Assembly: GCA_022616725.1 (NCBI GenBank)
Contig: JAKEEH010000149.1
Coordinates: 4,664-68,663, forward strand
Origin: Limisphaerales bacterium
GTDB lineage: Bacteria; Verrucomicrobiota; Verrucomicrobiia; Limisphaerales; JAKEEH01
Direction: 5' to 3'
Length of the DNA: 64,000 nt
In this document: positions 1 through 64,000 of the stretch, piece after piece
How positions within the stretch are numbered: position 1 is the first letter of the stretch
Layout of the letters: each line of letters opens with the position of its first letter
Notes under the pieces: model-generated
What the model was told of the DNA's origin: nothing
Databases searched by the model: none
Seen by the model: the letters and a program-made list of their open reading frames with translations, nothing else
Translations under genes and position numbers: made by a program

Positions 1-3000
1 GATGTTATCGACAATCACGCCGTGAGGCAGGTTATCCACTTGGAAGGTGACCAGGTCATCGTGGCCGTTGCGCGAAATCTTTAGCCATGCCGGGACGCTT
101 TGTCCCGGCGCAATCGTGATTTCCTGGATATCGCCAGGCGACAGTCCCCGGCTGACGCGGGCGCTTGTTTCGTCAGCGTGTGGTTCCATCGCCACAAACA
201 GTTTGGGTTTATCGCCGAGCTCAATTGGGCCGAAGTTGTTGACCTCCTTGGAAACCGGCTTGCCATTCAGGATCGCCGTCGCAATCACTTGGGTCATAGC
301 CGCATTGGTTTTGTCCGTTTTCGCAGTGTCCGGCAGGGCGAAAATTGTCCCTTTGGCGTCGGTATGGCCCGCCTCGATTACCAGCGGTGTCGAAGCGATG
401 AAACCGGGCGGCAGCCCTGAGATTTCCACTTTGACCTCGCCCTCGAAACCGTCGATGCGGTCAACGCGAACGGCGAACGACTGACCGCTGCCCGCTGGCA
501 CCGTCGGCTTCGTGCCGTCCAAAGTTACTTTGAAATCCGGCTGCGCTTCCCGGACCAAAACTCGATACGCAAAGCGCTCGCCAGCCTGACCACGGGTATC
601 CCTGACTTTAATCAGGTACACGCCGTTCGTGGGCGGCGAGAAATACACCTTCGAATCGCTGCCCAGCTTGCGCTCGCCATCATCGTCATTGGCGTAGTAC
701 ACGGGAAATGCGGGCAGCCCGTTTGCAACGAGCTTCGTGCCTGGCGGATGCGGTTGCACGATATAGCAGGGTTCCTCGAGCGCGTGCGCGGCGCTGCTCG
801 TGTCGAACCAGGTGCGCCGCTTTCCGCCAGTGTTATAGAATACGAACGCCGAATCCGGACCCTGTGGCGCGCGGAAAAGCTTCACGACCTCTCCCTGCAT
901 ATACAGAAACTGATTGAGATCCATTTCCTCCCAATTCTCCAGTCGTGCCTCGACCTGCACCGAGTCTATCCCACGAAACGTGATTGCTGAATCGCGGACC
1001 GCCTGGAGCAGTAGCCGCTCCACCGGCTCGCCGTCGGGGTGGAGGATTTCGAGCGCTGTGTCCACTGGCGAGCCGCGCATGGCCGCTGAAGTTGTGATCA
1101 CAAGGTGCTGGCCAACTCTGCCTTCGAAACTAAACAGGTCCGTGTCCGGCTGAACAGTGGCAGCGGCCCAGATCCTGCCATTGGCAGTGCCCGGGCTCGG
1201 GATTCTCGTGGCGTGTTCAGGAGTGTCGTTAGGTTCCGTCTCGGTGACCTCTGGCACACTTCCTACCGCGATTCTGAAGGCACGGCGGGGGCGAAATCGT
1301 TCGGCGTCGATCGGCAGATCAATTTCCTCGGCTTGAGCGGGTTTTACCCTGACCTTCCGCTCGGCGGGAAGGTTAAAGCCGATCAACTCGACCTCCGTTT
1401 CAGTATTGGTTGGCGCGCCAATCGGGAAGCAACCCGTGACCAACGGCAACGGGCCGACCGATAAGCGGTAAAAATGATCCACGGATGCTCCCAGCATTAA
1501 ATCGCTGATACGCAAGCGGTATGGGCCGTCTTCCGGCACGTTGAAGACAATCAGCGGGTCCGTACCGTCGTAGTCGTTATTGCTCGCCATCACCTTGCCG
1601 TGCGAGTCAGAGAGAGTGAGAACCGCGTTGGCCTTCGACCCAAGGCTCTTCGCCGCGAGGTCAAAGACAAGACTTTGGCCTTTCTCCCCTCGGACCTCCC
1701 ATTCGTCAGTGTCGCCAGGCTTATCAAGCGTGCCCCAGCAGCTTGCCGGAGTGTTCGTGACCAGGGAAACCGACACACCGGCTTGCTCATGAATTTGGGG
1801 AAGATCATCGACGTGGACTTTCAGCCGGCCACTCTCGCCACCAGAGCCTTTGACCGAGATTTCATACGACCCACGCGCGAGATCGGCGGCTGCGCCTAAT
1901 TGAGCCCAGAGCTCTTCCGATTTTGCAGCGGTATCGCTCACCAAGACGCCTTTCAGCTTTGCGTCATGAACCTTCAGTTCGGTAACACCTAGAAGATTCG
2001 ATCCAATTAGCTTAAGCTTTACTTCTTTCCCGCGCTGAATCCCTCGGGGTTCGGCGCGCGCAAGTTCCGGCTTTGGCGGCGGCAGGGGTTTTCCGCTGGT
2101 TGTGTCGTAATACTCAAGACTTCCATCCAGTCGCCCGACACCCAAGCCCTTGTTCTCCGAAACGAAAGCCAGACCTGGGGCCCAATCAGGCTGCGTCTCA
2201 TAAACCAGCCGCTGCTTCATATCCTGGGCTTCGAAGAGCTTGACCGTGCGGTCGTCGGCTGCGGAAGCTATGGTCTTGCCGTCACTCGAAAACACGATGC
2301 GCAGGATCCCCCCTTCGTGCGCAAACTTCGAGTGCAGGAGCGGATTAGTTGTTTCGGCCGCTTTCTCACTGATCTCCCAGATGCGAATCCGGTTATCCAC
2401 GCCCCCCGCGGCGAGGCGTTTGCCATCGGGCGAAAACGCGACGGCGTAAAGCTCCTTGAGCGGTTGCGACAAAGTGTCACGCCGCTCGCCAGTAGAGACG
2501 TCCCATAGCTTCACAGTGCGGTCGGCGCTCGCGCTGGCGAGGATTTTCCCATCGGGTCGAAAGTCCAGGCCATACACGCATCCATTGTGACCGGTGAGGA
2601 TTTTGATTTCCGCGCCCGATTCGACACTCCACAACTTGATCTTTTGGTCGTAGCCACCGGTGGCAAGCGTTTTCGCATCGGGCGAGACCGTAACTGCGTA
2701 CAGCGCGTCCGTGTGTCCTTCAAATACGCGCACGAGGTTGCCGTCGGCCACGGCCCACTGGCGGACTTCGCCGGAAAGGCCGGGCTCGCCGGCGGCAGCA
2801 AAGAGGTGTTTACCGTCGGCTGAGAACGCGACCGCGTTAACATGGCTGCGGTGGCCGGAAAGCGTCCGGACCATGGCGCGGGATTCGATCGAGCGTAATT
2901 CGACTTCGCCCGGCAACGCCAGCGCGATTAGCTTTGATTTCGGCTCGAACGCCAGCGCCCGAATGGACCGCCGCGGAGGCACTTTAGGGGCGATCTTGGG

Positions 3001-3447
3001 GACCGTGAGCTCTTTGCGCCCGGTGTTTGTCGGCGCGGGAGCGCCGGCGTCAATCCAGACGCGGATGAGAGCGATTTCAGCGGGCTTAAGTTTCGCGCGC
3101 TTGCCCGGAGGCATGATTTTCCTTTTGCCATCTTCCTCAATGCTCCCTTCGATCAATTTGACGAGGAGACTGTCGGAACTCTTGCCAGGAACGATGGACG
3201 GGCCACTTTCTCCACCGTTCATCAGAGACTCGAACGTTTCGAGGACGAGCTTTCCTTCGGGTTCTTTGGATTCATGGCAATCAAGGCAATGCTCGGTGAA
3301 AATCGCTGCGACCGCGGCGTAATCGTTCGTGGGTGCGGCGGCTTGCGCTGGAGCAGGTAAACACGTGAAAGCCAGAAACAATGCTGCTATGAGCGCAGGT
3401 TTCCAACCTGCGCCACCTGTGAGCATAGTCTGAACCGGAAATTGCAT
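1..3447 (-). CDS. Secreted multidomain protein: planctomycete-type cytochrome c domain (PSCyt1-like), WD40 beta-propeller and two PPC (pre-peptidase C-terminal-like) modules; 3' end cut by the window edge
   Basis: Absent from the supplied ORF track because it runs off the left edge. My own minus-strand translation from the ATG at 3447-3445 stays open for all 1149 codons to position 1. It begins MQFPVQTMLTGGAGWKPALIAALFLAFTCLPAPAQA (signal peptide). It continues FTEHCLDCHESKEPEGKLVLETFESLMNGGESGPSIVPGKSSDSLL (CxxCH, PSCyt1-like). Repeated WD40 units follow (GHRSHVNAVAFSADGK, GHTDALYAVTVSPDAK...KIKLWSV, GHNGCVYGLDFRPDGK...TVKLWDV). Then come PPC-like modules (GDTDEWEVRGEKGQSLVFDL; ETEPNDTPEHATRIP...DTDLFSFEG). 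The start ATG overlaps the TGA of the upstream gene (TGATG). Confidence 0.8.
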   Translation of the reverse strand, partial: MQFPVQTMLTGGAGWKPALIAALFLAFTCLPAPAQAAAPTNDYAAVAAIFTEHCLDCHESKEPEGKLVLETFESLMNGGESGPSIVPGKSSDSLLVKLIEGSIEEDGKRKIMPPGKRAKLKPAEIALIRVWIDAGAPAPTNTGRKELTVPKIAPKVPPRRSIRALAFEPKSKLIALALPGEVELRSIESRAMVRTLSGHRSHVNAVAFSADGKHLFAAAGEPGLSGEVRQWAVADGNLVRVFEGHTDALYAVTVSPDAKTLATGGYDQKIKLWSVESGAEIKILTGHNGCVYGLDFRPDGKILASASADRTVKLWDVSTGERRDTLSQPLKELYAVAFSPDGKRLAAGGVDNRIRIWEISEKAAETTNPLLHSKFAHEGGILRIVFSSDGKTIASAADDRTVKLFEAQDMKQRLVYETQPDWAPGLAFVSENKGLGVGRLDGSLEYYDTTSGKPLPPPKPELARAEPRGIQRGKEVKLKLIGSNLLGVTELKVHDAKLKGVLVSDTAAKSEELWAQLGAAADLARGSYEISVKGSGGESGRLKVHVDDLPQIHEQAGVSVSLVTNTPASCWGTLDKPGDTDEWEVRGEKGQSLVFDLAAKSLGSKANAVLTLSDSHGKVMASNNDYDGTDPLIVFNVPEDGPYRLRISDLMLGASVDHFYRLSVGPLPLVTGCFPIGAPTNTETEVELIGFNLPAERKVRVKPAQAEEIDLPIDAERFRPRRAFRIAVGSVPEVTETEPNDTPEHATRIPSPGTANGRIWAAATVQPDTDLFSFEGRVGQHLVITTSAAMRGSPVDTALEILHPDGEPVERLLLQAVRDSAITFRGIDSVQVEARLENWEEMDLNQFLYMQGEVVKLFRAPQGPDSAFVFYNTGGKRRTWFDTSSAAHALEEPCYIVQPHPPGTKLVANGLPAFPVYYANDDDGERKLGSDSKVYFSPPTNGVYLIKVRDTRGQAGERFAYRVLVREAQPDFKVTLDGTKPTVPAGSGQSFAVRVDRIDGFEGEVKVEISGLPPGFIASTPLVIEAGHTDAKGTIFALPDTAKTDKTNAAMTQVIATAILNGKPVSKEVNNFGPIELGDKPKLFVAMEPHADETSARVSRGLSPGDIQEITIAPGQSVPAWLKISRNGHDDLVTFQVDNLPHGVIVDNI

Positions 3448-5642
3448 CAGTGGTTAAATAGAAACTCGCGGCTGCTAAGCACGGCCCAGTAAATGTCCTC
3501 CAGCGCCTGGCGCCTTTCCCTTTCGGGTGCTTCGCTCAATGCTCGGGTGAGCTTTTCCTTCTCGCCCTCGGTTGGATAGCGCGCGAGCGCGCTAAGGTAC
3601 AACTCCTCAATTGCTTTCTCCGGAGGTGTTTTGTCGGCCAGGAGCTTCTCAACACGATTGCCTTTGGCGGTCAGTTTTTTATTCAACGTGTCGCCATTTG
3701 TAATGTGGAGCACTTGTGTGACGCTGGATTCGTCCGCCCGCTCGCACTCACACGTTTTCTCGCGGTCGGGGCGCCCGAACGATTTCAGAAAGTAGGAATC
3801 CACGTTCGAATCCGGCAACTGAAGTGCCCGCCACCCTTCCGGGTAGCCCTTGAACTGCGTGAGCGCGCCAGTCACCTGAGACAGCGTGTCAAGCAACACT
3901 TCAGCCATCATGCGTCGCGGGTAGTAACGCGAGTAAAAGCGCGTGTCGCCCGAATTTTCCGGCAAGGCGCGGCTCGTGCGCTGGTAGGCCTCAGATTGCA
4001 GGATCGCCCGCATTAACGCCTTAAGGTCGAATCGCCTCTCCGTCAAAAACCTGGCGGCCCCACTGAGCAACTGCTCATTGCTGGCTGGATTCGTGACCCG
4101 CAGATCATCGACCGCTTCGACCAAACCTACTCCAAAGAAGTTCGCCCAAATGCGATTCACAATGGCCCGTGTGAAATACGGATTGTCGGGCGACGTGAGC
4201 CACTGCGACAGGGCATGCCGGCGGTCGCCTTCGTCATCGATCGGCAGCGGCTGGCCTTCCAGCGGCCTGGGCGGCTGCGGTTTGCCGCGCAGCGGCTGGA
4301 CAACATCTCCCCGGTTGGCCACAAAGATCACATTTTCACCGTCACTTGACCCGGACTTCTTTCGCACTCGGGCAAACAGATTGGCGAAGCCGAAATACTC
4401 GTCATTCGTCCACTTCTCCATCGGATGGTTGTGGCATTTGGCGCAGTTGATTGACATGCCGAGGAACGCCTGCGACGTGGTCTCGGCCATTAGCCGCGGG
4501 TCTTCGTGCAAGACGAAAAAGTTCGCGCCGCCGTTCTCGAGCGTGCTGCCCTGAGCCGTCATGATGTTGCGGACCAACACATCCCAAGGCGTGTTGGCCG
4601 CGACATTGTTGCGCAACCAGCGATAGTAAGACCACATGGCAGCGGGCTTAAGGCTCTTGCTCTGGACCAACAGAAGGTCAGACCATTTGTAGGTCCAGTA
4701 ATCGACGAATTCATCGCGCTCCAGCAGCGAATCTATAAGGCGATCTCGTTTGTCGGGGCTCGAATCCGACAGAAACTCGCGCGTCTCCTTTGCCGTCGGC
4801 AGGACGCCCATGGTATCTATGTAAACGCGGCGGAAAAGCTCCTCATCAGACGATCGCGGCGACGGCGGCAAGTTGAGAGTCTGGAGTTTTCGGTTGACAA
4901 ACTCATCGATAAAGTTTCGCTTTGGCGCCTGGGCAAACACTTCCGCGCTCACACTGTTTGTGAACGGCACCGTAATCGTCGCCAACCCGATCCGGCTGAG
5001 ATACCAAATTGTTACCGCCCCCTCCCCCTGCCCCATGACGTTCACGCTCCCGGCTTCATCGACCTGCGTGACGGCTGCGTTTGCATCTGTGTACTTAGCC
5101 CAGCGGGTGACGTCTTCCGTGTGACCATCATTGAAGAGGGCGCGCACGGTGAGTTGCTGGGCGCCACCCGGCTTTAGGACCGCATGCGCCGGCGTAACTT
5201 CTATCCGTTCAATGCGTGGATCATCCTTTCGCGGGCCGGGAGCGCCGGAAGCGATCCAGTCCGAAAGGATTTTATATTCAGGCGACTCCGTATCGAACTT
5301 CTTCCCTCCTTTGTGCGGCACTGCGCCTGTTGGCTTGAGCAGCATCAAGCTGCGGCCGGGATCACTCGGAATGATGCGCCGGCCGAGGGCGTGACGCGTC
5401 AACGCAATATAATCCCCTTCGTCGTCGTAGCCGCGCAGCGACAACTTGAATCCATTCTGTCCCGCCGCGGCGCCGTGGCAGGCGCCGGAGCTACAACCGA
5501 ATTTGGCAAGGATTGGCTGAACCTGATTGCGGAAACTGGGAGCGGTATTAGTCGGGGCTTCGGAAGAGAATCCGACTCCGACCACGGCCGTAAATAAGAA
5601 TGTTGCTAGGCCTCGAAGACCTCCGCTGAAACGCCACTTCAT
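3447..5642 (-). CDS. DUF1549/DUF1553 (PSD1) family protein with Big_2-like Ig insert
   Basis: Track ORF 3447..5927. The preferred start is the internal ATG at 5642 (MKWRFSGGLRGLATFLFTAVVGVGF), 4 nt after the stop of the DUF1501 gene. Motifs: SGACHGAAAGQNGFKLSLRGYD, IERIEVTPAHAVLKPGGAQQLTV (Big_2-like), CAKCHNHPMEKWTNDEYFGFANLFARV and CECERADESSVTQVLHITNG. All are typical of this PVC family. Confidence 0.85.
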   Translation of the reverse strand: MKWRFSGGLRGLATFLFTAVVGVGFSSEAPTNTAPSFRNQVQPILAKFGCSSGACHGAAAGQNGFKLSLRGYDDEGDYIALTRHALGRRIIPSDPGRSLMLLKPTGAVPHKGGKKFDTESPEYKILSDWIASGAPGPRKDDPRIERIEVTPAHAVLKPGGAQQLTVRALFNDGHTEDVTRWAKYTDANAAVTQVDEAGSVNVMGQGEGAVTIWYLSRIGLATITVPFTNSVSAEVFAQAPKRNFIDEFVNRKLQTLNLPPSPRSSDEELFRRVYIDTMGVLPTAKETREFLSDSSPDKRDRLIDSLLERDEFVDYWTYKWSDLLLVQSKSLKPAAMWSYYRWLRNNVAANTPWDVLVRNIMTAQGSTLENGGANFFVLHEDPRLMAETTSQAFLGMSINCAKCHNHPMEKWTNDEYFGFANLFARVRKKSGSSDGENVIFVANRGDVVQPLRGKPQPPRPLEGQPLPIDDEGDRRHALSQWLTSPDNPYFTRAIVNRIWANFFGVGLVEAVDDLRVTNPASNEQLLSGAARFLTERRFDLKALMRAILQSEAYQRTSRALPENSGDTRFYSRYYPRRMMAEVLLDTLSQVTGALTQFKGYPEGWRALQLPDSNVDSYFLKSFGRPDREKTCECERADESSVTQVLHITNGDTLNKKLTAKGNRVEKLLADKTPPEKAIEELYLSALARYPTEGEKEKLTRALSEAPERERRQALEDIYWAVLSSREFLFNH

Positions 5643-5646
5643 AACC

Positions 5647-7023
5647 TTAAAACAACTCCATGATCGGACGCGTCCCGAAGTCCACCAGCGGGAAGGGCCG
5701 GGCGTTTGGCCCGGGCAGGTGCGCTTCCAGGTCCAAGCCGAGCGAGTGGAAAATTGTGGCGACGACTTCGGAAGGCTTGACTGGGCGCTCGACAGGATAC
5801 GCGCCAATGTCGTCGCTCTTGCCGACCACCCGCCCCCCCTTGATGCCGCCACCCGCAAAATAGGAGGTCCAGCATTGCGGCCAGTGATCACGTCCTCCGG
5901 CCGGATTGATTTTCGGCGTTCGGCCAAACTCAGCCAGATTGCAGACGAGTGTGTTGTCCAGCATCCCGCGCTGTACCAGGTCTTCGATCAGCGCGCTGTA
6001 ACCCTTGTCGTACATCGGAGCGACGATGTCCTTCATTCCCGCAATTGACGTAAACGGCTTCGACCCGTGGATATCCCACGTGATCTCATCAAAGACGGTG
6101 ATGAAGGTGTTAATCGTCACGAAGCGCACACCGGCCTCGACTAGGCGGCGCGCCAGCAGACAGCACTGCCCGAAACGGGTCATCCCGTAGCGTTCACGCA
6201 CTTTCTCCGGCTCTTTCGTGAGGTTAAAAGCCTCCCTCGCCTGAGTGCTGGTCATCAGCCGGTAAGCCGATTGGAAATTCACATCCATCAAGCGAGCGTC
6301 GGGGCTCGCCTCAAAGCTCTTCACCGTGTCATCGACGACCTGCCGTAGCTCGCGCCGCCGTTGCAAGCGCGCTTCGCCGATCTCTGATGGCGGCAGCAGG
6401 TCCGGCACTTTGAAATCCTTCTTTGCCGGGTCCGCGTTCAACACGAACGGGTCGTACGCCTTGCCGAGGAAGCCGCCATCCTGGCCGTGGGGCAAATTGC
6501 CGCCGGTCGGCCCCATTGGTTCGGGCAGGATTATATGCGCGGGCAGGTCGGTCTTACGGCCTTTCAAATACTCCAACGCGCATCCTGCATGCGGCGTGTT
6601 GACGCCGCCGGTGAAGAGCCGCCCGGTCTGCAACATTTGATGGCCAGTGTCGTGCACGGCGGCTGCCGTGTGATAACAGGTCCGCACCAGCGAGAATTTG
6701 TCGGCCAGTTTCGCGTGTAGCGGGAAAATCTCCGAAATCTGGATGTCAGGATTATTGGTCTTGATCGGCTTGAATGGACCCCGGATTTCGCGCGGGGCGT
6801 CCGGCTTCATGTCCCAGGTGTCAAGCTGGCTGGGAGCCCCCAGGTTGAAGATCATGATTACCGCTTTTTCGTCGTGCCCTTGAGTGACGGCGCCTGCAGC
6901 CTTAAGAGTTGCCAGATGCGACATGCTGAGCCCAATAGCCCCCAACGCGCCGACCTGGAGAAAATCGCGGCGCGTTATCCCGTCGCACGTGGTAATCGAA
7001 CCATTTCCTGTGACCTTGAGCAT
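5647..7023 (-). CDS. DUF1501 domain protein (sulfatase-fold, Tat-signal)
   Basis: 458-aa ORF. Twin-arginine leader ITRRDFLQVGALGAIGL. Family motifs MIFNLGAPSQLDTWDMKPDAP, HTAAAVHDTGH, EFGRTPKINPAGGRDHWPQCW. It is the first gene of a three-gene minus-strand operon. Confidence 0.9.
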   Translation of the reverse strand: MLKVTGNGSITTCDGITRRDFLQVGALGAIGLSMSHLATLKAAGAVTQGHDEKAVIMIFNLGAPSQLDTWDMKPDAPREIRGPFKPIKTNNPDIQISEIFPLHAKLADKFSLVRTCYHTAAAVHDTGHQMLQTGRLFTGGVNTPHAGCALEYLKGRKTDLPAHIILPEPMGPTGGNLPHGQDGGFLGKAYDPFVLNADPAKKDFKVPDLLPPSEIGEARLQRRRELRQVVDDTVKSFEASPDARLMDVNFQSAYRLMTSTQAREAFNLTKEPEKVRERYGMTRFGQCCLLARRLVEAGVRFVTINTFITVFDEITWDIHGSKPFTSIAGMKDIVAPMYDKGYSALIEDLVQRGMLDNTLVCNLAEFGRTPKINPAGGRDHWPQCWTSYFAGGGIKGGRVVGKSDDIGAYPVERPVKPSEVVATIFHSLGLDLEAHLPGPNARPFPLVDFGTRPIMELF

Positions 7024-7278
7024 GGTGTCGGATCCCTTTCTACACGAATGAATTTGATCCGGGATTAACTTACACGGCAGGGCAGTTGGAACAAGTCCTA
7101 AGATTTAGCTTTTTCCGTCACGCTTGGGGAGCGGACCCGATTCTCAGCCGATGCTGCATCGCCAATGTTCGCCCCCATGGGGGCGCTCAACTTTAAGCAG
7201 CCGGTTGCCGCGTTGCGCCTCGGCGCCACCCATTTTGGCATTGAAAGTTGCGGAAGAGAAAACAAACAATCCGCCCGC

Positions 7279-8079
7279 ATGAACCGCATCGATGAACGCT
7301 TTCTCCGCTTGCGTCAGCAGCGTGACAAAGGATTCATCGTTTATATCGGCGCGGGCGATCCAAATCTGCAGACGACGCGGCAACTTGCGCTTGGCTTCGA
7401 CAGAATTGGGGTCGATGTCCTGGAATTGGGTGTTCCCTTCAGCGACCCACTGGCTGACGGTCTCGTCAATCAACTCGCCGCCCAACGGGGACTGGAGTCC
7501 GGCGCCACGCCGCCGAAGGTCCTCGACACTGTCGCCGACATCCGCCGTAATTCGCAGATCCCGATCGTCCTCTACATCTACTACAATCTGGTCCATCATT
7601 ACGGGCTCGAACGCTTTGTGGCCGATTGCGCAAGATCCGGCGTCGATGGTCTGTTGGTGCTCGATTTGCCGCCGGAAGAATCCGCGGGCTATGAGAAGGC
7701 CATGGCGGCGGCAGGTTTGCGCGTCATTTACCTGGTCGCGCCGACGACTCCGGACGATCGCATCGCTCTGATCGTCAAGCGCGGCACTGGATTTATTTAT
7801 TATGTCTCCCGCGAGGGCGTCACCGGCATGCAGGAAAAAGTCTCCGCCAATATTGCCGAAATGACCGCCAAAATCCGTGCGCATGCAACCTTGCCAATCG
7901 CCGTCGGCTTCGGCATCTCCAATCCCGATCAGGCGCGGCTCGTCGCGGCGAATTGCGATGCTGTCGTGGTTGGCAGCGCCGTCGTGAATCAAATCGCTAG
8001 ACACGGCGAGGATGCGAAACTCGTCGAGCGCGTCCTGGAATTTGTTCAGCCTTTGATTCAAGCGGTTCGAAAGGCATGA
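7279..8079 (+). CDS. trpA: Tryptophan synthase alpha chain
   Basis: Track ORF 7165..8079. The start is chosen at ATG 7279 (MNRIDERFLRLRQQRDKGFIVYIGAGDPNL...LELGVPFSDPLADGLVNQ...YYVSREGVTGM...GFGISNPDQA), the canonical TrpA signature. No trpB is adjacent. Confidence 0.9.
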   Translation: MNRIDERFLRLRQQRDKGFIVYIGAGDPNLQTTRQLALGFDRIGVDVLELGVPFSDPLADGLVNQLAAQRGLESGATPPKVLDTVADIRRNSQIPIVLYIYYNLVHHYGLERFVADCARSGVDGLLVLDLPPEESAGYEKAMAAAGLRVIYLVAPTTPDDRIALIVKRGTGFIYYVSREGVTGMQEKVSANIAEMTAKIRAHATLPIAVGFGISNPDQARLVAANCDAVVVGSAVVNQIARHGEDAKLVERVLEFVQPLIQAVRKA

Positions 8080-9203
8080 AAACTAAAGCGGACCCACGAG
8101 ATCGTTTTGTCGTCATTATGGCCGGTGGACGTGGCGAACGCTTCTGGCCGCTGAGCCGCGAGAAGACTCCCAAGCAACTGTTGCGGCTGCTGGGCAGCCG
8201 CTCTTTTTTGCAGCAAGCCGTCGATCGGGTTCTGCCCCTTGTGCCAGTCAAAAATATTTTCATCATCACCAACGAAGTCCAGGCCCCCGAAGTCCGCAAG
8301 CAAGTGCCAAAGCTTCCGAAGCAGAATGTGATCGCCGAACCGGTTGGCCGGGACACGTGCGCCGCGGTTACCCTCGGCGCCGCGCTCGTCGGCGCGCGCT
8401 CCACCACCGGCGTCATGGCCGTGCTGCCGGCGGATCATGTCATTCCTGAAGAGAAGAAGTTTCAGCAAGTCCTTGCCGACTCATTCGATCTGGCCACCCG
8501 CGGCCAGGTGATCGTCACGATCGGCATCCAGCCCACTGAACCTAATACCGGCTATGGCTACATCCGCGTCGGCGAACCTCTCCCGCCGCCCCACGGTGTG
8601 AAATCGTACAAAACGACCTTCTTTCGCGCGGAGCGTTTTGTCGAAAAGCCCAACTTTGACACCGCGCTGGAATACCTCAACAGCGGCCAGTACCGCTGGA
8701 ATGCCGGGATGTTCATCTGGTCCTTCGTGACCATCACCCAGGGACTTGAAAAACATCAGCCCGAAATGGCCCAAGCCTGCCAGCGCTGGTTTAAGGTCGC
8801 CCACACGCCCAGGCTGGCCAAAATCCTGGCTCGCGAATACCCAGACATTCGCAAGATTTCTATTGACTTCGCCTTGATGGAGCACGCCCAAAACGTCGTC
8901 GTCGCCGATGGCGCTTTTACCTGGGATGACCTCGGCTCCTGGACCGCGATGGCGCGGCACATCACCGCCGACGCGGCGGGGAACTGCGCCATCGGCGACT
9001 TCGTCCACGTGGACGCCGCCCGCAATATCATTTACGACGCGCGCGTGAAGCACCGCACACCTATCGCCATAGTCGGCCTGCGCGATTCGATCATTATCCA
9101 GACCGACGACGCCACGCTGCTGGCTCACAAGTCCCAGGCACAGAAAGTTAAAGAACTCGTGGCGAAACTCGCGGCCGACAAGAAATACAAGATCCTGGTG
9201 TAA
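8076..9203 (+). CDS. Mannose-1-phosphate guanylyltransferase (NTP-transferase family, no isomerase domain)
   Basis: 375 aa. FVVIMAGGRGERFWPLSREKTPKQLL nucleotidyltransferase G-rich loop, then GYGYI...RFVEKPN. ATGA overlap with the trpA stop. Confidence 0.8.
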   Translation: MKTKADPRDRFVVIMAGGRGERFWPLSREKTPKQLLRLLGSRSFLQQAVDRVLPLVPVKNIFIITNEVQAPEVRKQVPKLPKQNVIAEPVGRDTCAAVTLGAALVGARSTTGVMAVLPADHVIPEEKKFQQVLADSFDLATRGQVIVTIGIQPTEPNTGYGYIRVGEPLPPPHGVKSYKTTFFRAERFVEKPNFDTALEYLNSGQYRWNAGMFIWSFVTITQGLEKHQPEMAQACQRWFKVAHTPRLAKILAREYPDIRKISIDFALMEHAQNVVVADGAFTWDDLGSWTAMARHITADAAGNCAIGDFVHVDAARNIIYDARVKHRTPIAIVGLRDSIIIQTDDATLLAHKSQAQKVKELVAKLAADKKYKILV

Positions 9204-9220
9204 AAAGCTCTAAGTTCCTA

Positions 9221-10024
9221 ATGACTAAATCCCTCACCAAATCTCGCATTCTAATCTTCGGGTTTTGGGCATTTCTTGTTTCCTTTGCCATGGGTCATCG
9301 GTCATTCGTCATTTCCCCGCTCCATGCTGCGCAAGCCACGGGCCAACTCCGCATCGCCGCCGCCTCCGACCTCAAGTTTGCTCTCGACGAAATTATCGTG
9401 CGTTTCACGAATCAAAACCCCCGCTGCACCGTAAAGACGAGCTACGGCGCCTCCGGCAACCTGTTCGCGCAAATCCAGAACGGGGCGCCTTTCGACATTT
9501 TTTTCTCGGCCGACACCAACTACCCGCATCGCCTGCTCGAAAACGGTCACGCGACAAATTACTTTATTTACGCGGAAGGCCATTTGGCCGTTTGGGTATT
9601 GAAACGCTCACCCATCGACGTGGAAAAGCGCGGCCTTCAGTCGCTGCTTGACCCGTCAATTCGCAAGATCGCCATTGCCAATCCCGCCCACGCTCCGTAC
9701 GGCCGTGCCGCCGTCGCGGCTCTGAAAGACGCTGGATTGTATGAACGGGTTTCCAGCAAATTCGTGCTTGGCGAAAACGTCGCCCAAACCGCCCATTTCA
9801 TTCAGAGCGGCGGCGCGGATATCGGCATCATCGCACTCTCGCTGGCACGGTCTCCTGCCCTGTCGGATCAGGGCCGGCACCGGAAAATCCCTTCCCGCCT
9901 CGAACAGGCGGCTATCCTCTTGCGCCGTTCCTCGAACCCGAACGCCGCGCGAGCTTTCCGAGAGGCCATCCGCTCTCCAGAAGCCCGATCTATCCTCGAG
10001 CGTTACGGACTGACGCCGAAATGA
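9221..10024 (+). CDS. modA: Molybdate ABC transporter substrate-binding protein
   Basis: 267 aa, signal peptide, LRIAAASDLKFALDEI...SYGASGNLFAQIQNGAPFDIFFSAD...IANPAHAPYG, typical ModA. Confidence 0.85.
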   Translation: MTKSLTKSRILIFGFWAFLVSFAMGHRSFVISPLHAAQATGQLRIAAASDLKFALDEIIVRFTNQNPRCTVKTSYGASGNLFAQIQNGAPFDIFFSADTNYPHRLLENGHATNYFIYAEGHLAVWVLKRSPIDVEKRGLQSLLDPSIRKIAIANPAHAPYGRAAVAALKDAGLYERVSSKFVLGENVAQTAHFIQSGGADIGIIALSLARSPALSDQGRHRKIPSRLEQAAILLRRSSNPNAARAFREAIRSPEARSILERYGLTPK

Positions 10025-10025
10025 C

Positions 10026-10706
10026 ATGGATTGGAACGCCCTCTGGCTCAGCGCCCGTTTGTCCGCCTGCACCTCTCTGCTCCTGTTCGTGATCGGTGTT
10101 CCGGGTGCCTGGTGGTTGGCCACCACCCGGTGGCGCGGCCGTATCTTTGTCGAAGCCGTGGTCGCCCTGCCCCTCGTGCTACCGCCAACCGTCCTGGGCT
10201 ATTACGTTTTGGTCGGTTTGGGTCCGAACAGTTTTGCGGGCCGCTGGTATGAATCGATCACGGGCGCGCTCCTCCCGTTCTCCTTTGAAGGCCTGCTGAT
10301 TGCCTCTGTCCTTTACAGCCTGCCCTTCGCCGTCCAGCCTTTTACAGCGGCATTCCGAGCCATTGATCCCCACTTGATCGAAGCCTCACTTAATGCAGGA
10401 GCTTCCCCGTCAAAAACCTTCTGGCGCGTTACCCTTCCTCTCGCGTGGCACGGGATTCTGGCCGGAATCGTCCTCAGTTTCGCCCACACCCTCGGCGAAT
10501 TTGGCGTCGTACTGATGGTTGGCGGAAACATTCCGGGCGAAACCCGCACTGTCTCCGTCGCCATTTACGACCACGTCCAAACCCTCGACTACTCCGCTGC
10601 CGCCCGCACTTCTATCTTCCTGCTCGCAATCTCCTTCCTTGTTCTCAGCATCACCTACGCCTTGCAGCGCAACTTTCGCCTCAGCCCCCTTTTGAATCCC
10701 CGCTGA
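10026..10706 (+). CDS. modB: Molybdate ABC transporter permease
   Basis: 226 aa, multi-TM, EAS..GAS-type permease loop (IEASLNAGASPSKTFWRVTLPLA), immediately after modA. No modC follows. The last 115 nt are duplicated at 11501..11615. Confidence 0.85.
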   Translation: MDWNALWLSARLSACTSLLLFVIGVPGAWWLATTRWRGRIFVEAVVALPLVLPPTVLGYYVLVGLGPNSFAGRWYESITGALLPFSFEGLLIASVLYSLPFAVQPFTAAFRAIDPHLIEASLNAGASPSKTFWRVTLPLAWHGILAGIVLSFAHTLGEFGVVLMVGGNIPGETRTVSVAIYDHVQTLDYSAAARTSIFLLAISFLVLSITYALQRNFRLSPLLNPR

Positions 10707-10727
10707 GCGTCCTGCATCTCCTCCAAC

Positions 10728-11054
10728 CTACAGTCCGGCCAATCCAAGGCCACGAATCACGCGTTCAGCGATGGCCCGGCGGCGTTCGGAGGTCACCGAA
10801 CCCCGATGGCGTTTTAGATCTTTCTTCTCCGCAGCGTAAACCAGATCGCATTTGCAGAGAGTTGGCCAATCCAGGCCATCGGCCTCATCCAGAATCACTT
10901 CATGAATCTCGGGCTTGCGCAGAGCGCGCTGGGAGGAACACAAGATGACGCTGACCCGGGGTTTGAGCTGGACGCGATCCTCGGTTGCGAGAATGACTGC
11001 CGGGTGCTCGTCGGCGTCGGGAAACTTCCAGTTCCAGACTTCCCATGGTTTCAT
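10728..11054 (-). CDS. Type II toxin, MazF/PemK-like
   Basis: 108 aa. The pattern WEVWNWKFPD..HPAVILA...VILCSS...GLDWPTLCKCDLVYAAEKKDLKRHRGSVTSERRRAIAERV matches the PemK/MazF layout (W.VDF...RP.vVlS...GL...SvvlCdQirtvdk.rl...G.ls....i..al). The start overlaps the antitoxin stop by 1 nt. Confidence 0.65.
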   Translation of the reverse strand: MKPWEVWNWKFPDADEHPAVILATEDRVQLKPRVSVILCSSQRALRKPEIHEVILDEADGLDWPTLCKCDLVYAAEKKDLKRHRGSVTSERRRAIAERVIRGLGLAGL

Positions 11055-11353
11055 CAGTCCTCCCAGGACGGCTTGCCTTGAGCGGCCGCCGCGGCAGCCT
11101 CCAGGCGCTCATCACTCTTCCCAGCCCGTTTGTAGGCTTTAGAGAGCGCGCCGCGTGGCCATGGCGCCAATGTAGTAATCTGGGCCGGCGAAATTTTGAC
11201 CGATTCGCGTTCGATAACCTCAGGCAGGTACCGGCGCAGAGTGAGCCGCACGAGATTTTGCTTCTTCTGGCGTGTGCGCTTAGCGCCCTGAGCGAGCAAG
11301 TCGGCCAGGTCGTCGTCGAGACGGATTGACATGGGCGTTGAAGCCATGATCAT
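11054..11353 (-). CDS. Ribbon-helix-helix (CopG-like) antitoxin
   Basis: 99 aa. The N-terminal MSIRLDDDLADLLAQGAKRTRQKKQNLVRLTLRRYL is a classic RHH beta-strand plus two helices. It sits upstream of and is coupled to the toxin gene. Confidence 0.65.
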   Translation of the reverse strand: MIMASTPMSIRLDDDLADLLAQGAKRTRQKKQNLVRLTLRRYLPEVIERESVKISPAQITTLAPWPRGALSKAYKRAGKSDERLEAAAAAAQGKPSWED

Positions 11354-11355
11354 AG

Positions 11356-11381
11356 TGTAGCAAAACTTGCTACATTAGCAA
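11356..11381. promoter_or_regulatory. Putative TA operator: overlapping inverted repeats
   Basis: TGTAGCAA-aac-TTGCTACA (11356..11374) overlaps TTGCTA-cat-TAGCAA (11367..11381). Both lie directly upstream of the antitoxin start (11353), the position expected for RHH autoregulation. Confidence 0.4.
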
Positions 11382-11500
11382 GCGACGACAGGGCTCCGCG
11401 CGAAAGTCGCTTTGCCGAGTCAGGCATTGGATGCTTTCTAGACGAGATATCGCGATGCGATTGGCTTGGAGTGGGTTCGCGTCAAACATTCGGGAATGGT

Positions 11501-11615
11501 CTCCGCTGCCGCCCGCACTTCTATCTTCCTGCTCGCAATCTCCTTCCTTGTTCTCAGCATCACCTACGCCTTGCAGCGCAACTTTCGCCTCAGCCCGCTC
11601 CTGAATCCGCGATAG
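11501..11615 (+). pseudogene. modB: Displaced modB 3' fragment (probable ancestral end of modB)
   Basis: 96 nt are identical to 10592..10687. The fragment then reads AGC CCG CTC CTG AAT CCG CGA TAG versus AGC CCC CTT TTG AAT CCC CGC TGA in the intact gene. Both encode SPLLNPR-stop. The fragment's stop lies 3 nt from the anmK stop (convergent). Confidence 0.7.
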
Positions 11616-11618
11616 TCG

Positions 11619-12704
11619 TTATGGCTCGGCGATTTCGCCCAGGAGCGCAGCGCGACGCGCGCCGGTCGTGCCCGGAATATTTCCTGGCAGTCGATTGAGC
11701 CGCAGCCAGGCCAAAAATGCGAAAGCGGCCGGCTCGATGGCCTGCGCCGGCCAGCCGAGGTCCTCGCACGAAAATACTTCGCAGCGCAGTTCTCCCCGAA
11801 TCGCCCCTACAAGCGTCTTGTTGGCAACGCCTCCGCCGCACAAAATTATCCGCTCCGGTGGGGATGGAAGGTGGCGTGAGTAATTCAGTTGAATGGATTG
11901 CGCGGTGAACTGGGTGAGCGTCGCCAGCAGATCGAATTTCGAGAGGCCGGCGGCCTGTTGCGAAATGCGATTGAGAAAGGCTTCGCCGAACATCTCCCGC
12001 CCTGTGCTCTTGGGCGGCTCCTTCCATAGAAACGGGTGTTTGAGCCAGCGAGTCACGAGTTTCTCGTTCGCTTTGCCGCGAGCCGCCCACGCCCCGTCTC
12101 GGTCAAATAACCTTCGGCTGCTCGTGCGCCGGGCAATCGCGAGGTCCAGCAACATGTTTGCGGGACCGGTATCGAAGGCGATCACACGCGGCTTGGGGCC
12201 GCGCCGCCAATCGAGCGACGTCACGTTGCTGATGCCGCCGAGATTATTAACGCACACGTGACGTCCTTTCTCAGCGAAAACCCGAACATGAAAAATGGTT
12301 GCAAGAGGGGCGCCCTGGCCGCCGGCGGAGATATCGCCAGCCCGAAAATTACTGACGATGGGCACTCGGAGCCCTTCTGCCAGCCAGGCCGGCTCGCCAA
12401 TTTGCAGCGTTGCGCAACGCTGGGCGTCATGGAAAACGGTTTGGCCATGCAAGCCGACACCCTGCGGCTTGCGACGTCTCCGGCGTGCGTTCCGCGCATA
12501 GAATTGGCCGAGATCGTTGTGTAGTTGGGCGAGTTCCCACGAGTGACATTCGTTCGCCGCAGCGGCGCGCAAGCGTTCCCGCAATCTGGCCGGAAAGGCG
12601 GCATGCCAGTGTTCCCGCAGCTCAACCGCACGGCGGCCAATCTCGCAAAGCGCGTAGTCCGCGCCGTCGAGACTGGTCCCGCTCATGATGCCGAGGATCG
12701 TCAA
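11619..12704 (-). CDS. anmK: Anhydro-N-acetylmuramic acid kinase
   Basis: 361 aa. MTILGIMSGTSLDGADYALCEI N-terminus and NLGGISN, FDTGPAN, CGGG motifs typical of AnmK. Confidence 0.9.
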   Translation of the reverse strand: MTILGIMSGTSLDGADYALCEIGRRAVELREHWHAAFPARLRERLRAAAANECHSWELAQLHNDLGQFYARNARRRRRKPQGVGLHGQTVFHDAQRCATLQIGEPAWLAEGLRVPIVSNFRAGDISAGGQGAPLATIFHVRVFAEKGRHVCVNNLGGISNVTSLDWRRGPKPRVIAFDTGPANMLLDLAIARRTSSRRLFDRDGAWAARGKANEKLVTRWLKHPFLWKEPPKSTGREMFGEAFLNRISQQAAGLSKFDLLATLTQFTAQSIQLNYSRHLPSPPERIILCGGGVANKTLVGAIRGELRCEVFSCEDLGWPAQAIEPAAFAFLAWLRLNRLPGNIPGTTGARRAALLGEIAEP

Positions 12705-12837
12705 AAAACTGAGTGATTAAATGTGTCACTCTCAACTCTCAACTCTGCACGCATCAGCCCCTTCTCAATCTAATCTTGCTCTTAATCTCAATCTTCGCAT
12801 CTTCGCGTCTTCGCTGTTGATTACCTCCCCATCGCAT

Positions 12838-13551
12838 TCAGCCTTCACGCACAGTGGCTGAGCTGGAAGGGCTGGCACTCAGTTGGCGGATGCCCTCGAG
12901 CACGTAAATGATCCCTGATATTCCGGTGCAAAGAGCCGCCGCCAACGAAACAAAAAACAGCCAATCGGCGCGCAGTTTCAGCAGCGTCCAGAGGATGCAG
13001 GCCATTTGCAGCACGGTGGCAGCTTTGCCGATCATCACTGGACGCACTGTCACCTTGCCGCACACATGCTGAATGATCAGCAAACCAACAATCAGCAGAG
13101 CGTCACGGCTCAAAATCGTCGTGGTAAGCCACATCGGAATACGCCCCAGGTGCGGGTCGTTTTTCATGCTCAAAAGGACAACGCCGGATACCAGGAGCAT
13201 CTTGTCCGCGAGCGGATCAAGGATTCTGCCAAGCTCACTCTCCTGCCGGTAGTGCCGGGCGATATAACCGTCGATGCCGTCACTGATGGCGGCGGCAGCA
13301 AACGACAGCACCGCGAATAACCGATACCACTCATTACCCCCTTGCACATAGTAGAGCACCTGCAGGATAAAAAAGGGCACCAGCAGAATACGCAGAATGG
13401 TAATCTTGTTTGCCGTCGTCACGGCCCCATCAGACCTGAAAGGGCCGAATTTATCAATCTGAAGCCAACGCGCCAGCCACGACTTGTGTTGGCGCGTGCC
13501 GGTTGCGTTCATAACGCTTCTGAAAAGTGTTTCACGCCAGAAGCTTGCCAA
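12838..13551 (-). CDS. CDP-alcohol phosphatidyltransferase (PgsA-like)
   Basis: 237 aa, multi-TM. Signature D-G-x2-A-R-x8-G-x3-D-x3-D is present as SDGIDGYIARHYRQESELGRILDPLADK. The exact start is uncertain (13551 or the downstream Met at 13512). Confidence 0.8.
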   Translation of the reverse strand: MASFWRETLFRSVMNATGTRQHKSWLARWLQIDKFGPFRSDGAVTTANKITILRILLVPFFILQVLYYVQGGNEWYRLFAVLSFAAAAISDGIDGYIARHYRQESELGRILDPLADKMLLVSGVVLLSMKNDPHLGRIPMWLTTTILSRDALLIVGLLIIQHVCGKVTVRPVMIGKAATVLQMACILWTLLKLRADWLFFVSLAAALCTGISGIIYVLEGIRQLSASPSSSATVREG

Positions 13552-13597
13552 ACGGCCAAATTTTGAAACAAATCAGGCCCTCTGCGGTGTCTTTCGT

Positions 13598-15041
13598 ATG
13601 ACTACACTTATGATCTGCATCTCGAATCATCGGGCACGCCTCCTCTCACGCTTTGCCCGCATTTTACTTCTCTTGATGTCCGTCGCCCCCTCGCTCCCGG
13701 CTGACGACATCGATGATTACATCGCCGCGCAACTTAAGCGACAAAACGTTCCAGGGCTCTCGCTTGCTGTCGTGAAGAATGGAAAGGTCCTCAAGGCCAA
13801 AGGCTATGGCCTGGCCAACCTGGAATGGAACATCCCCGCCACTGCCGACACCGCCTACCAACTCGCCTCGGTGAGCAAACAGTTTACCGCCACGGCCATC
13901 ATGCTCCTGGTGCAGGACGGAAAACTCCGCCTCTCCGACAGCATCACCACATTCTTTTCCGAGCTCCCCGCTGCCTGGAGCAACATCACCGTGCGGCACC
14001 TCCTTACCATGACCTCAGGCATCAAGGATTACCTCAACATCGTGCCGCGCACCGAATGGCGAAACAATTTCACCCACGAGCGCCTCCTTCAGATCATGGC
14101 TGACGCGCCGTTGGACTTCCCCGCCGGCGATAAAATACACCTACTCCAACAGCAATTACGTCCTCTTGGCGATACTCATCCAGAAACTCTCCGGAAAATC
14201 CTACGACACATTCCTTTCCGAGCGCGTTTGGAGACCGCTCCAAATGACGGCCACGCGTCGCGATAGTCCTTTCGATATCATTCCGAATCGCGCCGGCCTC
14301 TACGAGTGGAAGACAAACAAATTCGAGAATATCGACCTCCTCAACCCCACCCTGTGGAACAATGGCGACGGGGGCTTGCTCTCGACCGCGCTGGATCTCG
14401 CCCGATGGGATGCTGCACTCTGCACCGAAGACGTTCTCAAAAAGGCGACTCTGCAGCAAATGTGGACGCCCACGCGCCTGAACAATGGTCAAGAGAGCGG
14501 CTACGCATTCGGTTGGAGCTTGGGCGGTGCGCGCGGCCATCACAGCGTCGGCCACGGCGGAGGCCGGCCCGGCACTACTACTCAAATAACCCGCTTCCCC
14601 GACGACGGCCTCACAGTCATTGTGCTGATGAATGGACGCGGCAGCGCTTACAGCATCGTTGAGCGCGTCGCCGGTTACTACATCCCGGGGCTCACTCTCC
14701 ATTCAATCACACCGCAGAAAGATCCGAACCCTGAGTTCAGTCAGCGGCTCAAACAATGCCTGATGGAACTGGCCGAAAAGAAAGATTCAGCGATACTGAC
14801 CCCCGAATTTCGGAAGAACTTCAGCAATTCCCGCCGCCGTTTCGCCGCGCTCCAAAGCGACATCAAAGGCTTGAAGTCCTTCACTTTCGTCATCAGCGAA
14901 GAGCCAGGGCAACCCGAGCGCCTCGGGGTGCCGGTTGCGCGCTACTCCTCATATAGGATCGAGACTGACAACGGGCCGCGCTTCTACACCATAGCGCTGA
15001 CGGCCGACCACAAGGTGGGATGGATTGATGCTACGGATTGA
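13598..15041 (+). pseudogene. Beta-lactamase-family serine hydrolase interrupted by a +1 frameshift in an A4 run
   Basis: Track ORFs 13484..14266 and 14166..15041 are the two halves of one protein. The first half has a signal peptide and SVSKQF (SxxK) and ends LDFPAGDK. The second frame continues YTYSNSNYVLLAILIQKLSGKSYD...HGGG. Deleting one A from gataaaatac (A-run 14132..14135) restores GDKYTYSNSNY. Confidence 0.75.
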
Positions 15042-15086
15042 GTCGCAAAATCTAATATGGCCCGTATCTTCGCTTGCCCATAGACC

Positions 15087-15111
15087 GGCTGCCACGGAAT
15101 CCGTGGCAGCC
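15087..15111 (+). terminator. Hairpin downstream of the hydrolase gene (possible terminator)
   Basis: GGCTGCCACGG-aat-CCGTGGCAGCC, an 11-bp perfect stem 46 nt after the stop at 15041. It is followed by ttcctt, only a weak T tract. Confidence 0.35.
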
Positions 15112-15396
15112 TTCCTTGGCTTGTGTCCACTCCATAAGAGCGGGTCGCCAAAAACTGGGTGCGCAACCGCAGCGCTTTGTGCTCTGCCCCGCCGTAGGTT
15201 TGCTCAGCGAGTGTTTCATTCCTTCTTACACCATATCCGCCCGATCCCGCCTCTCAATTGGGGTGTTAACCCAAAAACATTGAGGTCCCCGTGCCGGGCC
15301 GGGCCGGGCCGCAGCCGCGACACAGACGCGCGCGCCAATTGAATGCTTGACCGAGACGGGAGCAGGCGTAGTGTCGGCCAAAGGAAAGGATCAATT

Positions 15397-16458
15397 ATGA
15401 AACGACTGCTTTGCTTCAGTTGCTTTCTCGCCGGTTTCATTGGTGCATCGACTCTTCAGGCCGCCACTTCGGAAGGAAAGCTCTCCGCCGACTATGAAAA
15501 GCTCTCGAAGGAATTTGACGAGAAACGTCAGGCTTACTTCAAAGCCTACGAAAACGCGAAAACCGATCAGGAACGCGAAAATCTCCCTGTTAAATATCCC
15601 GATTCAAGAGAGTACGCCAAAAAGCTACTCGCCATGGCGGAACAGAACCCGGCTGATCCCGGCGCGCTGGATGCGCTGGTCTGGATCGTGCAGAACGGCG
15701 GCGTTTACGACCGCGAGACGGGTCCAAAAGTTCTCGCGTTGCTCAAGGAACACCACCTCCAGAGCGAAAAGCTCAAGGACGTTTGCGGCCGGCTGGCTTA
15801 CGGCTCACTGAAAGAAAGCCATGACTTTCTCCAGACTGCGTTGGAGAAAAATCCGCATGACGACGTCAAAGGCGCGGCCGCTCTCGCCCTCGGCAGAAGG
15901 CTCCTCCAGGACAGCAGCAAGAATGGCGCGGAAGCAGAAAAATATTTCAATCTCGTCATCGACAAACACGGCAGCAAATCTCAAAAGAAAGCCGCCAGGG
16001 GCGAGCTATTTGAATTGCATCACCTCGCCATCGGCAAAGTTGCTCCGGAAATCGAGGGCCAGGACGTCGATGGCGACAAATTCAAGCTCAGCGATTACCG
16101 TGGCAAAGTCGTCGTCCTCGACTTCTGGGGTGATTGGTGAGGACCTTGCCGGGCCATGTACCCACACGAGCGGTCGCTCGTGAAGCGGTTGGAAGGCAAG
16201 CCTTTTGCGTTGCTCGGCATCAACAGCGACCCAAAAGACAAGCTCAGGCAGGTCCTCAAAAAAGAGAACATCACCTGGCGCTCGTGGTGGGACGGTGGCA
16301 ACACCGATGGCCCGATCGCGACGGCATGGAATGTTTCCGGCTGGCCGACGATCTACGTCCTCGATCACAAGGGCGTCATTCGCTACAAAGGCCCGCGAGA
16401 AAAAGCTCTCGACAAAGCCGTCGATACCCTCCTCGCCGAGTTGGAAAAAGAGAAGTAA
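15397..16458 (+). CDS. Candidate selenoprotein: periplasmic TlpA/thioredoxin-fold thiol:disulfide oxidoreductase with U-G-P-C redox motif (in-frame UGA at 16138..16140)
   Basis: Track ORFs 15343..16140 and 16156..16458 are in the same frame, separated only by TGA GGA CCT TGC CGG GCC. Read-through gives ...GKVVVLDFWGDW-U-GPCRAMYPHERSLVKRLEGKPFALLGINSD...GWPTIYVLD, the canonical FW..WCGPC...cis-Pro TlpA/ResA layout. The start is chosen at ATG 15397 (MKRLLCFSCFLAGFIGASTLQA signal peptide, aaggaaagga upstream). Confidence 0.7.
16145..16200 (+). promoter_or_regulatory. Putative bacterial SECIS element
   Basis: Upper hairpin CACGAGC-GGUC-GCUCGUG (16165..16182; 7-bp stem, GGUC apical loop) lies 24 nt after the UGA. 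It is enclosed by a lower stem CUUGCC/GGCAAG (16145..16150 with 16195..16200). The E. coli fdhF SECIS also has a GGUC apical loop at a comparable distance. Confidence 0.55.
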
Positions 16459-16625
16459 CGGCGTCCCTCAGAGAACTTCTCATTGACACTCTGAACTTGG
16501 CGGACGCCGGGCTTCTGCCCAGCTTGGCTCTCCATCTGTCCTTGCTGTCCTCTTGTCCAGCCTTCCATCCTGGCTTGTCACTTGGGAAAGCAGGTGAGCA
16601 GCACCACGGAGTCGAAACGGCGTGT

Positions 16626-18983
16626 TTAGTCGGGATTCATCAGGTGCAGCAGAGAGCTGCGAACGGCGAGCCCGACTAAATCGTTGATAACATCGAGGAC
16701 GACGAACCGGCGCACTTGCCCCCACAGTTCGGTTTCACAGGCGGTGCCGACGTGAAGGAGCAGTGAATTGAGCATTTCGCGGGTGTCATCGCGGGCCAGA
16801 ATGCGCTCGAACCCGCGACGAATGGCCGGAAGAGAGACCTGCGCGATATTTGCGTGATTCATGATCTCAAAAGCCAGGCGCAGGAGGAGGCGCATTTCCG
16901 CGGAGGACAGGGCGGCTTCCTCAGGCAGGGTCCGATCCGTGGCACGCCGGGAGAGCAGGAGATGCAGCGCGCGAAATCGGGCTTTGCGAGGCTCCAGCCA
17001 CGGTTCGTGGCGCAAAACGCCAAGAAGGGCGCGAGCCGGGTCCGCGGGATTGGCAATGCGCGCGAGGATCGGTGTGCCCACGATGCGTTCGTCTTCCCAC
17101 CAGCCCGGCAGTTCTTCGAGCTTGCGATGGCTTTCGCGCGCCATGCGGAGATCGAATTCGCGGACCAGGCGTATTTCCCTGTGGAGATAACCGTAATTGA
17201 GCGGAGCCAGGACGGCTTTGCGCAGACGCAAAGGCAGGGGCACGAGGTCGGGAAGGGCGAGCGGCACTTCGAGCATCCCCTCGTGGCGTTCGAGCGCGGC
17301 TCGCATGCACATGTCCCACGACCCCTCAATCGAGGGAAGGTTCTCGTGCAGATTGACTCCAGCGAGCAGGGAAATCGCGCTGGTATGGGTCACCTCCCGG
17401 TTCAGCAGAGGGGTTAGCCCGTGGCGGCTGGCAAGGCTGTAGAGGAAGTCGTAAGCGCTAATCTGTTGTTGCGCCTTGGTGGCCGACCACGAGGCAAATT
17501 GAGAGCGCGTGCATTGCCAAAGAACCTGATGTTTCTGCGCGAGGATCGAGCCGAGGCCGGCTTCGTGGAGCGCGAACGCATAGGCGCTCTTCAGCAACGC
17601 ACGCCCACGCGGCCCCTTCCATTTCCCGTGTTCCTGCTCCAGCTCCCATGGCTTGAGATGGGCGGGACCCCAGCCAAAGAACTCTGGCGCGACACGGTGG
17701 AGGGCGGTAAAGGAGGAGACGCCAAACCGGGACAAAATATTGGGAGAGACCTCGTCGAAAAGCCTGGCCCAGCGGCGGAACGACCGGGCCACTTCGTAAT
17801 TGAGCTCACCAGATTCAGTGAAGAGTTGGGGCTCGGACGCCCGGACTCGGTCGAGAACGGCACGGGCAACCCGGTCGAGCACCTCCCAGATAGCCTGGTA
17901 ACTGTCGTGACGGACGCGCTGTGGGGTCGCCGAGACTTTTCCAACCAGTTCGGGGGGGAGATTGCCAGCGCCAATCTGATTGAGACACCGCACCAACACA
18001 GCCCGCCAGTCGAGCAGACCGCTTTCGCGCATCAGGGACGGGGGAACACGGACGCCGAGTGACAGGAATGCGTCTTCCCAATCCGTGCGCCCAAACGCAC
18101 CGATGTTCCAGCGGGGCTGGCCCTGGTCGATGGCGACAAGCCGCAGACCATACTTGATCTGCCAAAGCGCTGCATTGATCAGCATCTCGGCGGCGCGCTC
18201 ATCGGTGAGTTCCTGCCGGATCGCGAGTTTCCATGGTCGCACCGGCGGGTCTTCGCCCTGGGTGATGCCGGGAAACGCGACTTCAGCAACGGCGCTCGGA
18301 CGGATGAGACGAAAGCCCGTGCTCTTGAGGAGGTGCCGCAAATCGGCGTTCTCGATGTCGCCACAGGTGCGCAAACCGAATTTTTCCAGGAGGAGGTAAC
18401 GTAGGTAAATCGGGGCCCGCCGGTCGAAGATAAGCCGTTTGGCGGCGGAGAGAGTATCCAGCGCGACGGGCAAAGCGGCATGTGAAAGCGGACAGAGCAG
18501 CGACTTCGGGTAGGAGCCGAGAAAACCCGCGACACCGGGCCTGACGCAGTACCATGCCGTGAGGATCAGAAGTTTATCGTAATGCCCGCTTTGCTGGACA
18601 TTGCGGATGCCTGCCAGGGCTGCGGCGATGCGAAAAACCCTCTCAAAATGCGGAATTTCGGCCTCATCACCGTCGGTTCCGCGCAAGTGCCGATATTGCG
18701 CTTCGGCGGAAGGGAAGCGACGGGAGATGGCGCGCGCGTCCTCCAGTAGTGCAGGGTCGAATTCCGGCAATCGCATTCGGGCGCGAGCGGCGTCGGCTTC
18801 CGGCGAAATCGTGGATGGGATTGCCCAGGTGCGGACGTAGGGAACGTCCGCGAGTGGTGGTCGGCATGCCGGTTCAGCCGCGGCCGGGGGCGAAGCGGGT
18901 GGCTGGGCCAATTCAACAGCCGAACGGGTGTCGTACGAGCCCGCCGGCTGGACTTCATCAGATTCGGTCCACACGGTAGTCAA
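16626..18983 (-). CDS. Large hypothetical protein (785 aa), no recognisable catalytic motif
   Basis: This is the longest ORF across the interval, and the other frames give only short GC-type ORFs. It is Arg/Leu-rich and has a Pro/Ala-rich N-terminal linker. Several helix-hairpin-helix-like stretches are present (FGLRTCGDIENADLRHLLKSTGF; SRFGVSSFTALHRVAPEFF). No Walker A, nuclease or transposase signature was seen. Confidence 0.55.
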   Translation of the reverse strand: MTTVWTESDEVQPAGSYDTRSAVELAQPPASPPAAAEPACRPPLADVPYVRTWAIPSTISPEADAARARMRLPEFDPALLEDARAISRRFPSAEAQYRHLRGTDGDEAEIPHFERVFRIAAALAGIRNVQQSGHYDKLLILTAWYCVRPGVAGFLGSYPKSLLCPLSHAALPVALDTLSAAKRLIFDRRAPIYLRYLLLEKFGLRTCGDIENADLRHLLKSTGFRLIRPSAVAEVAFPGITQGEDPPVRPWKLAIRQELTDERAAEMLINAALWQIKYGLRLVAIDQGQPRWNIGAFGRTDWEDAFLSLGVRVPPSLMRESGLLDWRAVLVRCLNQIGAGNLPPELVGKVSATPQRVRHDSYQAIWEVLDRVARAVLDRVRASEPQLFTESGELNYEVARSFRRWARLFDEVSPNILSRFGVSSFTALHRVAPEFFGWGPAHLKPWELEQEHGKWKGPRGRALLKSAYAFALHEAGLGSILAQKHQVLWQCTRSQFASWSATKAQQQISAYDFLYSLASRHGLTPLLNREVTHTSAISLLAGVNLHENLPSIEGSWDMCMRAALERHEGMLEVPLALPDLVPLPLRLRKAVLAPLNYGYLHREIRLVREFDLRMARESHRKLEELPGWWEDERIVGTPILARIANPADPARALLGVLRHEPWLEPRKARFRALHLLLSRRATDRTLPEEAALSSAEMRLLLRLAFEIMNHANIAQVSLPAIRRGFERILARDDTREMLNSLLLHVGTACETELWGQVRRFVVLDVINDLVGLAVRSSLLHLMNPD

Positions 18984-19214
18984 AAACTAATACCAAGGCG
19001 ACGATTTGTTGTCACCTGTTTCATGCGCGCTACTGGTTCGCGTCAAATTATGTCAAAGAAGCCGTGCGCCGAAAAGGGGAAAACGGGCGATCCCGCCGCT
19101 CGCAAGCGAAGGGTTCCAGCGACATTTGCTGAAATCCCTTACCAAACGCAGGGAATCCGCATATTTTGAACTCCGAATGATATCCGGAATGAGAACGGGC
19201 CTCCCGGCCTTGAC

Positions 19215-22112
19215 GTGGTGAACGCAACTGAGTTCCGCATACGGAAGTGGGCGCTGACGTTTACCGTCGCCGCGTTGCTGGGCAACCCGCAGCCTGAAGC
19301 CTGGGCCGCTGAGACACGAACTCTCTGGACGACGTCACGCGTGTTCGGGTCCCCAAGTCCACCGGCGCCCTACGCGATTGAGCGACAGTTTCCCAAGCTG
19401 ACGTTTAGGAATCCGGTGGATCTGGCGCGGATGCCCGGATCAGATCGTCTCTTCGTGCTGGAACAAGGCGGCAAGCTTTTCTCGTCTATCAACCGGGCGG
19501 CCATCGAAAGCGCAGAGCTCGTGGTCGATTTTCGCAAGCATCATCAGCCGTTCGACAGCTCTTATGCGATCGCTTTCCATCCGCAGTTCAGTGAAAACAG
19601 ATTTATTTACGTGTGCTATGTCGAGCCGGGCGGCAGGACGAATGGTTCGTTCGTGTCGCGATTCAGAGTTGGGCAATCGGACCCGCCGACCATCGACCCC
19701 GCCACTGAACAGGTGGTTATTCGCTGGTTGAGCGGCGGCCATAATGGATGCACGCTCGCGTTTGGGAACGACGGCTTTCTTTACATCTCGACAGGGGATG
19801 CGGCAAGTCCCGACCCGCCGGACACCCCTTTCAACACCGGGCAGGACATCAGCGACCTGCTCGCGGCGATCCTGCGCATCGATGTCGATAAGACCTCTGG
19901 GACGAACAACTACGCCGTCCCGCCCGACAACCCATTTGTACGCACGACCGGCGCACGGCCCGAAATCTACGCCTTCGGTCTGCGCAATCCCTGGCGAATG
20001 AGTTTCGATGGCGCGTCCGGTGATCTTTGGGTCGGGGACGTGGGCTGGGAGCAATGGGAGATGATTTACCGGGTGAAATCCGGCGCAAACTACGGTTGGG
20101 CAATCACCGAAGGGCCGAACACGCGGGTGCGTGCCGACGTGCGGCCCGGCTCCGGGCCGATCCTGCCACCAATGGTCGCGCTACCGCATAGCGAAGCCGC
20201 GAGCATCACGGGCGGGATTGTTTATCACGGGAAGAAGCTGTCGAAATTGCGAGGCGCCTACGTTTACGGGGATTGGGAGACGGGGAAGTTCTGGGCCTTG
20301 CGTAATGACGGCGACAAACTGCTGTCGAACGACGAGCTTTGTGACACCACACTGAAGCCCGTCTCATTTGTGGAGGATCATGCGGGTGAGTTGCTGATTC
20401 TCGATTACAATGGCGGCATATATTCCTTCGTCCCGAACAGCGCCCAGCCGGCAAACCTTGCGTTCCCGCGCAAGCTGAGCGAAACGGGTTTGTTCACTTC
20501 ACTTGCTCCGCTCACGCCCGCGCCGGGCGTGGAATCGTATCGCATCAATGCGGAAATGTGGAATGACTACGCGACCGCTCAACACATCTTCGGCATCCCG
20601 AGCGAAGAGGCAATCGCCACCGCGGGCGGACGCGAAACCATTGCCGGGCGCATGTGGTATTTTCCTTCGAATACCGTCTTCGCGCGCACGCTCGCGCTGG
20701 AGATGGAGCGCGGCAAGCCTGCGACGCGGCGTTACATCGAAACGCAATTGCTTCATTTCGAGGGCCAGACCTGGAACGCCTATACGTACCGCTGGAACAC
20801 GGCCCAGAATGAGGCCGAGTTGGTCCCGGCCGACGGCGCAAATGAGACCTTTACCGTCACGGACCCGGCCGCGCCGGGCGGCCGGCGCAACATCCCCTGG
20901 CGGTTTCATAGCCGTGCTGAATGCCTCCGCTGCCACAACGTTTGGGCAGGCGAAACCTTGTCGTTCAACTGGTTGCAGTTGAACAGACGCGGCGAAATGT
21001 CCGAACTGAAGCGCCTGGAAGGGCTGGGCTTGCTCAAAATGAAAGGCTCGCCGAGGCCGCTTCCGCAACTCGCCGATCCATATGATGCATCACACGATTT
21101 GGCCGGCCGCGCCCGGTCGTGGCTGCACGTGAATTGCTCGACGTGTCACCGCAATGGCGCTGGCGGGGATGTCCCATCGTGGTTCAATTATGACCAGCGG
21201 ATCGACAGGATGCGGACCGTGGACGCCAAACCCGCCCGCGGAGATTTTGGAATTGAGGCCGCATGCGTGATCGCCTCGGGCGATCCGTATCGGTCAACAC
21301 TTTTCTATCGCATCAGCACGGAGGGTTCGGCCCGGATGCCGCACGTCGGCTCACGGGTGGTCGATGAGCGCGGCGTGCGCGTAGTGCGTGGTTGGATCGA
21401 GTCGCTGTCGGCGCAGACAAATCACGCCGAGTTAAAAAAGTTAAACGAGTTAAATTCGGACGATTTGTTAGTCCGCCAAACGCTAACCAATCTGCTCGGA
21501 GGCATGAGCGGCGCGCTCGCTTTGCTGGATTTCGCCTGCGCCGAGCCGCCCGAAAGCAGGTTGCGGGCGGATGTAGGGATGGTCGCCGGGGCCCACACGA
21601 ATGCGCTGGTGCGTGATCTGTTTCAACGGTTGCTGCCGCCTGAGCTGCGTCGCCAGACCCTGGGTCTGGAGTTCTCTCCGCAAACAGTGCTTACGCTCAA
21701 AGGCGATCCCAAACGCGGTGAGCAGGTGTTCACGGGCATCTCCCAATGTTCCCGCTGTCATATTTGCAAGGGAGCGGGTCGTGCCTTCGGTCCCGAGCTC
21801 ACCGACATCCGCAAGAAGTACGACCGGGAGCAAGTGCTGAATCAAATCCTCCAACCCTCGAAGGTAATCGCCCCGGAATTCAAAACTCTCATGGTCACGC
21901 TGCGCGACGGTACCGAGCTGAACGGCTTCATCATCAAACGAGATGCTGCTGAGCTAACGTTGCGCGATGAGAACCTGACCGACCATCGACTCAAGCTTGG
22001 TGATCTAAAGGAAACGCGCGAAGCTGCCCTGTCCGCCATGCCCGAAGGACTGCTCGCGCCCCTCACGGCACAGGAAGCGGCGGATTTGCTCGAATACCTG
22101 ATCACCCATTAA
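19215..22112 (+). CDS. PQQ-dependent sugar dehydrogenase-like beta-propeller fused to multi-heme/cytochrome c domains (PVC-type heme-binding C-terminal domain)
   Basis: 965 aa with a GTG start. GHNGCTLAFGNDGFLYISTGD and FGLRNPWRMSFD are glucose/sorbosone dehydrogenase motifs. Three CxxCH motifs are present (CLRCHNVW, CSTCHRNG, CSRCH). The tail is GPELTDIRKKYDREQVLNQILQPSKVIAPEF...LAPLTAQEAADLLEYL. Confidence 0.8.
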   Translation: MVNATEFRIRKWALTFTVAALLGNPQPEAWAAETRTLWTTSRVFGSPSPPAPYAIERQFPKLTFRNPVDLARMPGSDRLFVLEQGGKLFSSINRAAIESAELVVDFRKHHQPFDSSYAIAFHPQFSENRFIYVCYVEPGGRTNGSFVSRFRVGQSDPPTIDPATEQVVIRWLSGGHNGCTLAFGNDGFLYISTGDAASPDPPDTPFNTGQDISDLLAAILRIDVDKTSGTNNYAVPPDNPFVRTTGARPEIYAFGLRNPWRMSFDGASGDLWVGDVGWEQWEMIYRVKSGANYGWAITEGPNTRVRADVRPGSGPILPPMVALPHSEAASITGGIVYHGKKLSKLRGAYVYGDWETGKFWALRNDGDKLLSNDELCDTTLKPVSFVEDHAGELLILDYNGGIYSFVPNSAQPANLAFPRKLSETGLFTSLAPLTPAPGVESYRINAEMWNDYATAQHIFGIPSEEAIATAGGRETIAGRMWYFPSNTVFARTLALEMERGKPATRRYIETQLLHFEGQTWNAYTYRWNTAQNEAELVPADGANETFTVTDPAAPGGRRNIPWRFHSRAECLRCHNVWAGETLSFNWLQLNRRGEMSELKRLEGLGLLKMKGSPRPLPQLADPYDASHDLAGRARSWLHVNCSTCHRNGAGGDVPSWFNYDQRIDRMRTVDAKPARGDFGIEAACVIASGDPYRSTLFYRISTEGSARMPHVGSRVVDERGVRVVRGWIESLSAQTNHAELKKLNELNSDDLLVRQTLTNLLGGMSGALALLDFACAEPPESRLRADVGMVAGAHTNALVRDLFQRLLPPELRRQTLGLEFSPQTVLTLKGDPKRGEQVFTGISQCSRCHICKGAGRAFGPELTDIRKKYDREQVLNQILQPSKVIAPEFKTLMVTLRDGTELNGFIIKRDAAELTLRDENLTDHRLKLGDLKETREAALSAMPEGLLAPLTAQEAADLLEYLITH

Positions 22113-22173
22113 TTGCATTAATTGCGCCGGACGCTTGATTGGTTAGGAATTCGGATGTTAGCGTCTTGTGTCT

Positions 22174-22365
22174 TCCCGGAACTTTCATTAACACCCCACT
22201 TCAGTGGGGTGGCACGCACTTTCAGACCAGCGACCACCACGCCACCTCCAACCCATCCCGCTAAAGCAGGATGTTAATGCCCTCTGCGTCTCCGCGTTGC
22301 GGTGAGCCATTTCAGGAGTTTCTTCTACCATCAACATCCCGGCGGGCGTCCTCCCTTCAACCCTC
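22174..22365. repeat. Direct repeat, copy 1 (192 bp)
   Basis: tcccggaactttcattaacaccccacttcagtggggtggcacgcactttcagaccagcgacca...ccatcaacatcccggcgggcgtcct...ttcaaccctc. It recurs at 22556..22816 and contains the hairpin CCCCAC-ttca-GTGGGG. Confidence 0.8.
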
Positions 22366-22555
22366 TTAAGAAACTCGTTGCGGAAGTGTTTGAATCCCAA
22401 GAACTTGCAAAGAGATCGCGTTCGGTGGAATCGCGACTCTGTAACCCCCGACCTGCGGGCGAAGCCTCGGTGCAAAACAAAATCCAACTGGAGCGGGCTG
22501 ATCTCGTGCCGCGCGTTCGCCGATCCAAGGGTTCTCTGCGTACGCAGTCCAATCC

Positions 22556-22816
22556 TCCCGGAACTTTCATTAACACCCCACTTCAGTGGGGTGGCACGCA
22601 CTTTCAGACCAGCGACCAGTTTCCTTGACCCCTTTGGCCGCAGGCCAAAGGGGTCAAGGAAATTCCTACCACCACGCTACCTCCAACCCATCCCGCTAAA
22701 GCAGGATGTTAATGCCCTCTGCGTCTCCGCGTTGCGGTGAGCCATTTCAAGAGTTTCTTCTACCATCAACATCCCGGCGGGCGTCCTTCCTTCAACTCTT
22801 CAACCCTTCAACCCTC
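22556..22816. repeat. Direct repeat, copy 2 (261 bp = 192 bp + 53-bp palindromic insertion with TSD + two extra 8-mers)
   Basis: Collinear with copy 1 except for the insertion at 22619..22667 (plus a second ACCA) and 16 extra bp in the terminal cttcaacc 8-mer array. Confidence 0.8.
22619..22667. mobile_element. 49-bp palindromic micro-insertion (REP/MITE-like) with 4-bp direct duplication ACCA
   Basis: Arms TTTCCTTGACCCCTTTGGCC (22620..22639) and GGCCAAAGGGGTCAAGGAAA (22643..22662) are perfectly complementary (20 bp, 3-nt loop). It is absent from repeat copy 1, where the sequence reads gcgACCAccacgcc. Here ACCA flanks both sides (22615..22618 and 22668..22671). Confidence 0.65.
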
Positions 22817-22908
22817 CAGCTTGAACGACTCACGCTGGAGTGTGCCGCCTGCTCCCGACAGCAATGAAATTGCGCGCGCCGAACCGCGCCCCTACACTCT
22901 CACTCGCC

Positions 22909-23132
22909 ATGGAAATCATTGAACCTAAATTCGGCAGTTGAACCCCTAAAAACTCCGGATGTCATTTGAGTTGCAAGTACTTATGAATTCGCCACTTGTC
23001 ACCGAAAAAATGAACTGCGGAGCAGTTGGATCTCACTTGCTGGCAGCGGGTTGCGCCGCCGGAGGGATTTCAACTGCCGAATCTAGGTTGAAGCATTGAA
23101 GCAATCTCCTGCCCGTTCTGCGGCCAGACCTT
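22909..23132 (+). pseudogene. Disrupted 5' copy of the CPXCG-motif gene (interrupted by a MITE, then fused to a duplicated 3' tail of the 19215..22112 gene)
   Basis: atggaaatcattgaa (22909..22923) plus gcaatctcctgcccgttctgcggccagacctt (23101..23132) match the intact gene at 24628..24674. The promoter-proximal 75 bp upstream is also duplicated (22834..22908 versus 24553..24627). Confidence 0.75.
22924..23093. mobile_element. 170-bp MITE-like element with 19-bp inverted repeats and 7-bp target-site duplication CATTGAA
   Basis: Left end cctaaattcggcagttgaa (22924..22942). Right inverted repeat ttcaactgccgaatctagg (23069..23087), complementary at 18 of 19 positions. CATTGAA is at 22917..22923 and 23094..23100. 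Removing the element and one TSD copy regenerates atggaaatcattgaagc[a/g]atctcc exactly as in the intact paralog. Confidence 0.7.
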
Positions 23133-23194
23133 CCCCTCACGGCACAGGAAGCGGCGGACTTGCTGGAATACCGGAATACCTGCTCACCCATTAA
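23133..23194 (+). repeat. Relic copy of the last 54 nt of the 19215..22112 gene
   Basis: cccctcacggcacaggaagcggcgga[c]ttgct[g]gaata[ccggaata]cctg[c]tcacccattaa, compared with 22059..22112. There are three substitutions plus an 8-bp tandem duplication. Weaker similarity continues about 30 nt past the stop in both copies. Confidence 0.8.
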
Positions 23195-23377
23195 TCGGAA
23201 CCCGCTTGATTCATTAGATAGCGTCCTCTAAGTCCGTCGAACTATTCGCGCCGTTTTGTTGCGGCCGTCTGCCCGCATCCGCCGATCCGTCCGGATCAGA
23301 GCTGCCGCGCCGCCAACTTCGCTCGCACATCTCTCCGCCATTTGCGGTTATGGCAGGGCTCGTGCGTTCATTCATCG

Positions 23378-23734
23378 TCAAAGCGGTCTCCATCCGGTGC
23401 CCTTGCACACTTCGCACTCACTCGCGTTCATTTTTCCTGTACCTTCGCAAATGGAACACTCATTCTCAACTCTGGCGATCTGCCAGGATTCTTCTGCTGG
23501 AGCAAGTTGATATCGCGTCCGCCAGCGGCGATCGTGATTCTTCAGACGACTCGAGGTAATGACTTGAGCTCCGCTTTCCACGGGCTCGATTACAACAACC
23601 TCCTCCTCGTCACCTTCTGCCACCACTCGGTAACCAGTTCCGTAGCGCTCGACATCCCACGCCTTCTCCGCTGAGCGCGACCACTCCGCGCGCAGTTCGA
23701 AGTATTCCTTCATGAATTCTACCACCGACTTCAT
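23378..23734 (-). CDS. Hypothetical protein with C-terminal DnaJ-type CxxCxGxG zinc-finger pair
   Basis: 118 aa with an acidic/basic balanced N-terminal domain. The C-terminus CSICEGTGKMNASECEVCKGTGW holds two CxxCxGxG units. It is more protein-like than the antisense 110-aa ORF. Confidence 0.5.
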   Translation of the reverse strand: MKSVVEFMKEYFELRAEWSRSAEKAWDVERYGTGYRVVAEGDEEEVVVIEPVESGAQVITSSRLKNHDRRWRTRYQLAPAEESWQIARVENECSICEGTGKMNASECEVCKGTGWRPL

Positions 23735-23799
23735 CGCACATTGCGCCGAACGCGCCCCTCAGGTGATCGGCCATCCTATGGCACGTCAACGTTTCCGGT

Positions 23800-24015
23800 T
23801 CAAGCGCCATCGAGCAAACAGACCGTCGTTGCCGACAGGAGTAGCACCGGCAACCAAATTGTTTCGAGATTCTGATGAAAAGCGAATAGACAACCGCCCG
23901 CAACCAAGCCGATCGCACCATAGGTCGCTTCGAGACGAAAACAGCAACCCGAGTACGGCCTCCCAGAACCGCAACCGCACGGACTCCTTAAACCGATCAC
24001 GGATCCTGTCTTCAT
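23800..24015 (-). CDS. Small protein with N-terminal SEC-C metal-binding motif and hydrophobic tail
   Basis: 71 aa. SPCGCGSGRPYSGCC matches the SecA C-terminal CxCxSGx8CC motif. It is followed by two hydrophobic segments (AIGLVAGGCLFAF, IWLPVLLLSATTVCLL). It is co-directional with and just upstream of 23378..23734. Confidence 0.45.
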   Translation of the reverse strand: MKTGSVIGLRSPCGCGSGRPYSGCCFRLEATYGAIGLVAGGCLFAFHQNLETIWLPVLLLSATTVCLLDGA

Positions 24016-24159
24016 CGGGTCGTGGGCTTGATGTTCTTTCGTAGCCTACGGCCGAGCGCCCCTTGCGTCAAATCAGCCAGATGCTTTTCGTGCTTTGACG
24101 ATCTTACCGCAGAGCTGTACGATAGGAGTGAAGCGAACCCACAGTAGATTCGCTACCTT

Positions 24160-24471
24160 GTGCAGCCACTGACCGATAGCAATCTAAGCCGCGCTCGCAG
24201 CATTCGGCTTGTCGCCGTGAGCGCTTCGGTGAGCGCGATTGGTTTTCCCTTTGCTGCCGCTTCTTACGCGCCGACGGAGATTGGCTGCCCGGCATGGTGG
24301 GGAGTTCTGATGTTCAGTGTTATGGCGTGTTGCAGCATCGCCTGCTTCTTTCTTTGCCCTCCGCGCCCGCGGATTTGGAAGCTCATTGCGCTAGCGTTGA
24401 CAATTCCCGCTCTGTTCTGGACGCTTTCGACTTGGGGGGACTACTGGCTGCATTTGATTTACCACGTCTGA
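24160..24471 (+). CDS. Small predicted membrane protein
   Basis: 103 aa with three hydrophobic segments. It is divergent from the SEC-C gene. No homology is recognisable by eye. Confidence 0.35.
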   Translation: MQPLTDSNLSRARSIRLVAVSASVSAIGFPFAAASYAPTEIGCPAWWGVLMFSVMACCSIACFFLCPPRPRIWKLIALALTIPALFWTLSTWGDYWLHLIYHV

Positions 24472-24588
24472 CAGCCGCTCGACCGACCTTCGCGCTCCGC
24501 TTCAACCCTTCAGCCCTTCAACTCTTCAACCCTCCCGTTTGAACGATTCAACGCTGGAGTGTGCCGCCTGCTCCCGCGAGCAATGAAA

Positions 24589-24617
24589 TTGCGCGCGCCG
24601 AACCGTGCCCCTACACT
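24589..24617 (+). promoter_or_regulatory. Possible sigma-70 promoter of the CPXCG gene
   Basis: TTGCGC, 17 nt, then TACACT, ending 10 nt before ATG 24628. The same sequence is duplicated upstream of the disrupted copy (about 22870..22898). Confidence 0.3.
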
Positions 24618-24627
24618 CTCAATCGCC

Positions 24628-24807
24628 ATGGAAATCATTGAAGCGATCTCCTGCCCGTTCTGCGGCCAGACCTTTCAAATCCCCCTCGACACGACCCTGC
24701 CCTCACAACGCTTCACAGCCGACTGCGAGATCTGTTGCCGCCCGCTCGAAATCTCCATCCAATGCGAGCCAGGCGAAGTCCTTTCCCTCGAAGTCCAGGG
24801 CAGTTGA
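24628..24807 (+). CDS. CPXCG motif-containing cysteine-rich protein
   Basis: Track ORF 24559..24807, with the start chosen at ATG 24628. MEIIEAISCPFCGQTFQIPLDTTLPSQRFTADCEICCRPLEISIQCEPGEVLSLEVQGS carries CPFCG...CEICC, the family hallmark. Confidence 0.7.
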   Translation: MEIIEAISCPFCGQTFQIPLDTTLPSQRFTADCEICCRPLEISIQCEPGEVLSLEVQGS

Positions 24808-25051
24808 CGCTGATATCGCCCGAATCACAGAAGTGTAGCGGGCGGGGCAGGGCCTCGGCGCTTCACTACGTCATTCCTTCGCTTCCCTTGCGGCCTTCTG
24901 TGAGAGTTCCCTCCCAATCCGGCGGCCGTTGCCGTAATTGTAAATGCCTTATCAGGGGCCACTGTACAAACCCATCCAGCGCAGATCTGGAAACCGCGGA
25001 GCGCGACCTTATTTGCCGCCCCAGCCGGCGTCCCGCTGCCCGTTCAACGAT

Positions 25052-26209
25052 TCAACGATTTGACGATTCAACGATTTGCCCCGTCACCTTCTCCAATTGC
25101 GACGCGACCTGGAGCACGCCTTCCAGCAGGGTCTTCCAATCGGCTTCAGTGGTTTCCCAACCCGCGCTGAACCGGAGGACACGGCCAGCTTCCGCGGGAC
25201 TATAGCCCATTGCAGCGAGGACGTGTGAAGGTTGTTCTTTGCCACTGGCGCAGGCGGAACCGGTTGAAACGGCGTAGCCATGGCGATCCATCTTGACGAC
25301 CCATCGCTGCTGGCAATCGGCCTGAGGCATGACCACAGAAACGGTATTCCAGAGGCGTTCCTGGTTTTCGCCCACAATTGTTACGCCGGAGAGATGGGAG
25401 AGGAGTTGACGCTCGAATTGTTTGCGCCAGCCCAGGCGCACACGCTGCTCATTGAGAGCAAGGCTATGTTCCCTGGCTTCGAGAGCGGCCAGCATCGCCG
25501 CGACCCCGGCTACATTCTCGGTCCCGGGCCGGCGTCCCTCTTCCTGACGCCCCCCAAAGAGCAATGAATGAAATTTCCCATTGACCTTCAGGAAGCCGAT
25601 GCCTTTGGGTCCACCAAACTTGTGCGCGCACCCGCTGACGAATTCGCAGGCGCCGAGACTGCGCGCCGGCATCTTGCCGAGCCATTGGGCGGCGTCGCAG
25701 AACACAGGAACATTCCATTCACGGCAGAAATCGAGCACGTGCTGCCACGGCTGGAGGACGCCCGTTTCGTTGTTCGCGGCCATCACTGCCACGAGGCCGG
25801 GCGGCTCTTTGGGAAGTTCCTCGTGCAACCAGTCGATATCAATGACACCACTGCGATCCACGGGGATGAGCCGGAACCGGTCCTCAAAATAATGCGCGGT
25901 TGCGTTGAGGACACACGGATGTTCAATCGCGGAGATCCACACTTCAGCCCCGCCGGGCAGCGCTCGGGCAAGGTGGTGCAGGACCATGTTGTTCGATTCG
26001 GTCGCGCCGGAAGTCCAAACGATGTCCAGCGGATCGCAACCAAGATAGTTGGCCAACTTTACGCGCGCGGTTTGCAGGAGCATATCGGCGCGTGACCCGA
26101 TGCGGTGCGGACTGGAGGGATTGCCGACATACTTCTCCACCGCCTCCAGCCACGCCTCGCGCGCCTGGGGCAGGAGCGGAGTCGTCGCGTTATGATCGAA
26201 ATAGAGCAT
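25052..26209 (-). CDS. Cysteine desulfurase (class V aminotransferase, NifS/IscS-like)
   Basis: 385 aa. MLYFDHNATTP..., SGATESNN, SGCAHKFGGPKGIGFL (PLP-Lys), STGSACASG (active-site Cys loop). The last 8 codons and the stop lie inside the 8-bp repeat array 25042..25078. Confidence 0.9.
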   Translation of the reverse strand: MLYFDHNATTPLLPQAREAWLEAVEKYVGNPSSPHRIGSRADMLLQTARVKLANYLGCDPLDIVWTSGATESNNMVLHHLARALPGGAEVWISAIEHPCVLNATAHYFEDRFRLIPVDRSGVIDIDWLHEELPKEPPGLVAVMAANNETGVLQPWQHVLDFCREWNVPVFCDAAQWLGKMPARSLGACEFVSGCAHKFGGPKGIGFLKVNGKFHSLLFGGRQEEGRRPGTENVAGVAAMLAALEAREHSLALNEQRVRLGWRKQFERQLLSHLSGVTIVGENQERLWNTVSVVMPQADCQQRWVVKMDRHGYAVSTGSACASGKEQPSHVLAAMGYSPAEAGRVLRFSAGWETTEADWKTLLEGVLQVASQLEKVTGQIVESSNR

Positions 26210-26360
26210 CGCCCGAATTTACGCCGAAATTGGAAAAACGCAAAATCGCGAATCGTGGGAGCGAGCGCCACAAAAGCTTTGAACAGCAGATCAACAGCAT
26301 TTATCGGCGGCTCAGGAAGCGAAGAATCAGACCCGGAACGTCCGAGCGTCACAGGAGCTC

Positions 26361-28388
26361 TTACTGGCGCTGCGTCATCAGCCTTGGCAGCGATTTTTCA
26401 TGATCGGTGAGCTCAAATAATACTAGAGTGTCGGACCGGTGTAAAATCGGGCTTTGCTGTAACAATCTTTCCAGCGCTTCGCGGGCATAGGTGCTGTAAG
26501 CGTCGATTTTCCCATAAAGAGGAAATCGTGCGTTCCACGCGGCGGGCAAATCTTTCACGCCGGCGCTCACATGCCGGTTGTTGTTCATCAGTACGTAACG
26601 AACACCCCAAGCTCGAAGGAAGTGCGCTAATTCCTGAGGCGGGGCGCCGGCAGGAAACTGCAATAATGGGTTGACCAGACCGGGTTCTGTGACCGTGAGG
26701 ATACGATTGCGAGAAAAGTCCAACTGAAACGGAGCAACGACCCACGCTAAAAGCGGTTCCCCGCGAACTGTATGAGCCTGTATCTCGCGCCATCGTTCCG
26801 AAACGGGGCGGCTGAAAACATAATGATTGTGATCCAGATAGCCCTGGTCAAATGGGAAGGCGAGCTGATTGCGAGCCTGCACCAATTGTTCGACTCGCCT
26901 GAGAGTGACAGGTGCAAACGCAACGATCACTGTCACGAGGAGCGCCGCCGGCGCCCATTGACGGGCTCGTAACCGAAGGTCCAGCCGTTGCGGCGGCAAG
27001 GGGGCATCTGCGTCTACTGCCACTTTCGCGACCCGACGTTGTAAGATCGCCGCCACAGATGTGACTACGAGCGGAAATACCGCCAAAAAAATCGGACATG
27101 TGTAACGAACTCCGGTCGGGCCGTCGAACAGGTGAACGTTAATTAGAAATGCTGGGAACGCTGCCGCTGCGGCGGGCAAGGTTGCGAGCAGCCATGAGGC
27201 ATCACCCAGACAAGCCCGTCTCCGAAAGAGCAAGCCTAAGCCCACCAGGCCAGTCGCGCCAAGCAAAGCACCAAGGAACGTGTAGTTGATCTGATTCCCC
27301 CCATAAAGGAGTTCTCGAGTCGACCATAGGCTTCCGATGTCCCTGGCCCAAATCGACGGATAGCGGGCCGCGAGCGGATTAGTTGAATTGTTCAACTCCG
27401 GCCCGGTGCCATAGGTCGTCAACAACACAACGAGCCACGGCAGCAACGTCGTTAAGAGGATCACGGCAATCGAACAACCCAGCCGCATAACTTGGGCGGG
27501 CCGAGCAATCGACAAAAGCGCCGCCAGGAAAACAGCCACATACAAGCTCGCAAAAAAACCGAGCGTCGTTTTCAACGCGATGAGGCTCGCCGCGAACAAG
27601 CCCAAAGGAACGGCGCATTTCCATAAATCCGGACTGCCATCCGACTGCAAGGCCTTTACAAGGAACGATGATGCCCACAATAATCCGGCTATCATGGCCG
27701 TTCCCGAATAGAGCGGTGAGACGTTCACACACTGCGGATTGACCGAGACGAACGTCGCCACGGCCAGCAAGGCAAGGCCGCACCCCAGATTTAATTGACG
27801 CGCGGCGGCCACAATCATCAAGGTGGTGAGACCAAAGCAAAAGACTGCATCGAATCCGTTGACATGCGTAATGGGAAGCCGGAGCAACACAAAACCTTGA
27901 AAATACGACTGCGCGCCAAATCCATCCGGACCGAATCCATCCATCGGATTGCCAGCCAGCGTTCCTGTCCCGAGCATGCGCACAGGACGCACCAGGTAAG
28001 TCATGAAATCGTCGGCGATATTAAATGCGGCGCTGGGCATCGTGAGCCAACACAAGCAGCCCGTCAGCAGCAAGGCTGTCAAAACCGGGGCCAACTGCCG
28101 CCAGGAGAAGCCCGCAACCCACGCAGAAAAGCAAACAGATCCCGAACGGACCGACTTTAGGCCGAAAATGGCTGCCAATAACAAACCACCCAAAACCAAA
28201 CTGTAGAGTGAAGGTCGCGTCGCCGCCTGAACTGCGTTTAAGATACCTCCGAAAAAGGCGAGCACCGCGAGTCCCAACATCATGTCAAACACTGCCGGTA
28301 TCTGCGTGCGACCGTAGCAATACCGCCTCAGGAGCGTGCCCCAGCCGTAACACACAACGCCAAATGCAAGAATGAAAATGAAAGCCAT
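26361..28388 (-). CDS. Large polytopic membrane protein (675 aa) with soluble C-terminal domain
   Basis: More than 12 hydrophobic segments span residues 1-470, followed by a hydrophilic domain of about 200 aa. The architecture resembles ArnT/GT-C-like enzymes, but I could not identify a diagnostic motif. Confidence 0.65.
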   Translation of the reverse strand: MAFIFILAFGVVCYGWGTLLRRYCYGRTQIPAVFDMMLGLAVLAFFGGILNAVQAATRPSLYSLVLGGLLLAAIFGLKSVRSGSVCFSAWVAGFSWRQLAPVLTALLLTGCLCWLTMPSAAFNIADDFMTYLVRPVRMLGTGTLAGNPMDGFGPDGFGAQSYFQGFVLLRLPITHVNGFDAVFCFGLTTLMIVAAARQLNLGCGLALLAVATFVSVNPQCVNVSPLYSGTAMIAGLLWASSFLVKALQSDGSPDLWKCAVPLGLFAASLIALKTTLGFFASLYVAVFLAALLSIARPAQVMRLGCSIAVILLTTLLPWLVVLLTTYGTGPELNNSTNPLAARYPSIWARDIGSLWSTRELLYGGNQINYTFLGALLGATGLVGLGLLFRRRACLGDASWLLATLPAAAAAFPAFLINVHLFDGPTGVRYTCPIFLAVFPLVVTSVAAILQRRVAKVAVDADAPLPPQRLDLRLRARQWAPAALLVTVIVAFAPVTLRRVEQLVQARNQLAFPFDQGYLDHNHYVFSRPVSERWREIQAHTVRGEPLLAWVVAPFQLDFSRNRILTVTEPGLVNPLLQFPAGAPPQELAHFLRAWGVRYVLMNNNRHVSAGVKDLPAAWNARFPLYGKIDAYSTYAREALERLLQQSPILHRSDTLVLFELTDHEKSLPRLMTQRQ

Positions 28389-28527
28389 ATAGACCCGGTC
28401 TCAATGCAGCTCGCGGCAGCACGTTTGGCAAAGCACGAAAGCTGCCAGAAGGCTTCAGGCGCGCCTTTTTAGCTCGTGCCATACCCAAGCTTGCTATTCC
28501 GACCGACGCTCCGCCATGTTTCTCTAA

Positions 28528-29715
28528 ATGTCAGTGGCGTTGAACAGTGACGCGCTTCCCGCAACGGCAAAGTCACCGCAGCCTAACGGCAACGGGGCTG
28601 AGTTCGCCGACGTCGTTCGGCGTCCGCACACAGGCGCCTTTCAACTGATCCGCGAAGTCCTGCAACACGGCGGACCAGGCTATCTGCAGTTCGCCATCAC
28701 AAACATCTGCAACGCGAAATGCGATTTTTGCGGGTTTGCCGTGGATCGGTTTGATCCCAAACAGCGCCGCAGCGTCACACTGCAAGAAGCCAAGGACGTC
28801 ATCGACATCGCGAAGCGCAATCACATCGGGTACTTGCTTTTTGTCGGGGGCGAACCGCTCGTGCACAAGGACCTTCGCGCGATGGTGCGCTACGCCGCCG
28901 AATCGGGCATTCACCCGATGATCTGCACCAATGGCTCGCTCTGGACGGACCAGAACATGCGCCATCTCGCGCGCGACGGGTTGAGCAGCGTCATCATGTC
29001 CATCGACTCGCACGATGTGGCGCGCCATGAGAAGAACCGCGGCCTTCCCGACGTATGCCGCAAGATCAAGCACGCCAACGAAGTCTTTGCTGAACTCGGG
29101 ATCCAGACGACGGCCAGCGTCACCGCCAGCAAGTTGATCGACGATTATGACAAACTGCCCGCGTTCCTCACGGAGTTGGGTTTTCGCAGTTGCACTTTCA
29201 GCTATCCGCTGACCAGCCTGGCTTCGAGCTATCTCAGCTTCAGCGACTCAAGCCTCGTCAGCTACAAAACCGAGGAACTGATCCAGGTTTTCGAGAAGAT
29301 CAAGCAGATGAAACGCCGGAGCGGCTTTCCGGTCGTGAACCCGACGGAGTCGCTCTCCGAGATGCAACGGCACTTGCGCAAGGAACCGGAGAAGTTCGGG
29401 TGCCTCGGCGGACACAAGTACTTCTACCTTGACTGGAACTTGAATCTTTATCGGTGCCATTTTTGGGAAACCCCGATGTGCAGCATCTATGAGTTCGACC
29501 AATCGAAGCTCATTCGCGACGGCTGTACCCGCTGTATGATCGACTGCTACCGCGATCCCAGCGTTCTCCAGTTCGTGGCTGTTAACGCCAGCGACGCGTG
29601 GCAGGACTTAAAACGGGGCCGCATCATTTCCGCCGCCCGGCGTGTGTTCGATTCGCGTAATCTCACGTCGTTAAAGGCCGTTTGGGAAGACCGGAAGTGG
29701 ATCGGTAAAGTGTAG
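28528..29715 (+). CDS. Radical SAM enzyme with Cys-rich C-terminal (SPASM/twitch-like) region
   Basis: 395 aa. ITNICNAKCDFCGF is the CxxxCxxC radical SAM cluster motif, with GGEPL downstream. The C-terminal cysteines are in GCLGG...YRCHF...MCSIY...GCTRCMIDCYRD. Confidence 0.85.
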   Translation: MSVALNSDALPATAKSPQPNGNGAEFADVVRRPHTGAFQLIREVLQHGGPGYLQFAITNICNAKCDFCGFAVDRFDPKQRRSVTLQEAKDVIDIAKRNHIGYLLFVGGEPLVHKDLRAMVRYAAESGIHPMICTNGSLWTDQNMRHLARDGLSSVIMSIDSHDVARHEKNRGLPDVCRKIKHANEVFAELGIQTTASVTASKLIDDYDKLPAFLTELGFRSCTFSYPLTSLASSYLSFSDSSLVSYKTEELIQVFEKIKQMKRRSGFPVVNPTESLSEMQRHLRKEPEKFGCLGGHKYFYLDWNLNLYRCHFWETPMCSIYEFDQSKLIRDGCTRCMIDCYRDPSVLQFVAVNASDAWQDLKRGRIISAARRVFDSRNLTSLKAVWEDRKWIGKV

Positions 29716-29999
29716 CTGACGCAGGAAGCGGTTTTCAGGGCGGCATTCAGTCCCTCCTCCGACTCGTTGTAAGGACTTCGGTCGAGCGCCGACTGACTGA
29801 CGCAATGCGCAAATCAAATGCCTTTCTGGATGTGGTGGTGAAGCAGTTCGTGGCGACACCGCGCATTTCGGCAGGCGGGGCGGAGTTTCACGCACTCGGT
29901 GGGGTGCGCTATCCCCAGCGCGCCGCAGGGGATTCTGCCAGGGAAGATTGGACTGAGCACTGCGCGAACGAGCCGTTTTCTCCCTGCGGCGAAGCTCGA

Positions 30000-30989
30000 A
30001 TGCTTTGGACGCTCGGTGCGCGACTCGCCGCATGTTTGCTGGCCTTGTGGCTGTCGTTGCCCGGGCAGGCGGCAGTCCACGAAGTAGGCGGCGTCGGTCT
30101 AACTGTGGGTGATTTGCCGCGACAGATTGAGTTTTACACGAACGTTCTTGGATTTGAACTTGTCAAGCAAACCGAAACCGATCCGGGCACTTCCGCCGAT
30201 TTGTTCCAGGTGCCGCGCAATCGCGCCAAAGTCGCAGAATTACGCCTCGGCAACGAGCGCATTACGTTGACAGCTCATTCGCGCATTGGCCGGCCAATCC
30301 CGCCCGACTCACGCAGCCACGACCACTGGTTTCAACACATCGCTATTGTCGTCCGCGACATGGATGAGGCGTATGCGCACTTGCGCCGCCACAACATCAA
30401 GCACGTTTCCACCGCCCCGCAGACGTTGCCGGAGTGGAACCCGAACGCGGGCGGGATCAAGGCATTTTACTTCCGCGACCCGGAGGATCATGTTTTGGAA
30501 GTCATCTGGTTCCCGCCGGGCAAAGGCGATCCGAAGTGGCAGAAGCCAACTCGCCGGCTTTTCCTGGGGATTGACCATACAGCCATCGTCGTGTCCGACA
30601 CGGAGCGGAGCCTGCGGTTTTACCGGGATGAACTGGGAATGCGCCTTGTCGGGCACAGCGAGAACTACGGTGTCGAGCAAGAGCATCTCAACCAGGTTTT
30701 CGGCGCGCGCCTGCGCATCACCGCGCTGCGTGCCGAGTGTGGTCCCGGGATCGAGTTCCTGGAATACATTGCCCCACCCGGCGGACGCCCGCTCCATTCC
30801 GATGCGCAGGCGAACGACCTCCTCTTCTGGACAACCGAATTGCTGGCGGACTCGACTGAGTATCGCGAGGCGAAGCGGTTGACTCCACGCCTCGTGGACA
30901 CCCTGGGCGGACGCGTCGCGATACTCAGGGATCGGGATGGACATGCGTTGCGCGTGCGAGCAACGAACACAGCCCTTTCTTCAAGATAG
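30000..30989 (+). CDS. Secreted VOC (glyoxalase/bleomycin resistance/dioxygenase) family protein, two tandem VOC modules
   Basis: Track ORF 29805..30989, with the start chosen at ATG 30000 (MLWTLGARLAACLLALWLSLPGQA signal peptide). It has two beta-alpha-beta-beta-beta modules (GLTVGDLPRQIEFYTNVLGFEL; IDHTAIVVSDTERSLRFYRDELGMRL). Confidence 0.8.
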   Translation: MLWTLGARLAACLLALWLSLPGQAAVHEVGGVGLTVGDLPRQIEFYTNVLGFELVKQTETDPGTSADLFQVPRNRAKVAELRLGNERITLTAHSRIGRPIPPDSRSHDHWFQHIAIVVRDMDEAYAHLRRHNIKHVSTAPQTLPEWNPNAGGIKAFYFRDPEDHVLEVIWFPPGKGDPKWQKPTRRLFLGIDHTAIVVSDTERSLRFYRDELGMRLVGHSENYGVEQEHLNQVFGARLRITALRAECGPGIEFLEYIAPPGGRPLHSDAQANDLLFWTTELLADSTEYREAKRLTPRLVDTLGGRVAILRDRDGHALRVRATNTALSSR

Positions 30990-31010
30990 AGCGAAACAAA
31001 TGAACAACCC

Positions 31011-31925
31011 ATGAGAACCACAACACTACTGATATTCACCACACTGACATTGGCCGGCAGTCTTCTGGCCGACCATGCGCCAGGGCATAGAGTCCTCGTG
31101 CTGAAAAATAAGCAAGGCGCGGCGATTCTCGGCTACGACGCGGTCGCTTACTTCACTGATAACAAAGCCGTGAAGGGTAATCCGAAATTCCAATCGCGAT
31201 ACGAGGGCGCCAATTATTACTTTGTCTCCGCCGAGCACAAAACCTTCTTCGACGCCAATCCTGCCAAATACGTTCCGGCTTACGGCGGCTACTGCGGCTA
31301 CGCCGCGAGCATTGACCGGCTGTCGCCGATCAGCCCCGAGTGGTTTCAGATCATCGACGGCCGGCTGATCCTGCAACACAACAAGAAGGCTTATGACAAG
31401 TTCAACGCCGACCTGAAAGGAAACATCATGAAAGCAGACCACTACTGGCCCGGGCTGGTTGTGCGAAATGGTACCGGCGGCAAAACCCTTGTGTTCACGA
31501 ATAAGAGGGGCGTGGCGCTCGAAGGTTATGACCCGGTCACCTACTTCGCCAACGGCCAGCCTGCCAAAGGCGACCCGAAAATCGAAGCCACCTACAACGG
31601 TGCGCTCTATCATTTCATTTCCCAGGAGAACCGCGAGACTTTTGAGAAAAGCCCGTCCAAATACGCTCCGGCTTACGGTGGCTACTGCGGTTACGCGGCC
31701 AGCATCGGCAAGGTTCGTCCGGCCAATCCGCTGCTCTGGTCCATTGTGGATGGACAGCTCATCGTGCAACACACCACCGGCGCCGTGGACCTTTGGAATA
31801 AGGATGTCAATGGTAATAAAGCCAAAGCCGACGCCCATTGGCCGAGGCTTGTCGAACTGAAGGCCGGCAAGAAAAACCCCATCGACAGCCTTCTCGGAAA
31901 ATCCGTCCTGGCGAACGCTCAATAA
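31011..31925 (+). CDS. Tandem YHS-domain protein
   Basis: 304 aa with a signal peptide. Two modules of about 140 aa are clearly homologous, each with GYD.V.YF....KG.P......Y.G..Y.F.S.E....F...P.KY.PAYGGYCGYAASI. Confidence 0.8.
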   Translation: MRTTTLLIFTTLTLAGSLLADHAPGHRVLVLKNKQGAAILGYDAVAYFTDNKAVKGNPKFQSRYEGANYYFVSAEHKTFFDANPAKYVPAYGGYCGYAASIDRLSPISPEWFQIIDGRLILQHNKKAYDKFNADLKGNIMKADHYWPGLVVRNGTGGKTLVFTNKRGVALEGYDPVTYFANGQPAKGDPKIEATYNGALYHFISQENRETFEKSPSKYAPAYGGYCGYAASIGKVRPANPLLWSIVDGQLIVQHTTGAVDLWNKDVNGNKAKADAHWPRLVELKAGKKNPIDSLLGKSVLANAQ

Positions 31926-31945
31926 CAAACAACCTCGAACGCTCT

Positions 31946-32446
31946 ATGAAAACATCCACCAAACACGCTTTGCTCGCACTTCTGCTCTCAACGACCGCCA
32001 GTCTGGCCGGTGAGACCGTTGCTGCCAAACACGTCCTCACCGCCGAAGGCGCGAAGAACGCCGGTGAAGCCGCCGCATCTTACGCGCGAGCCAATGGCGC
32101 GCCCGGCGGGGCTATTGCGGTGGTCGATGATGCGGGTCACCTGCTCTATTTCGTGCGGCTTGAGGGGACATTTGCCGCCAGCGCGAATGTCTCGATTGGG
32201 AAAGCGCGCACGAGCGCCACATTCCGAAAACCGACCAGCGACTTTGAAAATATCGTCAACAAAGGCCGGTTTACCATGACGGCGTTGCCCGATTTCACTC
32301 CGCTGCAGGGCGGCGTGCCCATTTTGCATGATGGCCACGTCGTGGGCGCCATCGGCGTCAGCGGCGCGAAAAGCGCCCAGCAGGATGAGGAAATCGCGAA
32401 GGCCGGCGCGGCGGCAATCGGGTCGGCGAAAACCGCGAGCAGGTGA
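31946..32446 (+). CDS. GlcG/HbpS-like (DUF336) heme-binding protein
   Basis: Start at ATG 31946 (MKTSTKHALLALLLSTTASLAG signal peptide). GGAIAVVDDAGHLLYFVRLEG...SIGKARTSATF...GGVPILHDGHVVGAIGVSGAKSAQQDEEIA is the DUF336 signature. Confidence 0.8.
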   Translation: MKTSTKHALLALLLSTTASLAGETVAAKHVLTAEGAKNAGEAAASYARANGAPGGAIAVVDDAGHLLYFVRLEGTFAASANVSIGKARTSATFRKPTSDFENIVNKGRFTMTALPDFTPLQGGVPILHDGHVVGAIGVSGAKSAQQDEEIAKAGAAAIGSAKTASR

Positions 32447-32472
32447 CTCGTCGCTTGCCGTGAGCATCTCTC

Positions 32473-33228
32473 GTGGACTTTTTCGTGGACCAGGTCAACC
32501 AGCTCATCTCTACCATCGTTGCCAGGCGCCGGGAAGTTCCGGCGCAGCGAGCCGTGCTGGTGGGCATCAGTGGCATCGATGCCAGCGGCAAAGGCTTTCT
32601 GACCGCAAAGACGGTCGCTCGCCTGCAAATGCAAGGCGTGAACGCAGCAGCGATCGGGGTAGATGGCTGGTTGAACCTGCCCCACGTGCGCTTCAATCGC
32701 GACAATCCGGCAGCGCACTTCTACGAACACGCGCTGCGGTTGGATGAAATGTTCGACAGACTCGTGCTCCCCTTGCGAGACCGTCGGTCGATCAGCCTGG
32801 AGATGGACTATGCAGAGGAGACGGCAACCGAATATCGACGTCACCGCTACGAACTGCAGGACCTCGATGTGGCCGTCGTCGAAGGCATTTTCCTGTTCAA
32901 ACGCCGGTATTGGCGCCAATTCGATCTGTCCTGTTGGCTGGACTGTTCCTTCGAAACGGCGTTGGACCGGGCGATTCAGCGCGGCCAGGAGGGATTGCCG
33001 CCCGCTGAGACGGCGCGCGCCTTCGAAACGATCTACTTCCCCGCTCAACGAATCCACTTCGATCGGGACAGCCCGCGTGATTCTGCCGATCTCATCATCG
33101 GAAACGACGAGCGGCTCGCGCAACGCGCGCCGCCGCTGTTGATCGAACGTGAATCCCGAATCGGAAAAGGCGTGGCGCACGATACTGGACACACTATATT
33201 CGGCAAATGCAACGTCGTAAGATTATGA
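32473..33228 (+). CDS. Uridine kinase/phosphoribulokinase-like P-loop protein with atypical Walker A
   Basis: 251 aa with a GTG start. VLVGISGIDASGKGFL has a Walker A ending in GKG rather than GK[ST]. Downstream is VVVEGIFLF. The overall layout resembles the uridine kinase family. Confidence 0.5.
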   Translation: MDFFVDQVNQLISTIVARRREVPAQRAVLVGISGIDASGKGFLTAKTVARLQMQGVNAAAIGVDGWLNLPHVRFNRDNPAAHFYEHALRLDEMFDRLVLPLRDRRSISLEMDYAEETATEYRRHRYELQDLDVAVVEGIFLFKRRYWRQFDLSCWLDCSFETALDRAIQRGQEGLPPAETARAFETIYFPAQRIHFDRDSPRDSADLIIGNDERLAQRAPPLLIERESRIGKGVAHDTGHTIFGKCNVVRL

Positions 33229-34043
33229 GATTCCATCCTCAGTGGTGGTTAACTCTGCCCTGCCTGCTTGGGATGGCCTGGGCCGGCGAGCGCGCGTGGA
33301 CGAGGTCGCATCGCGCCGGCCTCTGCAACGCCGAATACGAACCACCTCCCGCCGGCATGGTATTCGTGGCAGCCGGCGAGTTCTGGATGGGCAGCGACGA
33401 CGCGAGCGCCGAGCCGGACGAACGACCGCTCCGAAGAGTCTTCGTGCCCGCTTTCTACATCGACAAGTTCGAGGTCACCAACCGTCGCTACAAAGAATTC
33501 AAGAGGAACCATCAATATCCGCCGGGCGAAGATGATTTGCCGGTTACTTTCGTCTTCAAACACGAAGCGGAAGAGTTCTGCCGCTGGGCCGGCAAACGAC
33601 TGCCGACCAGCGCCGAGTGGGAGAAAGCTGCACGCGGCACGGGTGGCCAGCACTACCCCTGGGGCGATAAATTTCAAGCGCGCTGCGCGAACATTTCCTG
33701 GGCGGCCCAGGGCGATGGGATCAACGCCGTCAAACGCAAGCCGCCAGCCAGTGCGAGCGGCAAGCTTCCGCCCGGGAGTTTGCCATTGGGCGTCAGCCCA
33801 TATGGCTGCCACGATATGGCGGGCAATGTCTGGGAATGGGTAAGTGACATTTGGTTTGACCGAAACATTCTCGGTTTCAAACAAGCCACCGAAGGCCGCG
33901 GAATCCTCCGCGGCGGCGCTTACAATTACAGTCCGCTCCAGGCGCGAACGTCGTATCAGGGATTCGAGGCGCTCGGCGCAACTTGTCACGACGTGGGATT
34001 TCGCTGCGCCATGACCGCGATTCCAAAACGGATGCGGCGTTGA
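33225..34043 (+). CDS. FGE-sulfatase (SUMF1/EgtB/PvdO) domain protein
   Basis: ATGA overlap with the upstream gene. GEFWMGSDD...ERPLRRVFVPAFYIDKFEVTNRRYKEF, LPTSAEWEKAARG, GNVWEWVSD, RGGAYNY...GFRCA. The CxxxxC catalytic pair of bona fide formylglycine-generating enzymes is not evident. Confidence 0.85.
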   Translation: MRFHPQWWLTLPCLLGMAWAGERAWTRSHRAGLCNAEYEPPPAGMVFVAAGEFWMGSDDASAEPDERPLRRVFVPAFYIDKFEVTNRRYKEFKRNHQYPPGEDDLPVTFVFKHEAEEFCRWAGKRLPTSAEWEKAARGTGGQHYPWGDKFQARCANISWAAQGDGINAVKRKPPASASGKLPPGSLPLGVSPYGCHDMAGNVWEWVSDIWFDRNILGFKQATEGRGILRGGAYNYSPLQARTSYQGFEALGATCHDVGFRCAMTAIPKRMRR

Positions 34044-34127
34044 ATTTCACGGAATGGCGGAGTTTTTGAGCTTTGATTGGAGCGGGTGAAGGTGGTAAGC
34101 AGGGATGGCAGCCCGTAGGCCGTTTTG

Positions 34128-37022
34128 ATGAACTCTCGCCAGCCAAAAGCCGAAGTCGAACGACCGGAGTCTTCCGGGAAAGCGGGGCTCGATATCACCG
34201 AACCGCTTCCGCGACAGAATCAGGATTTCAAGACGCGCCTTATTGAAGCCAGCCAGGATTGCATTAAGGTGCTCGATCTGGATGGCCGCCTGCTTTCGAT
34301 GAACGCCGGGGGGATGAAGCTGCTGGAAATCTGCGATTTCGAACCGCTGCGCGGCACCCGATGGGCTGATTTTTGGCACGGCGAAGATGACGCAGCGTGC
34401 GAAGCAGCCCTCGTAACGGCGCGGCGTGGAGACGTAGGGCGCTTCGTCGGTTTCTTTCCGACGAAGCAGACCCGCAAACCGCTCTGGTTCGATGTCGTGG
34501 TCAGCGCGATCCTTGGCGCCGACGGCAAGCCGGAGAAGTTGCTCGCGGTCTTGCGCGATGTTACAGAGTGGAAGCGGTCGCAAGAGCTGCTCGGCGCCAT
34601 CATAGAGGGCACCTCCGGCGTCACCGGCACCGCTTTCTTCAGGTCGCTCGTGCAACATCTCGCGAGTGGTTTGCACGTCCGCTGGGCCTTCGTGGCCGAG
34701 TGTCTCCCCAATCGCCGAGCCCGGTCACTCGCTTTTTGGGAGGACGGTGCTTTCGGTGTCGATTTCGATTACGATCTAGCCGGCACGCCCTGCATGGAAG
34801 TCGCCAAAGGCAGGACGTGCCACGTCCCCGACCGGCTGGCGGAGCTTTTTCCCGAAGACAAAGGCATGATCGCAATGGGCACGGTCAGCTACCTTGGTGT
34901 GCCTCTGCTCAATTCCGAGAAACGGATCATCGGGCACCTCGTTGTTTTCGACGACAAGCCCATGCCCCGTGACGCGCTGATGCTCTCCGTCATGGAGACG
35001 TTCGCGGCCCGTGCCGGTGCCGAGTTGGAACGCCAGCAGGCCGAGGGGGAGCTGCGCCAGCTCACGACCGAAATGGAAGCAGTCCTCAATGTCAACCGCG
35101 CCGTCGGTCAGCACCTCGACCGGGACGAACTCTTCGGCGCGCTGGCGTACTGCCTGCGCCGGGTAATCCATCATGACCGTTTTGGCATTGAATTGCCCAT
35201 CGAAGGCGACCGCCTGCAAGGGCACTTGCTCACGCCCAGTGGCGCCGGCGCGCAGCCGACCCGCGTCAAGGTGCTCCCGCGGAAGGGCACGGCCTGCAAT
35301 TGGGTGCTGGAGAACAAGCAATGGCTCATCTCAGCCGCGCGCGACGAACTGCGCGAACGCTTTCCCCTGACGGTTGAAGTGATGAGCCACGAAGGCATGG
35401 AATCGCTGGCTGCGATGCCTCTGGCGACGGGCGATCGCGTCCGCGGCGTCCTGTACTTTATGGCAGCGGCGCGCGGCGCCTATACGCAGGTGCGGCGCGG
35501 GTTGGTCGAGCAAGTCGCGGCGGCCGTGGCGGCCGCTCTGGACAACTGTCTGGCTCACGAAGAACTGCGGCAACAGTCCAAACAGGCCCTGGCCGAAAGC
35601 GAAGAACGCTTTCGTGATCTCTTCGACGAGGCCCCGATTGCCTACGTGCATGAAGGCCTCGATACCCGTTTCATTCGCGCCAACCACACCGCGATGCGCA
35701 TTCTGGGCATTAAGCCCGAAGAGATCGCCGGCACCTATGGGAAGTCCTTTGTTCCCGATACCCCAGAAGCCCAGCGCCGCGTGCGCGAAGCCCTGGAGTC
35801 CATCGGGAAAGGCACGGATACCCGCGGCGTGGTCCTCGAATTGCGGCGTAAAGATAACGGCAAACCCATTTGGATTCAGTGGTGGTCCAGGCCGGACCCC
35901 AGCGGCACATATACCCGCACGATGTTCATCGACATCACCGATCGCGTGCTCATGGAGCAGGAGAAAGCTCGCCTCGAAGCCCAGAACACCTATCTCCAGG
36001 AAGAAATCCGGACCGAACACAATTTCGATGAAATCGTCGGCAACAGCCCGTCCCTGCTCGGAGTCCTTCGCCAGGTCGATCAGGTCGCGCCCACCGATTC
36101 GACCGTGCTCATCCTCGGCGAAACCGGAACAGGCAAGGAATTGATCGCCCGAGCGATTCACGACCGGAGTCCCCGCAAACGCCGCCCACTGGTCAAGGTG
36201 AACTGCGGGGCCATTAGCGCGGGCCTCGTCGAGAGTGAGTTGTTTGGGCACGTCAAAGGCGCGTTTACCGGCGCGCTGACCCAGCGTGAGGGCCGCTTTA
36301 AGCTCGCCGATGGCGGGACGATTTTCTTGGATGAAGTCGCCGAACTGCCGCTCGACACCCAGGTGAAGCTCCTGCGTGTTTTGCAGGAGCAGGAGTTCGA
36401 GCCCGTAGGCAGCAGCGAGACGGTCCGCGTCAGCGTGCGTGTCATCGCCGCCACGAACCGCGACCTCCGCGCCGCCGTCGGCCAGGGAAAATTTCGTAGC
36501 GACCTCTACTACCGTCTCAGCGTCTTTCCTCTCCACAACCCACCGCTGCGTGACCGCTCCGGCGACGTGCCGCTCCTGGTAATGTTCTTTCTCCAGCGCT
36601 TCGCCAGAAAGCTGGGCCGCCCCGTCAAATACATTTCCGAACAGACCATGGCCCGTCTCACCGCCTATGGCTGGCCTGGCAACATCCGCGAACTGCAGAA
36701 TGTCATCGAGCGTGCCGTCGTCCTCTCGACCGGGTCCGTTCTCAACCTGGGTGATGACTTCCAGATTACCGATCACCCCCCGGCGACCCTTGATCACTCC
36801 TTAGTAATCACGGATCACTCTTCGGCGAATACTCCTCGGCACGCGCCCCCGGGTGACTCCCTCCGGGACGTCGAGCGACACCATATCGAGTCGATTCTCA
36901 AGGAAACCAACTGGATGATCGAAGGCGAGCGGGGCGCCGCTAAAATCTTGAACTTGCACCCTAGCACCTTGCGCAGCCGCATGCAAAAACTCGGCATCCG
37001 ACGCCCGCCGAAGCCCGTTTGA
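34128..37022 (+). CDS. Sigma-54-dependent transcriptional activator (PAS-GAF-GAF-PAS-AAA+-Fis HTH)
   Basis: About 964 aa. AAA+ core: VLILGETGTGKELIARAIH, ESELFGHVKGAFTGA (GAFTGA loop), RVIAATNRDL, WPGNIRELQNVIERA. C-terminal HTH: AAKILNLHPSTLRSRMQKLGI. Confidence 0.9.
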   Translation: MNSRQPKAEVERPESSGKAGLDITEPLPRQNQDFKTRLIEASQDCIKVLDLDGRLLSMNAGGMKLLEICDFEPLRGTRWADFWHGEDDAACEAALVTARRGDVGRFVGFFPTKQTRKPLWFDVVVSAILGADGKPEKLLAVLRDVTEWKRSQELLGAIIEGTSGVTGTAFFRSLVQHLASGLHVRWAFVAECLPNRRARSLAFWEDGAFGVDFDYDLAGTPCMEVAKGRTCHVPDRLAELFPEDKGMIAMGTVSYLGVPLLNSEKRIIGHLVVFDDKPMPRDALMLSVMETFAARAGAELERQQAEGELRQLTTEMEAVLNVNRAVGQHLDRDELFGALAYCLRRVIHHDRFGIELPIEGDRLQGHLLTPSGAGAQPTRVKVLPRKGTACNWVLENKQWLISAARDELRERFPLTVEVMSHEGMESLAAMPLATGDRVRGVLYFMAAARGAYTQVRRGLVEQVAAAVAAALDNCLAHEELRQQSKQALAESEERFRDLFDEAPIAYVHEGLDTRFIRANHTAMRILGIKPEEIAGTYGKSFVPDTPEAQRRVREALESIGKGTDTRGVVLELRRKDNGKPIWIQWWSRPDPSGTYTRTMFIDITDRVLMEQEKARLEAQNTYLQEEIRTEHNFDEIVGNSPSLLGVLRQVDQVAPTDSTVLILGETGTGKELIARAIHDRSPRKRRPLVKVNCGAISAGLVESELFGHVKGAFTGALTQREGRFKLADGGTIFLDEVAELPLDTQVKLLRVLQEQEFEPVGSSETVRVSVRVIAATNRDLRAAVGQGKFRSDLYYRLSVFPLHNPPLRDRSGDVPLLVMFFLQRFARKLGRPVKYISEQTMARLTAYGWPGNIRELQNVIERAVVLSTGSVLNLGDDFQITDHPPATLDHSLVITDHSSANTPRHAPPGDSLRDVERHHIESILKETNWMIEGERGAAKILNLHPSTLRSRMQKLGIRRPPKPV

Positions 37023-37174
37023 TCACGCCATCGGTCGAAAATGCCCGTCGTTCTTGCCCATTAAATTCGACGGTCCCTCGCCCGGACAAATCAGGGGTAC
37101 GCCGGCATCCACCCGTGGCGGGGCTCACCTTCATTCGTTTGAAAGATTCCGCTTCCCCGCGCGTCGAACTTTAA

Positions 37175-37624
37175 GTGAAAACATTGCTGATCTTCACGCT
37201 GGTCGCTCTGGCGTGCAGCAGTACAGCGCGTGCAAAGGAAGAGTCGGTCGCGCTTTTCGTCCAGGCGATCGTCGGCACAAACCGCGACCAAGAGCCCGCC
37301 GGAGAAAGGTGGAAAAAGGTCGGCCCCAAACTCCGTCACGACCTCTCGCCCGTGTTCAAGTGGAAGCATTATTGGGAGGTGAGTTGCCGGAAGGTCGAAC
37401 TGAAGCCGGGAAAGCTCTTCCGAATACAGCTTACCAAAGAACGCGACCTGGAAGTTCAGATTTTCGCGGACGGGCGCTTAGAGCTGCGCATGTTTCGCGG
37501 CGGCAAACCAGTGCGAACAATGAAAGATATAGTTGCCCATCGCCGCGTCATTATGGGAGGCGACAGCAACACCGATGAAGCCTGGTTCGTGGTGGTCCGT
37601 CGTGACAAACCCTCCACCGAGTGA
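37175..37624 (+). CDS. Small secreted hypothetical protein
   Basis: 149 aa with a GTG start and signal peptide MKTLLIFTLVALACSSTARA. It lies immediately downstream of the sigma-54 activator. No recognisable domain. Confidence 0.5.
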   Translation: MKTLLIFTLVALACSSTARAKEESVALFVQAIVGTNRDQEPAGERWKKVGPKLRHDLSPVFKWKHYWEVSCRKVELKPGKLFRIQLTKERDLEVQIFADGRLELRMFRGGKPVRTMKDIVAHRRVIMGGDSNTDEAWFVVVRRDKPSTE

Positions 37625-38431
37625 TTTGACCTTTTAACCAACAGCTCTTTTAGCTCTTTTAGCGGATGGCGTTGGAAACGGGGGGTTCTGTACATAAGGC
37701 GTGTTTATGGAGTCTCAATTTCTGGCTGGAAATGGCTGGGTTTTGCTGGATTTTTCATCGGTGCGCGAATCGTCGTCCCGAGAGTCGCGCGGTGGCCGCA
37801 GGAGGTTCGCCGATGGATGCGAGCCGTTGCATCATTGAGTCGTTACATCGTCAGATCGTGAGATCGGTTGTTGTGGCGTCAGCAGGCGGAGCCGGCGCTG
37901 GGCAGGAGATTTCGTTCGGGCTCCTGCCCTGTCGGGAAATTGCTCCCGACATAAGCGGAGTATAGGGCACGATTTTCCGGTAGAATTGGCAGTGTCGGCT
38001 CTTGTCGCGACAGGAGCCGACAAGGGCCGACAAAAGATAGTTCTTGCGTATTCTGCGCAGGACGCGAGCTGGATTGTGACGGAAGGGCACGGTGCCAATG
38101 CGCGGAGAGGGCGAGTGATCGGTAAGGGCAGCGCGTGGGTTAAAAGAGTTAAGAACGTTGAATTGAATGGTTAAATCTTTCATTTGTCCTCTCTTCTGTT
38201 TTGTCCGGTGGGGTTTTAGCCCTGCCGCGGAGCTACGTCGTGGTGACGACTTACGAGACTAACGCGATGGGAGAGGCGGTTGGTGACGTATTCGGATGGG
38301 ACTCTAACGTGGCTAATAGAAGATCCGCAAAACGAGATCAGCGCCTCATTCAGACTCTATTTCGCGCCCGGGGTTAGACCGCGCAAATTTCATTGGCATT
38401 TGGCGTGTTTCACTTTTCAATCGCTGCGCTC

Positions 38432-39052
38432 ATGAGCACGCCGCCATTCCAGATTCGCCGCGCGACAATCGATGATCTGCCGCATCTCAGCGCGATGTGG
38501 AGGGCGGAGAATCTGCCGGTGGAGGACCTGGAGAAGCGGTTCAAGGAGTTTCAGGTGGCCGAAGCCAGCGGCGGGGAGATCATCGGGGCCATCGGGCTGC
38601 AGATTGCCGGGCACGAAGGGCGGTTGCACAGCGAAGTGTTTGCCCACCCGGAGCAGTCGGACATGCTGCGGCAGACGCTGTGGGAACGGGCGCAGGTGCT
38701 GGCCGGCAATCACGGGCTGGTGCGGATGTGGACGCAGTTGAACGCGCCGTTCTGGCATATGAACGGGTTCGCGGTCGCCACTGGCGAGGCGCTGTCGAAG
38801 CTGCCACCGGTGTTTGGCGCGAATCCGGAACCGTGGCGTTTCGTGCAGTTGCGGGACGAGGCCGTGTCGGCCATTTCGCTGGACAAGGAGTTCGCGATGT
38901 TTCGTGAAGCGGAGAAGGAGCGGACGGAGAAGATTTTTCGCCAGGCTCGGGTGCTGAAGATGATCGCGGCGGTGATTGCGGCGGGGGTGCTGGTGCTGGT
39001 GCTGGTGTGGGCCATTTCGTTTTTCCGCCTGCAGCAAGGATTGCGGCGCTGA
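38432..39052 (+). CDS. GNAT-family N-acetyltransferase with C-terminal membrane anchor
   Basis: Start at ATG 38432. IRRATIDDLPHLSAMW...GEIIGAIGLQIAGHEGRLHSEVF...GLVRMW... is GNAT-like. The C-terminus has a TM helix AAVIAAGVLVLVLVWAISFF. Confidence 0.7.
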   Translation: MSTPPFQIRRATIDDLPHLSAMWRAENLPVEDLEKRFKEFQVAEASGGEIIGAIGLQIAGHEGRLHSEVFAHPEQSDMLRQTLWERAQVLAGNHGLVRMWTQLNAPFWHMNGFAVATGEALSKLPPVFGANPEPWRFVQLRDEAVSAISLDKEFAMFREAEKERTEKIFRQARVLKMIAAVIAAGVLVLVLVWAISFFRLQQGLRR

Positions 39053-39056
39053 GTTT

Positions 39057-39545
39057 ATGGCGTCGGAACGTGTCAGCGCCGGGTTGGTGATGTATCGGCG
39101 GCGGAAAGGAGCGCTGGAAATTCTTTTGGCGCATCCCGGCGGACCGTACTTTGCGCGCAAAGACGAAGGACATTGGTCGATCCCGAAGGGCGAGATCGAA
39201 CCGGGGGAGGATCCGCTTCGCACGGCGATTCGGGAGTTTGAGGAGGAGGTTGGGATTGCGGTGGATCCGGCGAGTGAATTTATCGATCTCGGTTCGATCC
39301 GGCAAAAGGGTGGAAAGGTTGTTCACGCGTGGGGTGTGGAGGGCGATTGCCCGGACGGGCACTGCATCAAGAGCAATCACTTTTCGGTCGAATGGCCGCC
39401 GGGATCGGGAAAATTTCAGCAGTTTCCGGAAGTGGATCAGGCAGGATTTTTTACGCTTCCGGAGGCGAAAAAGAAGGTCAAAGCGACGCAAATCCCGCTG
39501 CTGGAGCGATTGGCGAGCGCGATTGGCGATGGCGGCGATGGCTGA
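39057..39545 (+). CDS. NUDIX hydrolase
   Basis: Start at ATG 39057. The Nudix box is GEIEPGEDPLRTAIREFEEEVGI (Gx5Ex7REUxEExGU). Confidence 0.85.
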   Translation: MASERVSAGLVMYRRRKGALEILLAHPGGPYFARKDEGHWSIPKGEIEPGEDPLRTAIREFEEEVGIAVDPASEFIDLGSIRQKGGKVVHAWGVEGDCPDGHCIKSNHFSVEWPPGSGKFQQFPEVDQAGFFTLPEAKKKVKATQIPLLERLASAIGDGGDG

Positions 39546-39552
39546 ATGCGGC

Positions 39553-39963
39553 TCAGTCCTGCGTCCAGAAGTCGATCACGAAGACGTCGGCGAGGACGGG
39601 GCCGACGAGTTTGCCGAACTCCTTGTGGTCCGGATGGACGAGGTAGGCGTCGCGATCTTTGTCGCTGTTGAAGGTGAGAATGAAACCGTGGGTAAAGCCT
39701 TTGTCGTGTTTTTCCGGGCTGACGTTGGTGCCCCACTGGTAATCTTTGATTTCCGTGATTTTCTTCTTCAAGCCGCGGAAGGCGTCTTCGACCTGTTTGA
39801 TCTGTTCCTTTGTCGCGGTGTCCTTGAATTTAAATGAGACGACGTGGAGCAACTTGCCCTTGCCCGCGCTCTTGGCGTCTTTGTCTTTCTCTTTTCCTTC
39901 GGCGGCGGGAAGGGTCAGGCAAGCGGATAAGGTGATGGCGATGAGAAGCGCGATGGTTTTCAT
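39553..39963 (-). CDS. Secreted Dabb (stress-responsive alpha/beta barrel) domain protein
   Basis: Start at the Met of MKTIALLIAITLSACLTLPAAEG. LLHVVSFKFKDTATKEQIKQVEDAF..L...I.EIKDYQWGTNVSPE...GFTHGFILTFNSDKDRDAYLVHPDHKEF is the Dabb signature. Confidence 0.8.
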   Translation of the reverse strand: MKTIALLIAITLSACLTLPAAEGKEKDKDAKSAGKGKLLHVVSFKFKDTATKEQIKQVEDAFRGLKKKITEIKDYQWGTNVSPEKHDKGFTHGFILTFNSDKDRDAYLVHPDHKEFGKLVGPVLADVFVIDFWTQD

Positions 39964-40120
39964 GATGGGACGGAGGGTAGCGCCGATGGCGGAAAGGTCA
40001 ATGCGGGGAAGGGCTGTCAAGGCCGTCCTGATCTCCGAACTCCGGTGGCCGCTGGGTTGCTGGTCAATAGCAAAGCGCCAGGGGACAGGCGCACCGCATG
40101 ACGCAAGCGCCGAGGAGCGC

Positions 40121-42850
40121 TCACAAATTCTCTCGCGCTTTGGCGGTTGCGATGTTCCGCAGCTTCAGAGAATCCGCGAAGCTGAGCGCCTGGAAGAACA
40201 GTGGATAGCCGAAGAGGCGATGGTGGAGATCCTTCAGCGTGCGAGAGGGTGGAAGCTGGGTAAGGCCGATGGTGATGTTCTCGCGGGTCACCTTGAGCGG
40301 GTAGCAACCGTGATTCTCGGCGAATCCGGGCGGCAGAATCGGGAGGAGGCGAGCGACTTCGGCCGCGTCCCAGGATTCGGCGAGGGGAACATAACAGATT
40401 TCGAGGAAGGTTTGGTGCAGTTGTTCCTCGGAAACGCGTTTGTGGAGGAGCAACCATTGAGGGAGCGGGTCCGCAACCACAGAACGCATCGTCTGTAAGT
40501 TGGGGGCGTCCTCCACTCTGATGACGTTTTTGCCGACAAGGCAGTCGAGCAGCACCTGCTCGGGATCGAGTTCGACGCCGGCATTGCGGGCGGCCGCTTC
40601 GAGTTTGCCGGGCAACTCCGCAACAAAAGTGACCTGCGCACCGAGCTTGCGCTGGAGCCAGTCGGCCATGTCGGGATGCGGCGGAGTGGCGGTGACAACG
40701 GCATCCGGAGCGATGGGCATCATGCGGTGAAGCCACCAAAAGGACGGGCCGATTTTGTAATAGAATTCCTGGTGAAGGTGAAGGCTGCCCGGCAGTGCGG
40801 GTCTGCAGCTCAAAGCGTCGGCCCAGACTTCGCGCGCCCTGGGCTCGGGCAGAGCCCCCAAATCGACGAGGACCTCGGGGAGACTGCGGTGGCTGGCGTG
40901 CTGGAGGCTGAGAGCTTCGACGAAGGAGCGGGAGTCGAGGTTGGCGGCCTGGCGAAACATTTCAGTTGATGCCGCCAGCCGAGTGACGGGCAGAAGCAGC
41001 CGCGGAAATGCTCGATCACGGGCGTAAGCAATGTTGGATGGCAACGCCAGGAAGGGCTCGATGGGCGCGCCAAGCTGCTGCGCGAGCCGCTGCAACAGAT
41101 CTGTGCCAGCCGGTTCGCGGAAGGCGACGCTGATTTTGTCGTGACGCTGCGACACGGGCAGCGCCTCAATGGCGACGGATTGGGCTTCGGGAAAGCGTTG
41201 CAGGAAAGATTGAAATACCTCGTAGGGGCTGACGTGGCGCACGGGCAGACCGGAGTGACGCGCCCAAATTTCTGTGAATTGCTTCTCCTGCAGCAGCCCC
41301 ATGCGCAAAAGGTTGAGGGGCGCGGAACCGGGCTTGCGGAGCGCCTGGAAAATCTGCTCGCGCGTGGCGAGGCCCTGTTCGATGAGCAGGTCTTCGATGC
41401 TCTTGCGGTATTCAGCCAGTTCGGCTTCGCCAGGAAAGACGTGCGCGGTTTTCACCCAGACAATGGGCTTGCCGAACCATTTGTGCGCGAGGTAGGTCCG
41501 GGTGGCGCGCATGGTGGCGGTGAAATTGATGAAGTTGTTGACAATCACGCGGGGGATGGAGAAGCACGCCTGCTTGAAGTTATAGATGGTGTAAACGCTG
41601 ATGAATTTCTGAATCGCACGATAGGCGAGCAGCCAGGTGTCGATGATCGCGATCTTCCAGAGAATCGAATCGGCCGTGAAAACCGGCGCGATAAAAAGGT
41701 GCGCCGACCATGGCGTCTTCTGGAACGCATACTGGAACAGCACGTAAGCGAGGGTGATGTAGCCGATGATGTTGATCAGGTGGGTCAGCGGTGCGCGACG
41801 GTCGCGCACGAGTGTGTAGCGCATCGGCAAGGTCCCAGCCCAGCCGGTTTGCTCCCACGTCTGAAAGGAAATGCCCAGAATCCAGCGGGACCGCTGGCGG
41901 ACGGCGGCCTTGAAGGTGTTGGGAAAATTCTCGCGGATCGCGATAACTTCGGTGATCGTCTCCGGCTTGCCGAGCGTGTCGTCCTTCCGCTTGCGCCGGA
42001 CAATGCGCTGGATGGGCACGCTGATCATTCCAGCGCGCAGGCCGGCGCGTTTGACGCGGATGCCGACTTCGTAATCCTCTGTGAGGTTGCCAATGTGGAA
42101 TGGATCTCCGCCGTTGCGGGCGATCAGCGCTTCGACCGTAGGGCGCGAGAAAACCGTGCCAACACCCGCCGACGGAACAACGCCACCCATGGTTTCGCGT
42201 ACGAACAGGTCTTTGGTGTGCAATTCGGCAAAGTCATCAACATAGGTATTCCCGGTCCAGTATTTCAGTGGGGGCAGTTCGAGGGCGAAAACCGGGATCT
42301 GTCCCATGTCGTAGAGCCGAGGCACGAAATAGTTGTAAACTTTCAGCACGAGCGGATGCATCACGTCCTCGGCGTCCTGGATGGCAATGAGCGTGTATTC
42401 GCGGACACCTGGCACTTCGTTGAGACGCATGGCGCGGTAAAGCCAGTTGAGGCAATCGGCCTTACTGGTGGGGCCGGGATGGGGAACGACGACTTTGTGG
42501 ACGCGGGGATGAACGGCGCAGATCTTGTCAACGCATTTGATTGTTTCCGGGTCGTTGGGATAAACGCCGATAAAGATGTCGTACTTCTCATAGAGAAGAA
42601 CACGGGCGGCGTATTCGGCCATTTTATTGACGATACCGCCTTCCTGCCAGGCCGGAACAAACATCGCGAGCCATTGTTCCGGAGCCAGTTGCAATTGTTT
42701 GAGTGTGACAGGCGGCGTCTTGCGCTGGCGCAGCAAGTAAACCAGGAATTGCGAGTCAAAGAAGAGGTCGTCGAGGCCGCTGATAAGGAAACCGACGACA
42801 GTGATGCAGGCGAGGATCTGAAAAATATTCTCAACGATATCCATCACCAA
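40121..42850 (-). CDS. NfrB-like family-2 glycosyltransferase (EPS synthase) with three C-terminal MshEN/T2SSE_N-like repeats
   Basis: 909 aa. It is collinear with my recollection of E. coli NfrB: ISGLDDLFFD, FVPAWQEGGIVNKM, FIGVYPNDPET, HPGPTSKADCLNW, IQDAEDVMHP, YVDDFAELHTKD, PSAGVGTVFSR, LTEDYEVGIRV, AVRQRSRWILGI. The C-terminal 400 aa form three repeats of about 120 aa of the T2SS-E N-terminal type. Confidence 0.85.
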   Translation of the reverse strand: MVMDIVENIFQILACITVVGFLISGLDDLFFDSQFLVYLLRQRKTPPVTLKQLQLAPEQWLAMFVPAWQEGGIVNKMAEYAARVLLYEKYDIFIGVYPNDPETIKCVDKICAVHPRVHKVVVPHPGPTSKADCLNWLYRAMRLNEVPGVREYTLIAIQDAEDVMHPLVLKVYNYFVPRLYDMGQIPVFALELPPLKYWTGNTYVDDFAELHTKDLFVRETMGGVVPSAGVGTVFSRPTVEALIARNGGDPFHIGNLTEDYEVGIRVKRAGLRAGMISVPIQRIVRRKRKDDTLGKPETITEVIAIRENFPNTFKAAVRQRSRWILGISFQTWEQTGWAGTLPMRYTLVRDRRAPLTHLINIIGYITLAYVLFQYAFQKTPWSAHLFIAPVFTADSILWKIAIIDTWLLAYRAIQKFISVYTIYNFKQACFSIPRVIVNNFINFTATMRATRTYLAHKWFGKPIVWVKTAHVFPGEAELAEYRKSIEDLLIEQGLATREQIFQALRKPGSAPLNLLRMGLLQEKQFTEIWARHSGLPVRHVSPYEVFQSFLQRFPEAQSVAIEALPVSQRHDKISVAFREPAGTDLLQRLAQQLGAPIEPFLALPSNIAYARDRAFPRLLLPVTRLAASTEMFRQAANLDSRSFVEALSLQHASHRSLPEVLVDLGALPEPRAREVWADALSCRPALPGSLHLHQEFYYKIGPSFWWLHRMMPIAPDAVVTATPPHPDMADWLQRKLGAQVTFVAELPGKLEAAARNAGVELDPEQVLLDCLVGKNVIRVEDAPNLQTMRSVVADPLPQWLLLHKRVSEEQLHQTFLEICYVPLAESWDAAEVARLLPILPPGFAENHGCYPLKVTRENITIGLTQLPPSRTLKDLHHRLFGYPLFFQALSFADSLKLRNIATAKARENL

Positions 42851-44853
42851 CGAATTCCAACCGACAGGCCGACACGAAAGTCATCGTAGTTGCTTGACGC
42901 GTCGCCGCGATTGTCAAGGGCGTCGCGCTCAAAATAGAATCCATTCAGCCATTCGGCGCGCAAAACAACTTCCCACCGGCTCACCTTTGGCAGCACTGCC
43001 GGCGTCCAGAGCAAGCGCACACCGGGGCCTACCTCGATGAAATTGTCGTAGAAGTTTCCGCGGACATCCCAGGCAAGGTTCTCGACGGCGTAGGCATCGA
43101 TCGCCGTGCGCGGTCCCAATTGCCACAGCCGGAAGCCCTGATGGGCCTGGCCGTAACCGATCCAACTCGAATAGCGATGGTAATAGGAGAAGTCGGCGCC
43201 GGCATCGACGAACCAGTCGCCGCGCCAAAACATGCTGTTGGTGTTGCTGCCGCGCCAGCGGTGAGTTGCGCTGGCATCGGCCGGCGGAATGCCCCCTGCC
43301 GTCGCCACGGTCTCCTGGGGCCGGCGCAGAATGGTTCCGGGTCCCCACGATTTGAAGCCGTAGATTCCCGCCTGGTAATCCAGTGCCCAATCGCCGTTTT
43401 CGCGGCGGTCTAGGAAATCTTTGTTGCCGCCACCTTGCCCGTAAATGAACAGATATTCCCCGGGGACAAGTTGTGCCCGCATGCCTCCATAAAAGCCGAT
43501 GAAGTTGTCTGTAATAATGGTGCTGCGCCGGCCGGCGCCGGACCGCGTGTCAACCGAAAATCTAAATTCGGCGTACGGCTGGAGCCATCGGGCTTCCGGG
43601 ATGTAGTAGCCGTGGCGAGCGAATCCGGAGCCAATCAGTGTTCCGTACCGGCCTTGATAATCGCCCGAGAGGTACGCTTCGCCCCAAAAAAATTTATCAA
43701 AATTCACAATTTCGGGCGAAGCAAGTCGGCGTTCTGCTTCGGCGGCGAGAAACGTGTCGGGATGCGCGCGCTGAAGCTCCTTAAGGACCCGCGACGCTTC
43801 ACTCCAGCGATGTTGTTGCATTAGAAGGTCGGCGTGCAGCAACGCGAGCTCTGGTTTGGACGGATGCTGTTGCGCAACTTTGTCGAAGCGCTCGAGAGCG
43901 AGTTGAGTTTGACCGAGAGCGAGCCAGGCGTACAGCCGTTGCAACTCCATGGCCGGCGACAAAGGCTCCTGTCGTTCCAGTTCGGCGATGGCCTCGACCA
44001 CCTCCCGGTGTTTGCTTTGCCGGGCAAGAACATAGACGCGTTCTTCTCGAGATGGCGGAGGCGCCTTTTCGGCGAGCCGGCGGGCGGCTTCGGCAGCGGC
44101 GGCCGTTCCTGGATGCTCGCTTTCGACTTTGTGCCAGAGTTGCTCGGCGGTCTGAAGTTGGCCGAGCCGCGCGTAGAGATCGGCGCGAACCAACGCCAGG
44201 TCGGGCGCGCGCGGGTCGCGCTGTTCAAGTCGGTTGGCGTATTCGAGCGCGGCCGCATATCGGTTCAAACTCACCAGCGAGTAGAGGCGCTGCATTTCCA
44301 TGCCCCACGAGAGTTCGCCCGCGCTTTCCAGTTTCTCGACCTCACGGACAACCTCTTCGTGCTTAAGATCGCGCGCGAGCTGGTAAACGTGCTCTTCGGC
44401 GGTCTGGCGGTCAGCCCGCATACTCTCTTCGCGCAGCCGCGCCAGGGCGTCGCGCGCGGCGGCTGCCATGTCGGCATTTGTGGAGCTTTCGAGTGCGGCA
44501 AAGGTTTTCCGCGCATCTTCGGCGCGTTGCAGATTTAAATAGATTAGCGCCAGTTTGAAGTGCGCCGCCTCGTTCTGCGGCTGCGCCTGGTGAACAGATT
44601 CCAGCACGGTCGCTGCTTCAGCGTAACGGCGCAGATCAGCCAGTACACTTGCATAGTCGATGGCGGCGCTGTGATCCGCTGGCGCCTGGGCGAGATATCT
44701 TTTGAACTGTTCGGCTGCCTGGTCGAACTGTTTGCGCTCGTACAACTCATAAGCGTGCGCCTTTAGGGCCAGCACTTCAGGCGAGGGATCGGCAGCCAAG
44801 GCGAGAGCACCCAGGATTTGAGCGAGGATCATCCCGATGAAGGTCCGTCTCAT
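42844..44853 (-). CDS. NfrA/PgaA-like outer-membrane protein: N-terminal TPR array plus C-terminal beta-barrel
   Basis: 669 aa with a signal peptide. There are about 8 TPR-like helical pairs over residues 30-380. An alternating-hydrophobic beta region follows, ending ...YDDFRVGLSVGIRW (aromatic C-terminus typical of OMPs). 7-nt overlap with the synthase start. Confidence 0.7.
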   Translation of the reverse strand: MRRTFIGMILAQILGALALAADPSPEVLALKAHAYELYERKQFDQAAEQFKRYLAQAPADHSAAIDYASVLADLRRYAEAATVLESVHQAQPQNEAAHFKLALIYLNLQRAEDARKTFAALESSTNADMAAAARDALARLREESMRADRQTAEEHVYQLARDLKHEEVVREVEKLESAGELSWGMEMQRLYSLVSLNRYAAALEYANRLEQRDPRAPDLALVRADLYARLGQLQTAEQLWHKVESEHPGTAAAAEAARRLAEKAPPPSREERVYVLARQSKHREVVEAIAELERQEPLSPAMELQRLYAWLALGQTQLALERFDKVAQQHPSKPELALLHADLLMQQHRWSEASRVLKELQRAHPDTFLAAEAERRLASPEIVNFDKFFWGEAYLSGDYQGRYGTLIGSGFARHGYYIPEARWLQPYAEFRFSVDTRSGAGRRSTIITDNFIGFYGGMRAQLVPGEYLFIYGQGGGNKDFLDRRENGDWALDYQAGIYGFKSWGPGTILRRPQETVATAGGIPPADASATHRWRGSNTNSMFWRGDWFVDAGADFSYYHRYSSWIGYGQAHQGFRLWQLGPRTAIDAYAVENLAWDVRGNFYDNFIEVGPGVRLLWTPAVLPKVSRWEVVLRAEWLNGFYFERDALDNRGDASSNYDDFRVGLSVGIRW

Positions 44854-46454
44854 GGGGTGGGGGTGACAAGCTCGATTAGATTGTAATCACCATTTTGGCG
44901 CTCCAAGGTTCGCTGTCCCGAAGCCGCGCTGCGCTCCGTTTCCTGGGCGACAAGCCTTCCGGCGCGATCAAAGGATCTGCGGTGGACAATAACGTTTTGC
45001 AGTTCGAGGGTCTTGCGGGCGCCGCCCGTGAGCAGGATCGCACCCGGGACGGACACGATATTGTCGAGTTCGGCCAGATCCAGGAAGTGCAGGTTGTAGG
45101 TTTGGAGCAAGTCGATCAGAGCGATGATTTTCTCAAGTGGCTGGTAGCAATGAACGTAACTCCCGGCCACAACGCCCCGGAGCCCGGCCAGGAAATCGGT
45201 CATTTCGCCAATCCCCGCGAAAGAATTGCTCTCCGAGTTTAGCGCGTAGCCCGCGTTCTCGGGAACGATCAGGCGTCCGTAGCGATCAGCGCTCAGCGCG
45301 CTCGTGACGTAACTTTCTCGAAATGTGGCGTCGGAAAGTTGCACGCGCTCGACCGCAGTCGAAAAAACGTCCGCAATCGCGGTGTACGCATGGCGCGACG
45401 CCGCATAGCCGGGCGTTTGCCAGGCGAGTGGAAGCAACTCGTGCCGGAACATCTGCTGGAGGGCTCGATGCAGTCGTTCGCGGTGCTGATCTATGCTGTC
45501 GTTGGCCAACGGGCGGTCCAACTGCGTGTCCCAGAACTCGATACGCCCGTCATCAAACACGGTCCCTTTCATCACAAGCCGGGCGCCGCGCCGCTGTGCA
45601 TAACGCAGCCCATCGACCAACTCAGGGTTGTCCGCCAGCGTCTCAACGGTGTCGGACTCGCGATCAAAAAACAATGGCGTGGTGCTGACCGCGTAAGGGA
45701 TACGGCGCGAGTAAAGATAGTCGGCGATACGGCGAAAATGAGCGTGATCGCTGCGGGCATGATAGTCTTCAACGCGAAGGAGTAGCCGCGACGGCGGAAT
45801 GTCCTTGACATCATAAAAGTCCAGGAGCAGATCGCTGAAGATGTAGCTCAACGGTCCCCAGAGCGGCACGGTAGCGACGAACGTGGCGTTGCTCAATTGC
45901 CAAACCAAAGGCCGTTGATGCACCCGTTCCTGTACCGTCATGAGAATTTTCGCGGCGCTGTTCGAACTCACGCGCGCCGGAATCCAGGGATAGACGGGTA
46001 CGCGCCATGTTTTCCCGCGATAGACCACGTTGGTCAGCGACTTCTCGGTGAACCGCGTGAAAAACTCGAAATGGCCTTTGAAAGGGGGAGATTCCTGCAA
46101 TTGATCGGCGCCGAAGCCGACCCACAACAGCGGTTTTTGCAAATGTGTCAGCGCATGCAGGACGTTCGTAGGCAGTCGCGACTGCACCTGAGGACAAAAG
46201 ACGACAACGTAATCGGCTGAGGCGATCTCCGCCGGTTCGGCGTTGGACGCGGCGACGCTTTCGAGCCGGGTCGCGACGCGGCGTAACTGCAGGCGCAGAA
46301 TCTCCAGCCCTTCGCTCATCGAATACTTCGCGCGCGTGTCGGCATAAATGAGCAATGTCCTGGCGTCAGGCCCTCCACCCGCAGCAAGACGATTTTGCGC
46401 GCGCGCTAGGGCCAGGGCGGAAAGGATCGCGACAAAGATTATAATCGGTCTCAT
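44850..46454 (-). CDS. DUF2334-like (polysaccharide deacetylase-fold) periplasmic protein
   Basis: Track ORF 44850..46568. The start is chosen at ATG 46454 (MRPIIIFVAILSALALARAQ signal peptide), giving an ATGA overlap with the upstream stop. LLLRVEDYHARSDHAHFRRIADYLYSRRIPYAVSTTPLF resembles the DUF2334 core (YdaL-like). Confidence 0.55.
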   Translation of the reverse strand: MRPIIIFVAILSALALARAQNRLAAGGGPDARTLLIYADTRAKYSMSEGLEILRLQLRRVATRLESVAASNAEPAEIASADYVVVFCPQVQSRLPTNVLHALTHLQKPLLWVGFGADQLQESPPFKGHFEFFTRFTEKSLTNVVYRGKTWRVPVYPWIPARVSSNSAAKILMTVQERVHQRPLVWQLSNATFVATVPLWGPLSYIFSDLLLDFYDVKDIPPSRLLLRVEDYHARSDHAHFRRIADYLYSRRIPYAVSTTPLFFDRESDTVETLADNPELVDGLRYAQRRGARLVMKGTVFDDGRIEFWDTQLDRPLANDSIDQHRERLHRALQQMFRHELLPLAWQTPGYAASRHAYTAIADVFSTAVERVQLSDATFRESYVTSALSADRYGRLIVPENAGYALNSESNSFAGIGEMTDFLAGLRGVVAGSYVHCYQPLEKIIALIDLLQTYNLHFLDLAELDNIVSVPGAILLTGGARKTLELQNVIVHRRSFDRAGRLVAQETERSAASGQRTLERQNGDYNLIELVTPTP

Positions 46455-48226
46455 GCAGCAGTTTTGAACGGTGTCTCTCTTTGAGCGGACCGGCGCCGGC
46501 GGTCCCGGTCCCATTCCAAGGTCACGCGCCCGAGGATGACGCCGAGGACCACGACGCCGCCGAACCAAACCAGAAACCGGTTCAGTCGTCGTGATCGCTC
46601 TCGGCGGGCGGCAATTTTCCTGAGATGAGCTTGCGTTTGCGCCACGTCCAGCCCGCGTGGAATGATCTCCTTGACGGTCTGCGCGAACGATTGCACCGCC
46701 GGTTTTCGGGATTCATAGGATGCGAGGCGCCCGAGGTGATCCATCGCGGCCATATTCCCGTGCAAGCGTCCCCGCGCAGCTTCGTGAATAACTAACGCTT
46801 TGACTGTAGCTGGATCAAGATTCGTCCATCCTCCGGCGGTAACGAGCCATTCATTTGTGCCCCATGGAGCCGGCAGCATCTGAATCAAGGCCAGCGAAGG
46901 CTCGAAATCCGAAATGTCATCGCGCCGACCCTGAATGCGAACGGTTCCGCGGCTCATCTGTTGAATCAGGAGCCGGGCGCCATTGGGCGTGGCATAACGC
47001 CACGTGCTTACCGGCGCCAGGACGAGGGCCGAACGGTCGTGCAGGCAGCGCTGAAAGGTAGCATTGTCATCTTGTTCCCGGCTCGGATCAAACGCGCATA
47101 CTTGCGGCCAAAGCACCGGAGAGGACGGCAACCGCCGGCCCAGGTGCATGGAGATGTCGAACACAAGCCGCAGTTCCGAACGGCTCGGGGGTGTCGGAAG
47201 AACAAAGGCAATCCGCCGCAAAAAGCTGTCGCGTACGAGCAGAGTGTCGAGGTGTTCCAGACCTGTGATGTCCAAGGGTCGCGCGATAGTCTCTAATGAA
47301 GATCCGCTAAGTACTGTCGCAATCGGACCGCCCCGCGGCAAAGGATCGGCTCTGGCGCGAAAGGTAAACATCAGCGGGTCGATGCCTTCGGTCGGCGGAA
47401 TTGGCAATTTCGCGCTGCCGCCGTCGCCGTTCTCGTGCGTCAAAGGCACGTCACCCACTCGCATCGCGCCAAGAAACACTTCGAGCGCGCCATTTGTCAC
47501 GTTCGTGGAGTGGAAAAAGCGGAGGGTTAATTCACCCCGCTCGAGGCGGTGACTCGGCGGGAGCCGCCATCCGAAACGGGCCACCGGCTCTTGTCCAACA
47601 TCAAAGTCTCCCCAGCGAAGTTGGGCAAAAGTCGTGCGAGCAGAGCTCGGGCGGGACAGTGCTTCCGTCTCGGGGCGGATTGAAGGCACGTCAACGATCT
47701 CAGCAGGACTTGGCGGCAGAGCGTCCAGCGCCGGCCGGCTACCAAGAGTGACGACCGCTTTCTCAAGCCCCGCGTCGTCACCCCCCGTAACCAAAATCCA
47801 GCGGTGCCGGTTTCCGGCGTCGCCCACAATAAATTCCGCGAGCAAACCTCGACCAGGGCCGAGCGCGTCAAGGTTTGTTTTGATTTCCAACGCTACTGGC
47901 AATGTGCCCAATTCATCGACCCGGCCGACGATTACTACGTTATGGTCCTCGACGGCAGGCCAATTCGATATTTCCATGAGATGACAGTTGGATTCAGCAA
48001 ACGCCGACAGTTGTCCGAGCCGCGCCCCCAGGATCGCAACCCCGCGGAGGTGAACTTCCCTGGGCACGGAGGGAAGCAGGATTGCCGCGTGCACGCCCGA
48101 CATCTCGGCGAAACTGGCCGGAAACCGACGCAGTTCGGGAAAGAGCGGAAGTCTTTTCGTTTCGGCGGCCGCCGCCTGCATCGCGCAGGCGCAAACTAAA
48201 AGCAACACACGTACAGCCTTCGACAT
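46451..48226 (-). CDS. BcsB-like periplasmic protein with C-terminal TM anchor (assignment tentative)
   Basis: 591 aa. It has a signal peptide, a large soluble region and a single C-terminal TM helix (FLVWFGGVVVLGVILGRV) followed by a basic tail, the topology of cellulose-synthase subunit B/YdaN-like proteins. It is the first gene of the four-gene EPS operon. The call rests on architecture and context rather than motifs. Confidence 0.45.
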   Translation of the reverse strand: MSKAVRVLLLVCACAMQAAAAETKRLPLFPELRRFPASFAEMSGVHAAILLPSVPREVHLRGVAILGARLGQLSAFAESNCHLMEISNWPAVEDHNVVIVGRVDELGTLPVALEIKTNLDALGPGRGLLAEFIVGDAGNRHRWILVTGGDDAGLEKAVVTLGSRPALDALPPSPAEIVDVPSIRPETEALSRPSSARTTFAQLRWGDFDVGQEPVARFGWRLPPSHRLERGELTLRFFHSTNVTNGALEVFLGAMRVGDVPLTHENGDGGSAKLPIPPTEGIDPLMFTFRARADPLPRGGPIATVLSGSSLETIARPLDITGLEHLDTLLVRDSFLRRIAFVLPTPPSRSELRLVFDISMHLGRRLPSSPVLWPQVCAFDPSREQDDNATFQRCLHDRSALVLAPVSTWRYATPNGARLLIQQMSRGTVRIQGRRDDISDFEPSLALIQMLPAPWGTNEWLVTAGGWTNLDPATVKALVIHEAARGRLHGNMAAMDHLGRLASYESRKPAVQSFAQTVKEIIPRGLDVAQTQAHLRKIAARRERSRRLNRFLVWFGGVVVLGVILGRVTLEWDRDRRRRSAQRETPFKTAA

Positions 48227-48360
48227 TCGACGCGCAAACGTGCGTCAAACACTCAACTCAGTCAAAAACGAATACGACTCGACCGTTCAAAGGGGCGTTG
48301 TTTGCCGGCAAGCGCGACCTCGCGGTTGCGAAGGTTTGACTCGTTCCCCGGGAGTCCTGC

Positions 48361-50883
48361 TTACTTCCTTTTGGCGGAGCCGCCGGCATTGTCAGCAGGT
48401 TGATCGTTCCCGCGTTTCCTTGGCACGAAGACCGAAACGCTGGCTGTCGCCTTGTTGCCGGAGGCATCGACGCAGAGGACGGTGATCGTATAAAGCCTGC
48501 CTTCGCCTCGTGGAGAGCGCTCTGCGCGGACAAGACCTGTCAGGCTGCCAGTGATTGCGGTATCCGGAGCGGTGTTGTCGCCGGGACCGGTTTCCGGCTC
48601 GTTGCTGGTGATCGATACGATGCGGCTGACCGGAGCCGGGTCGCAGTTGTCGTTCGCGGTCACCGATACGACCACTGGGACCATGTCGCGTGTGACGTTT
48701 TCAATTACTTCGGGACTGACTGAGATCGACGCGATTTCGGGCGCCGTGCGGTCAACCACGGTCAAGGTGGTTGTGCAGGCGCCAGTGTTGCCCGAGAGAT
48801 CAGTGACCGTGAGGGTGATCAGATGAACGCCCACGCCAAGAAGCGTTCCGGGGGCGGGAGTCTGTTTTACATCCACATCTCCACAGTTATCGGCGGCTGC
48901 GGCGCGCGTTCTCAGGTCCGGCACTTGTGCCCGGCATTCTGTCTTGACTTCCAGCACAACCGGCTCAGGACAGACGACCGTCGGCGGAGTCGCGTCAACG
49001 ACGCGAACCAACGTGTCGCAACGGCTCTCGTTTCCTGCCGCATCCTTCACGGTAAATGTAACGGTGTGCGAACCGAGCGGGAGTGATGTGCCGGGCAATG
49101 GCGATTGGCTCTTGGTCAACGCCGTGGCGGGCGTGCAATTATCAGTGGCAGCCACTTGCGGTAATAGATCCGGCAGGACACCAAGGCAATCATCGCCTGC
49201 GACGACTCTGACAGGTTCAGGGCAATGGCCCACCGGTGCCGTCGCGTCCACGACGGTGAAGGTGACGGTGCATGACCCGACGTTTCCGGACGTGTCGGTC
49301 GCCGTAACCGTGACCAAATGCGTGCCCAAACCAACGAGCGAGCCCGCGACGGGCGATTGCGCTTTGAGAAGGCCAGTGGACGACGTGCAGTCGTCCATCG
49401 CGACAACTGAGGCAGTGAAATCGGGGACGACCGCGCCGCAATCGGGCCCGGCGACGACACTTCGCTCGGCCGGACAGACAACCCTCGGCGCGGTTGTATC
49501 GCGCACGACCACGACGACCGAGTCTTCTGCCGTTGCACCACTCGGGTCCGTCACTGTCAAGGTGACGGTGTGCGTGCCGAGACCGAGATTGACCGAGAGC
49601 GCAGCGCCGGAACCCAGAGAAACTCCCCCTTCACTCCAGGCAAACGTCAAGGTATCGCCGTCGGGGTCGCTCGATGCCGTCCCGTCGAGGCGGGTCGCCG
49701 TGCCGCACTCCACGGTGAGATCGGAACCGGCGTTCGCGACCGGAGGTTGATTTCCGGACGACGGCGTCAAAATGTACCAGGCGCTCGTGCCATTGAGGGT
49801 GCCGAGCCCGGCAATCTGACCCGCATCATTGATGAATCGCGCCGTGAAGAGACGCCATCCGGAGTTCGTCGGCAAGAGGCTGTTCAGGTCAACCATGACC
49901 CCGTCCTTCCAAAGAAAGGGAACCAGAACACCGAGGGCGTTTTCTGACCGCCCCACCACATGGCCCCAATTGTTTATCGCGGCGCCTTCGGAGTAGTCAC
50001 CGCCGAGGGTGCCAAGATCGGTCACGACGCCATTGCTGACGAGGAATGCGTGATAGGCCGTGTCGCCCGCCGTCCAACCATCGGCGAGAACCTGGCCGGC
50101 GTTGTTGATCGCGAAAGCCGAGCTTTCGCTGCCGCCGAGACTGAGCTTTTGCATTGCGCCATTGCGATAAACGAACCCGAATTGCGCGCCGTTTTCATCG
50201 AGCGAATCGCCGACAACTTCTCCGGTGTCGTTCAGCGCGTTGGCCATGCTCATGCCGCCGCCGAGGGTTCCAAGATCCGTCATCGAACCGTTGCGATACA
50301 GGAACGCGCGCGGCTCGAAGAATTCATTGTAAGAATCGCCGGTCACGTCGCCATTGGCGTTCATCGCGGCGGTGAAACTATAGCCGCTGCCCAGGGACCC
50401 AAGGTCAGTCATCTGGCCATAGCGATGCTGGAAAGAGCGGATGCCGCCGTCGCTGGTCTCGGAATCGCCAGCGACATCGCGAGCGCCGTTGACCGCAACG
50501 GCCGTGCTGTAAAAGCCGCCCAATGTCCCCAGGTCCGTCACCACGCCGCCGCTGTACAGAAATGCGTGGGCGGGCATGCCCGCCAGCGTGGACTCACCGA
50601 CGACATCCCCGAACTCGTTCAGCGCGTTGCCCAACGCGGTGGGGCCGCCGAGAGTCGGGATGTCCGTCATGACGCCGCGGCTGAAAAGGAACGCGTGCTG
50701 CTGCCCGGTCGCCGTGCGGGAAAGTCCTGCCGCGTCACCGGCATGGTTGAGGGCGCGCACTTCTGTGGCCGGTCCGCCAAGGCTCGGCACACGAACAATC
50801 GTGCTCTGTCCAGCGGCGAAGTTGAACAGGGCCAGCAACATCAGGCTTGCACCCGCCAGCGGTGAGACGACGATCGGTTTCAT
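48361..50883 (-). CDS. Secreted HAF-repeat / PKD / HYR-domain surface protein
   Basis: Start at the Met of MKPIVVSPLAGASLMLLALF. Repeated ...HAFLY..G.MTDLGTLGG... units are the HAF family. ANAGSDLTVECG...DPDGDTLTFAWS is PKD-like. Four modules of about 85 aa with D.C.......Q.P..G..L.LG.H.VT.T.TD..GN...C fit HYR. Confidence 0.8.
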   Translation of the reverse strand: MKPIVVSPLAGASLMLLALFNFAAGQSTIVRVPSLGGPATEVRALNHAGDAAGLSRTATGQQHAFLFSRGVMTDIPTLGGPTALGNALNEFGDVVGESTLAGMPAHAFLYSGGVVTDLGTLGGFYSTAVAVNGARDVAGDSETSDGGIRSFQHRYGQMTDLGSLGSGYSFTAAMNANGDVTGDSYNEFFEPRAFLYRNGSMTDLGTLGGGMSMANALNDTGEVVGDSLDENGAQFGFVYRNGAMQKLSLGGSESSAFAINNAGQVLADGWTAGDTAYHAFLVSNGVVTDLGTLGGDYSEGAAINNWGHVVGRSENALGVLVPFLWKDGVMVDLNSLLPTNSGWRLFTARFINDAGQIAGLGTLNGTSAWYILTPSSGNQPPVANAGSDLTVECGTATRLDGTASSDPDGDTLTFAWSEGGVSLGSGAALSVNLGLGTHTVTLTVTDPSGATAEDSVVVVVRDTTAPRVVCPAERSVVAGPDCGAVVPDFTASVVAMDDCTSSTGLLKAQSPVAGSLVGLGTHLVTVTATDTSGNVGSCTVTFTVVDATAPVGHCPEPVRVVAGDDCLGVLPDLLPQVAATDNCTPATALTKSQSPLPGTSLPLGSHTVTFTVKDAAGNESRCDTLVRVVDATPPTVVCPEPVVLEVKTECRAQVPDLRTRAAAADNCGDVDVKQTPAPGTLLGVGVHLITLTVTDLSGNTGACTTTLTVVDRTAPEIASISVSPEVIENVTRDMVPVVVSVTANDNCDPAPVSRIVSITSNEPETGPGDNTAPDTAITGSLTGLVRAERSPRGEGRLYTITVLCVDASGNKATASVSVFVPRKRGNDQPADNAGGSAKRK

Positions 50884-51214
50884 AGATAAGAATCTTCGAG
50901 CAGGCGCTAGTCCATGGGGTGCTGAGGAGTGGAAAGAGCAGCGAAAACAGGGCAAAACCTGCGGGAATGGCTGGGGTTCTCAGAAAAGAGAGGGGGGCCA
51001 ATGTCAATTTCTCAATCGTAAAGTTGTCTTGAAACTGGAGAAACAGTGTCAGGGAAAGGACACATTGGAAGGCGCGTGTCGGCTGGCTGCGGGAGCAAAA
51101 CGCAACACCACCGAAAAAGTTTGTATCGCAATTGACAATTTGATAGAGAAGGTTTGTTAAGCCGCTCAAAGCGTTGGTTCCAGGCATGTCTCATCTCGGG
51201 TCTGACCACTCAAC

Positions 51215-51252
51215 AAGACACGAATTTCACGAATTCGTGAAATTCGTGTCTT
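51215..51252. promoter_or_regulatory. 38-bp perfect palindrome (putative operator) in a divergent promoter region
   Basis: AAGACACGAATTTCACGAATTCGTGAAATTCGTGTCTT, checked base by base and centred on GAATTC. It is built from four CACGAAT half-sites. It lies between the HAF gene start (50883, minus) and the mini-CSLREA gene start (51312, plus). Confidence 0.55.
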
Positions 51253-51311
51253 CCACGCCTCCACGCTCTCGAAAAATCTCCACTCCCAGATCGACCAGAA
51301 AGGAACTACCC

Positions 51312-51575
51312 GTGAACTATAATGCGCGACGAAACTCCCTGCTGGTTTTAGTGTTCGGGATTGCGACGAGTCAGGCCGCCACTCTTACGGTCACAAATGT
51401 CAAGGACGGTGAGCCAGGGTCGTTACGGCAGGCGATCCTCGACGCGAACGCCACGCCGGCGGTGGACATCATCGCATTCAACATCCCCGGCGCGGGCGAT
51501 GTTTTTACGAACAGCGTTCACGTCGGCGGCGCGACCAACCGGGCGCGTTACTATCGTGTTCGTCTGGTGCGCTGA
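51312..51575 (+). CDS. Mini-paralog (87 aa) of the downstream CSLREA/beta-helix protein: signal peptide + N-terminal cap + C-terminal tail only
   Basis: Track ORF 51174..51575. The start is chosen at GTG 51312 (aagga 9 nt upstream), because the upstream part of the ORF is the palindrome. ATLTVTNVKDGEPGSLRQAILDANATPAVDIIAFNIPGAG aligns with the N-terminus of 51617..53719. DVFTNSVHVGGATNRARYYRVRLVR aligns with its last 25 residues. Confidence 0.5.
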   Translation: MNYNARRNSLLVLVFGIATSQAATLTVTNVKDGEPGSLRQAILDANATPAVDIIAFNIPGAGDVFTNSVHVGGATNRARYYRVRLVR

Positions 51576-51616
51576 GGAAGCGCAGATGCCGATCTCAATC
51601 AGAAGGAAACCAAAAC

Positions 51617-53719
51617 ATGAAAACCATGCACCCAGTCTTTGTTACCGCACTGGCTGAAACCCTTATCTGCGCGGCTCTTCAGGCCGCGACGACTTTCACT
51701 GTCACGACCATCAACGACGGCGGCGCCGGATCACTGCGGCAGGCGATTGCGAGCGCGAACGCCGCGCCCGGGCCGGACATGATCGTTTTCAACATTCCGC
51801 CTGACGATGGCACTGTAAAGACGATCCTCATCACCAATGCTCTGCCCACGATCACTGGCCCTGTGGTCATTGACGGTTACACGCAGCCCGGCGCCTCGGT
51901 CAACACCATGGCCACGGCGGACAACGCCAAACTGCTCATCGAAATAACCAGCACAAACAATCGAAACGGCCTGATCATTAGCGCGGGCGACAGCACGGTG
52001 CGCGGCCTCGTGCTGAATCGCCTCCAGACGGGGATAACCCTCGAGACCCGCGGCAGCAACATCATCGAGGGCAATTTCATTGGCACAGACCCGACGGGAA
52101 CGATCGATCGTGGGAACAACGGTTTCGGCGTTTGGGCCTCGACCGGCTCGCCCACGAACACCATCGGTGGCCTGACTCCAGCCGCCCGAAATGTTATCGC
52201 TGGCAATGAAAACAACGGCATACGGCTCGGCACGTCTGGAAACATCGTGCAAGGCAATTTCATCGGCCCGAACGTCACCGGCACCAATGCTTTGCCCAAC
52301 ACTCAGGGGATCTACGTCGGCGCAAACCGCAATCTCATTGGCGGCGCGGTCGCGGGAGCTGGCAACGTGATCTCAGGGAATAATGGCGATGGCATACAAG
52401 TGGTAAACGCGTCCTTCAATCTCATCCAGGGCAATCTGATCGGGACCGATCCGACGGGCACGCGGGCCATGGGCAACGCAGGGAATGGCGTCAGCAGCAT
52501 CGGTGGACTTGACGGGACGAACGTCATCGGAGGCACGAGCGCAGCGGCCCGCAATATCATCTCCGGTAACAACCAGAACGGATTAAATCTTGGCAATCCA
52601 GGCAACATCATCCAGGGCAACTTTATCGGTACGGACATCACCGGCATCGCCGATCTTGGGAATGGCAACTATGGCGTGCACCTGGGCGTGAACAGTGACA
52701 ACATCCTCATCGGCGGTGCCGCCGCTGGCGCTCAGAATCTCATCTCCGGTAACGAGAACTTTGGCATCAACCTCAGCGGCGCCGGCTCCACGAATATGGT
52801 GCAAGGCAACCGCATTGGCACTGACGTGACCGGTGAGAGCCCTCTGCCCAATTCCCGCGGAGGCGTCCGGATATTTACGAGCCGCAGCAATCGAATCGGG
52901 GGCAGCGCCGCCGGCGAGGGGAACCGTATCGCCTTCAATATGGGCCCGGGGATCGCCATCGAAGGCGGCAATGACACGAACAACGTTATCAGCGGCAACT
53001 CGATATTTGGCAATACAGCCCTGGGAATCGATTTGCTTGGCCCGAGGACGAATGACACGTGCGATGTGGATACCGGCCCGAACCGACATCAGAACTTCCC
53101 GGTGCTGACGAACGCTACCGTCGGCCTTGCCGGCGTGACCATTCAAGGTTTCATGCCCGGCGCTGCGAACACAACCTACACCTTGGAATTCTTTGCCAAT
53201 CTCAGTTGCGACCCAAGTGGGCATGGCGAAGGGCAGATCTACCTCGGATCGGCCACGGTCACGACGGGCCCCTCCTGCACGAATACTTTCACCGCCAACC
53301 TGGTCGCAGCCGTCCCATGCCGGTTCTACGCAACGGCCACCGCCACCGACCAGCATGGAAACACTTCTGAGTTTTCCGCCTGTTTCCTCTCTGTTGGTGT
53401 GGATACGGACGGCGACGGGGCTTGCGACCTCGAGGAAGTGCTTGCCCACACCGACCCCAATGACACGAATTCCGTCTTCCGCATCACTTCCATCACGCGA
53501 GAGGGCGACGATATTCGCGTCGCGTGGCAAGGCGGCGGGGGCACCACGAACATATTACAGACGACCACCGGGACTCCGATGGGCGCCTTGATCGGCAACT
53601 TCACCGACGCACCGCCGGGAATCGAATTAACCGGCGCAGGCGATGTCTTGACGAATCACCTTCACATGGGCGGAGCAACGAACCGCGCCCGCTACTATCG
53701 GGTCCGTCTGGTAAGGTAA
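51617..53719 (+). CDS. CSLREA-domain right-handed beta-helix repeat protein (secreted)
   Basis: 700 aa with a signal peptide. GAGSLRQAIASANAAPGPDMIVFNIP is a CSLREA-type cap. About 12 repeats of N.I.GN.IGTD.TG... follow. The C-terminal part includes TDGDGACDLEE and the tail GGATNRARYYRVRLVR. Confidence 0.8.
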   Translation: MKTMHPVFVTALAETLICAALQAATTFTVTTINDGGAGSLRQAIASANAAPGPDMIVFNIPPDDGTVKTILITNALPTITGPVVIDGYTQPGASVNTMATADNAKLLIEITSTNNRNGLIISAGDSTVRGLVLNRLQTGITLETRGSNIIEGNFIGTDPTGTIDRGNNGFGVWASTGSPTNTIGGLTPAARNVIAGNENNGIRLGTSGNIVQGNFIGPNVTGTNALPNTQGIYVGANRNLIGGAVAGAGNVISGNNGDGIQVVNASFNLIQGNLIGTDPTGTRAMGNAGNGVSSIGGLDGTNVIGGTSAAARNIISGNNQNGLNLGNPGNIIQGNFIGTDITGIADLGNGNYGVHLGVNSDNILIGGAAAGAQNLISGNENFGINLSGAGSTNMVQGNRIGTDVTGESPLPNSRGGVRIFTSRSNRIGGSAAGEGNRIAFNMGPGIAIEGGNDTNNVISGNSIFGNTALGIDLLGPRTNDTCDVDTGPNRHQNFPVLTNATVGLAGVTIQGFMPGAANTTYTLEFFANLSCDPSGHGEGQIYLGSATVTTGPSCTNTFTANLVAAVPCRFYATATATDQHGNTSEFSACFLSVGVDTDGDGACDLEEVLAHTDPNDTNSVFRITSITREGDDIRVAWQGGGGTTNILQTTTGTPMGALIGNFTDAPPGIELTGAGDVLTNHLHMGGATNRARYYRVRLVR

Positions 53720-53819
53720 CGTCCCGTGGACCGATCCAGTTGAGAGTCTCTCAACTCTCACCGTCAGATACCCCAATAGTCGTATTTACGTCTGAACGCC
53801 CGATCGCCAAGCTGGTAGC

Positions 53820-54608
53820 GTGAGTCAATTGGATGACATTCAGCGCGCGGCGCAGGAACAGTTTGGCCGTCAGAGCCACCGCTACGGACGGGGGCACATT
53901 CTGGAGAATATCGAAGACGTGCGAGCGGCGATTGATCCTTTGGATTTGAAACCTGGCATGAAGGCGCTCGACGTGGCGACGGGCGGCGGCCACACCGGTA
54001 TCTATCTCGCCAGCCTGGGATGTGACGTTACTCTGGCCGATATTGCCGAACCGATGTTGCAGCGGGCCGCAGCCGCAGCCGACGCGCTCGGATACAAGGT
54101 CAAAACCGAGCTGCACGCGGCGGAAAACATGCCTTACGCCCATAGCTGCTTCGACATCGTCACCTGCCGCGTTGCGCCGCACCACTTCAGCTCGCCTGAA
54201 GCGTTTATTGCCGAAACAGCGCGCGTCCTCGCTCCCGGCGGTTGGTTCGTCCTCATCGATGGCACAGTCGAAGATGGCCAGCTCGAGGCGGAGGAATGGG
54301 CGCATCAGCTCGAGAAACTCCGCGACCCCAGCCACAACCGACTGCTAACCCCCGGTCAATGGACCCGCCTTTGCAAGAGCAATGGCCTCAACGTCACGCG
54401 CACCGTCGTCACACCCTTCAAGCAACCTGACCTCCAGTGGTACTTCGAGACTGCGGCTACCCCGCTGGCGAACCGCGTTCGCGTCCGCGAACTGATAGCC
54501 AACGCCCCCGATTCCGCCCGCCGCCTCTTCCGCCTCGGCGAAGAAAACGGAAAGATCGTCTGGTGGTGGCAACGCCTGACCCTCGTCGCGCGCAAGCAGA
54601 CGATCTGA
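53820..54608 (+). CDS. Class I SAM-dependent methyltransferase
   Basis: 262 aa with a GTG start. Motif I is ALDVATGGGHTGIYLASLG, followed by FDIVTCRVAPHHF and LAPGGWFVLID. Confidence 0.85.
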   Translation: MSQLDDIQRAAQEQFGRQSHRYGRGHILENIEDVRAAIDPLDLKPGMKALDVATGGGHTGIYLASLGCDVTLADIAEPMLQRAAAAADALGYKVKTELHAAENMPYAHSCFDIVTCRVAPHHFSSPEAFIAETARVLAPGGWFVLIDGTVEDGQLEAEEWAHQLEKLRDPSHNRLLTPGQWTRLCKSNGLNVTRTVVTPFKQPDLQWYFETAATPLANRVRVRELIANAPDSARRLFRLGEENGKIVWWWQRLTLVARKQTI

Positions 54609-54853
54609 TCTCGACGAACGCCTTAGCTTTTCCCTCTCCCTCAGGGTTAGGGTGAGGGCGACTCGAATTTCGTTCGCTTCGTTCCTACGCTCTCTCCTGT
54701 GGGAAGCTCCGGCAAGCGCACCTGCCAGTTCGTGCCCGTCCGGAAGGACTTCGCTTCGTTCGCGGCTGATTAGAGAGTGACAAGTGTACAATATTATATA
54801 ATCTTTCGATAATTGTATGTTCATAATGCGCGCAATTCATTGAGAAAAACGTG

Positions 54854-54882
54854 GTTGCTTTTTAGCTTAAATTGTTGTATAA
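54854..54882 (+). promoter_or_regulatory. Near-consensus sigma-70 promoter (extended -10) inside the AT-rich segment
   Basis: TTGCTT (54854..54859), 17 nt, then TGTATAAT (TATAAT at 54877..54882). An ATG at 54889, 7 nt after the -10, opens a 41-codon ORF (MKHGNYNDDVPRNGVRTARRKAVCVHGMDRLAQGISKLEHF) that would be leaderless. Further TATAAT boxes are at 54796..54801 and 54905..54910. Confidence 0.35.
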
Positions 54883-55000
54883 TACTCCTATGAAACACGG
54901 TAACTATAATGATGACGTGCCACGAAACGGCGTAAGAACAGCCCGACGGAAGGCCGTTTGCGTCCATGGAATGGATCGGCTTGCGCAGGGAATCTCGAAA

Positions 55001-55088
55001 CTTGAACATTTTTGAACAAAATTGAACATTTTTGAACACGCACCTGTGAAAAATCTGAGCAAAATGAAGAAATTGAACAAAATTGAAC
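55001..55088. repeat. Phased TTGAACA direct repeats (10-bp period)
   Basis: TTGAACA starts at 55001, 55011, 55021, 55031 (exactly 10 bp apart) and at 55072 and 55082. The 55031 and 55082 copies are each followed, 3 nt and 0 nt downstream respectively, by CCTGTG. Confidence 0.8.
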
Positions 55089-55162
55089 ACCTGTGGGGGT
55101 GGGTGGGGTATGTTTCATTTTCCGTTTCCGCGTTGGCCAGGGGGTGGAAAAAAGCAGCCAAA

Positions 55163-55335
55163 ACCCTTCAACCCTTCAACTCTTCCACCCTTCAACCAAT
55201 CGAAACCGGAAAGAACCGGACAAAAAACCGGACAAACCTACCGCGCAACAGCCTTTCTACCAACCACTTACAAATATGGCATGGACTGGATTACCGATTC
55301 AACGAACTTTAACGATTTAACGATTCAACTAACTT
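55163..55335. repeat. 8-bp-period TTCAA arrays and AACCGGA triplet in the hydrolase leader
   Basis: cccttcaa|cccttcaa|ctcttcca|cccttcaa (55163..55194). AACCGGA at 55203, 55213 and 55225. gattcaac|gaacttta|acgattta|acgattca|actaactt (55295..55334), ending 5 nt before ATG 55340. Confidence 0.8.
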
Positions 55336-55339
55336 CCTC

Positions 55340-56917
55340 ATGACACCCGATCCTCGACATCCAATCATATACGTGCGCGGCTTCGCCGGAACCCAGGGCG
55401 AAGTGGAAGACACCGTCGCCGATCCGTACATGGGTTTCAACATTGGCTCGGCCAAATACCGGCAGATGTGGACCGGCGAGATCAAGCGGTTCTTCTTCGA
55501 ATCGCCCATGGTCCGGCTGTTCAAGGAGCATGAATATGACGACGTCTATGTCGATGGTATGGACCAGGTGCTGGATGTCGGCGCTTCGGAGCCGATCCCG
55601 TACCGATCTTTGATCATCTATCGCTACTACGAACCGGCCTCGAAACAGTTAGGCTCGGGCCGGCTGCCGGAAATGGAGGATTACGCCCTCGGGTTGAGCG
55701 ATCTCATCCTGCGCCTCCGCGACAAGGTTTGCGCCAACCCTGAGAACAAGATCAAACCTGGCGCATTCAGAGTCTATCTGGTCGCGCATTCCATGGGTGG
55801 CTTGATCTGCCGCGCCTTTCTGCAAAATCCGAAGCTCGGCGATCCTCAGGCCCGCGCCGTCGTGGACAAAGTCTTTACCTACGGCACCCCCCACAATGGC
55901 ATTGATTTCCGCCTGATCGGCAACGTTCCAGAATGGTTCAGTTTTCACAATACGAACGACTTCAACCGCGAACGCATGGCCGAGTACCTGAACCTCAAGG
56001 CCGAATACAAAGCCCAAAAGGGTGACAAAGACGTTAGCATCCTTAAAAACTTCGATCCGGACCGCCTTTTCAATATGGTAGGCACCAACGCCGGCGATTA
56101 CACCGTCGGGCGCGGCATTTCCCGCTTCCTGGCTGGCGAGACCAGTGACGGGCTCGTCCACATCAAAAACGCGACCACCCATGGCAAGTGGAACGGGCGA
56201 GAGATTTCTTCCCCTCGCGCGTTCGTTTATCGCAGCCACTCGGGGCACTTCGGAATCGTCAATTCCGAGGAGGGCTACCAGAACCTCACCCGGTTCTTTT
56301 TCGGCAACGTGCGGGTCGATGGCGTGCTCGAAATCGACGAACTGACGCTGCCCGAGAAGGTTCAGCGAGCCAAGGACGCCGGCAAAGAAATCCGCGCCTC
56401 CTACCATTTTGAAGTCATCGTCAGCGTGCGCGGCAAGCAATGGGAAATGCACCGGCGAACGGTCAGTGAGAACTCCGCTGTCTTTTGCCGCTACGACGAC
56501 CTGTTTGACAAGCGAACAAAGAAGGCGCTCCGCGAAAACAGCCCGCACCTGTTTTCGGCCTTCCTCGACAGTTCCAAACGCATCAACGCCAAACGCCCGT
56601 CACTCGGCTTTGCCATCGATCTGCGGGTCATGGTGCCGGACTACGTCGTCGATGGCTTTCTCTTTCTCGACGATCACTACGAAGGCGGGCACATCTACCG
56701 CGATCGTATTTATTTTGAAGCTACCCCGCCCTCCCGGCCGGGCGAGAAATGGTCTGTGAACTACGGATTCGAAAGTCAGACACCCAACGCCGCGAACACG
56801 CGCGCGACCCTGGAAAGGTCCACCGCGGGTGACATGTCGTTCATGATTCCCATTTTCCAGGAAACGCGTCCGGGGATCAGGGCGAACCTTCGCGTTACGG
56901 CCCGCAAGTGGGGGTGA
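55340..56917 (+). CDS. Lipase-like alpha/beta hydrolase (PGAP1/DUF676-like N-terminal domain) with C-terminal domain of about 200 aa of unknown function
   Basis: 525 aa. PIIYVRGFAG, nucleophile elbow VAHSMGG, candidate acid SDGLV and His in HSGHFG. No signal peptide. The C-terminal half has no recognisable motif. Confidence 0.7.
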   Translation: MTPDPRHPIIYVRGFAGTQGEVEDTVADPYMGFNIGSAKYRQMWTGEIKRFFFESPMVRLFKEHEYDDVYVDGMDQVLDVGASEPIPYRSLIIYRYYEPASKQLGSGRLPEMEDYALGLSDLILRLRDKVCANPENKIKPGAFRVYLVAHSMGGLICRAFLQNPKLGDPQARAVVDKVFTYGTPHNGIDFRLIGNVPEWFSFHNTNDFNRERMAEYLNLKAEYKAQKGDKDVSILKNFDPDRLFNMVGTNAGDYTVGRGISRFLAGETSDGLVHIKNATTHGKWNGREISSPRAFVYRSHSGHFGIVNSEEGYQNLTRFFFGNVRVDGVLEIDELTLPEKVQRAKDAGKEIRASYHFEVIVSVRGKQWEMHRRTVSENSAVFCRYDDLFDKRTKKALRENSPHLFSAFLDSSKRINAKRPSLGFAIDLRVMVPDYVVDGFLFLDDHYEGGHIYRDRIYFEATPPSRPGEKWSVNYGFESQTPNAANTRATLERSTAGDMSFMIPIFQETRPGIRANLRVTARKWG

Positions 56918-57044
56918 AACGTCAAATGGAAAACAGCGAGAACTCGATAAAAAAGCGGGGTTGCTGGAATCATCGGCGAAAGTTAAACTCTGGAGTAGTC
57001 ATGAAATTATCGGTGTTTGGAAGCTCACGGCTGAACGAAGATTT

Positions 57045-58475
57045 ATGACTGACCGACGCCCGTTCGCGAACCCATACTCACGCCGCGATTTCCTTCTCCG
57101 CGGCGGCGGGTTCGGTGTGCTCGCGCTCAGTTACCTGCTGGGTGGAAATCCGCTGTTCGGATCCTTAAAGAAGTCTTCTTCGCCGCTTGGACCCAGATCG
57201 CCCCATTTCCCCGCCAAAGCAAAGAGCGTCATTTTCCTCTTCATGGAAGGCGGGCCCAGCCACATCGACCTGTTCGATCCCAAACCCATGCTCAACGAGC
57301 TGGCCGGGAAACCTATTCCGCCCAGCTTCGCCAAAGTCATCACCGCGATGGGCGAATTCAATTCCCCGCTGCTGGGGGCCCCGCGCACCTGGAAACAGCA
57401 CGGCCAAAGCGGCATTTGGGTATCGGAGTGGCTTCCGCACATCGCCGAATGCGCAGACCATCTCGCGGTGATCCGCTCCTGTTGGGCCGATGGGATCAAT
57501 CACTCCTCCGGTATATGCCAGATGAATACCGGCTCGATCCTGGCCGGGCGACCGTCACTGGGCGCGTGGGTCTCGTATGGGCTCGGCACTGAAAATCAAA
57601 ACCTGCCGGCGTTCGTCGTCATGCAGGACAACAACGCCACAGTGGTAAATGGGCCGCGGAACTGGGGTTCGGGCTTCATGCCGGCCGTTTACCAGGGCAC
57701 GCGGCTCTCGTTCGGGACGGAGCCGATCCCCAACCTCAACACGCCGGACTCAGTCAGCGCCGAGCAGCAGCGCGGCAAACTCGATTATTTGAACGAGCTG
57801 AATCGCCGCCACACTCTGAACCGCCAGCAGCAAACGGAACTCGACGCCCGCATCGCCAGTTACGAACTGGCCTTCCGCATGCAGGCCGAGGCGCCGGAAA
57901 CGGCGGACATTTCCAGCGAATCCGAAGCGACGAAACAACTCTACGGCCTCGATACTCGCGAAACCATGACCATGGGCCGGAACTGCCTCCTCGCCCGGCG
58001 TCTGGTCGAACGCGGCGTTCGCTTCGTCCAGATCTATCATGGCGCGGGCAACAAATGGGACGCACACAGCGGCATCGAAAAGAGTCATCCCGAACTTTGC
58101 CGTTCCATGGACAAACCCGTTGCCGGCCTCCTCAGAGATTTGAAGGCCCGCGGCCTCTTGGAATCAACCCTGGTTGTTTGGGGTGGCGAATTCGGCCGCA
58201 CCCCGATGTCGGAAAAGGGCGATGGCCGCGACCATAACCCGACAGGCTTTACGATGTGGATGGCCGGGGGCGGGGTCAAAGGCGGCCAGACCATCGGCAC
58301 AACCGACGAAGTCGGGCTGCACGCCGTCCAGGACCGCTTGCACGTGCACGATCTCCACGCGACGATTCTTTACCTCATGGGCATCGATCACATGGAGTTG
58401 GTCTATCGCTACAAAGGGCGTCCGGAACGCCCCACCCTGAACGAAGGCGAAGCGTACAGGAAAATTGCCGGGTGA
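57045..58475 (+). CDS. DUF1501 domain protein (second copy), Tat signal
   Basis: Start at ATG 57045 (MTDRRPFANPYSRRDFLLRGGGFGVLAL). FLFMEGGPSHIDLFDPKP, GEFGRTPMSEKGDGRDHNPTGF. No DUF1549/DUF1553 partner is adjacent. Confidence 0.9.
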   Translation: MTDRRPFANPYSRRDFLLRGGGFGVLALSYLLGGNPLFGSLKKSSSPLGPRSPHFPAKAKSVIFLFMEGGPSHIDLFDPKPMLNELAGKPIPPSFAKVITAMGEFNSPLLGAPRTWKQHGQSGIWVSEWLPHIAECADHLAVIRSCWADGINHSSGICQMNTGSILAGRPSLGAWVSYGLGTENQNLPAFVVMQDNNATVVNGPRNWGSGFMPAVYQGTRLSFGTEPIPNLNTPDSVSAEQQRGKLDYLNELNRRHTLNRQQQTELDARIASYELAFRMQAEAPETADISSESEATKQLYGLDTRETMTMGRNCLLARRLVERGVRFVQIYHGAGNKWDAHSGIEKSHPELCRSMDKPVAGLLRDLKARGLLESTLVVWGGEFGRTPMSEKGDGRDHNPTGFTMWMAGGGVKGGQTIGTTDEVGLHAVQDRLHVHDLHATILYLMGIDHMELVYRYKGRPERPTLNEGEAYRKIAG

Positions 58476-58495
58476 ACTGGCCGCAGCTTCGGGTT

Positions 58496-59272
58496 TCAAA
58501 TCCCGATCCGCTTCAGCAACTCCTGCGTCAACACCTCATACGCGGCGGCGCCAGCGCTGTATTTGTCGTAGTAGATGATCGGTTTGCCGAAGCTGGGCGC
58601 TTCCGCCAGCCGCGTGGTGCGCGGAATCACCGTCTCGAACACCGCCTCCCCAAAATGCTTTCGCACCTCCTCAACCACCTGCTGCGAGAGCCGCGTCCGC
58701 CCGTCAAACATCGTCATAACGACGCCGGTAAGCTTTAAGCCGGGGTTCACCCCTCCATCGCGAAGCTGGTTCATCAACCGATTGATCATCGAAATGCCTT
58801 CCAGCGCGTAATATTCGCACTGCAACGGAACTAGAAGCCCTTCGGAGGCGGCAAAGGCATTTAAGGTGAGAATGCCGAGCGATGGCGGGCAATCGATCAT
58901 CACAATGTCAAAACGGCCACTTTGCACTACCGGCTCCAGCAGGCTCCTGACCCGCTGCAAATGGTTCTCCATGCGAACGATCTCGACATCCGCGCCGCAC
59001 ATATCCAACTCACTGGGAATGATTTCCAGGCGGTCGAAGGCAGTCTTTTGAATTCGATCCAGGAGGTTTCCCTCGCCGAGCAAGGGTCGATAAGCGCTGC
59101 CGCCTTCCGTTTTCTCGAGTCCCAAGCCGCTCGTGGCGTTGGCTTGCGGGTCCAGATCAAAGAGCAACATGCGCTGGCCGACTGCGGCGAGGCATGCAGC
59201 GACATTCACAGCCGTCGTTGTTTTTCCAACGCCGCCCTTCTGATTCGCCACCGCGATTACGCGTGTCTGCAC
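58496..59272 (-). CDS. parA: ParA/Soj-family ATPase
   Basis: 258 aa with a GTG start. Deviant Walker A VANQKGGVGKTTT, then DLDPQANAT and DCPPSLG. No parB follows. Confidence 0.9.
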   Translation of the reverse strand: MQTRVIAVANQKGGVGKTTTAVNVAACLAAVGQRMLLFDLDPQANATSGLGLEKTEGGSAYRPLLGEGNLLDRIQKTAFDRLEIIPSELDMCGADVEIVRMENHLQRVRSLLEPVVQSGRFDIVMIDCPPSLGILTLNAFAASEGLLVPLQCEYYALEGISMINRLMNQLRDGGVNPGLKLTGVVMTMFDGRTRLSQQVVEEVRKHFGEAVFETVIPRTTRLAEAPSFGKPIIYYDKYSAGAAAYEVLTQELLKRIGI

Positions 59273-59356
59273 GCGCAGATTAAACGGCAGTGACCAATCC
59301 AGCGCAAGTAATTGGGACGCGCGATTCGTTGAGCTGACGGCCCGCCGGAAGAATTG

Positions 59357-59455
59357 GGCCGCATAAATGCGGAACTCCGAGACGTCACAGCAATCGAATG
59401 CACAACAAGATTCCTTTCGCCAATTGAATCGTCGGAGTTCCGCATTTATGCGGCC
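59357..59455. mobile_element. 99-bp element with perfect 24-bp terminal inverted repeats (MITE/REP-like)
   Basis: GGCCGCATAAATGCGGAACTCCGA (59357..59380) and TCGGAGTTCCGCATTTATGCGGCC (59432..59455) are exact reverse complements. Each arm also contains its own hairpin CCGCA-taaa-TGCGG. It lies in the parA/sulfatase divergent intergenic region. Confidence 0.6.
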
Positions 59456-59551
59456 ATCTTTCTTTTCGAGCCCATTTACGGAAATTGTTAAATTGCTATA
59501 TTGAAAAATCTCGCCAGTACCGATTGCCGCTGATACTCACGGAAGCGTGAA

Positions 59552-60994
59552 ATGCCGCAGAGCGACATGAGGGCTGGTTCTTTTCAGGTTATCGGGTTGC
59601 TCCTTCTTGCCTGTAACATTTTCGCCGGCGCCTCCGACAAGCGTCCGCCAAATATCGTGCTCATCCTGGCGGACGATTTGGGTTGGGCAGACCTCGGCTG
59701 CCAGGGAAGTCCATTCTATCAAACGCCTCACCTCGACGAACTCGCTGCGGATGGCATGCGTTTCACCACGGCTTATGCCGCCCCGGTTTGCTCGCCGACC
59801 CGCGCCAGTGTCATGACCGGCAAACATCCGGCGCGCCTTCGGCTGACCGATTGGCTTCCCGGCCGCAAAGACATGCCCTCGCAGAAACTTCAGCGCCCGG
59901 ATATTCGCCAACGCCTGCCCCGCGCAGAAGTAACCGTCGCTGAGATTCTCACCCACGCCGGTTACGCTACGGTCGCGATCGGCAAATGGCACCTTGGCGG
60001 ACCAGGATTCGGGCCCACTGACCAGGGCTTTCAGTTGAACATTGCGGGTGACCATCGCGGGACGCCCCCAGGGTATTTCGCCCCTTATCTTGCCACCAAT
60101 CAGCCGCCTCTGCCAGGCATCGGCGAAAGCGAAGCCGGCGAATATCTGACGGATCGCCTTACCGCCGAGGCTGAAAAATTCATCGAGCAAAACGCCTCCA
60201 CGCCATTCTTCCTCTACCTGGCGCAGTACGCGGTGCACATCCCAATCTCGGCAAAGACGAACCTGATCGAGAAATACGAAGCGTTTCGCCAACCGAATTT
60301 TACTCACTCGAATGCTGTTTATGCCGCGATGATCGAAAGCCTTGACGAGAGCGCGGGCCGCATCGTTAAAAAGCTCGAGGAACTGAATCTCACGGATCGC
60401 ACACTCGTAATTTTCACCTCGGACAACGGGGGGCTCTCCGTTCGTGAAGGTCCGCGGACGCCGGCAACCTCGAATGCGCCCCTCCGCGCCGGCAAAGGAC
60501 ATCTTTATGAAGGCGGGCTGCGCGTGCCGTTGATCATTAAATGGCCCGGGCGGGTGAAGCCGGGCAGTGTCACCGGCACACCGGTTGCCGTTCTGGACCT
60601 GTTTGCGACCATGCTGGACGCTGCCGGCCAGCGCCACGCCGCTCGCTCGGGCACCGACAGTATCAGTCTGATGCCGCTGTTGGAGAAATCCGGCCGCTAC
60701 CGGCGCGACGCGATTTACACGCACTACCCGCATTACAGCAACCAAGGCGGGCGTCCCGGCAGTGCCATTCGCGAGAGCGACTTCAAGCTCATTGAATTCT
60801 TCGAGGACAACCATTTGGAGCTGTACAACGTTGCGGCAGACATCGGCGAGACGGCCGATCTTGCCAAACTCATGCCGACGCACGCCTCGTACCTTCATTC
60901 GAAATTGCGCAAGTGGCGCCGAAGGGTCAGCGCCCAAATGATGGAGCCGAATCCTCGTTATCGGCCATTTTCGTCGAACCCAGCCGTGAAGTAA
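59552..60994 (+). CDS. Cys-type arylsulfatase
   Basis: 480 aa with a signal peptide. PNIVLILADDLGWADLGC and the CSPTRASVMTG (C-x-P-x-R formylglycine site) sulfatase signatures, plus GKWHLG and FTSDNGG. Confidence 0.9.
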   Translation: MPQSDMRAGSFQVIGLLLLACNIFAGASDKRPPNIVLILADDLGWADLGCQGSPFYQTPHLDELAADGMRFTTAYAAPVCSPTRASVMTGKHPARLRLTDWLPGRKDMPSQKLQRPDIRQRLPRAEVTVAEILTHAGYATVAIGKWHLGGPGFGPTDQGFQLNIAGDHRGTPPGYFAPYLATNQPPLPGIGESEAGEYLTDRLTAEAEKFIEQNASTPFFLYLAQYAVHIPISAKTNLIEKYEAFRQPNFTHSNAVYAAMIESLDESAGRIVKKLEELNLTDRTLVIFTSDNGGLSVREGPRTPATSNAPLRAGKGHLYEGGLRVPLIIKWPGRVKPGSVTGTPVAVLDLFATMLDAAGQRHAARSGTDSISLMPLLEKSGRYRRDAIYTHYPHYSNQGGRPGSAIRESDFKLIEFFEDNHLELYNVAADIGETADLAKLMPTHASYLHSKLRKWRRRVSAQMMEPNPRYRPFSSNPAVK

Positions 60995-61110
60995 TTCTTT
61001 GTTTCCTGATTTCCCGGATCTTGACAGGCTGAGCACGATGACTCGATTCATTCTCTTTTCGGTAACAGCCGAGTTCACAAAAGCCTTGGCGCAGCCCTCC
61101 GCCCGTTCCC

Positions 61111-62277
61111 ATGCGTGAGTCGGCGCGCATGGAGGCCGTGCAATCGCCGATCATTCCGGTGGTGGCCGAATGGATCCGCAGTTGCCCGGGCACGATCTCC
61201 CTCGGCCAAGGAGTTGTCTCGTACGGACCGCCGCCGGCCGCCATCGAACGAATCACCCAGTTTTTAAAGGACCCGGAGAACAATAAATACAAGCCGGTGC
61301 AGGGCCTGGCGCCACTGCTGGAACTCATTGCGCAGAAGCTCGCGTCCGAAAACCGTATCGATGCGGGCTCGTCCAGCGCGATTGTCGTCACCGCGGGAGG
61401 CAACATGGCGTTCATGAATGCCATCCTTGCCGTCACTGATCCGGGCGATGAGGTCATCATTCAAACGCCCTACTATTTCAATCACGAGATGGCGATCACC
61501 ATGGCGGGCTGCCGGCCTGTTCTCGTCGATACCGATGAGCAATATCAACTGCGGCCCGATGCTATCGCCGCCGCGATCACCCTAAAAACGCGAGCCGTCG
61601 TGACTATCTCTCCCAACAATCCGACGGGCGCCGTCTATCCGGAAGCGGCCTTGCGGGCGGTGAACAGAATTTGCGGTGAGTGCGGTGTGTATCATGTTCA
61701 CGACGAAGCTTACGAAAATTTTCTTTACAGTGGCGCAATGCATTTCTCTCCAGGTTCGATTCCCGGAAGCGAGCCGCACACAATCTCACTTTTCTCCCTT
61801 TCGAAGGCGTATGGCTTTGCAAGCTGGCGCATTGGTTACATGGTGATCCCGCAACACCTGCTCGACTCTGTCAAAAAGATCCAGGACACAATCCTGATTT
61901 GCGCGCCGGTCATTTCGCAATATGCGGCCCTTGGTGCTCTGGAGAGCGGCTCCGGCTACTGCCGCGACAAACTGAGGCAGATTGCCGAGGTACGTGACAT
62001 CGTATTGCGCCAATTGAACAAAATTCAGGATATCTGCACGGTTCCGCGGGCGGATGGCGCCTTCTACTTTCTCCTCCGGCTCCAAAGAGCCGCTGATCCG
62101 GTGGAGTTAACGGAGCGCCTGATTCGCGAGCATAAAATCGCGGTCATTCCCGGCACTGCTTTCGGCCTTCAACAGGGCTGTTACCTGCGTGTCGCTTATG
62201 GCGCACTGCAAAAGGAAACTGCCGCCGAAGGCATTGGCCGGCTCGTCAGCGGGCTCAAGGGCATCCTCCAAACCTGA
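61111..62277 (+). CDS. Class I/II PLP-dependent aminotransferase
   Basis: 388 aa. NPTGAVY, SLSKAYGFASWRIGY (PLP-Lys), YLRVAYG. Confidence 0.85.
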   Translation: MRESARMEAVQSPIIPVVAEWIRSCPGTISLGQGVVSYGPPPAAIERITQFLKDPENNKYKPVQGLAPLLELIAQKLASENRIDAGSSSAIVVTAGGNMAFMNAILAVTDPGDEVIIQTPYYFNHEMAITMAGCRPVLVDTDEQYQLRPDAIAAAITLKTRAVVTISPNNPTGAVYPEAALRAVNRICGECGVYHVHDEAYENFLYSGAMHFSPGSIPGSEPHTISLFSLSKAYGFASWRIGYMVIPQHLLDSVKKIQDTILICAPVISQYAALGALESGSGYCRDKLRQIAEVRDIVLRQLNKIQDICTVPRADGAFYFLLRLQRAADPVELTERLIREHKIAVIPGTAFGLQQGCYLRVAYGALQKETAAEGIGRLVSGLKGILQT

Positions 62278-62283
62278 TTGTCT

Positions 62284-63048
62284 ATGAAAATCTATTGCTG
62301 CCAATCCGACGTCACCTGGGAAAACAAGGACGCTAATTTCGCTCGTGTCGAAAGGTTGCTCGCCGGCGACGAACCCGAGCCCGGATCGCTCGTTCTGTTG
62401 CCGGAGATGTTCTCGACCGGCTTCAGCATGAACGTCAGCGGCATTCGTGAAGGCGAGGCGCGCGAGACCGAGGGATTTCTGGAACAAATCGCGAAGCGAT
62501 TCCGCGTTTTCGTGCTCGGCGGCGTCGTGACAGATGCGCCCGATGGCCGCGGCTATAATCAGGCCCTCGCCCTCTCACCCGAAGGCCGGCCGCTGGCCCG
62601 CTACTCTAAAATGCAACCTTTCTCGCTCGGCGGTGAAACGAAGCACTACCACTCCGGCGAGAAACCGGCGCATTTCGCCTGGTCAAACATGGCCGTGTCG
62701 CCCTTTGTCTGCTACGACCTGCGATTTCCTGAACTCTTTCGCGCTGCGGCCCGTGAAGGCGCGCAACTTTTCACGGTCATCGCCAATTGGCCCATCACCC
62801 GCATTCATCACTGGGTGACTCTGCTTCAGGCGCGCGCGATCGAAAATCAGGCTTACGTTGCGGGCGTGAACCGGGTCGGGTCTGACCCACGTTACAGCTA
62901 TAATGGCCGCAGCCTCATCGTCGATCCGCACGGGACAATCCTTGTCGAAGCCGGTGACAGCGAATGCGTCATCAGCGCGGACATCGATCCTGCCCTGGTC
63001 GTCAACTGGCGCGCCGAATTTCCCGCCCTCCGCGACATGCGTCCATAA
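62284..63048 (+). CDS. Carbon-nitrogen hydrolase (omega-amidase/nitrilase superfamily)
   Basis: Start at ATG 62284 (MKIYCCQSD). The catalytic triad context is LPEMFSTGF (Glu), RYSKMQPF (Lys), CYDLRFPELFR (Cys). It lies directly after the aminotransferase. Confidence 0.85.
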   Translation: MKIYCCQSDVTWENKDANFARVERLLAGDEPEPGSLVLLPEMFSTGFSMNVSGIREGEARETEGFLEQIAKRFRVFVLGGVVTDAPDGRGYNQALALSPEGRPLARYSKMQPFSLGGETKHYHSGEKPAHFAWSNMAVSPFVCYDLRFPELFRAAAREGAQLFTVIANWPITRIHHWVTLLQARAIENQAYVAGVNRVGSDPRYSYNGRSLIVDPHGTILVEAGDSECVISADIDPALVVNWRAEFPALRDMRP

Positions 63049-63202
63049 GTATCGAGCTGGTAAAAGGTCGCCTTGTGTTGCTGTTGTTCGCGCATAGATC
63101 AACGTGCCCAAACGGTGCACTTTTCGGGGAACGAAATGAGCCCGGCGCGACACAACATGTAACGATTGGCTCAACCACGAAGCGGCCTCCTGTCAGAAAT
63201 GA

Positions 63203-64000
<798 letters not shown>

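Follow-up and report, generated by a model that had tools for sequence, protein, structure and literature searches.

A probable exported TlpA-like selenoprotein of a Limisphaerales bacterium, with a conserved hairpin downstream of its in-frame UGA

Described UxxC selenoproteins and TlpA-like relatives

Thiol-disulfide isomerase-like selenoproteins with a TlpA-like fold (cd02966) and a UxxC motif were predicted in metagenomic data from the Sargasso Sea (PMC1088965) and appear in Table 1 of a 2026 review of the prokaryotic selenoproteome (PMC13188914). The gene described here lies in a window of 64,000 nucleotides, the whole stretch of DNA that was analysed. Its predicted product resembles the Sargasso Sea class in its TlpA-like fold, in the placement of Sec first in UxxC and in its widespread Cys homologs; within the coding region, just 3′ of the Sec codon, the gene likewise carries a candidate SECIS hairpin. 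Likened by description to the representative of that class, MGB1650493.1, the window protein differs in adding a helical N-terminal domain of ~185 aa and in its membership of a clade of Verrucomicrobiota and Planctomycetota in which an 18-nt hairpin is frozen.

Also described are the “thiol-disulfide isomerase-like thioredoxin” candidates of the planctomycete P1, which, like the window gene, come from a PVC bacterium and were annotated as two adjacent genes (PMC4807772, S9 Table). Planctomycetes, including the source genomes of these split Sec candidates, carry selABCD (PMC4807772). The closest Cys homolog of the P1 candidates is in Singulisphaera, and a Singulisphaera Cys-form (L045) was also found here. 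The proteins are likened by description, and bSECISearch reported no SECIS for either P1 candidate, whereas the window gene has a strongly conserved hairpin. The Prx-like thiol:disulfide oxidoreductase and thiol:disulfide interchange selenoproteins of Deltaproteobacteria (PMC1794560; PMC13188914), again compared by description, share with the window protein the UxxC motif, an AhpC-TSA/Redoxin-type fold and a predicted redox function, but they belong to other lineages and architectures, with no helical N-terminal domain described.

A ResA/TlpA-like fold with an active-site Sec is also found in the ResA-like WAxxUGC protein (NF041054), or UGC-containing TlpA selenoprotein; the window protein falls outside that family, scoring 37.4 bits against a cutoff of 300 and having the motif WGDW-U-GPC rather than WAxxUGC. 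Bradyrhizobium TlpA, Bacillus ResA and E. coli CcmG/DsbE are extracytoplasmic Cys reductases that have their fold and active-site geometry in common with the window protein, from which they differ in having Cys where it is predicted to have Sec and in lacking its additional N-terminal domain. Its scores against the TlpA (NF047696; 58.5 bits against 230) and ResA (NF002854; 60.5 against 170) equivalogs are below cutoff, and by its sequence it is a superfamily relative only of these equivalogs.

One reading frame, one thioredoxin fold

The preliminary description of this DNA had noted two open reading frames, 15343..16140 and 16156..16458, in a common frame and separated only by TGA plus 15 nt. 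Rereading of the sequence bears this out, and the stretch 15397..16458 is a single frame of 353 codons whose sole interruption is the TGA at 16138..16140. Read-through from ATG 15397 gives 353 aa, including VVLDFWGDW*GPCRAMYPHERSLV and the cis-Pro motif GWPT. The gene and its product have the following features.

15397..16458, + strand: complete predicted selenoprotein coding sequence, 353 aa in one frame plus a TAA stop, with UGA-248 as Sec
15383..15390, + strand: putative Shine-Dalgarno-like GGAAAGGA, 6 nt 5′ of ATG 15397, read from the sequence
15397..15465, + strand: probable Sec-type signal peptide MKRLLCFSCFLAGFIGASTLQAA, with a basic n-region, hydrophobic core and A-x-A-like end in the translation
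15466..16020, + strand: N-terminal all-alpha domain, about aa 24-208, placed from the AF2 model of homolog P0002
16030..16386, + strand: TlpA/ResA/CcmG-like thioredoxin-fold domain (Pfam AhpC-TSA, aa 212-330), from profile and structure matches
16138..16140, + strand: UGA, predicted Sec248, at the N-terminal (nucleophilic) position of the U-G-P-C redox motif; TGA in 57/57 distinct Sec-form sequences
16147..16149, + strand: TGC, Cys251, the resolving cysteine of UxxC; Cys (TGC/TGT) in 57/57 Sec-form sequences
16345..16347, + strand: cis-Pro codon of G-W-P-T; P317 invariant in the homolog alignment

We consider it highly probable (roughly 0.9) that these features make up one exported 353-aa selenoprotein, with a signal peptide, an all-helical N-domain and a TlpA/ResA/CcmG-like domain bearing U-G-P-C. 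A single protein of about this length, built from a signal peptide, a helical domain and a Sec-containing TlpA-like domain, had been proposed in the preliminary description and is strongly supported by the ortholog comparison and by an orthologous locus (L049) in which the gene adjoins tRNA-Sec and selD. The N-terminus resembles a signal peptide, and the protein is probably exported.

The thioredoxin fold is taken from the AF2 model (pLDDT 93.6) of P0002, the closest full-length Cys homolog at 54-56% identity, and the U-G-P-C motif and G-W-P-T cis-Pro loop are read from the sequence itself. Profile and structure matches establish the fold family: when translated with Cys in place of Sec, the protein exceeds the curated profile cutoffs of the TlpA-like thioredoxin-fold family (cd02966), with 78.7 bits for AhpC-TSA (cutoff 26), 58.9 for Redoxin (26.6) and 46.9 for Thioredoxin_8 (27). 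The solved relatives closest by sequence are 3kcm, TlpA (1jfu) and ResA, and Foldseek comparison of the P0002 model with ResA, TlpA-like and CcmG structures gives target-normalised TM-scores of 0.80-0.88. Ten helices precede the thioredoxin fold in the model. HEAT_EZ matches this N-terminal domain weakly and below cutoff (E = 0.0012), and the all-helical fold is absent among the top 50 PDB matches of the model, all of which are thioredoxin-fold proteins.

The earlier observation that the TGA sits at the first Cys of a thioredoxin-fold motif (FWGDW-U-GPC) is confirmed in the sequence, and alignment with homologs establishes that the UGA occupies a Cys column. The codon is TGA in the 57 distinct Sec-form sequences, which derive from dozens of species representatives of Verrucomicrobiota and Planctomycetota, and TGC or TGT in the Cys-forms (L013, L044-L048, L056-L058, L065, L074 and L075) and in full-length database homologs; an alignment of full-length homologs shows C251 to be invariant. 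Across the 57 sequences, coding conservation and the codon-position pattern of variation run on through the TGA. In the five codons between it and ATG 16156, first and second positions are conserved and third positions vary (entropy 0.6-1.7 bits), a coding pattern which indicates that these five codons are translated. The ortholog comparison is decisive for interpretation, and it supports the assignment of the in-frame TGA at 16138 as a Sec codon.

A pseudogene, or a sequencing or assembly error, would require only one substitution from TGC or TGT to TGA in an ordinary TlpA-like gene, in a family where Cys-forms exist and in a sequence taken from a MAG. Such an accident is hard to reconcile with a TGA common to so many distinct sequences and species representatives, with purifying selection that continues downstream, with the identical truncated product found in an independent Logan assembly, or with the selection on the hairpin at synonymous sites described below; sequence comparison largely refutes this reading, which we regard as exceedingly improbable.

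As the preliminary description had expected of gene callers, the public record divides the gene into products of 247 and 100 aa, and short orthologs are frequent among the database matches: 40 of the best 120 database matches are only 236-249 aa long and cover just the first 61-70% of the query, and all 16 that were read among these 40 end in ...DFWGDW. Genuine termination would yield a 247-aa helical protein ending ...FWGDW and a 100-aa fragment begun at ATG 16156, exactly the pair that gene callers predict, and the hairpin might then act, for example, in coupling or mRNA stability. UGA is indeed a normal stop in this genome, and ATG 16156 is near-universal in the family (Met in 56/57). However, the 15-nt “spacer” has codon-pattern conservation and encodes [G/P]-P-C-R-A, including the resolving Cys; no purine-rich motif comparable to GGAAAGGA precedes ATG 16156, the upstream sequence there being ggaccttgccgggcc; on its own, each fragment would be missing the redox motif and one half of the thioredoxin fold; and the Cys-form homologs are single full-length proteins. 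Termination at this site is thus very unlikely.

As UGA is the commonest ordinary stop in the genome, ending about half of confident genes, a global reassignment is ruled out and recoding at 16138 must be local. Of the window's in-frame TGA sites, 82 are flanked by long open stretches, and among these only the one at 16138 has a recognisable thioredoxin-fold active-site context.

The hairpin 3′ of the UGA

The candidate SECIS is a single hairpin, which the preliminary description had placed correctly and which is present in the MFE fold.

16165..16182, + strand: candidate SECIS hairpin CACGAGC-GGUC-GCUCGUG, with a perfect 7-bp stem and a GGUC loop, starting 24 nt after the UGA

A stem-loop with a small apical loop containing GpU shortly 3′ of the UGA is the form expected of a bacterial SECIS. 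Here the loop begins 31 nt after the UGA, and bSECISearch accepts loop distances of 16-37 nt. The hairpin resembles the E. coli fdhF SECIS in lying within the coding region 3′ of the UGA and in its GGUC apical loop, in which G23 and U24 are the SelB determinants (PMC8659212). The likeness to fdhF proposed in the preliminary description therefore extends to the loop but not to the rest of the element: the spacing is 24 nt as opposed to 11 nt, the perfect 7-bp stem is without the bulged U17, and there is no conserved lower stem. The lower stem that had been proposed, CUUGCC (16145..16150) with GGCAAG (16195..16200), does pair in the MFE fold, but it is not conserved; over 56 distinct sequences its positions are 72.6% paired, no better than in shuffles, and it is rejected as part of the SECIS.

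Folding of the single sequence is not significant (z = -1.42; 15/200 shuffles fold equally well), and Rfam returned no family at the gathering threshold in the whole window and, at E up to 10, nothing around the site beyond chance-level matches. A single copy of the 18-mer is present in the window, where no further one was found with up to 3 mismatches (0.10 matches expected). RNAalifold and pair counting detected no compensatory covariation because the hairpin is invariant, and synonymous-site statistics were used in its place. Even at synonymous sites, the nucleotides of the 18-nt element hardly vary, while the codons on either side are free to do so. The hairpin Arg is CGG in 50/50 sequences, as compared with 20% of Arg codons elsewhere in those genes; its Ser is TCG in 55/55 (21% elsewhere) and its Leu CTC in 54/55 (41% elsewhere); a neighbouring conserved Arg outside the hairpin uses 5 different codons. 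Within the loop, G is kept in at least 55 of the 57 Sec-form sequences, and so is U; 93.9% of cells are paired. Two Sec-form outliers (L053, L059) are without the hairpin, and it is weakened in five sequences (L032, L034, L047, L052, L060). Taken across these homologous sequences, the pattern shows that the hairpin is under nucleotide-level selection.

Sec-forms encode H-E-R-S-L-V with fixed codons, whereas Cys-forms mostly encode HE[RK]ELV and have no hairpin. Some Cys-forms encode the same hairpin amino acids as the Sec-forms. In two of them, L045 (HERSLV) and L070 (YEKSLV), the hairpin has decayed to 5/7 pairing positions. It is intact in two others, L013 and L048, which suggests a recent change from Sec to Cys that left a fossil SECIS.

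Sec machinery, proposed decoding and implications

No selA, selB, selC or selD was found by Pfam search in the window or in ~77 kb (23.6-100.3 kb) of the 125.6-kb contig, and a tRNA scan of the window returned no tRNA. In the related locus L049, tRNA-SeC(tca) comes next after the ortholog and selD (TIGR00476, 361 bits) after that; this selD has an in-frame TGA of its own (SCAG-U-AAK) and, at +25 nt from it, a GUU-loop hairpin with a stem of 8 bp. A second selD (L086) has the hairpin CCAGC-GGUC-GCUGG after its UGA. A SelD homolog search led only to other MAGs, and selD-selA and selB were found in such MAGs with PVC-typical neighbour genes (DUF1501, transglutaminase-core). In a second TlpA-like family (L079/L082, WGS-U-VGC) the hairpin is a different one: it lies at +27 nt and has a 7-bp stem, with GUU or GGU as its loop. 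The YHS protein at 31011..31925, which the preliminary description had connected with selenoproteins, has no demonstrated link to the gene; it has two YHS domains and no TGA, lies 15 kb away and is not part of the feature.

The lack of Sec machinery in the ~77 kb, together with a hairpin without the bulged U and 11-nt spacing of fdhF, could be accommodated by a selenium-free read-through, in which near-cognate Cys or Trp or some other recoding acts at the UGA and the hairpin is a generic stimulator rather than a SelB-binding SECIS. Yet the recoded site is exactly the redox Cys, a hallmark of Sec/Cys pairs, the GGUC/GpU loop fits the known SelB determinants (PMC8659212) and also resembles the hairpins after the SelD Sec codon in related MAGs, and the L049 ortholog adjoins selC and selD. 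We consider selenium-free read-through quite unlikely and infer that Sec is inserted at UGA-248.

By analogy with the established bacterial mechanism, SelB·GTP·Sec-tRNA(Sec) would bind the GGUC loop of the hairpin through its GpU, and loop-bound SelB would keep Sec-tRNA at the ribosome as the UGA enters the A site, where Sec insertion would compete with RF2. After export, Sec248, at the solvent-exposed nucleophilic position, would be expected from the family to attack a substrate disulfide, Cys251 would resolve the mixed selenenylsulfide, and a CcdA/DsbD-type electron donor in the membrane would then return the resulting Se-S bond to the reduced state. Choice of the substrate or partner is probably the role of the helical domain.

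UxxC TlpA-like selenoproteins have been an established predicted class since 2005, and the window gene is a further, mis-annotated member of this kind, which gene callers regularly divide in two; it leaves the understanding of Sec decoding unchanged. It adds a predicted exported redox enzyme with a Sec nucleophile and offers a clear case of an RNA element constraining protein sequence (H-E-R-S-L-V in Sec-forms versus H-E-[RK]-E-L-V in most Cys-forms), and its relatives provide examples of fossil SECIS elements after Sec-to-Cys reversion. The gene is split or cut short in the public record and in at least 40 database orthologs, and neither NCBIfam nor Rfam has a model that would recover it, so that selenoproteomes are under-counted in Verrucomicrobiota and Planctomycetota, two phyla that abound in soil, freshwater and groundwater. 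We tentatively raise the possibility, to which we give somewhat less than even odds, that the gene represents a distinct and abundant PVC-specific clade of exported selenoproteins, combining a helical N-domain with a U-[GP]-P-C TlpA domain, often present as tandem Sec paralogs, having an 18-nt SECIS that stays frozen in two phyla, and captured by no current NCBIfam or Rfam model. If so, the frozen hairpin would define a SelB recognition consensus of Verrucomicrobiota and Planctomycetota and could seed the finding of further unannotated PVC selenoproteins.

The interrupted reading frame and its homologs

Comparison with related sequences makes it highly probable (about 0.9) that the gene below encodes a selenoprotein; the observation made in the preliminary description is confirmed and its interpretation as a selenoprotein supported, with corrections.

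15397..16458, (+), candidate selenoprotein CDS, one frame of 353 sense codons plus a TAA stop
16165..16182, (+), hairpin CACGAGC-GGUC-GCUCGUG, candidate SECIS, present in the minimum free energy (MFE) fold and starting 24 nt past the UGA

As first described, a single frame is broken by TGA at the position of the first redox cysteine. This TGA (16138..16140, codon 248) is the sole interruption of the frame, and the mechanical ORFs on either side of it (15343..16140 and 16156..16458) share that frame with a gap of 15 nt, giving the read-through product ...KVVVLDFWGDW-[UGA]-GPCRAMYPHERSLVKRLEGKPF...GWPT.... TGC can become TGA by one point mutation, and the window sequence by itself, without relatives, is weak evidence for recoding. 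A Shine-Dalgarno-like GGAAAGGA lies upstream of ATG 15397, and no such motif was found upstream of ATG 16156, the start of the “second ORF”. Roughly half of the genome's confident genes end in UGA, so the code is standard and any recoding is local. The gene has been called as two products of 247 and 100 aa (contig CDAJKU010000105.1, NCBI assembly GCA_973961485.1), and an identical truncated product is present in an independent Logan assembly.

The U>C version of the window protein, used as query in a protein search, returned full-length Cys homologs (332–614 aa) together with short matches (40 of the best 120; 236–249 aa) that span just the first 61–70% of the query; all 16 short matches that were read end in ...DFWGDW and are 51–58% identical to the query. 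A locus scan that took one genome for each GTDB species yielded 79 loci. The ortholog alignment proposed in the preliminary description reveals TGA at the active-site column in 57 distinct sequences (Sec-forms) and TGC or TGT in the remaining homologs (Cys-forms). The Sec-forms come from Verrucomicrobiota, Planctomycetota (Gemmataceae, Isosphaeraceae, Pirellulaceae, and Planctomycetaceae), and a few MAGs with odd labels, and their in-frame residues after TGA read [G/P]-P-C, then ...PHERSLVKRLEGKPF.... Across these 57 sequences, the five codons that separate the TGA from the “second ORF” ATG differ mostly at third positions, so this stretch is translated.

Tandem Sec-form paralogs occur in a Gemmataceae MAG (L012; 1857, 3118, and 4353, each with TGA and an identical hairpin) and in a Planctomycetota MAG (L030; 1789 and 3115), suggesting that the Sec-form has expanded locally. 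The PVC-type gene also appears in MAGs labelled Akkermansia muciniphila, Actinomycetota, Alcaligenaceae, Armatimonas, or Bacteroidales (L006, L013, L028, L031, L053, L076); L006 is almost identical to a Pedosphaera MAG (L007), and mis-binning or mislabelling is suggested.

Conservation of the downstream hairpin

The 7-bp hairpin with a GGUC loop is found where it had been proposed. Although the fold z-score of the window sequence alone is only −1.42, the 18 nt are near-invariant across the 57 Sec-forms, third codon positions included: third-position entropy inside the hairpin is 0.13–0.37 bits at five of six sites and 0.87 bits at the sixth, at the stem base, compared with 1.1–1.9 bits at most flanking third positions in four-fold and six-fold degenerate codons. 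Codon choice was compared in 50 sequences encoding HERSLV, with the other codons of the same genes as control.

Codon choice in the hairpin and in the remainder of these genes
Arg: CGG, 50/50 in the hairpin; 20% elsewhere
Ser: TCG, 55/55 in the hairpin; 21% elsewhere
Leu: CTC, 54/55 in the hairpin; 41% elsewhere

A conserved Arg five codons further downstream is written with five different codons. As read from these sequences, selection acts on the hairpin RNA and not on the protein. Compensatory covariation is absent among the Sec-forms because the hairpin is invariant; the loop G and loop U are each kept in at least 55 of 57.

The hairpin had been likened to the E. coli fdhF element, whose SelB determinants are G23/U24 and whose loop is GGUC (PMC8659212). 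The likeness holds for the GGUC loop and its G/U, whereas the fdhF element starts 11 nt from the UGA, as opposed to 24 nt here, and carries a bulged U where the window stem is perfect. The outer stem also proposed (16145..16150 with 16195..16200) forms in the MFE fold of the window sequence but is 72.6% paired across relatives, the same as shuffled controls, and was rejected as part of the SECIS.

In a Planctomycetaceae subgroup encoding HEKSLV (L032, L034, L047, L052, L060) the main hairpin is weakened, and an alternative, UCGUGCG-AUGCUGC-CGCACGA, is able to form nearer the UGA (TGA +11..+32). Two loci (L053, L059) keep TGA without an obvious hairpin.

Most Cys-forms encode HE[RK]ELV and have no such hairpin. 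The four that match the amino-acid pattern of the hairpin region show two outcomes: in L045 (Singulisphaera sp. GP187, HERSLV; synonymous changes CGC, TCA, GTC) and L070 (YEKSLV) the hairpin has decayed to 5/7 paired positions each, whereas L013 (3118) and L048 (3115) retain the exact 18 nt alongside TGC and look like recent Sec-to-Cys reversions carrying a fossil SECIS. Because Cys-forms mostly lack the hairpin or hold a decayed one, it is maintained only alongside UGA.

Selenocysteine machinery in related genomes

No tRNA was found in the window, and no sel genes in the window or contig positions 23.6–100.3 kb. In a Verrucomicrobiota MAG (L049), a short-form ortholog (signal peptide and Trx domain, FWGFW-U-GAC) is followed by:

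4232..4326, tRNA-SeC(tca), directly downstream of the ortholog
4354..5418, selD (TIGR00476, 361 bits), itself interrupted by an in-frame TGA (motif SCAG-U-AAK)

A search for SelD led solely to assemblies other than that of the window. Locus L086 carries selD-selA, and L088 carries selB, an Rdx-family gene, selD-selA, and then a transglutaminase-core gene; judging from the DUF1501 and transglutaminase-core genes nearby, such MAGs may be of PVC origin. This arrangement has been described in a planctomycete, as has selABCD in Gemmata and Isosphaera (PMC4807772). The hairpins after the selD UGA resemble that of the window (L086, CCAGC-GGUC-GCUGG at +13 nt from the Sec codon; L049, GUU loop on an 8-bp stem, +25 nt). 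Planctomycetota also have a second, more distantly related TlpA-like Sec family, WGS-[TGA]-VGC (L079 2032; L082 3064), whose 7-bp hairpin differs in sequence (UUGGUCA/UGGCCAA, GUU or GGU loop, +27 nt). The geometry, a hairpin with a small G-U loop about 13–27 nt past the UGA, recurs with differing sequences. Together, the L049 neighborhood, the sel loci of the other MAGs, the selD hairpins, and the second family form a good indirect link to the Sec machinery.

Nearly all of the best 120 SelD relatives (P0121–P0240) are 310–329 aa long, and an in-frame TGA lies about 10–20 codons upstream of the called selD start in all three loci inspected (including L086, TGA 5971, and L088, TGA 5965); Sec-containing SelD appears to be systematically truncated N-terminally by gene callers. 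The 52-aa Rdx (SelW-like) ORF between selB and selD-selA in L088 (5486..5644) may be another truncated selenoprotein.

Protein family, proposed function, and known relatives

Three Pfam profiles were matched above their gathering cutoffs with Cys in place of the stop.

Profile matches, score and cutoff in bits
Pfam AhpC-TSA: 78.7; 26
Pfam Redoxin: 58.9; 26.6
Pfam Thioredoxin_8: 46.9; 27
NCBIfam TlpA equivalog: 58.5; 230 (far below)
NCBIfam ResA: 60.5; 170 (far below)
NCBIfam WAxxUGC selenoprotein: 37.4; 300 (far below)

The protein is a member of the TlpA-like superfamily without a dedicated model. The best solved relatives by sequence are 3kcm, TlpA (1jfu), and ResA. A model of the closest full-length Cys homolog (P0002, 54–56% identical; pLDDT 93.6, pTM 0.86) places ten helices ahead of a thioredoxin fold, and its fold agrees with those of extracytoplasmic thiol-disulfide oxidoreductases, ResA and CcmG/DsbE among them (target-normalised TM 0.8–0.88). 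The N terminus looks like a signal peptide; the helical domain, which the L049 ortholog lacks, has just a weak HEAT-like match.

If decoding follows the standard bacterial route, SelB·GTP·Sec-tRNA(Sec) would bind the GGUC hairpin and, competing with RF2, deliver Sec at UGA-248. From the family we infer that Sec248, at the nucleophilic-Cys position of an exported enzyme, would attack a substrate disulfide, that Cys251 would resolve the selenenylsulfide, and that a CcdA/DsbD-type donor would re-reduce the enzyme.

The window also contains the following genes:

10729..11333, (−), small PemK-like toxin gene next to a 92-aa partner; the two probably form a toxin-antitoxin pair
16626..18983, (−), large ORF (716–785 aa) without Pfam match, immediately downstream of the selenoprotein gene and convergent with it
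26361..28388, (−), large ORF (675 aa) without Pfam match
28528..31925, radical SAM gene, glyoxalase-family gene, and two-YHS-domain protein in a row

The YHS protein, raised in the preliminary description, has no in-frame TGA and lies 15 kb from the selenoprotein gene.

UxxC selenoproteins of this kind are established predictions: a “thiol-disulfide isomerase-like protein” from the Sargasso Sea (PMC1088965), listed in a 2026 review as cd02966/UxxC (PMC13188914); a “Prx-like thiol:disulfide oxidoreductase” and a “thiol:disulfide interchange protein” in Deltaproteobacteria (PMC1794560); and planctomycete thiol-disulfide-isomerase candidates whose genes are split (PMC4807772, S9 Table). The window gene would therefore be a mis-annotated new case of a known type. 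Less usual are the absence of any annotation model, the tandem Sec paralogs, the apparent fossil SECIS elements, a clade that is broad and abundant among PVC bacteria, and a hairpin frozen across two phyla.

Follow-up and report, generated by a model that had tools for sequence, protein, structure and literature searches.

Synthase-dependent exopolysaccharide (EPS) systems have a central place in the biology of biofilms, and nearly all of those that have been studied are activated by c-di-GMP. Among the closest described relatives of the locus considered here is NfrB-NfrA-YbcH of E. coli, in which an inner-membrane GT2 synthase is combined with a periplasmic accessory, the DUF4434 protein YbcH, and a TPR-plus-barrel outer-membrane protein (OMP). 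c-di-GMP activates NfrB via its MshEN domain, and the G491L substitution cripples the synthase (PMC8669469); linkage to an epimerase gene was earlier used as an argument for UDP-ManNAc in the Nfr system (PMC8669469; PMC8669472). Two Gram-positive systems share other features with the locus. PssA-E of Listeria joins a non-cellulose GT2 to a BcsB ortholog, PssD (PMC4125290), and makes a ManNAc-based polymer (PMC13492145), and YdaJKLMN of B. subtilis includes a protein of the DUF2334/YdaL type, going by the JGI family name. Unlike the locus described below, both are without an OMP and use a separate degenerate GGDEF c-di-GMP receptor (PssE/YdaK), while the Listeria synthase, PssC, is set apart by its description as nearest to IcaA/HmsR and not to NfrB (PMC4125290). 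Tandem MshEN/GSPII domains are found in PilF of Thermus thermophilus, where two of the three (GSPII-A, -B and -C) bind c-di-GMP and small deviations from the motif are enough for the loss of binding by GSPII-A (PMC12002112).

The 64-kb stretch of DNA analysed here (the window) contains four overlapping minus-strand genes, at the coordinates given in the initial annotation. These encode a BcsB-like periplasmic protein of 591 aa (46451..48226), a DUF2334 protein of 534 aa (44850..46454), a TPR and beta-barrel OMP of 669 aa that ends in ...GIRW (42844..44853), and a GT2 synthase (40121..42850 as called with a TTG start). All four ORFs are intact, and signal peptides or membrane anchors are predicted on the exported proteins. 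In a single operon, the components of a synthase-dependent EPS pathway are encoded together: a GT2 of the processive kind, a partner in the periplasm and an exporter that combines TPRs with a barrel. The sequences most likely specify the manufacture and export of a surface polysaccharide. We consider it probable that the four genes form a synthase-dependent EPS secretion system of the NfrB type, with the pathway and regulation proposed below.

The gene overlaps had been reported as 4, 4 and 7 nt. The first two, between the BcsB-like and DUF2334 genes and between the DUF2334 and OMP genes, stand, but the third holds only with the TTG start of the GT2 gene, which would give a product of 909 aa. 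The ATG two codons downstream, at 42844, yields 907 aa and reduces the overlap to 1 nt (TGATG), and it is this start that agrees with a 907-aa database protein (P0001) and with all homologs. The ATG start of the DUF2334 gene likewise sits within a longer TTG ORF (44850-46568). A consensus scan found no sigma-70-type promoter upstream of 48226, and the number of promoter and terminator sites that it detected in the region was not above that in shuffled sequence; a terminator-like hairpin on the minus strand (40075..40092), 29 nt past the GT2 stop codon, is a tentative candidate for the operon end.

Judged by its sequence, the GT2 clearly falls in the NfrB family and is neither a BcsA nor a PgaC. 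The collinearity with E. coli NfrB noted earlier is borne out, with 34% identity across 628 aa (BLASTP, E 3e-115), and extends through the first MshEN module. The N-terminal part of the protein (aa 1-472, 41429..42844, minus strand) matches Glyco_tranf_2_3 (E 4e-32) and Glyco_trans_2_3 and retains the catalytic motifs DAED157 (DxD), TED255 and QRSRW317 (QxxRW); hydropathy indicates an N-terminal TM helix and further hydrophobic helices at aa ~352-401. Against the NCBIfam models of the broad NfrB-type family (PRK14716/PRK15489), the synthase scores above the cutoff of NF011305 (PRK14716.1-3; 418 versus 409 bits) and slightly below that of NF012033 (520.9 versus 537 bits). It is not a member of the NfrB equivalog NF008411 (459.9 bits, cutoff 1170), for which E. 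coli NfrB, as control, gave 1332.8 bits. The PgaC_IcaA model was absent from the matches of the window protein and reached just 15.7-21.7 bits in two relatives. The cellulose system BcsA-BcsB-BcsC resembles the locus in its BcsB-family partner with a C-terminal anchor and its TPR-plus-barrel exporter, but differs in the synthase, which here is of the NfrB type, has few TM helices and lacks PilZ.

The BcsB assignment is supported by Pfam (PF03170, 24.4 bits, cutoff 21, aa 23-268) and by a family profile (A2) that matches BcsB of E. coli (6yg8, E 8e-23) and of Rhodobacter (4hg6, E 2.7e-10). The protein has a signal peptide and a membrane anchor (aa ~548-570, by hydropathy) but, unlike BcsB, is without the first domain. 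This domain of ~166 aa, of carbohydrate-binding type, is found in relatives; the window protein aligns just to aa 167-733 of its homolog in locus L084 (52% identity), and no remnant of the missing part was found upstream of the gene. Because the protein is truncated here and its gene is missing outright in the close relatives L007 and L033, the system can perhaps do without the BcsB role; alternatively, drift may be under way at the locus.

The second protein belongs to DUF2334 (PF10096, E 3.8e-24, 85.9 bits, cutoff 26), and its homologs are named YdaL by JGI. It comprises a signal peptide, an alpha/beta domain at the N-terminus, a barrel of deacetylase fold (aa ~223-455) and a beta domain at the C-terminus. 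Since sequence and profile searches of the PDB gave no match, the fold is taken from an AF2 model (pLDDT 91.8), whose top Foldseek matches in the PDB were Agd3 (E 8.8e-11), PelA (E 1.1e-9), the deacetylase domain of NDST1, and members of CE4, both enzymes and the pseudoenzyme BA3943. The deacetylase (beta/alpha) barrel fold was matched to Agd3, PelA, NDST1, ArnD and PgdA at a Foldseek probability of 1.00. PelA, Agd3 and BA3943 resemble the DUF2334 protein in fold and in being periplasmic or extracellular EPS-pathway partners in context, although sequence identity is merely 10-12%. Where stand-alone DUF2334 paralogs have the motifs HGxxH and PHY, the window copy has KGTVF and PGY, and across the family the two His are retained in 8 and 12 of 42 members, respectively, their catalytic assignment coming from CE4 analogy and paralog conservation. 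Because this His pair is missing, the window protein is probably a non-catalytic pseudo-deacetylase; without the putative metal-binding residues it stands nearer the pseudoenzyme case (BA3943). A literature search found no paper on DUF2334 together with BcsB or with exopolysaccharide.

The third protein had been proposed as an NfrA-like porin, and its architecture is indeed of that kind: after the signal peptide come a TPR superhelix (aa ~25-378) and a C-terminal barrel (aa 389-668) of ~12 predicted strands. Membership in the NfrA family, however, did not hold. Many TPR matches were returned by Pfam, yet neither NfrA_C (PF13283) nor any other Pfam barrel family matched even at E 1 in 17 members of the OMP family, whereas E. 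coli NfrA, as control, gave 227.6 bits with NfrA_C. BLASTP against E. coli NfrA was not significant, comparison of the two barrel profiles gave 63% probability (hhalign, E 7e-5), and a profile search of the PDB recovered TPR matches only. The Pfam and profile checks thus sustain the initial assignments to GT2, MshEN, DUF2334 and BcsB, and not the one to NfrA. The AF2 model (pLDDT 83.1) contains 12 beta elements, and its sole TPR-plus-barrel match in the PDB was E. coli BcsC (9b8h/9b8a, Foldseek); the remainder of the Foldseek list was mostly TPR proteins, and the barrel fold was not classified separately. The BcsC barrel has 16 strands, as against the ~12 predicted here, which would make a narrow barrel for polymer export, a point against the proposed system.

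The locus was initially read as a merger of two designs, but its gene order proves to be the standard cassette of a verrucomicrobial subfamily. The order BcsB-like, DUF2334, OMP, GT2 is kept in 23 of 26 related loci with enough flank, all from Verrucomicrobiota-type MAGs, and the same four genes are so arranged in L002-L004 and L084. Far from being a single hybrid, the locus represents a conserved and so far unstudied variant of the Nfr system of E. coli. With that system it shares a homologous GT2, the combination of inner-membrane synthase, periplasmic accessory and TPR-plus-barrel OMP, and, in the relatives, linkage to a WecB-type epimerase. It departs from it in having the gene order reversed, BcsB-like and DUF2334 accessories instead of YbcH, a barrel outside NfrA_C, and three MshEN-like modules with the c-di-GMP motif lost, where NfrB has one complete module.

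In most relatives the cassette is adjoined by a gene for a WecB-like UDP-GlcNAc 2-epimerase (Epimerase_2), which in dozens of them overlaps the GT2 gene or lies directly against it. The cassette is usually flanked as well, before or after, by the gene of a CheY-like single-domain response regulator, and these regulators retain the acidic pocket, the phospho-acceptor Asp, the Ser/Thr and the Lys. Searches of the 64-kb window by tblastn and HMMs found no WecB-like epimerase or receiver domain, and no DUF4434/YbcH or NfrA-type barrel. The window copy is atypical in the missing first domain of its BcsB-like protein and in the absence of an epimerase and a regulator from the 64 kb. The HAF/PKD/HYR gene upstream, pointed out earlier as a neighbor, is not a conserved one, as L084 (73% identical) has a divergent response-regulator gene in its place; it was also considered as a component of the system and rejected, since relatives carry other genes there.

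The three MshEN-like repeats described at the C-terminus of the synthase are confirmed. Module r1 (aa 478-624, 40973..41413) was identified with Pfam MshEN (PF05157), at 57.4 bits against a cutoff of 23.1, as a true homolog in fold, the match to the synthase having E 1.5e-15 and falling in two stretches; its PDB sequence matches were PilF (6f8l, the best), PilB (9g1w) and MshE (5htl). Modules r2 (aa 625-767, 40544..40972) and r3 (aa 768-900 plus a short tail, 40124..40543), on the minus strand like r1, were recognized by hhalign against r1. Self-comparison of the family profile gave probabilities of 97.2% for r1/r2 (E 3.5e-11), 97.5% for r1/r3 (E 6e-12) and 90.7% for r2/r3 (E 1e-6). The r2-r3 region is confined to this GT2 family, with 31 matches among 1.84 billion representative proteins. 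PilF also has three tandem domains, but as an N-terminal array on a type IV pilus ATPase, whereas here they are C-terminal on a glycosyltransferase.

The degenerate c-di-GMP motif quoted in the initial annotation is real and corresponds to the second 24-mer of r1. Where RLG would be expected in r1, the variant motifs (R/K)-S-I-E-D and S-A-P are found, and the second motif ends in H, F or Y instead of Q. In all 108 family sequences, both r1 motifs have other residues at the RLG and Q contact positions, and the same contact residues are absent from r2 and r3. Glu484, at the position of Gly491 in E. coli NfrB, is present in 106 of the 108; in the second RLG, R has become Ser507 in 106 and G has become Pro509 in all. 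The hydrophobic scaffold of both 24-mers is retained. NF053729, a curated model of the c-di-GMP motif with a cutoff of 38 bits, gave 29.2 bits for the window synthase and failed in four of four subfamily members (23-31.5 bits, L002, L011 and L084 included), while four of four other NfrB-like proteins passed (66-112 bits). The doubt already voiced about c-di-GMP binding is upheld by both lines of evidence, and the picture of a "tripled built-in sensor" for this ligand is not, every subfamily member tested having failed the model. Since the whole subfamily has exchanged the contact residues, canonical binding of c-di-GMP by the three modules is improbable, though a non-canonical mode may occur. 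PilF offers a partial parallel, with at least one domain that fails to bind through small motif deviations (PMC12002112), but here all three modules deviate.

Domain identities, the repeats, the exchanged motifs, the conserved gene order and the linkage to epimerase and regulator genes are observed directly, whereas the nature of the polymer, what the accessory proteins do and how the system is controlled are inferred. In the pathway that we propose, the inner-membrane GT2 would polymerize a sugar-nucleotide, most likely UDP-ManNAc, a substrate suggested by analogy with Nfr and by the epimerase gene linkage in relatives. The chain would be handed to the membrane-anchored BcsB-like partner and then pass the DUF2334 protein, a putative binding or scaffold subunit that has probably lost catalysis, before leaving via the TPR-tethered outer-membrane barrel. 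The three cytoplasmic MshEN-like modules would act in regulation, for which the likeliest input is the phosphorylatable CheY-like response regulator encoded with the operon in most relatives; this linkage suggests a testable alternative control route. A rather unlikely but more novel reading is that the array, having lost c-di-GMP recognition, has been repurposed as a docking platform for the response regulator or as a sensor of another small ligand, in which case the invariant Ser-Ile-Glu-Asp, Ser-Ala-Pro and Trp527 would make the new interface. If so, this would be an EPS synthase under direct post-translational two-component control and not under c-di-GMP. The subfamily presents a natural case in which triplication of the domain went with the exchange of the c-di-GMP-binding residues for a different and no less conserved set.

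Three other explanations have to be weighed against this scheme, the first, in line with the tripled sensor of the initial annotation, being a c-di-GMP-activated synthase whose modules form a multiplied sensor that binds at least one dinucleotide in a relaxed MshEN mode. Such a sensor would fit the true homology of r1, the intact hydrophobic scaffold, the activation of E. coli NfrB through its MshEN domain (PMC8669469) and the binding of c-di-GMP by two of the three PilF domains (PMC12002112). We nevertheless think it unlikely, given the loss of RLG/Q from all three modules, the NF053729 scores that separate the subfamily from other subtypes, and the ease with which PilF GSPII-A lost binding. 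Moreover, Glu and Pro have replaced Gly at the position of NfrB G491L and of the MshE G11I mutation, which abolishes c-di-GMP binding (PMC5013675).

The idea that the window holds a degenerating or rewired remnant, stripped of regulator, epimerase and part of BcsB and no longer making polymer, seems to us improbable to the same degree. It draws on the atypical features of this copy: compared with L084, the BcsB-like protein is cut short at its N-terminus, an unrelated HAF/PKD/HYR gene occupies the response-regulator position, neither epimerase nor regulator lies within 64 kb, and the DUF2334 His residues are lost. Yet none of the four ORFs is disrupted, the genes remain coupled by their overlaps, the GT2 catalytic motifs are preserved, and the truncated protein has a proper signal peptide, whether acquired or kept, as well as its C-terminal anchor; the loss of the His pair is common to most of the family and not specific to this genome, and the epimerase gene could lie outside the locus, as with wecB in E. 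coli. Slightly less likely still is a synthase-dependent system for some other polymer, such as a cellulose-like or PNAG-like glucan, with the relatives' epimerase serving another pathway. BcsB partners are familiar above all from cellulose synthases, a deacetylase-fold partner is reminiscent of the PNAG and Pel systems, and the window is without an epimerase, but the NfrB-type models score 418-521 bits against at most 21.7 for PgaC_IcaA, the close junction of epimerase and GT2 genes recurs in dozens of relatives, and in Listeria a BcsB homolog pairs with the synthase of a ManNAc polymer (PMC4125290, PMC13492145).

Soil and freshwater Verrucomicrobiota are abundant and barely studied, and the system would offer a first handle on their matrix polymers. 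Because NfrB-type synthases elsewhere have other accessory sets, at least four in addition to the one described here, the family is modular; the Nfr-type synthase, a recent discovery, is one member of a large group that exchanges its periplasmic and outer-membrane partners, and the BcsB-like and DUF2334 partners are of the same kinds as those of Pss/Yda in Gram-positive bacteria. In Achromobacter, a homolog of BcsB has already been noted next to nfrAB-wecB (PMC8669472).

The four genes of the operon all lie on the minus strand, beginning with a BcsB-like gene (46451-48226) and continuing with a DUF2334 gene (44850-46454), a gene for an outer-membrane protein (OMP) with TPR and beta-barrel parts (42844-44853), and the GT2 synthase gene (40121-42844). 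The initial annotation described all four as translationally coupled, and the 4-nt overlaps at the BcsB-like/DUF2334 and DUF2334/OMP junctions, both of the ATGA type, hold up. The 7-nt overlap proposed between the OMP and GT2 genes depends on a TTG start two codons upstream. The ATG at 42844 is preferred because P0001, a 907-aa database protein from a MAG labelled Verrucomicrobia subdivision 3, and all homologs start there; read from this codon, the GT2 is 907 aa long, matches P0001 exactly, and overlaps the OMP gene by 1 nt (TGATG). A weak terminator-like hairpin follows the GT2 gene, the last of the operon, and no match to a sigma-70-type promoter was found in the 134-bp gap upstream of the BcsB-like gene.

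The proposed collinearity of the catalytic half of the GT2 with NfrB is borne out by BLASTP, which aligned it to the E. coli K-12 protein with 34% identity over 628 residues (E 3e-115), a match that extends through the first MshEN module. Pfam assigned two overlapping GT2 families plus MshEN, and the processive-GT2 signatures mutated in NfrB by Junkermeier and Hengge (PMC8669469) are all kept, with DxD at 157, TED at 255, and QxxRW at 317. The protein falls below the cutoff of the curated NfrB equivalog model (460 vs 1170 bits) and above that of a broader NfrB-type GT model (418 vs 409 bits).

Three MshEN-like repeats had also been reported at the C-terminus of the synthase, and profile comparison confirms them. 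When 108 full-length homologs were aligned, the C-terminus split into three parts (r1, r2, and r3), and the part-profiles compared pairwise, every pair proved to be related: r1 and r2 with 97.2% probability (E 3.5e-11), r1 and r3 with 97.5% (E 6e-12), and r2 and r3 with 90.7% (E 1e-6). A sequence search of the PDB with r1 (aa 478-624) recovered PilF, PilB, and MshE, each through its N-terminal domain. The r2-r3 stretch alone, searched against 1.84 billion representative proteins, matched 31; among the matches listed, all were synthase-family proteins of about 890-900 aa or short fragments, barring one weak 703-aa match, and both modules are therefore specific to this subfamily of three-module synthases.

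MshE binds c-di-GMP through two 24-residue motifs, and binding is abolished by the G11I mutation (PMC5013675); in NfrB, the most damaging mutation was G491L (PMC8669469). Throughout the three-module subfamily, the first RLG of r1 has become (R/K)-S-I-E (Glu484 being present in 106 of the 108 sequences) and the second S507-A-P509, where Ser507 is equally frequent (106/108) and Pro509 never varies. The second motif ends in His, Phe, or Tyr instead of Gln and has an invariant Trp527 in place of Leu; RLG is likewise absent from r2 and r3. In an HMM alignment of the NfrB-like proteins of 79 genomic loci, all other subtypes retain R(R/K)LG(D/E)LL, several of them in the first motif only, with PL/PR instead of KLG in the second. 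A curated NCBIfam model of the c-di-GMP motif, with a cutoff of 38 bits, is passed by E. coli NfrB (66.4 bits), an Acidobacteriota synthase (L042, 112.2), one of the two-module type (L050, 100.3), and one from WOR-3 (L067, 69.8); it is failed by the window GT2 (29.2), by those of two related loci (L002, 23.2; L011, 25.1), and by its 73% identical relative in locus L084 (31.5). Judged from these alignments, the motif has been replaced rather than merely degraded, and the loss of RLG and Gln together with the failing scores makes canonical c-di-GMP binding unlikely for the whole subfamily, in keeping with the earlier caution that binding was not assured. Because the substituted residues are themselves strongly conserved, the pattern argues for an array function that is retained but different. 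Thermus PilF offers a precedent, its array of three domains including one that does not bind (PMC12002112). That the c-di-GMP contacts of a triplicated MshEN array have been replaced so systematically is, along with the linkage to a response regulator (see below), the most interesting aspect of the locus.

In E. coli-type and other NfrB-like proteins the c-di-GMP-motif model matches in two stretches, the second lying beyond the complete MshEN module towards the C-terminus, at aa ~630-745 in E. coli NfrB (L001), 623-674 in L042, and 634-684 in L050. The E. coli NfrB tail also matches Pfam DUF4388, and the published mutagenesis was limited to the first c-di-GMP site (PMC8669469).

The relationship of the first gene to BcsB, marginal by single-sequence Pfam match (24.4 bits), is established by a 15-sequence family profile that matches the solved BcsB proteins of E. 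coli (E 8e-23) and Rhodobacter (E 2.7e-10). All family members have a C-terminal hydrophobic anchor. The window protein aligns to no more of its L084 homolog than residues 167-733; it has lost the first domain, of which no remnant was found upstream of the gene, and carries its own signal peptide.

Membership of the second gene in DUF2334 is clear from Pfam (E 3.8e-24), and no solved structure was matched by sequence. An AlphaFold2 model built with 42 homologs (pLDDT 91.8, pTM 0.90) resembles the exopolysaccharide deacetylases Agd3 and PelA, the deacetylase domain of NDST1, CE4 enzymes, and a CE4 pseudoenzyme, with an N-terminal domain similar to ThuA/glutamine-amidotransferase-like folds. The window protein has KGTVF and PGY in place of the HGxxHQ and PHY of stand-alone paralogs near some related operons, and the two His residues are kept in only 8 and 12 of the 42 operonic homologs. 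Taking the metal site of CE4 enzymes as an analogy, we infer from this loss that most operonic copies, including that of the window, are probably non-catalytic. The stand-alone genes lie a few kb from the operon in several Chthoniobacterales-type loci (L012, 15513-17198; L025, 18256-19926; L032, 18262-19932; L004, 21121-22677; L040, 21595-22656). HGxxHQ and PHY are kept in the two that were aligned, from L012 and L025, and such proteins could be active deacetylases with a pseudo-enzyme as partner.

The third protein had been called an NfrA-like porin, a description that stands for its architecture, TPR plus a predicted barrel, and not for its sequence. Its Pfam matches are to TPR families only, no member of its family matches NfrA_C or any barrel family, and BLASTP against NfrA was not significant. 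In the model (pLDDT 83), a TPR superhelix is followed by about 12 beta strands; among PDB entries, only structures of E. coli BcsC could be aligned to both. Profile comparison of the OMP and NfrA barrel families gave 63% probability, so that remote homology of the barrels is possible.

The breadth of this arrangement was assessed in one scan of species-representative genomes, which yielded 79 loci annotated with HMMs of three origins: the window proteins, the E. coli proteins NfrA and YbcH, and epimerase and receiver genes from related loci. About 40, all from MAGs, share the window arrangement of BcsB-like, DUF2334, OMP, and three-module GT2 genes (type A), mostly from Chthoniobacterales/Terrimicrobiaceae and Pedosphaerales-like Verrucomicrobiota, with a few binned as Methylomirabilota or Dongiaceae. 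Among the three-module loci, 26 have 7.5 kb or more of upstream sequence, and in 23 of these all three accessory genes occur in order; there are also variants that lack the BcsB-like gene (L007, L033) or the DUF2334 and OMP genes (L005). Three-module synthases from soil MAGs binned outside the Verrucomicrobiota (Methylomirabilota L009 and L010, Dongiaceae L033) are 57-58% identical to the window protein, which points to mis-binning or lateral transfer of the cassette. The E. coli arrangement of (epimerase), one-module GT2, NfrA-type barrel, and DUF4434/YbcH (type B) is found in Proteobacteria, Acidobacteriota, and Desulfobacterota. Type C combines an epimerase, an OMP of the present barrel family, a ~935-aa GT2 that has two or more modules and carries canonical motifs, a BcsB-like gene, and a receiver, in MAGs labelled Rickettsiales or proteobacterium; Anaeromyxobacter (L062, L071) shares the two-module GT2 only. 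WOR-3 loci have GT2, then OMP, DUF2334, and epimerase (type D), and Acidobacteriota loci have epimerase, GT2, and OMP (type E).

Genes for a WecB-like epimerase and a receiver of ~125 aa usually accompany the type A operon, coming after it or, in the Pedosphaerales-like branch, before it. One branch has the receiver gene downstream and another has it upstream in divergent orientation, and these differing positions argue for a functional linkage to the operon. Type A receivers keep the acidic pair, phospho-acceptor Asp, Ser/Thr, and Lys. Receiver genes of the two-module type C (L043, L050, L051, L055, L083) come after the BcsB-like gene; their products have Glu at the position of the CheY phospho-acceptor Asp57 (T/S-E-L-Q-G) and may be phosphorylation-independent pseudo-receivers.

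The feature is real, conserved, and uncharacterised, and is best explained as a synthase-dependent secretion system. The NfrB-type GT2 would polymerise a UDP-sugar, most likely UDP-ManNAc given the epimerase linkage in relatives and the Nfr precedent (PMC8669469, PMC8669472), the BcsB-like and DUF2334 proteins would handle the chain in the periplasm, and the TPR-barrel protein would export it. Regulation through the MshEN array would probably proceed without canonical c-di-GMP binding, with the operon-linked CheY-like protein as the most plausible input in complete loci. The closest known counterparts are Nfr for the synthase, Pss/Yda for the pairing of BcsB with DUF2334, Bcs for the exporter architecture, and PilF for the array of three domains. 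In Achromobacter, a BcsB homolog has been mentioned as adjoining nfrAB-wecB (PMC8669472); the published NfrB survey, largely of Proteobacteria, did not report the present architecture (PMC8669469). A literature search found no paper on DUF2334 together with BcsB or with exopolysaccharide.

Within the subfamily, the window copy is atypical and partly reduced, and neither an epimerase nor a receiver gene was found anywhere in the 64 kb of the window. A gene for a large secreted HAF/PKD/HYR protein (48361-50883, minus strand), with 7 HAF repeats, a PKD/K319L-like domain, and 3 HYR domains, is present directly upstream on the same strand as first noted, 134 bp from the operon. It occupies the position of the receiver gene of L084, and its insertion may be linked to the loss of the first BcsB-like domain. 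A conserved operon neighbour it is not, the close relative L084 having a divergent response-regulator gene there.

Directly downstream of the synthase is a gene for a secreted Dabb (stress-responsive alpha/beta barrel) protein (39553-40020, minus strand), followed by a NUDIX hydrolase gene (38976-39545, plus strand). The related locus L002 has a NUDIX gene as well, next to its epimerase gene, and this may be a trace of shared synteny. Further along, the plus strand encodes a 965-aa sigma-54-dependent activator (34125-37022) that has PAS, GAF, PAS, AAA+, and HTH_8 domains but lacks a receiver. FGE-sulfatase (formylglycine-generating enzyme-like) genes are found near the operon both in the window (33207-34043, plus strand) and in the related locus L004 (3795-4487 and 20179-21108).

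Follow-up and report, generated by a model that had tools for sequence, protein, structure and literature searches.

The 731-bp interval between a methyltransferase gene and a hydrolase gene in the genome (a MAG) of an uncultured soil bacterium of Verrucomicrobia subdivision 3 appears to be a spacer lengthened by repeated short tandem duplications, specific to its lineage and not composed of conserved protein-binding sites, a reading to which we give a probability of roughly 0.55. Duplication would have acted on units of 8, 10, and 12 bp, mostly on a TTCAA/TTGAA core, and the leader of the hydrolase gene would be a local case, the densest one, of a process active genome-wide. The AT-rich left half of the leader would supply the promoter of the hydrolase gene, and the G-poor, C/A-rich right half would be transcribed as a 5′ leader unable to fold, which may aid ribosome loading at a start codon in a setting where genes mostly lack a Shine-Dalgarno sequence.

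The sequence under study consists of a 64-kb stretch, hereafter the window, and the next 9 kb rightwards on the same contig, 73 kb in all. Most genes in the window lack a Shine-Dalgarno sequence, GC skew tracks gene orientation, and a tRNA/tmRNA scan returned zero matches. The neighbors of the leader are the methyltransferase, the hydrolase, and a DUF1501 protein. Downstream of the methyltransferase stop, the spacer keeps a normal composition and then switches at position 54776 to AT-rich DNA; this switch, drawn from 54776 to 55095 in the preliminary description, is borne out by a GC content of 0.381 versus a window mean of 0.588 (sd 0.035, 320-nt windows). The windowed-GC check proposed there was run, and within the window GC is lowest in this block. 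Weaker dips, to ~0.465–0.50, accompany other promoter-bearing intergenic regions at 50.9–51.3 kb and 59.3–59.6 kb. The coordinates of all features are collected in Table 1.

Table 1. Features of the spacer, of the downstream gene, and of related repeats elsewhere in the window.
Feature	Position	Strand	Details
Interval from methyltransferase stop to hydrolase start			731 bp; non-coding spacer, lineage-specific
Spacer part after methyltransferase stop	54609..54775		GC 0.59, normal; includes imperfect hairpin 54635-54661
AT-rich block	54776..55095		Lowest GC of the whole 64-kb window
Best sigma-70-like promoter candidate	54855..54883	+	TTGCTT (54855-60), 17-nt spacer, TATAAT (54878-83)
41-codon ORF, unsupported as a gene	54890..55015	+	ATG 7 nt after -10 box
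Four perfect TTGAACA heptamers	54998..55038	+	Exact 10-bp spacing
Decayed TTGAACA 10-mers, then two perfect copies	55047..55089	+	Perfect copies at 55073, 55083
G-poor, C/A-rich stretch	55150..55339	+	G 12%, C 32%, A 36%; reaches start codon
Octamer array CCCTTCAA	55162..55197	+	Period 8, 4.5 copies, 85% matches
AACCGGA(C) x3	55204..55236	+	Starts 55204, 55214, 55226
Degenerate octamer array (A)CGATTYAA	55291..55329	+	Period 8, 4.6 copies, 75% matches, indels
Hydrolase gene, downstream of leader	55340..56917	+	525 aa; PGAP1-like alpha/beta hydrolase
Sister octamer array CCTTCAAC	22789..22815	+	Adjoins pseudo-copy of CPXCG gene upstream region
Sister octamer array CTTCAACC	24500..24533	+	~95 nt upstream of CPXCG gene
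Sister octamer array TTCAACGA / ACGATTCAACGATTTG	25043..25078	+	Between two convergent genes
Fresh tandem duplication CATTAATTG x2	22107-22125
Fresh 8-bp tandem duplication TTGAAGCA x2	23088..23103	+	Intact paralogue: single copy at 24639
Fresh tandem duplication GGAATACC x2	23165-23180

The AT-rich block carries the three TATAAT boxes previously described, at 54797, 54878, and 54905. The central one belongs to the best promoter candidate, in which the -10 hexamer agrees with the consensus at six of six positions; the label near-consensus was overstated, since the -35 hexamer agrees with TTGACA at only three of six. A promoter scan of the region yielded two sites versus 0.9 ± 1.0 in shuffled sequences. 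Within the right part of the block lies the TTGAACA array, which can be written as the unit TTGAACAWWW. All six heptamers noted earlier are present (starts 55002, 55012, 55022, 55032, 55073, and 55083; the earlier coordinates were off by one), four of them exactly 10 bp apart. In the block of four, TTT and AAA spacers alternate, which amounts to a 20-bp unit present twice at 95% identity. Decayed copies span 55047–55072 between the perfect blocks, and both perfect blocks terminate in CACCTGTG. The array combines perfect and decayed copies in a hierarchy from 10-mer to 20-mer.

Three further arrays follow on the way to the start codon. The 8-bp-period CCCTTCAA array is present, as previously reported, and the three AACCGGA repeats are likewise present, again one nucleotide away from their earlier coordinates; the AACCGGAC repeats are spaced by 10 and 12 bp, and their stretch includes a 12-bp duplication (AAAGAACCGGAC / AAAAAACCGGAC). 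The (A)CGATT(C/T)AA array is real and has the 8-bp period first described; it stops 10 nt before the ATG of the hydrolase gene, with no Shine-Dalgarno sequence after it. Tandem Repeats Finder (TRF) arrays in the leader begin at 55002, 55050, 55162, 55210, and 55291 and together occupy 186 of 564 nt, versus 2.9 ± 8.3 nt and a maximum of 52 nt in 500 dinucleotide-preserving shuffles. Helical phasing, which the preliminary description had extended to four arrays, applies to one of them: the TTGAACA repeats alone have a 10-bp period and the others 8 or 12 bp, so the four arrays are not a helical-phase phenomenon.

The claim that this repeat density is the highest of the window holds, although the octamer family also occupies three other, unrelated sites in it. 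The CCCTTCAA array matches those at 24500 and 22789, and the (A)CGATTYAA array matches the one at 25043; these three sister arrays are the leader's only similarity to the rest of the window. One of them precedes the CPXCG gene, a small zinc-ribbon gene at 24628–24807, and the one at 25043 overlaps the final codons of a minus-strand ORF (25052–26209). The octamer arrays have a TTCAA core in common. Across 21 non-overlapping arrays, the TTCAA/TTGAA core occurs in 6–7, including five of the six best-scoring ones, with ~2% per array expected by chance. Recurrence without a link to particular genes, which the preliminary description had set against its own interpretation, was found for the octamer arrays. 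It was not found for the TTGAACA array, of which no further example exists in the 73 kb. The 9 kb added on the right side of the contig contain no arrays.

Direct traces of duplication are found elsewhere in the window. Three fresh tandem duplications of 8–9 bp (TTGAAGCA, GGAATACC, and CATTAATTG) distinguish paralogous copies that are 96–98% identical; the genome therefore produces such repeats readily. A single MITE-like insert occurs in the window (164 bp, 22924–23087); TTGAA forms the target duplication on its flanks and is also found within its terminal repeats.

Comparison with relatives shows no conservation of the leader. Hydrolase orthologues with 85, 83, and 72% identity have leaders of only 32–104 bp free of arrays; the loci compared were L004, L007, and L008, and a conserved leader was rejected on this ground. 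Orthologues of the CPXCG gene, at 70–71% identity, have no arrays either. The related hydrolase loci are not syntenic with the locus studied here; the absence of the leader from them is therefore lineage specificity, not loss under relaxed selection. Two Logan contigs from other sequencing runs and samples are identical to the leader over 55080–55345, with no copy-number variation in the octamer arrays relative to the window. Both contigs begin exactly at 55080, within the TTGAACA array, which may hint at copy-number heterogeneity of this array or at a branch in the assembly graph.

The hydrolase itself was described earlier as having a lipase-like head followed by an additional C-terminal domain, a description that is loosely supported by an alpha/beta-hydrolase head with a GHSMG elbow and a beta-rich C-terminal domain. 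The AlphaFold model, built from 22 sequences, reaches a pLDDT of only 59, and a Foldseek search with it weakly retrieved lipases with an extra C-terminal domain, among them BlEst2 (6wpx; E = 1e-6, TM 0.17), which backs no more than the lipase-like label. PADLOC defence-system models found nothing in the protein.

At the RNA level, the stretch upstream of the start codon stands apart from the rest of the window. Positions 55150–55339 are its most G-poor 190 nt, with a C/G ratio of ~3.2–3.4 in 78-nt windows. Around the hydrolase start, the segment from -60 to +30 has a predicted minimum free energy of -4.5 kcal/mol, the weakest among 17 genes (-6.5 to -30.8 in the rest), and positions 55291–55380 form the least structured 90-nt window on either strand of the 64 kb (-2.5 versus a mean of -26.3, sd 6.5). 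For the hydrolase gene, both the promoter and the length of the transcribed leader are predictions from the sequence. Any function of the arrays would be generic, in the form of unstructured RNA and phased A/T tracts, and is probably secondary to their mutational origin; the earlier admission that no function can be assigned to the leader was fair. Placement just 5′ of a start codon applies to the (A)CGATTYAA array and not to those at 25043 or at 12728–12814, the latter being further short arrays whose C-rich strand is antisense to the flanking genes. Because one octamer array sits between convergent genes and the arrays at 12728–12814 are C-rich in antisense, a role as unstructured leader is not general.

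A more specific role for the same RNA would be to load Rho or to offer a platform to a protein of the S1, Csp, or KH type that binds single-stranded RNA, acting together with the 41-codon ORF in attenuation or translational control. The predicted RNA of 55150–55339 has the properties of a Rho-utilization site (at least ~80 nt that are C-rich, G-poor, unstructured, and untranslated), its last array ends close to an ATG that has no Shine-Dalgarno sequence, and a post-transcriptional role has been proposed, not demonstrated, for similarly placed TAACTGA repeats of Beggiatoaceae (PMC4679880). We nevertheless consider this rather unlikely: it assumes transcription of the leader from the upstream promoter candidate, the 41-codon ORF has neither homologues nor a coding-like composition, conservation is absent, and the sister arrays are not consistently found in 5′ leaders or on the sense strand of the next gene. 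Control at the DNA level, with the TTGAACA heptamers (4 + 2, in 10-bp phase) forming a one-face array for a transcription factor, most obviously a response regulator of OmpR/PhoB type, that would control the hydrolase gene, we judge to be unlikely. OmpR/PhoB boxes are direct repeats of 6–7 bp with a 10–11-bp period, sometimes four or more in number, and six perfect 7-mers, four at exactly 10 bp with A/T spacers, resemble them in length and spacing. In other phyla, triple TTGAACA repeats lie just upstream of good promoters (at L017, TTGACA-18-TATGAT follows ~20 bp downstream) or within a conserved non-coding element of three Phycisphaerales genomes (L014, L071, and L106). The leader, however, lacks the promoter geometry, regulon, and conservation of such sites. 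Neither block is followed by a usable -10: the promoter scan yielded no site downstream of the arrays, the best candidate, TTGAAC to TATGTT, has a 20-nt spacer, and nothing lies past the first block. The perfect -10 boxes are all upstream, so that the array would be inside the transcript. There is no adjacent regulator gene, no second array in the 73 kb, and no conservation in relatives, and decayed copies lie between perfect ones. A scan of a genome collection for three TTGAACA-N3 units retrieved more than 118 loci, and most of the matches listed are minisatellites of Bacteroidota in varied contexts; a metagenome scan for TTGAACA with A/T spacers gave 79 loci, all with a GC content of 0.17–0.50, from unrelated low-GC organisms and none like this lineage. 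Among the matches listed, TTGAACA 10-mer arrays are ordinary minisatellites at more than 190 unrelated loci across phyla. With such loci elsewhere and a single array here, a TTGAACA regulon was rejected, and the OmpR/PhoB assignment of the preliminary description stands only as far as the repeat spacing.

The composition of the block also led to the suggestion of foreign or mobile DNA, either as the remnant of an element or as an iteron-type site for replication or partition associated with an orphan ParA-type ATPase gene (58496–59272) ~3 kb downstream. The abrupt GC drop to 0.38 at 54776, the absence of the leader at related loci, and small mobile elements in the genome, such as the 164-bp MITE-like insert, are consistent with this origin, and the lineage specificity of the leader is the part of the suggestion that survives. 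We regard it as very improbable given that searches of 72,556 plasmids and 50,697 phages found nothing similar to the leader, that genes for an integrase, a transposase, or Rep are absent from its vicinity, and that other promoter regions of the genome are AT-rich too. The best inverted repeat of the leader (12 nt, 92%, 285 nt apart) is at chance level, and beyond the octamer arrays it has no copies in the window; a MITE or insertion-sequence remnant was accordingly rejected. Iterons of plasmid and chromosomal origins are direct repeats of ~17–22 bp in AT-rich DNA, accompanied by a Rep gene or DnaA boxes and by an unwinding element. The leader resembles them in having direct repeats in AT-rich DNA and differs in its 10-bp unit, as opposed to the typical ~20 bp, and in the absence of a Rep gene; two unrelated genes separate it from the ParA gene. 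No DnaA box with at most one mismatch occurs from 53.4 kb to the window's end, and the leader has only two-mismatch matches. The iteron assignment does not hold on these grounds, and a replication origin was rejected, with no DnaA boxes and a GC skew that follows gene orientation. Equally remote is the idea of an unannotated gene within the block, for a small RNA or a small protein, with expression driven by a TATAAT promoter independently of the hydrolase gene. As described earlier, an ATG 7 nt past a perfect -10 box does open an ORF of 41 codons (54890 to 55015), and an 8-nt inverted repeat (ATGAAACA / TGTTTCAT) brackets 54890–55118. Against a structured RNA, Rfam 15 gave zero matches in the whole window at gathering score and only two chance-level matches (E above 5) on 54500–55500 with E up to 10, and the fold of 54888–55125 is no better than that of shuffled sequences (z = +0.39; 129 of 200 shuffles equal or better). 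The peptide belongs to no family: among 1.8 billion representative proteins, exhaustive searching with phmmer gave no convincing homologue, the sole match being a marginal one to a repetitive protein (E = 2.4e-4), and the GC3 of the ORF, 0.45, compares with 0.61–0.76 in real genes. Both the structured small RNA and the small protein were rejected, and the ORF does not qualify as the leaderless gene initially suspected.

Tandem duplication, our preferred reading, has difficulties of its own. The six perfect TTGAACA copies, the alternation of TTT and AAA, and the common CACCTGTG end could be marks of selection and not of a young age, and undirected slippage alone fails to explain the common TTCAA core. 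The leader is like bacterial VNTRs made by slippage in its head-to-tail units, its mixture of perfect and decayed copies, its 10-/20-mer hierarchy, and the fresh duplications between paralogues; it is unlike ordinary VNTRs in holding five arrays within 340 bp and in a pentamer core common to separate loci. This clustering and this core amount to more order than undirected slippage predicts. One conceivable, though again unlikely, explanation is a directed process that makes or expands 8–9-bp tandem duplications with a preference for TTCAA/TTGAA, the resulting arrays being co-opted as unstructured, Shine-Dalgarno-independent leaders or as platforms for regulators that bind single-stranded nucleic acids. 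Such a process may be tied to a transposable element that targets TTGAA, the motif seen at both the flanks and the terminal repeats of the 164-bp MITE-like insert.

Short tandem repeats that form intergenic families are the closest known parallels. In heterocystous cyanobacteria, the STRR (short tandemly repeated repetitive) heptamers are genome-wide, non-coding, and lineage-specific, and are of use for marking strains but are not known as regulators; the leader arrays share their tandem, non-coding, and lineage-specific character, with a different unit length and sequence and with 73 kb as the extent seen here. In marine Beggiatoaceae, TAACTGA repeats form intergenic head-to-tail sets of 2–6 copies, many sets per genome, often a few nucleotides from a start codon without a Shine-Dalgarno sequence; they are lineage-restricted, and their function is undemonstrated (MacGregor 2015, PMC4679880). 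The leader arrays are similarly short, head-to-tail, intergenic, lineage-restricted, and near such a start codon. They differ from the TAACTGA heptamer in being octamers and decamers with a TTCAA/TTGAA core, in occurring in Verrucomicrobia with several units side by side, and in that only one array abuts a start codon. Judged by their sequence, they are of the same kind as STRR and TAACTGA repeats, with head-to-tail units of 7–10 nt in at least two copies in non-coding DNA and a core that recurs at several unlinked loci within the 73 kb examined, and they represent a different family, as the units CCCTTCAA, CGATTYAA, TTGAACAWWW, and AACCGGAC differ from TAACTGA and from the STRR heptamers.

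If the ordinary explanation by tandem duplication is right, dense and phased-looking repeats 5′ of a gene need not be regulatory, and their apparent design mostly vanishes once orthologous loci and the remainder of the genome are set beside them. If duplication were instead directed and its products co-opted, the arrays would be the counterpart in Verrucomicrobia of the proposed TAACTGA-repeat network. The TTCAA-core octamer arrays, together with the high rate of 8–9-bp duplication, add a phylum to the few bacteria listed with STRR- or TAACTGA-like repeats. The arrays also produce the least structured predicted RNA of the region, at a start codon that lacks a Shine-Dalgarno sequence, and so offer a concrete case in which to ask whether such repeats aid translation start in bacteria that seldom use Shine-Dalgarno sites.

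The 731-bp interval between the methyltransferase and the hydrolase genes can be subdivided into three parts. The proximal part has a normal GC content and is followed by an AT-rich part that carries the TATAAT boxes and the TTGAACA 10-mer array. Windowed GC bears out the AT-rich composition claimed in the preliminary description, with a value of 0.381 that is the global minimum of the window (mean 0.588, sd 0.035, 320-nt windows). The third part, where the AACCGGAC repeats lie along with two octamer arrays, is C/A-rich and G-poor (G 12%, C 32%, A 36%); no other 190 nt of the window contain so little G. On the 3' side of the hydrolase come genes for a DUF1501 protein and for an orphan ParA-type ATPase. 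The SAM-binding domain of the methyltransferase is hit by PADLOC model mad2 (mads_2) at E = 2e-20, probably a generic domain match, with other defence genes absent next door.

Features of the interval and fresh tandem duplications (window coordinates)
Feature	Position	Strand	Remark
Class I SAM methyltransferase	53820-54608	+	
Interval part 1	54609-75		normal GC, proximal
Interval part 2	54776-55095		AT-rich
TATAAT boxes	54797, 54878, 54905		
TTGAACA (starts)	55002, 55012, 55022, 55032, 55073, 55083		
Interval part 3			ends at start codon
CCCTTCAA array	55162-55197		
AACCGGA (starts)	55204, 55214, 55226		
CGATTYAA array	55291-55329		
PGAP1-like alpha/beta hydrolase	55340-56917	+	525 aa
Duplication TTGAAGCA x2	23088-23103		single TTGAAGCG in intact gene
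Duplication GGAATACC x2	23165-23180		single CGAATACC at end of gene 19215-22112
Duplication CATTAATTG x2	22107-22125		single copy at 23188

The repeat arrays described earlier are all present, at coordinates shifted by one. Together, tandem arrays cover 186 of the 564 bases of the leader (54776-55339), compared to a mean of 2.9 ± 8.3 and a maximum of 52 in 500 dinucleotide shuffles. The first TTGAACA block is a duplicated 20-mer (95% identity), and a decayed continuation of the 10-mer lies between the two perfect blocks. The proposed phasing by helical turn holds for the TTGAACA array, the only leader array with a 10-bp period (autocorrelation peak at lag 10 in 54998-55089), but not for the octamer stretch 55150-55339, which peaks at lag 8. 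Two contigs from other sequencing runs, both with an identical hydrolase, start exactly at 55080, within the second TTGAACA block, as would be expected if the population varies in the number of 10-mer units.

We favor, with a probability of about 0.55, a spacer that is specific to the lineage and has been lengthened by short tandem duplication; it probably holds the promoter of the hydrolase gene together with a leader of unusually little structure. The closest non-identical hydrolase relatives (85, 83, and 72% identity) have gene neighborhoods that differ from the window's and upstream leaders of 104, 49, and 32 bp, respectively, none of which contains the arrays, arguing that the leader is specific to the window's lineage. 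Sequence pieces duplicated at 96–98% identity at ~22.0-24.7 kb serve as an internal control for the duplication step. Three fresh 8–9-bp tandem duplications are visible there only through comparison of paralogous copies, so the genome makes them about as fast as unconstrained DNA acquires substitutions. Such events are a sufficient source for the arrays and suggest that short duplications arise unusually often in the window's genome. The nearest known counterparts are the Beggiatoaceae TAACTGA direct repeats (PMC4679880) and the cyanobacterial STRR repeats; the units differ from both, placing the leader arrays in the same kind yet outside both families.

Tandem duplication does not account for the TTCAA core that the arrays have in common, nor for six TTGAACA copies being perfect. 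Among 21 non-overlapping arrays of period 6–12 in the whole window, six carry a TTCAA/TTGAA core (seven counting the CGATTCAA array), including five of the six best-scoring, where chance predicts ~2% per array. A 164-bp MITE-like element (22924-23087) with 19-nt terminal inverted repeats (CCTAAATTCGGCAGTTGAA / CCTAGATTCGGCAGTTGAA) sits inside a pseudo-copy of the CPXCG zinc-ribbon gene, flanked by a TTGAA duplication where the intact paralogue at 24628 has a single TTGAA; the single-stranded DNA of the element folds at z = -4.0. This target duplication (n = 1) is the sole hint to a possible TTGAA/TTCAA preference.

The repeats are in part peculiar to the leader. A second TTGAACA array is found neither in the window nor in the 9 kb of contig that follow, but octamer arrays recur, and a BLAST search with the leader as query hits, elsewhere in the window, only the CTTCAACC (24500), CCTTCAAC (22789), and TTCAACGA (25043) arrays. 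These sister sites lie upstream of the small CPXCG gene, alongside a pseudo-copy of the 5' part of that gene, and between two convergent genes; CPXCG orthologues at 70–71% identity lack the arrays. The surrounding 22.1-24.5 kb is a mosaic of repeated segments and pieces of genes, with two copies (22171-22364 and 22553-22799; 97–98% identity) of a ~200-bp repeat carrying a CACCCCAC/GTGGGGTG hairpin and terminating in CCTTCAAC units, the second copy being split by a perfect 20+20-nt palindrome (22620-22662). Elsewhere, adjacent arrays of ACTCTCA (x2.7), TCTCAATCTTAA (x2.8), and ATCTTCGC (x3) lie between anmK-like and pgsA-like genes (12728-12814), with the C-rich strand opposite both genes and the window's highest C/G ratio. 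A perfect 38-bp palindrome (AAGACACGAATTTCACGAA/TTCGTGAAATTCGTGTCTT, 51215-51252) lies in AT-rich DNA ahead of a small ORF and the gene of a beta-helix protein, and a perfect 24-nt inverted repeat (GGCCGCATAAATGCGGAACTCCGA, 59357-59455, arms 51 nt apart) lies in the divergent ParA-type/sulfatase gene region.

Other readings of the leader are less probable. The TATAAT boxes, the TTGCTT-17-TATAAT candidate, and the ATG at 54890 opening a 41-codon ORF are as first described, but the -35 element matches just 3/6 consensus positions, and a promoter scan of the leader gave no significant enrichment (2 sites versus 0.9 ± 1.0). It is most improbable that this ORF marks an unannotated small gene; a search of 1.8 billion representative proteins places its peptide in no family, and its GC3 is 0.45 versus 0.61–0.76 for 16 window genes. 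Rfam has no match in the leader or the window, the scan gave no tRNA or tmRNA, and the predicted fold of RNA 54888-55125 is no more stable than those of shuffled sequences (z = +0.39). Foreign DNA, which the compositional break had been taken to suggest, or iteron DNA is just as improbable, with no plasmid or phage similarity of the leader and no DnaA boxes with ≤1 mismatch near it. The helical period would suit a transcription-factor array in the TTGAACA block, which we consider doubtful; a specific RNA-level device is also unlikely, though slightly less so. Scanning one genome per species for TTGAACA-N3 x3 gave >118 loci among the matches listed, most of them long 10-mer minisatellites of Bacteroidota, commonly with other short arrays on their flanks, and a few directly upstream of good promoters or within 5' leaders. 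When metagenomes were scanned with only A/T spacers allowed, 79 loci came up, all from low-GC organisms and none resembling the window's lineage. The TTGAACA loci of other organisms are heterogeneous and do not indicate a common function. Three Phycisphaerales genomes (L014, ~7770-7850, - strand; L071; L106) have in common a conserved non-coding element, TTGAACA x3 spaced by 10 bp and then (G/C)TTTCG.GA.TTTTGTTTGT(G/A)GAT(A/G)CTAGCTT, with GCGCAAGTTTGCTT ~90 nt beyond it in L014 and L071; it could be a promoter plus small RNA of Phycisphaerales.

The right half of the interval, if transcribed, is predicted to be unable to fold. Positions -60 to +30 around the hydrolase start have an MFE of -4.5 kcal/mol, the weakest of 17 contig genes (others -6.5 to -30.8), and 55291-55380 is the least structured 90-nt stretch of the 64 kb on either strand (-2.5 versus a mean of -26.3, sd 6.5). 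Most window genes lack a Shine-Dalgarno sequence, a situation in which initiation is mainly determined by the lack of structure around the start codon; Rho loading sites are likewise C-rich, G-poor, and unstructured.

The gene downstream belongs to a very large, well-conserved family without an assigned function, with >4,700 matches at ~59% identity across Nitrospirota, Planctomycetota, Burkholderiales, and Verrucomicrobiota, and with neither a characterized member nor an NCBIfam model. Its AHSMGG elbow is invariant, and ~190 columns are invariant in an alignment of 22 sequences, a strikingly tight conservation for a protein of no assigned function.
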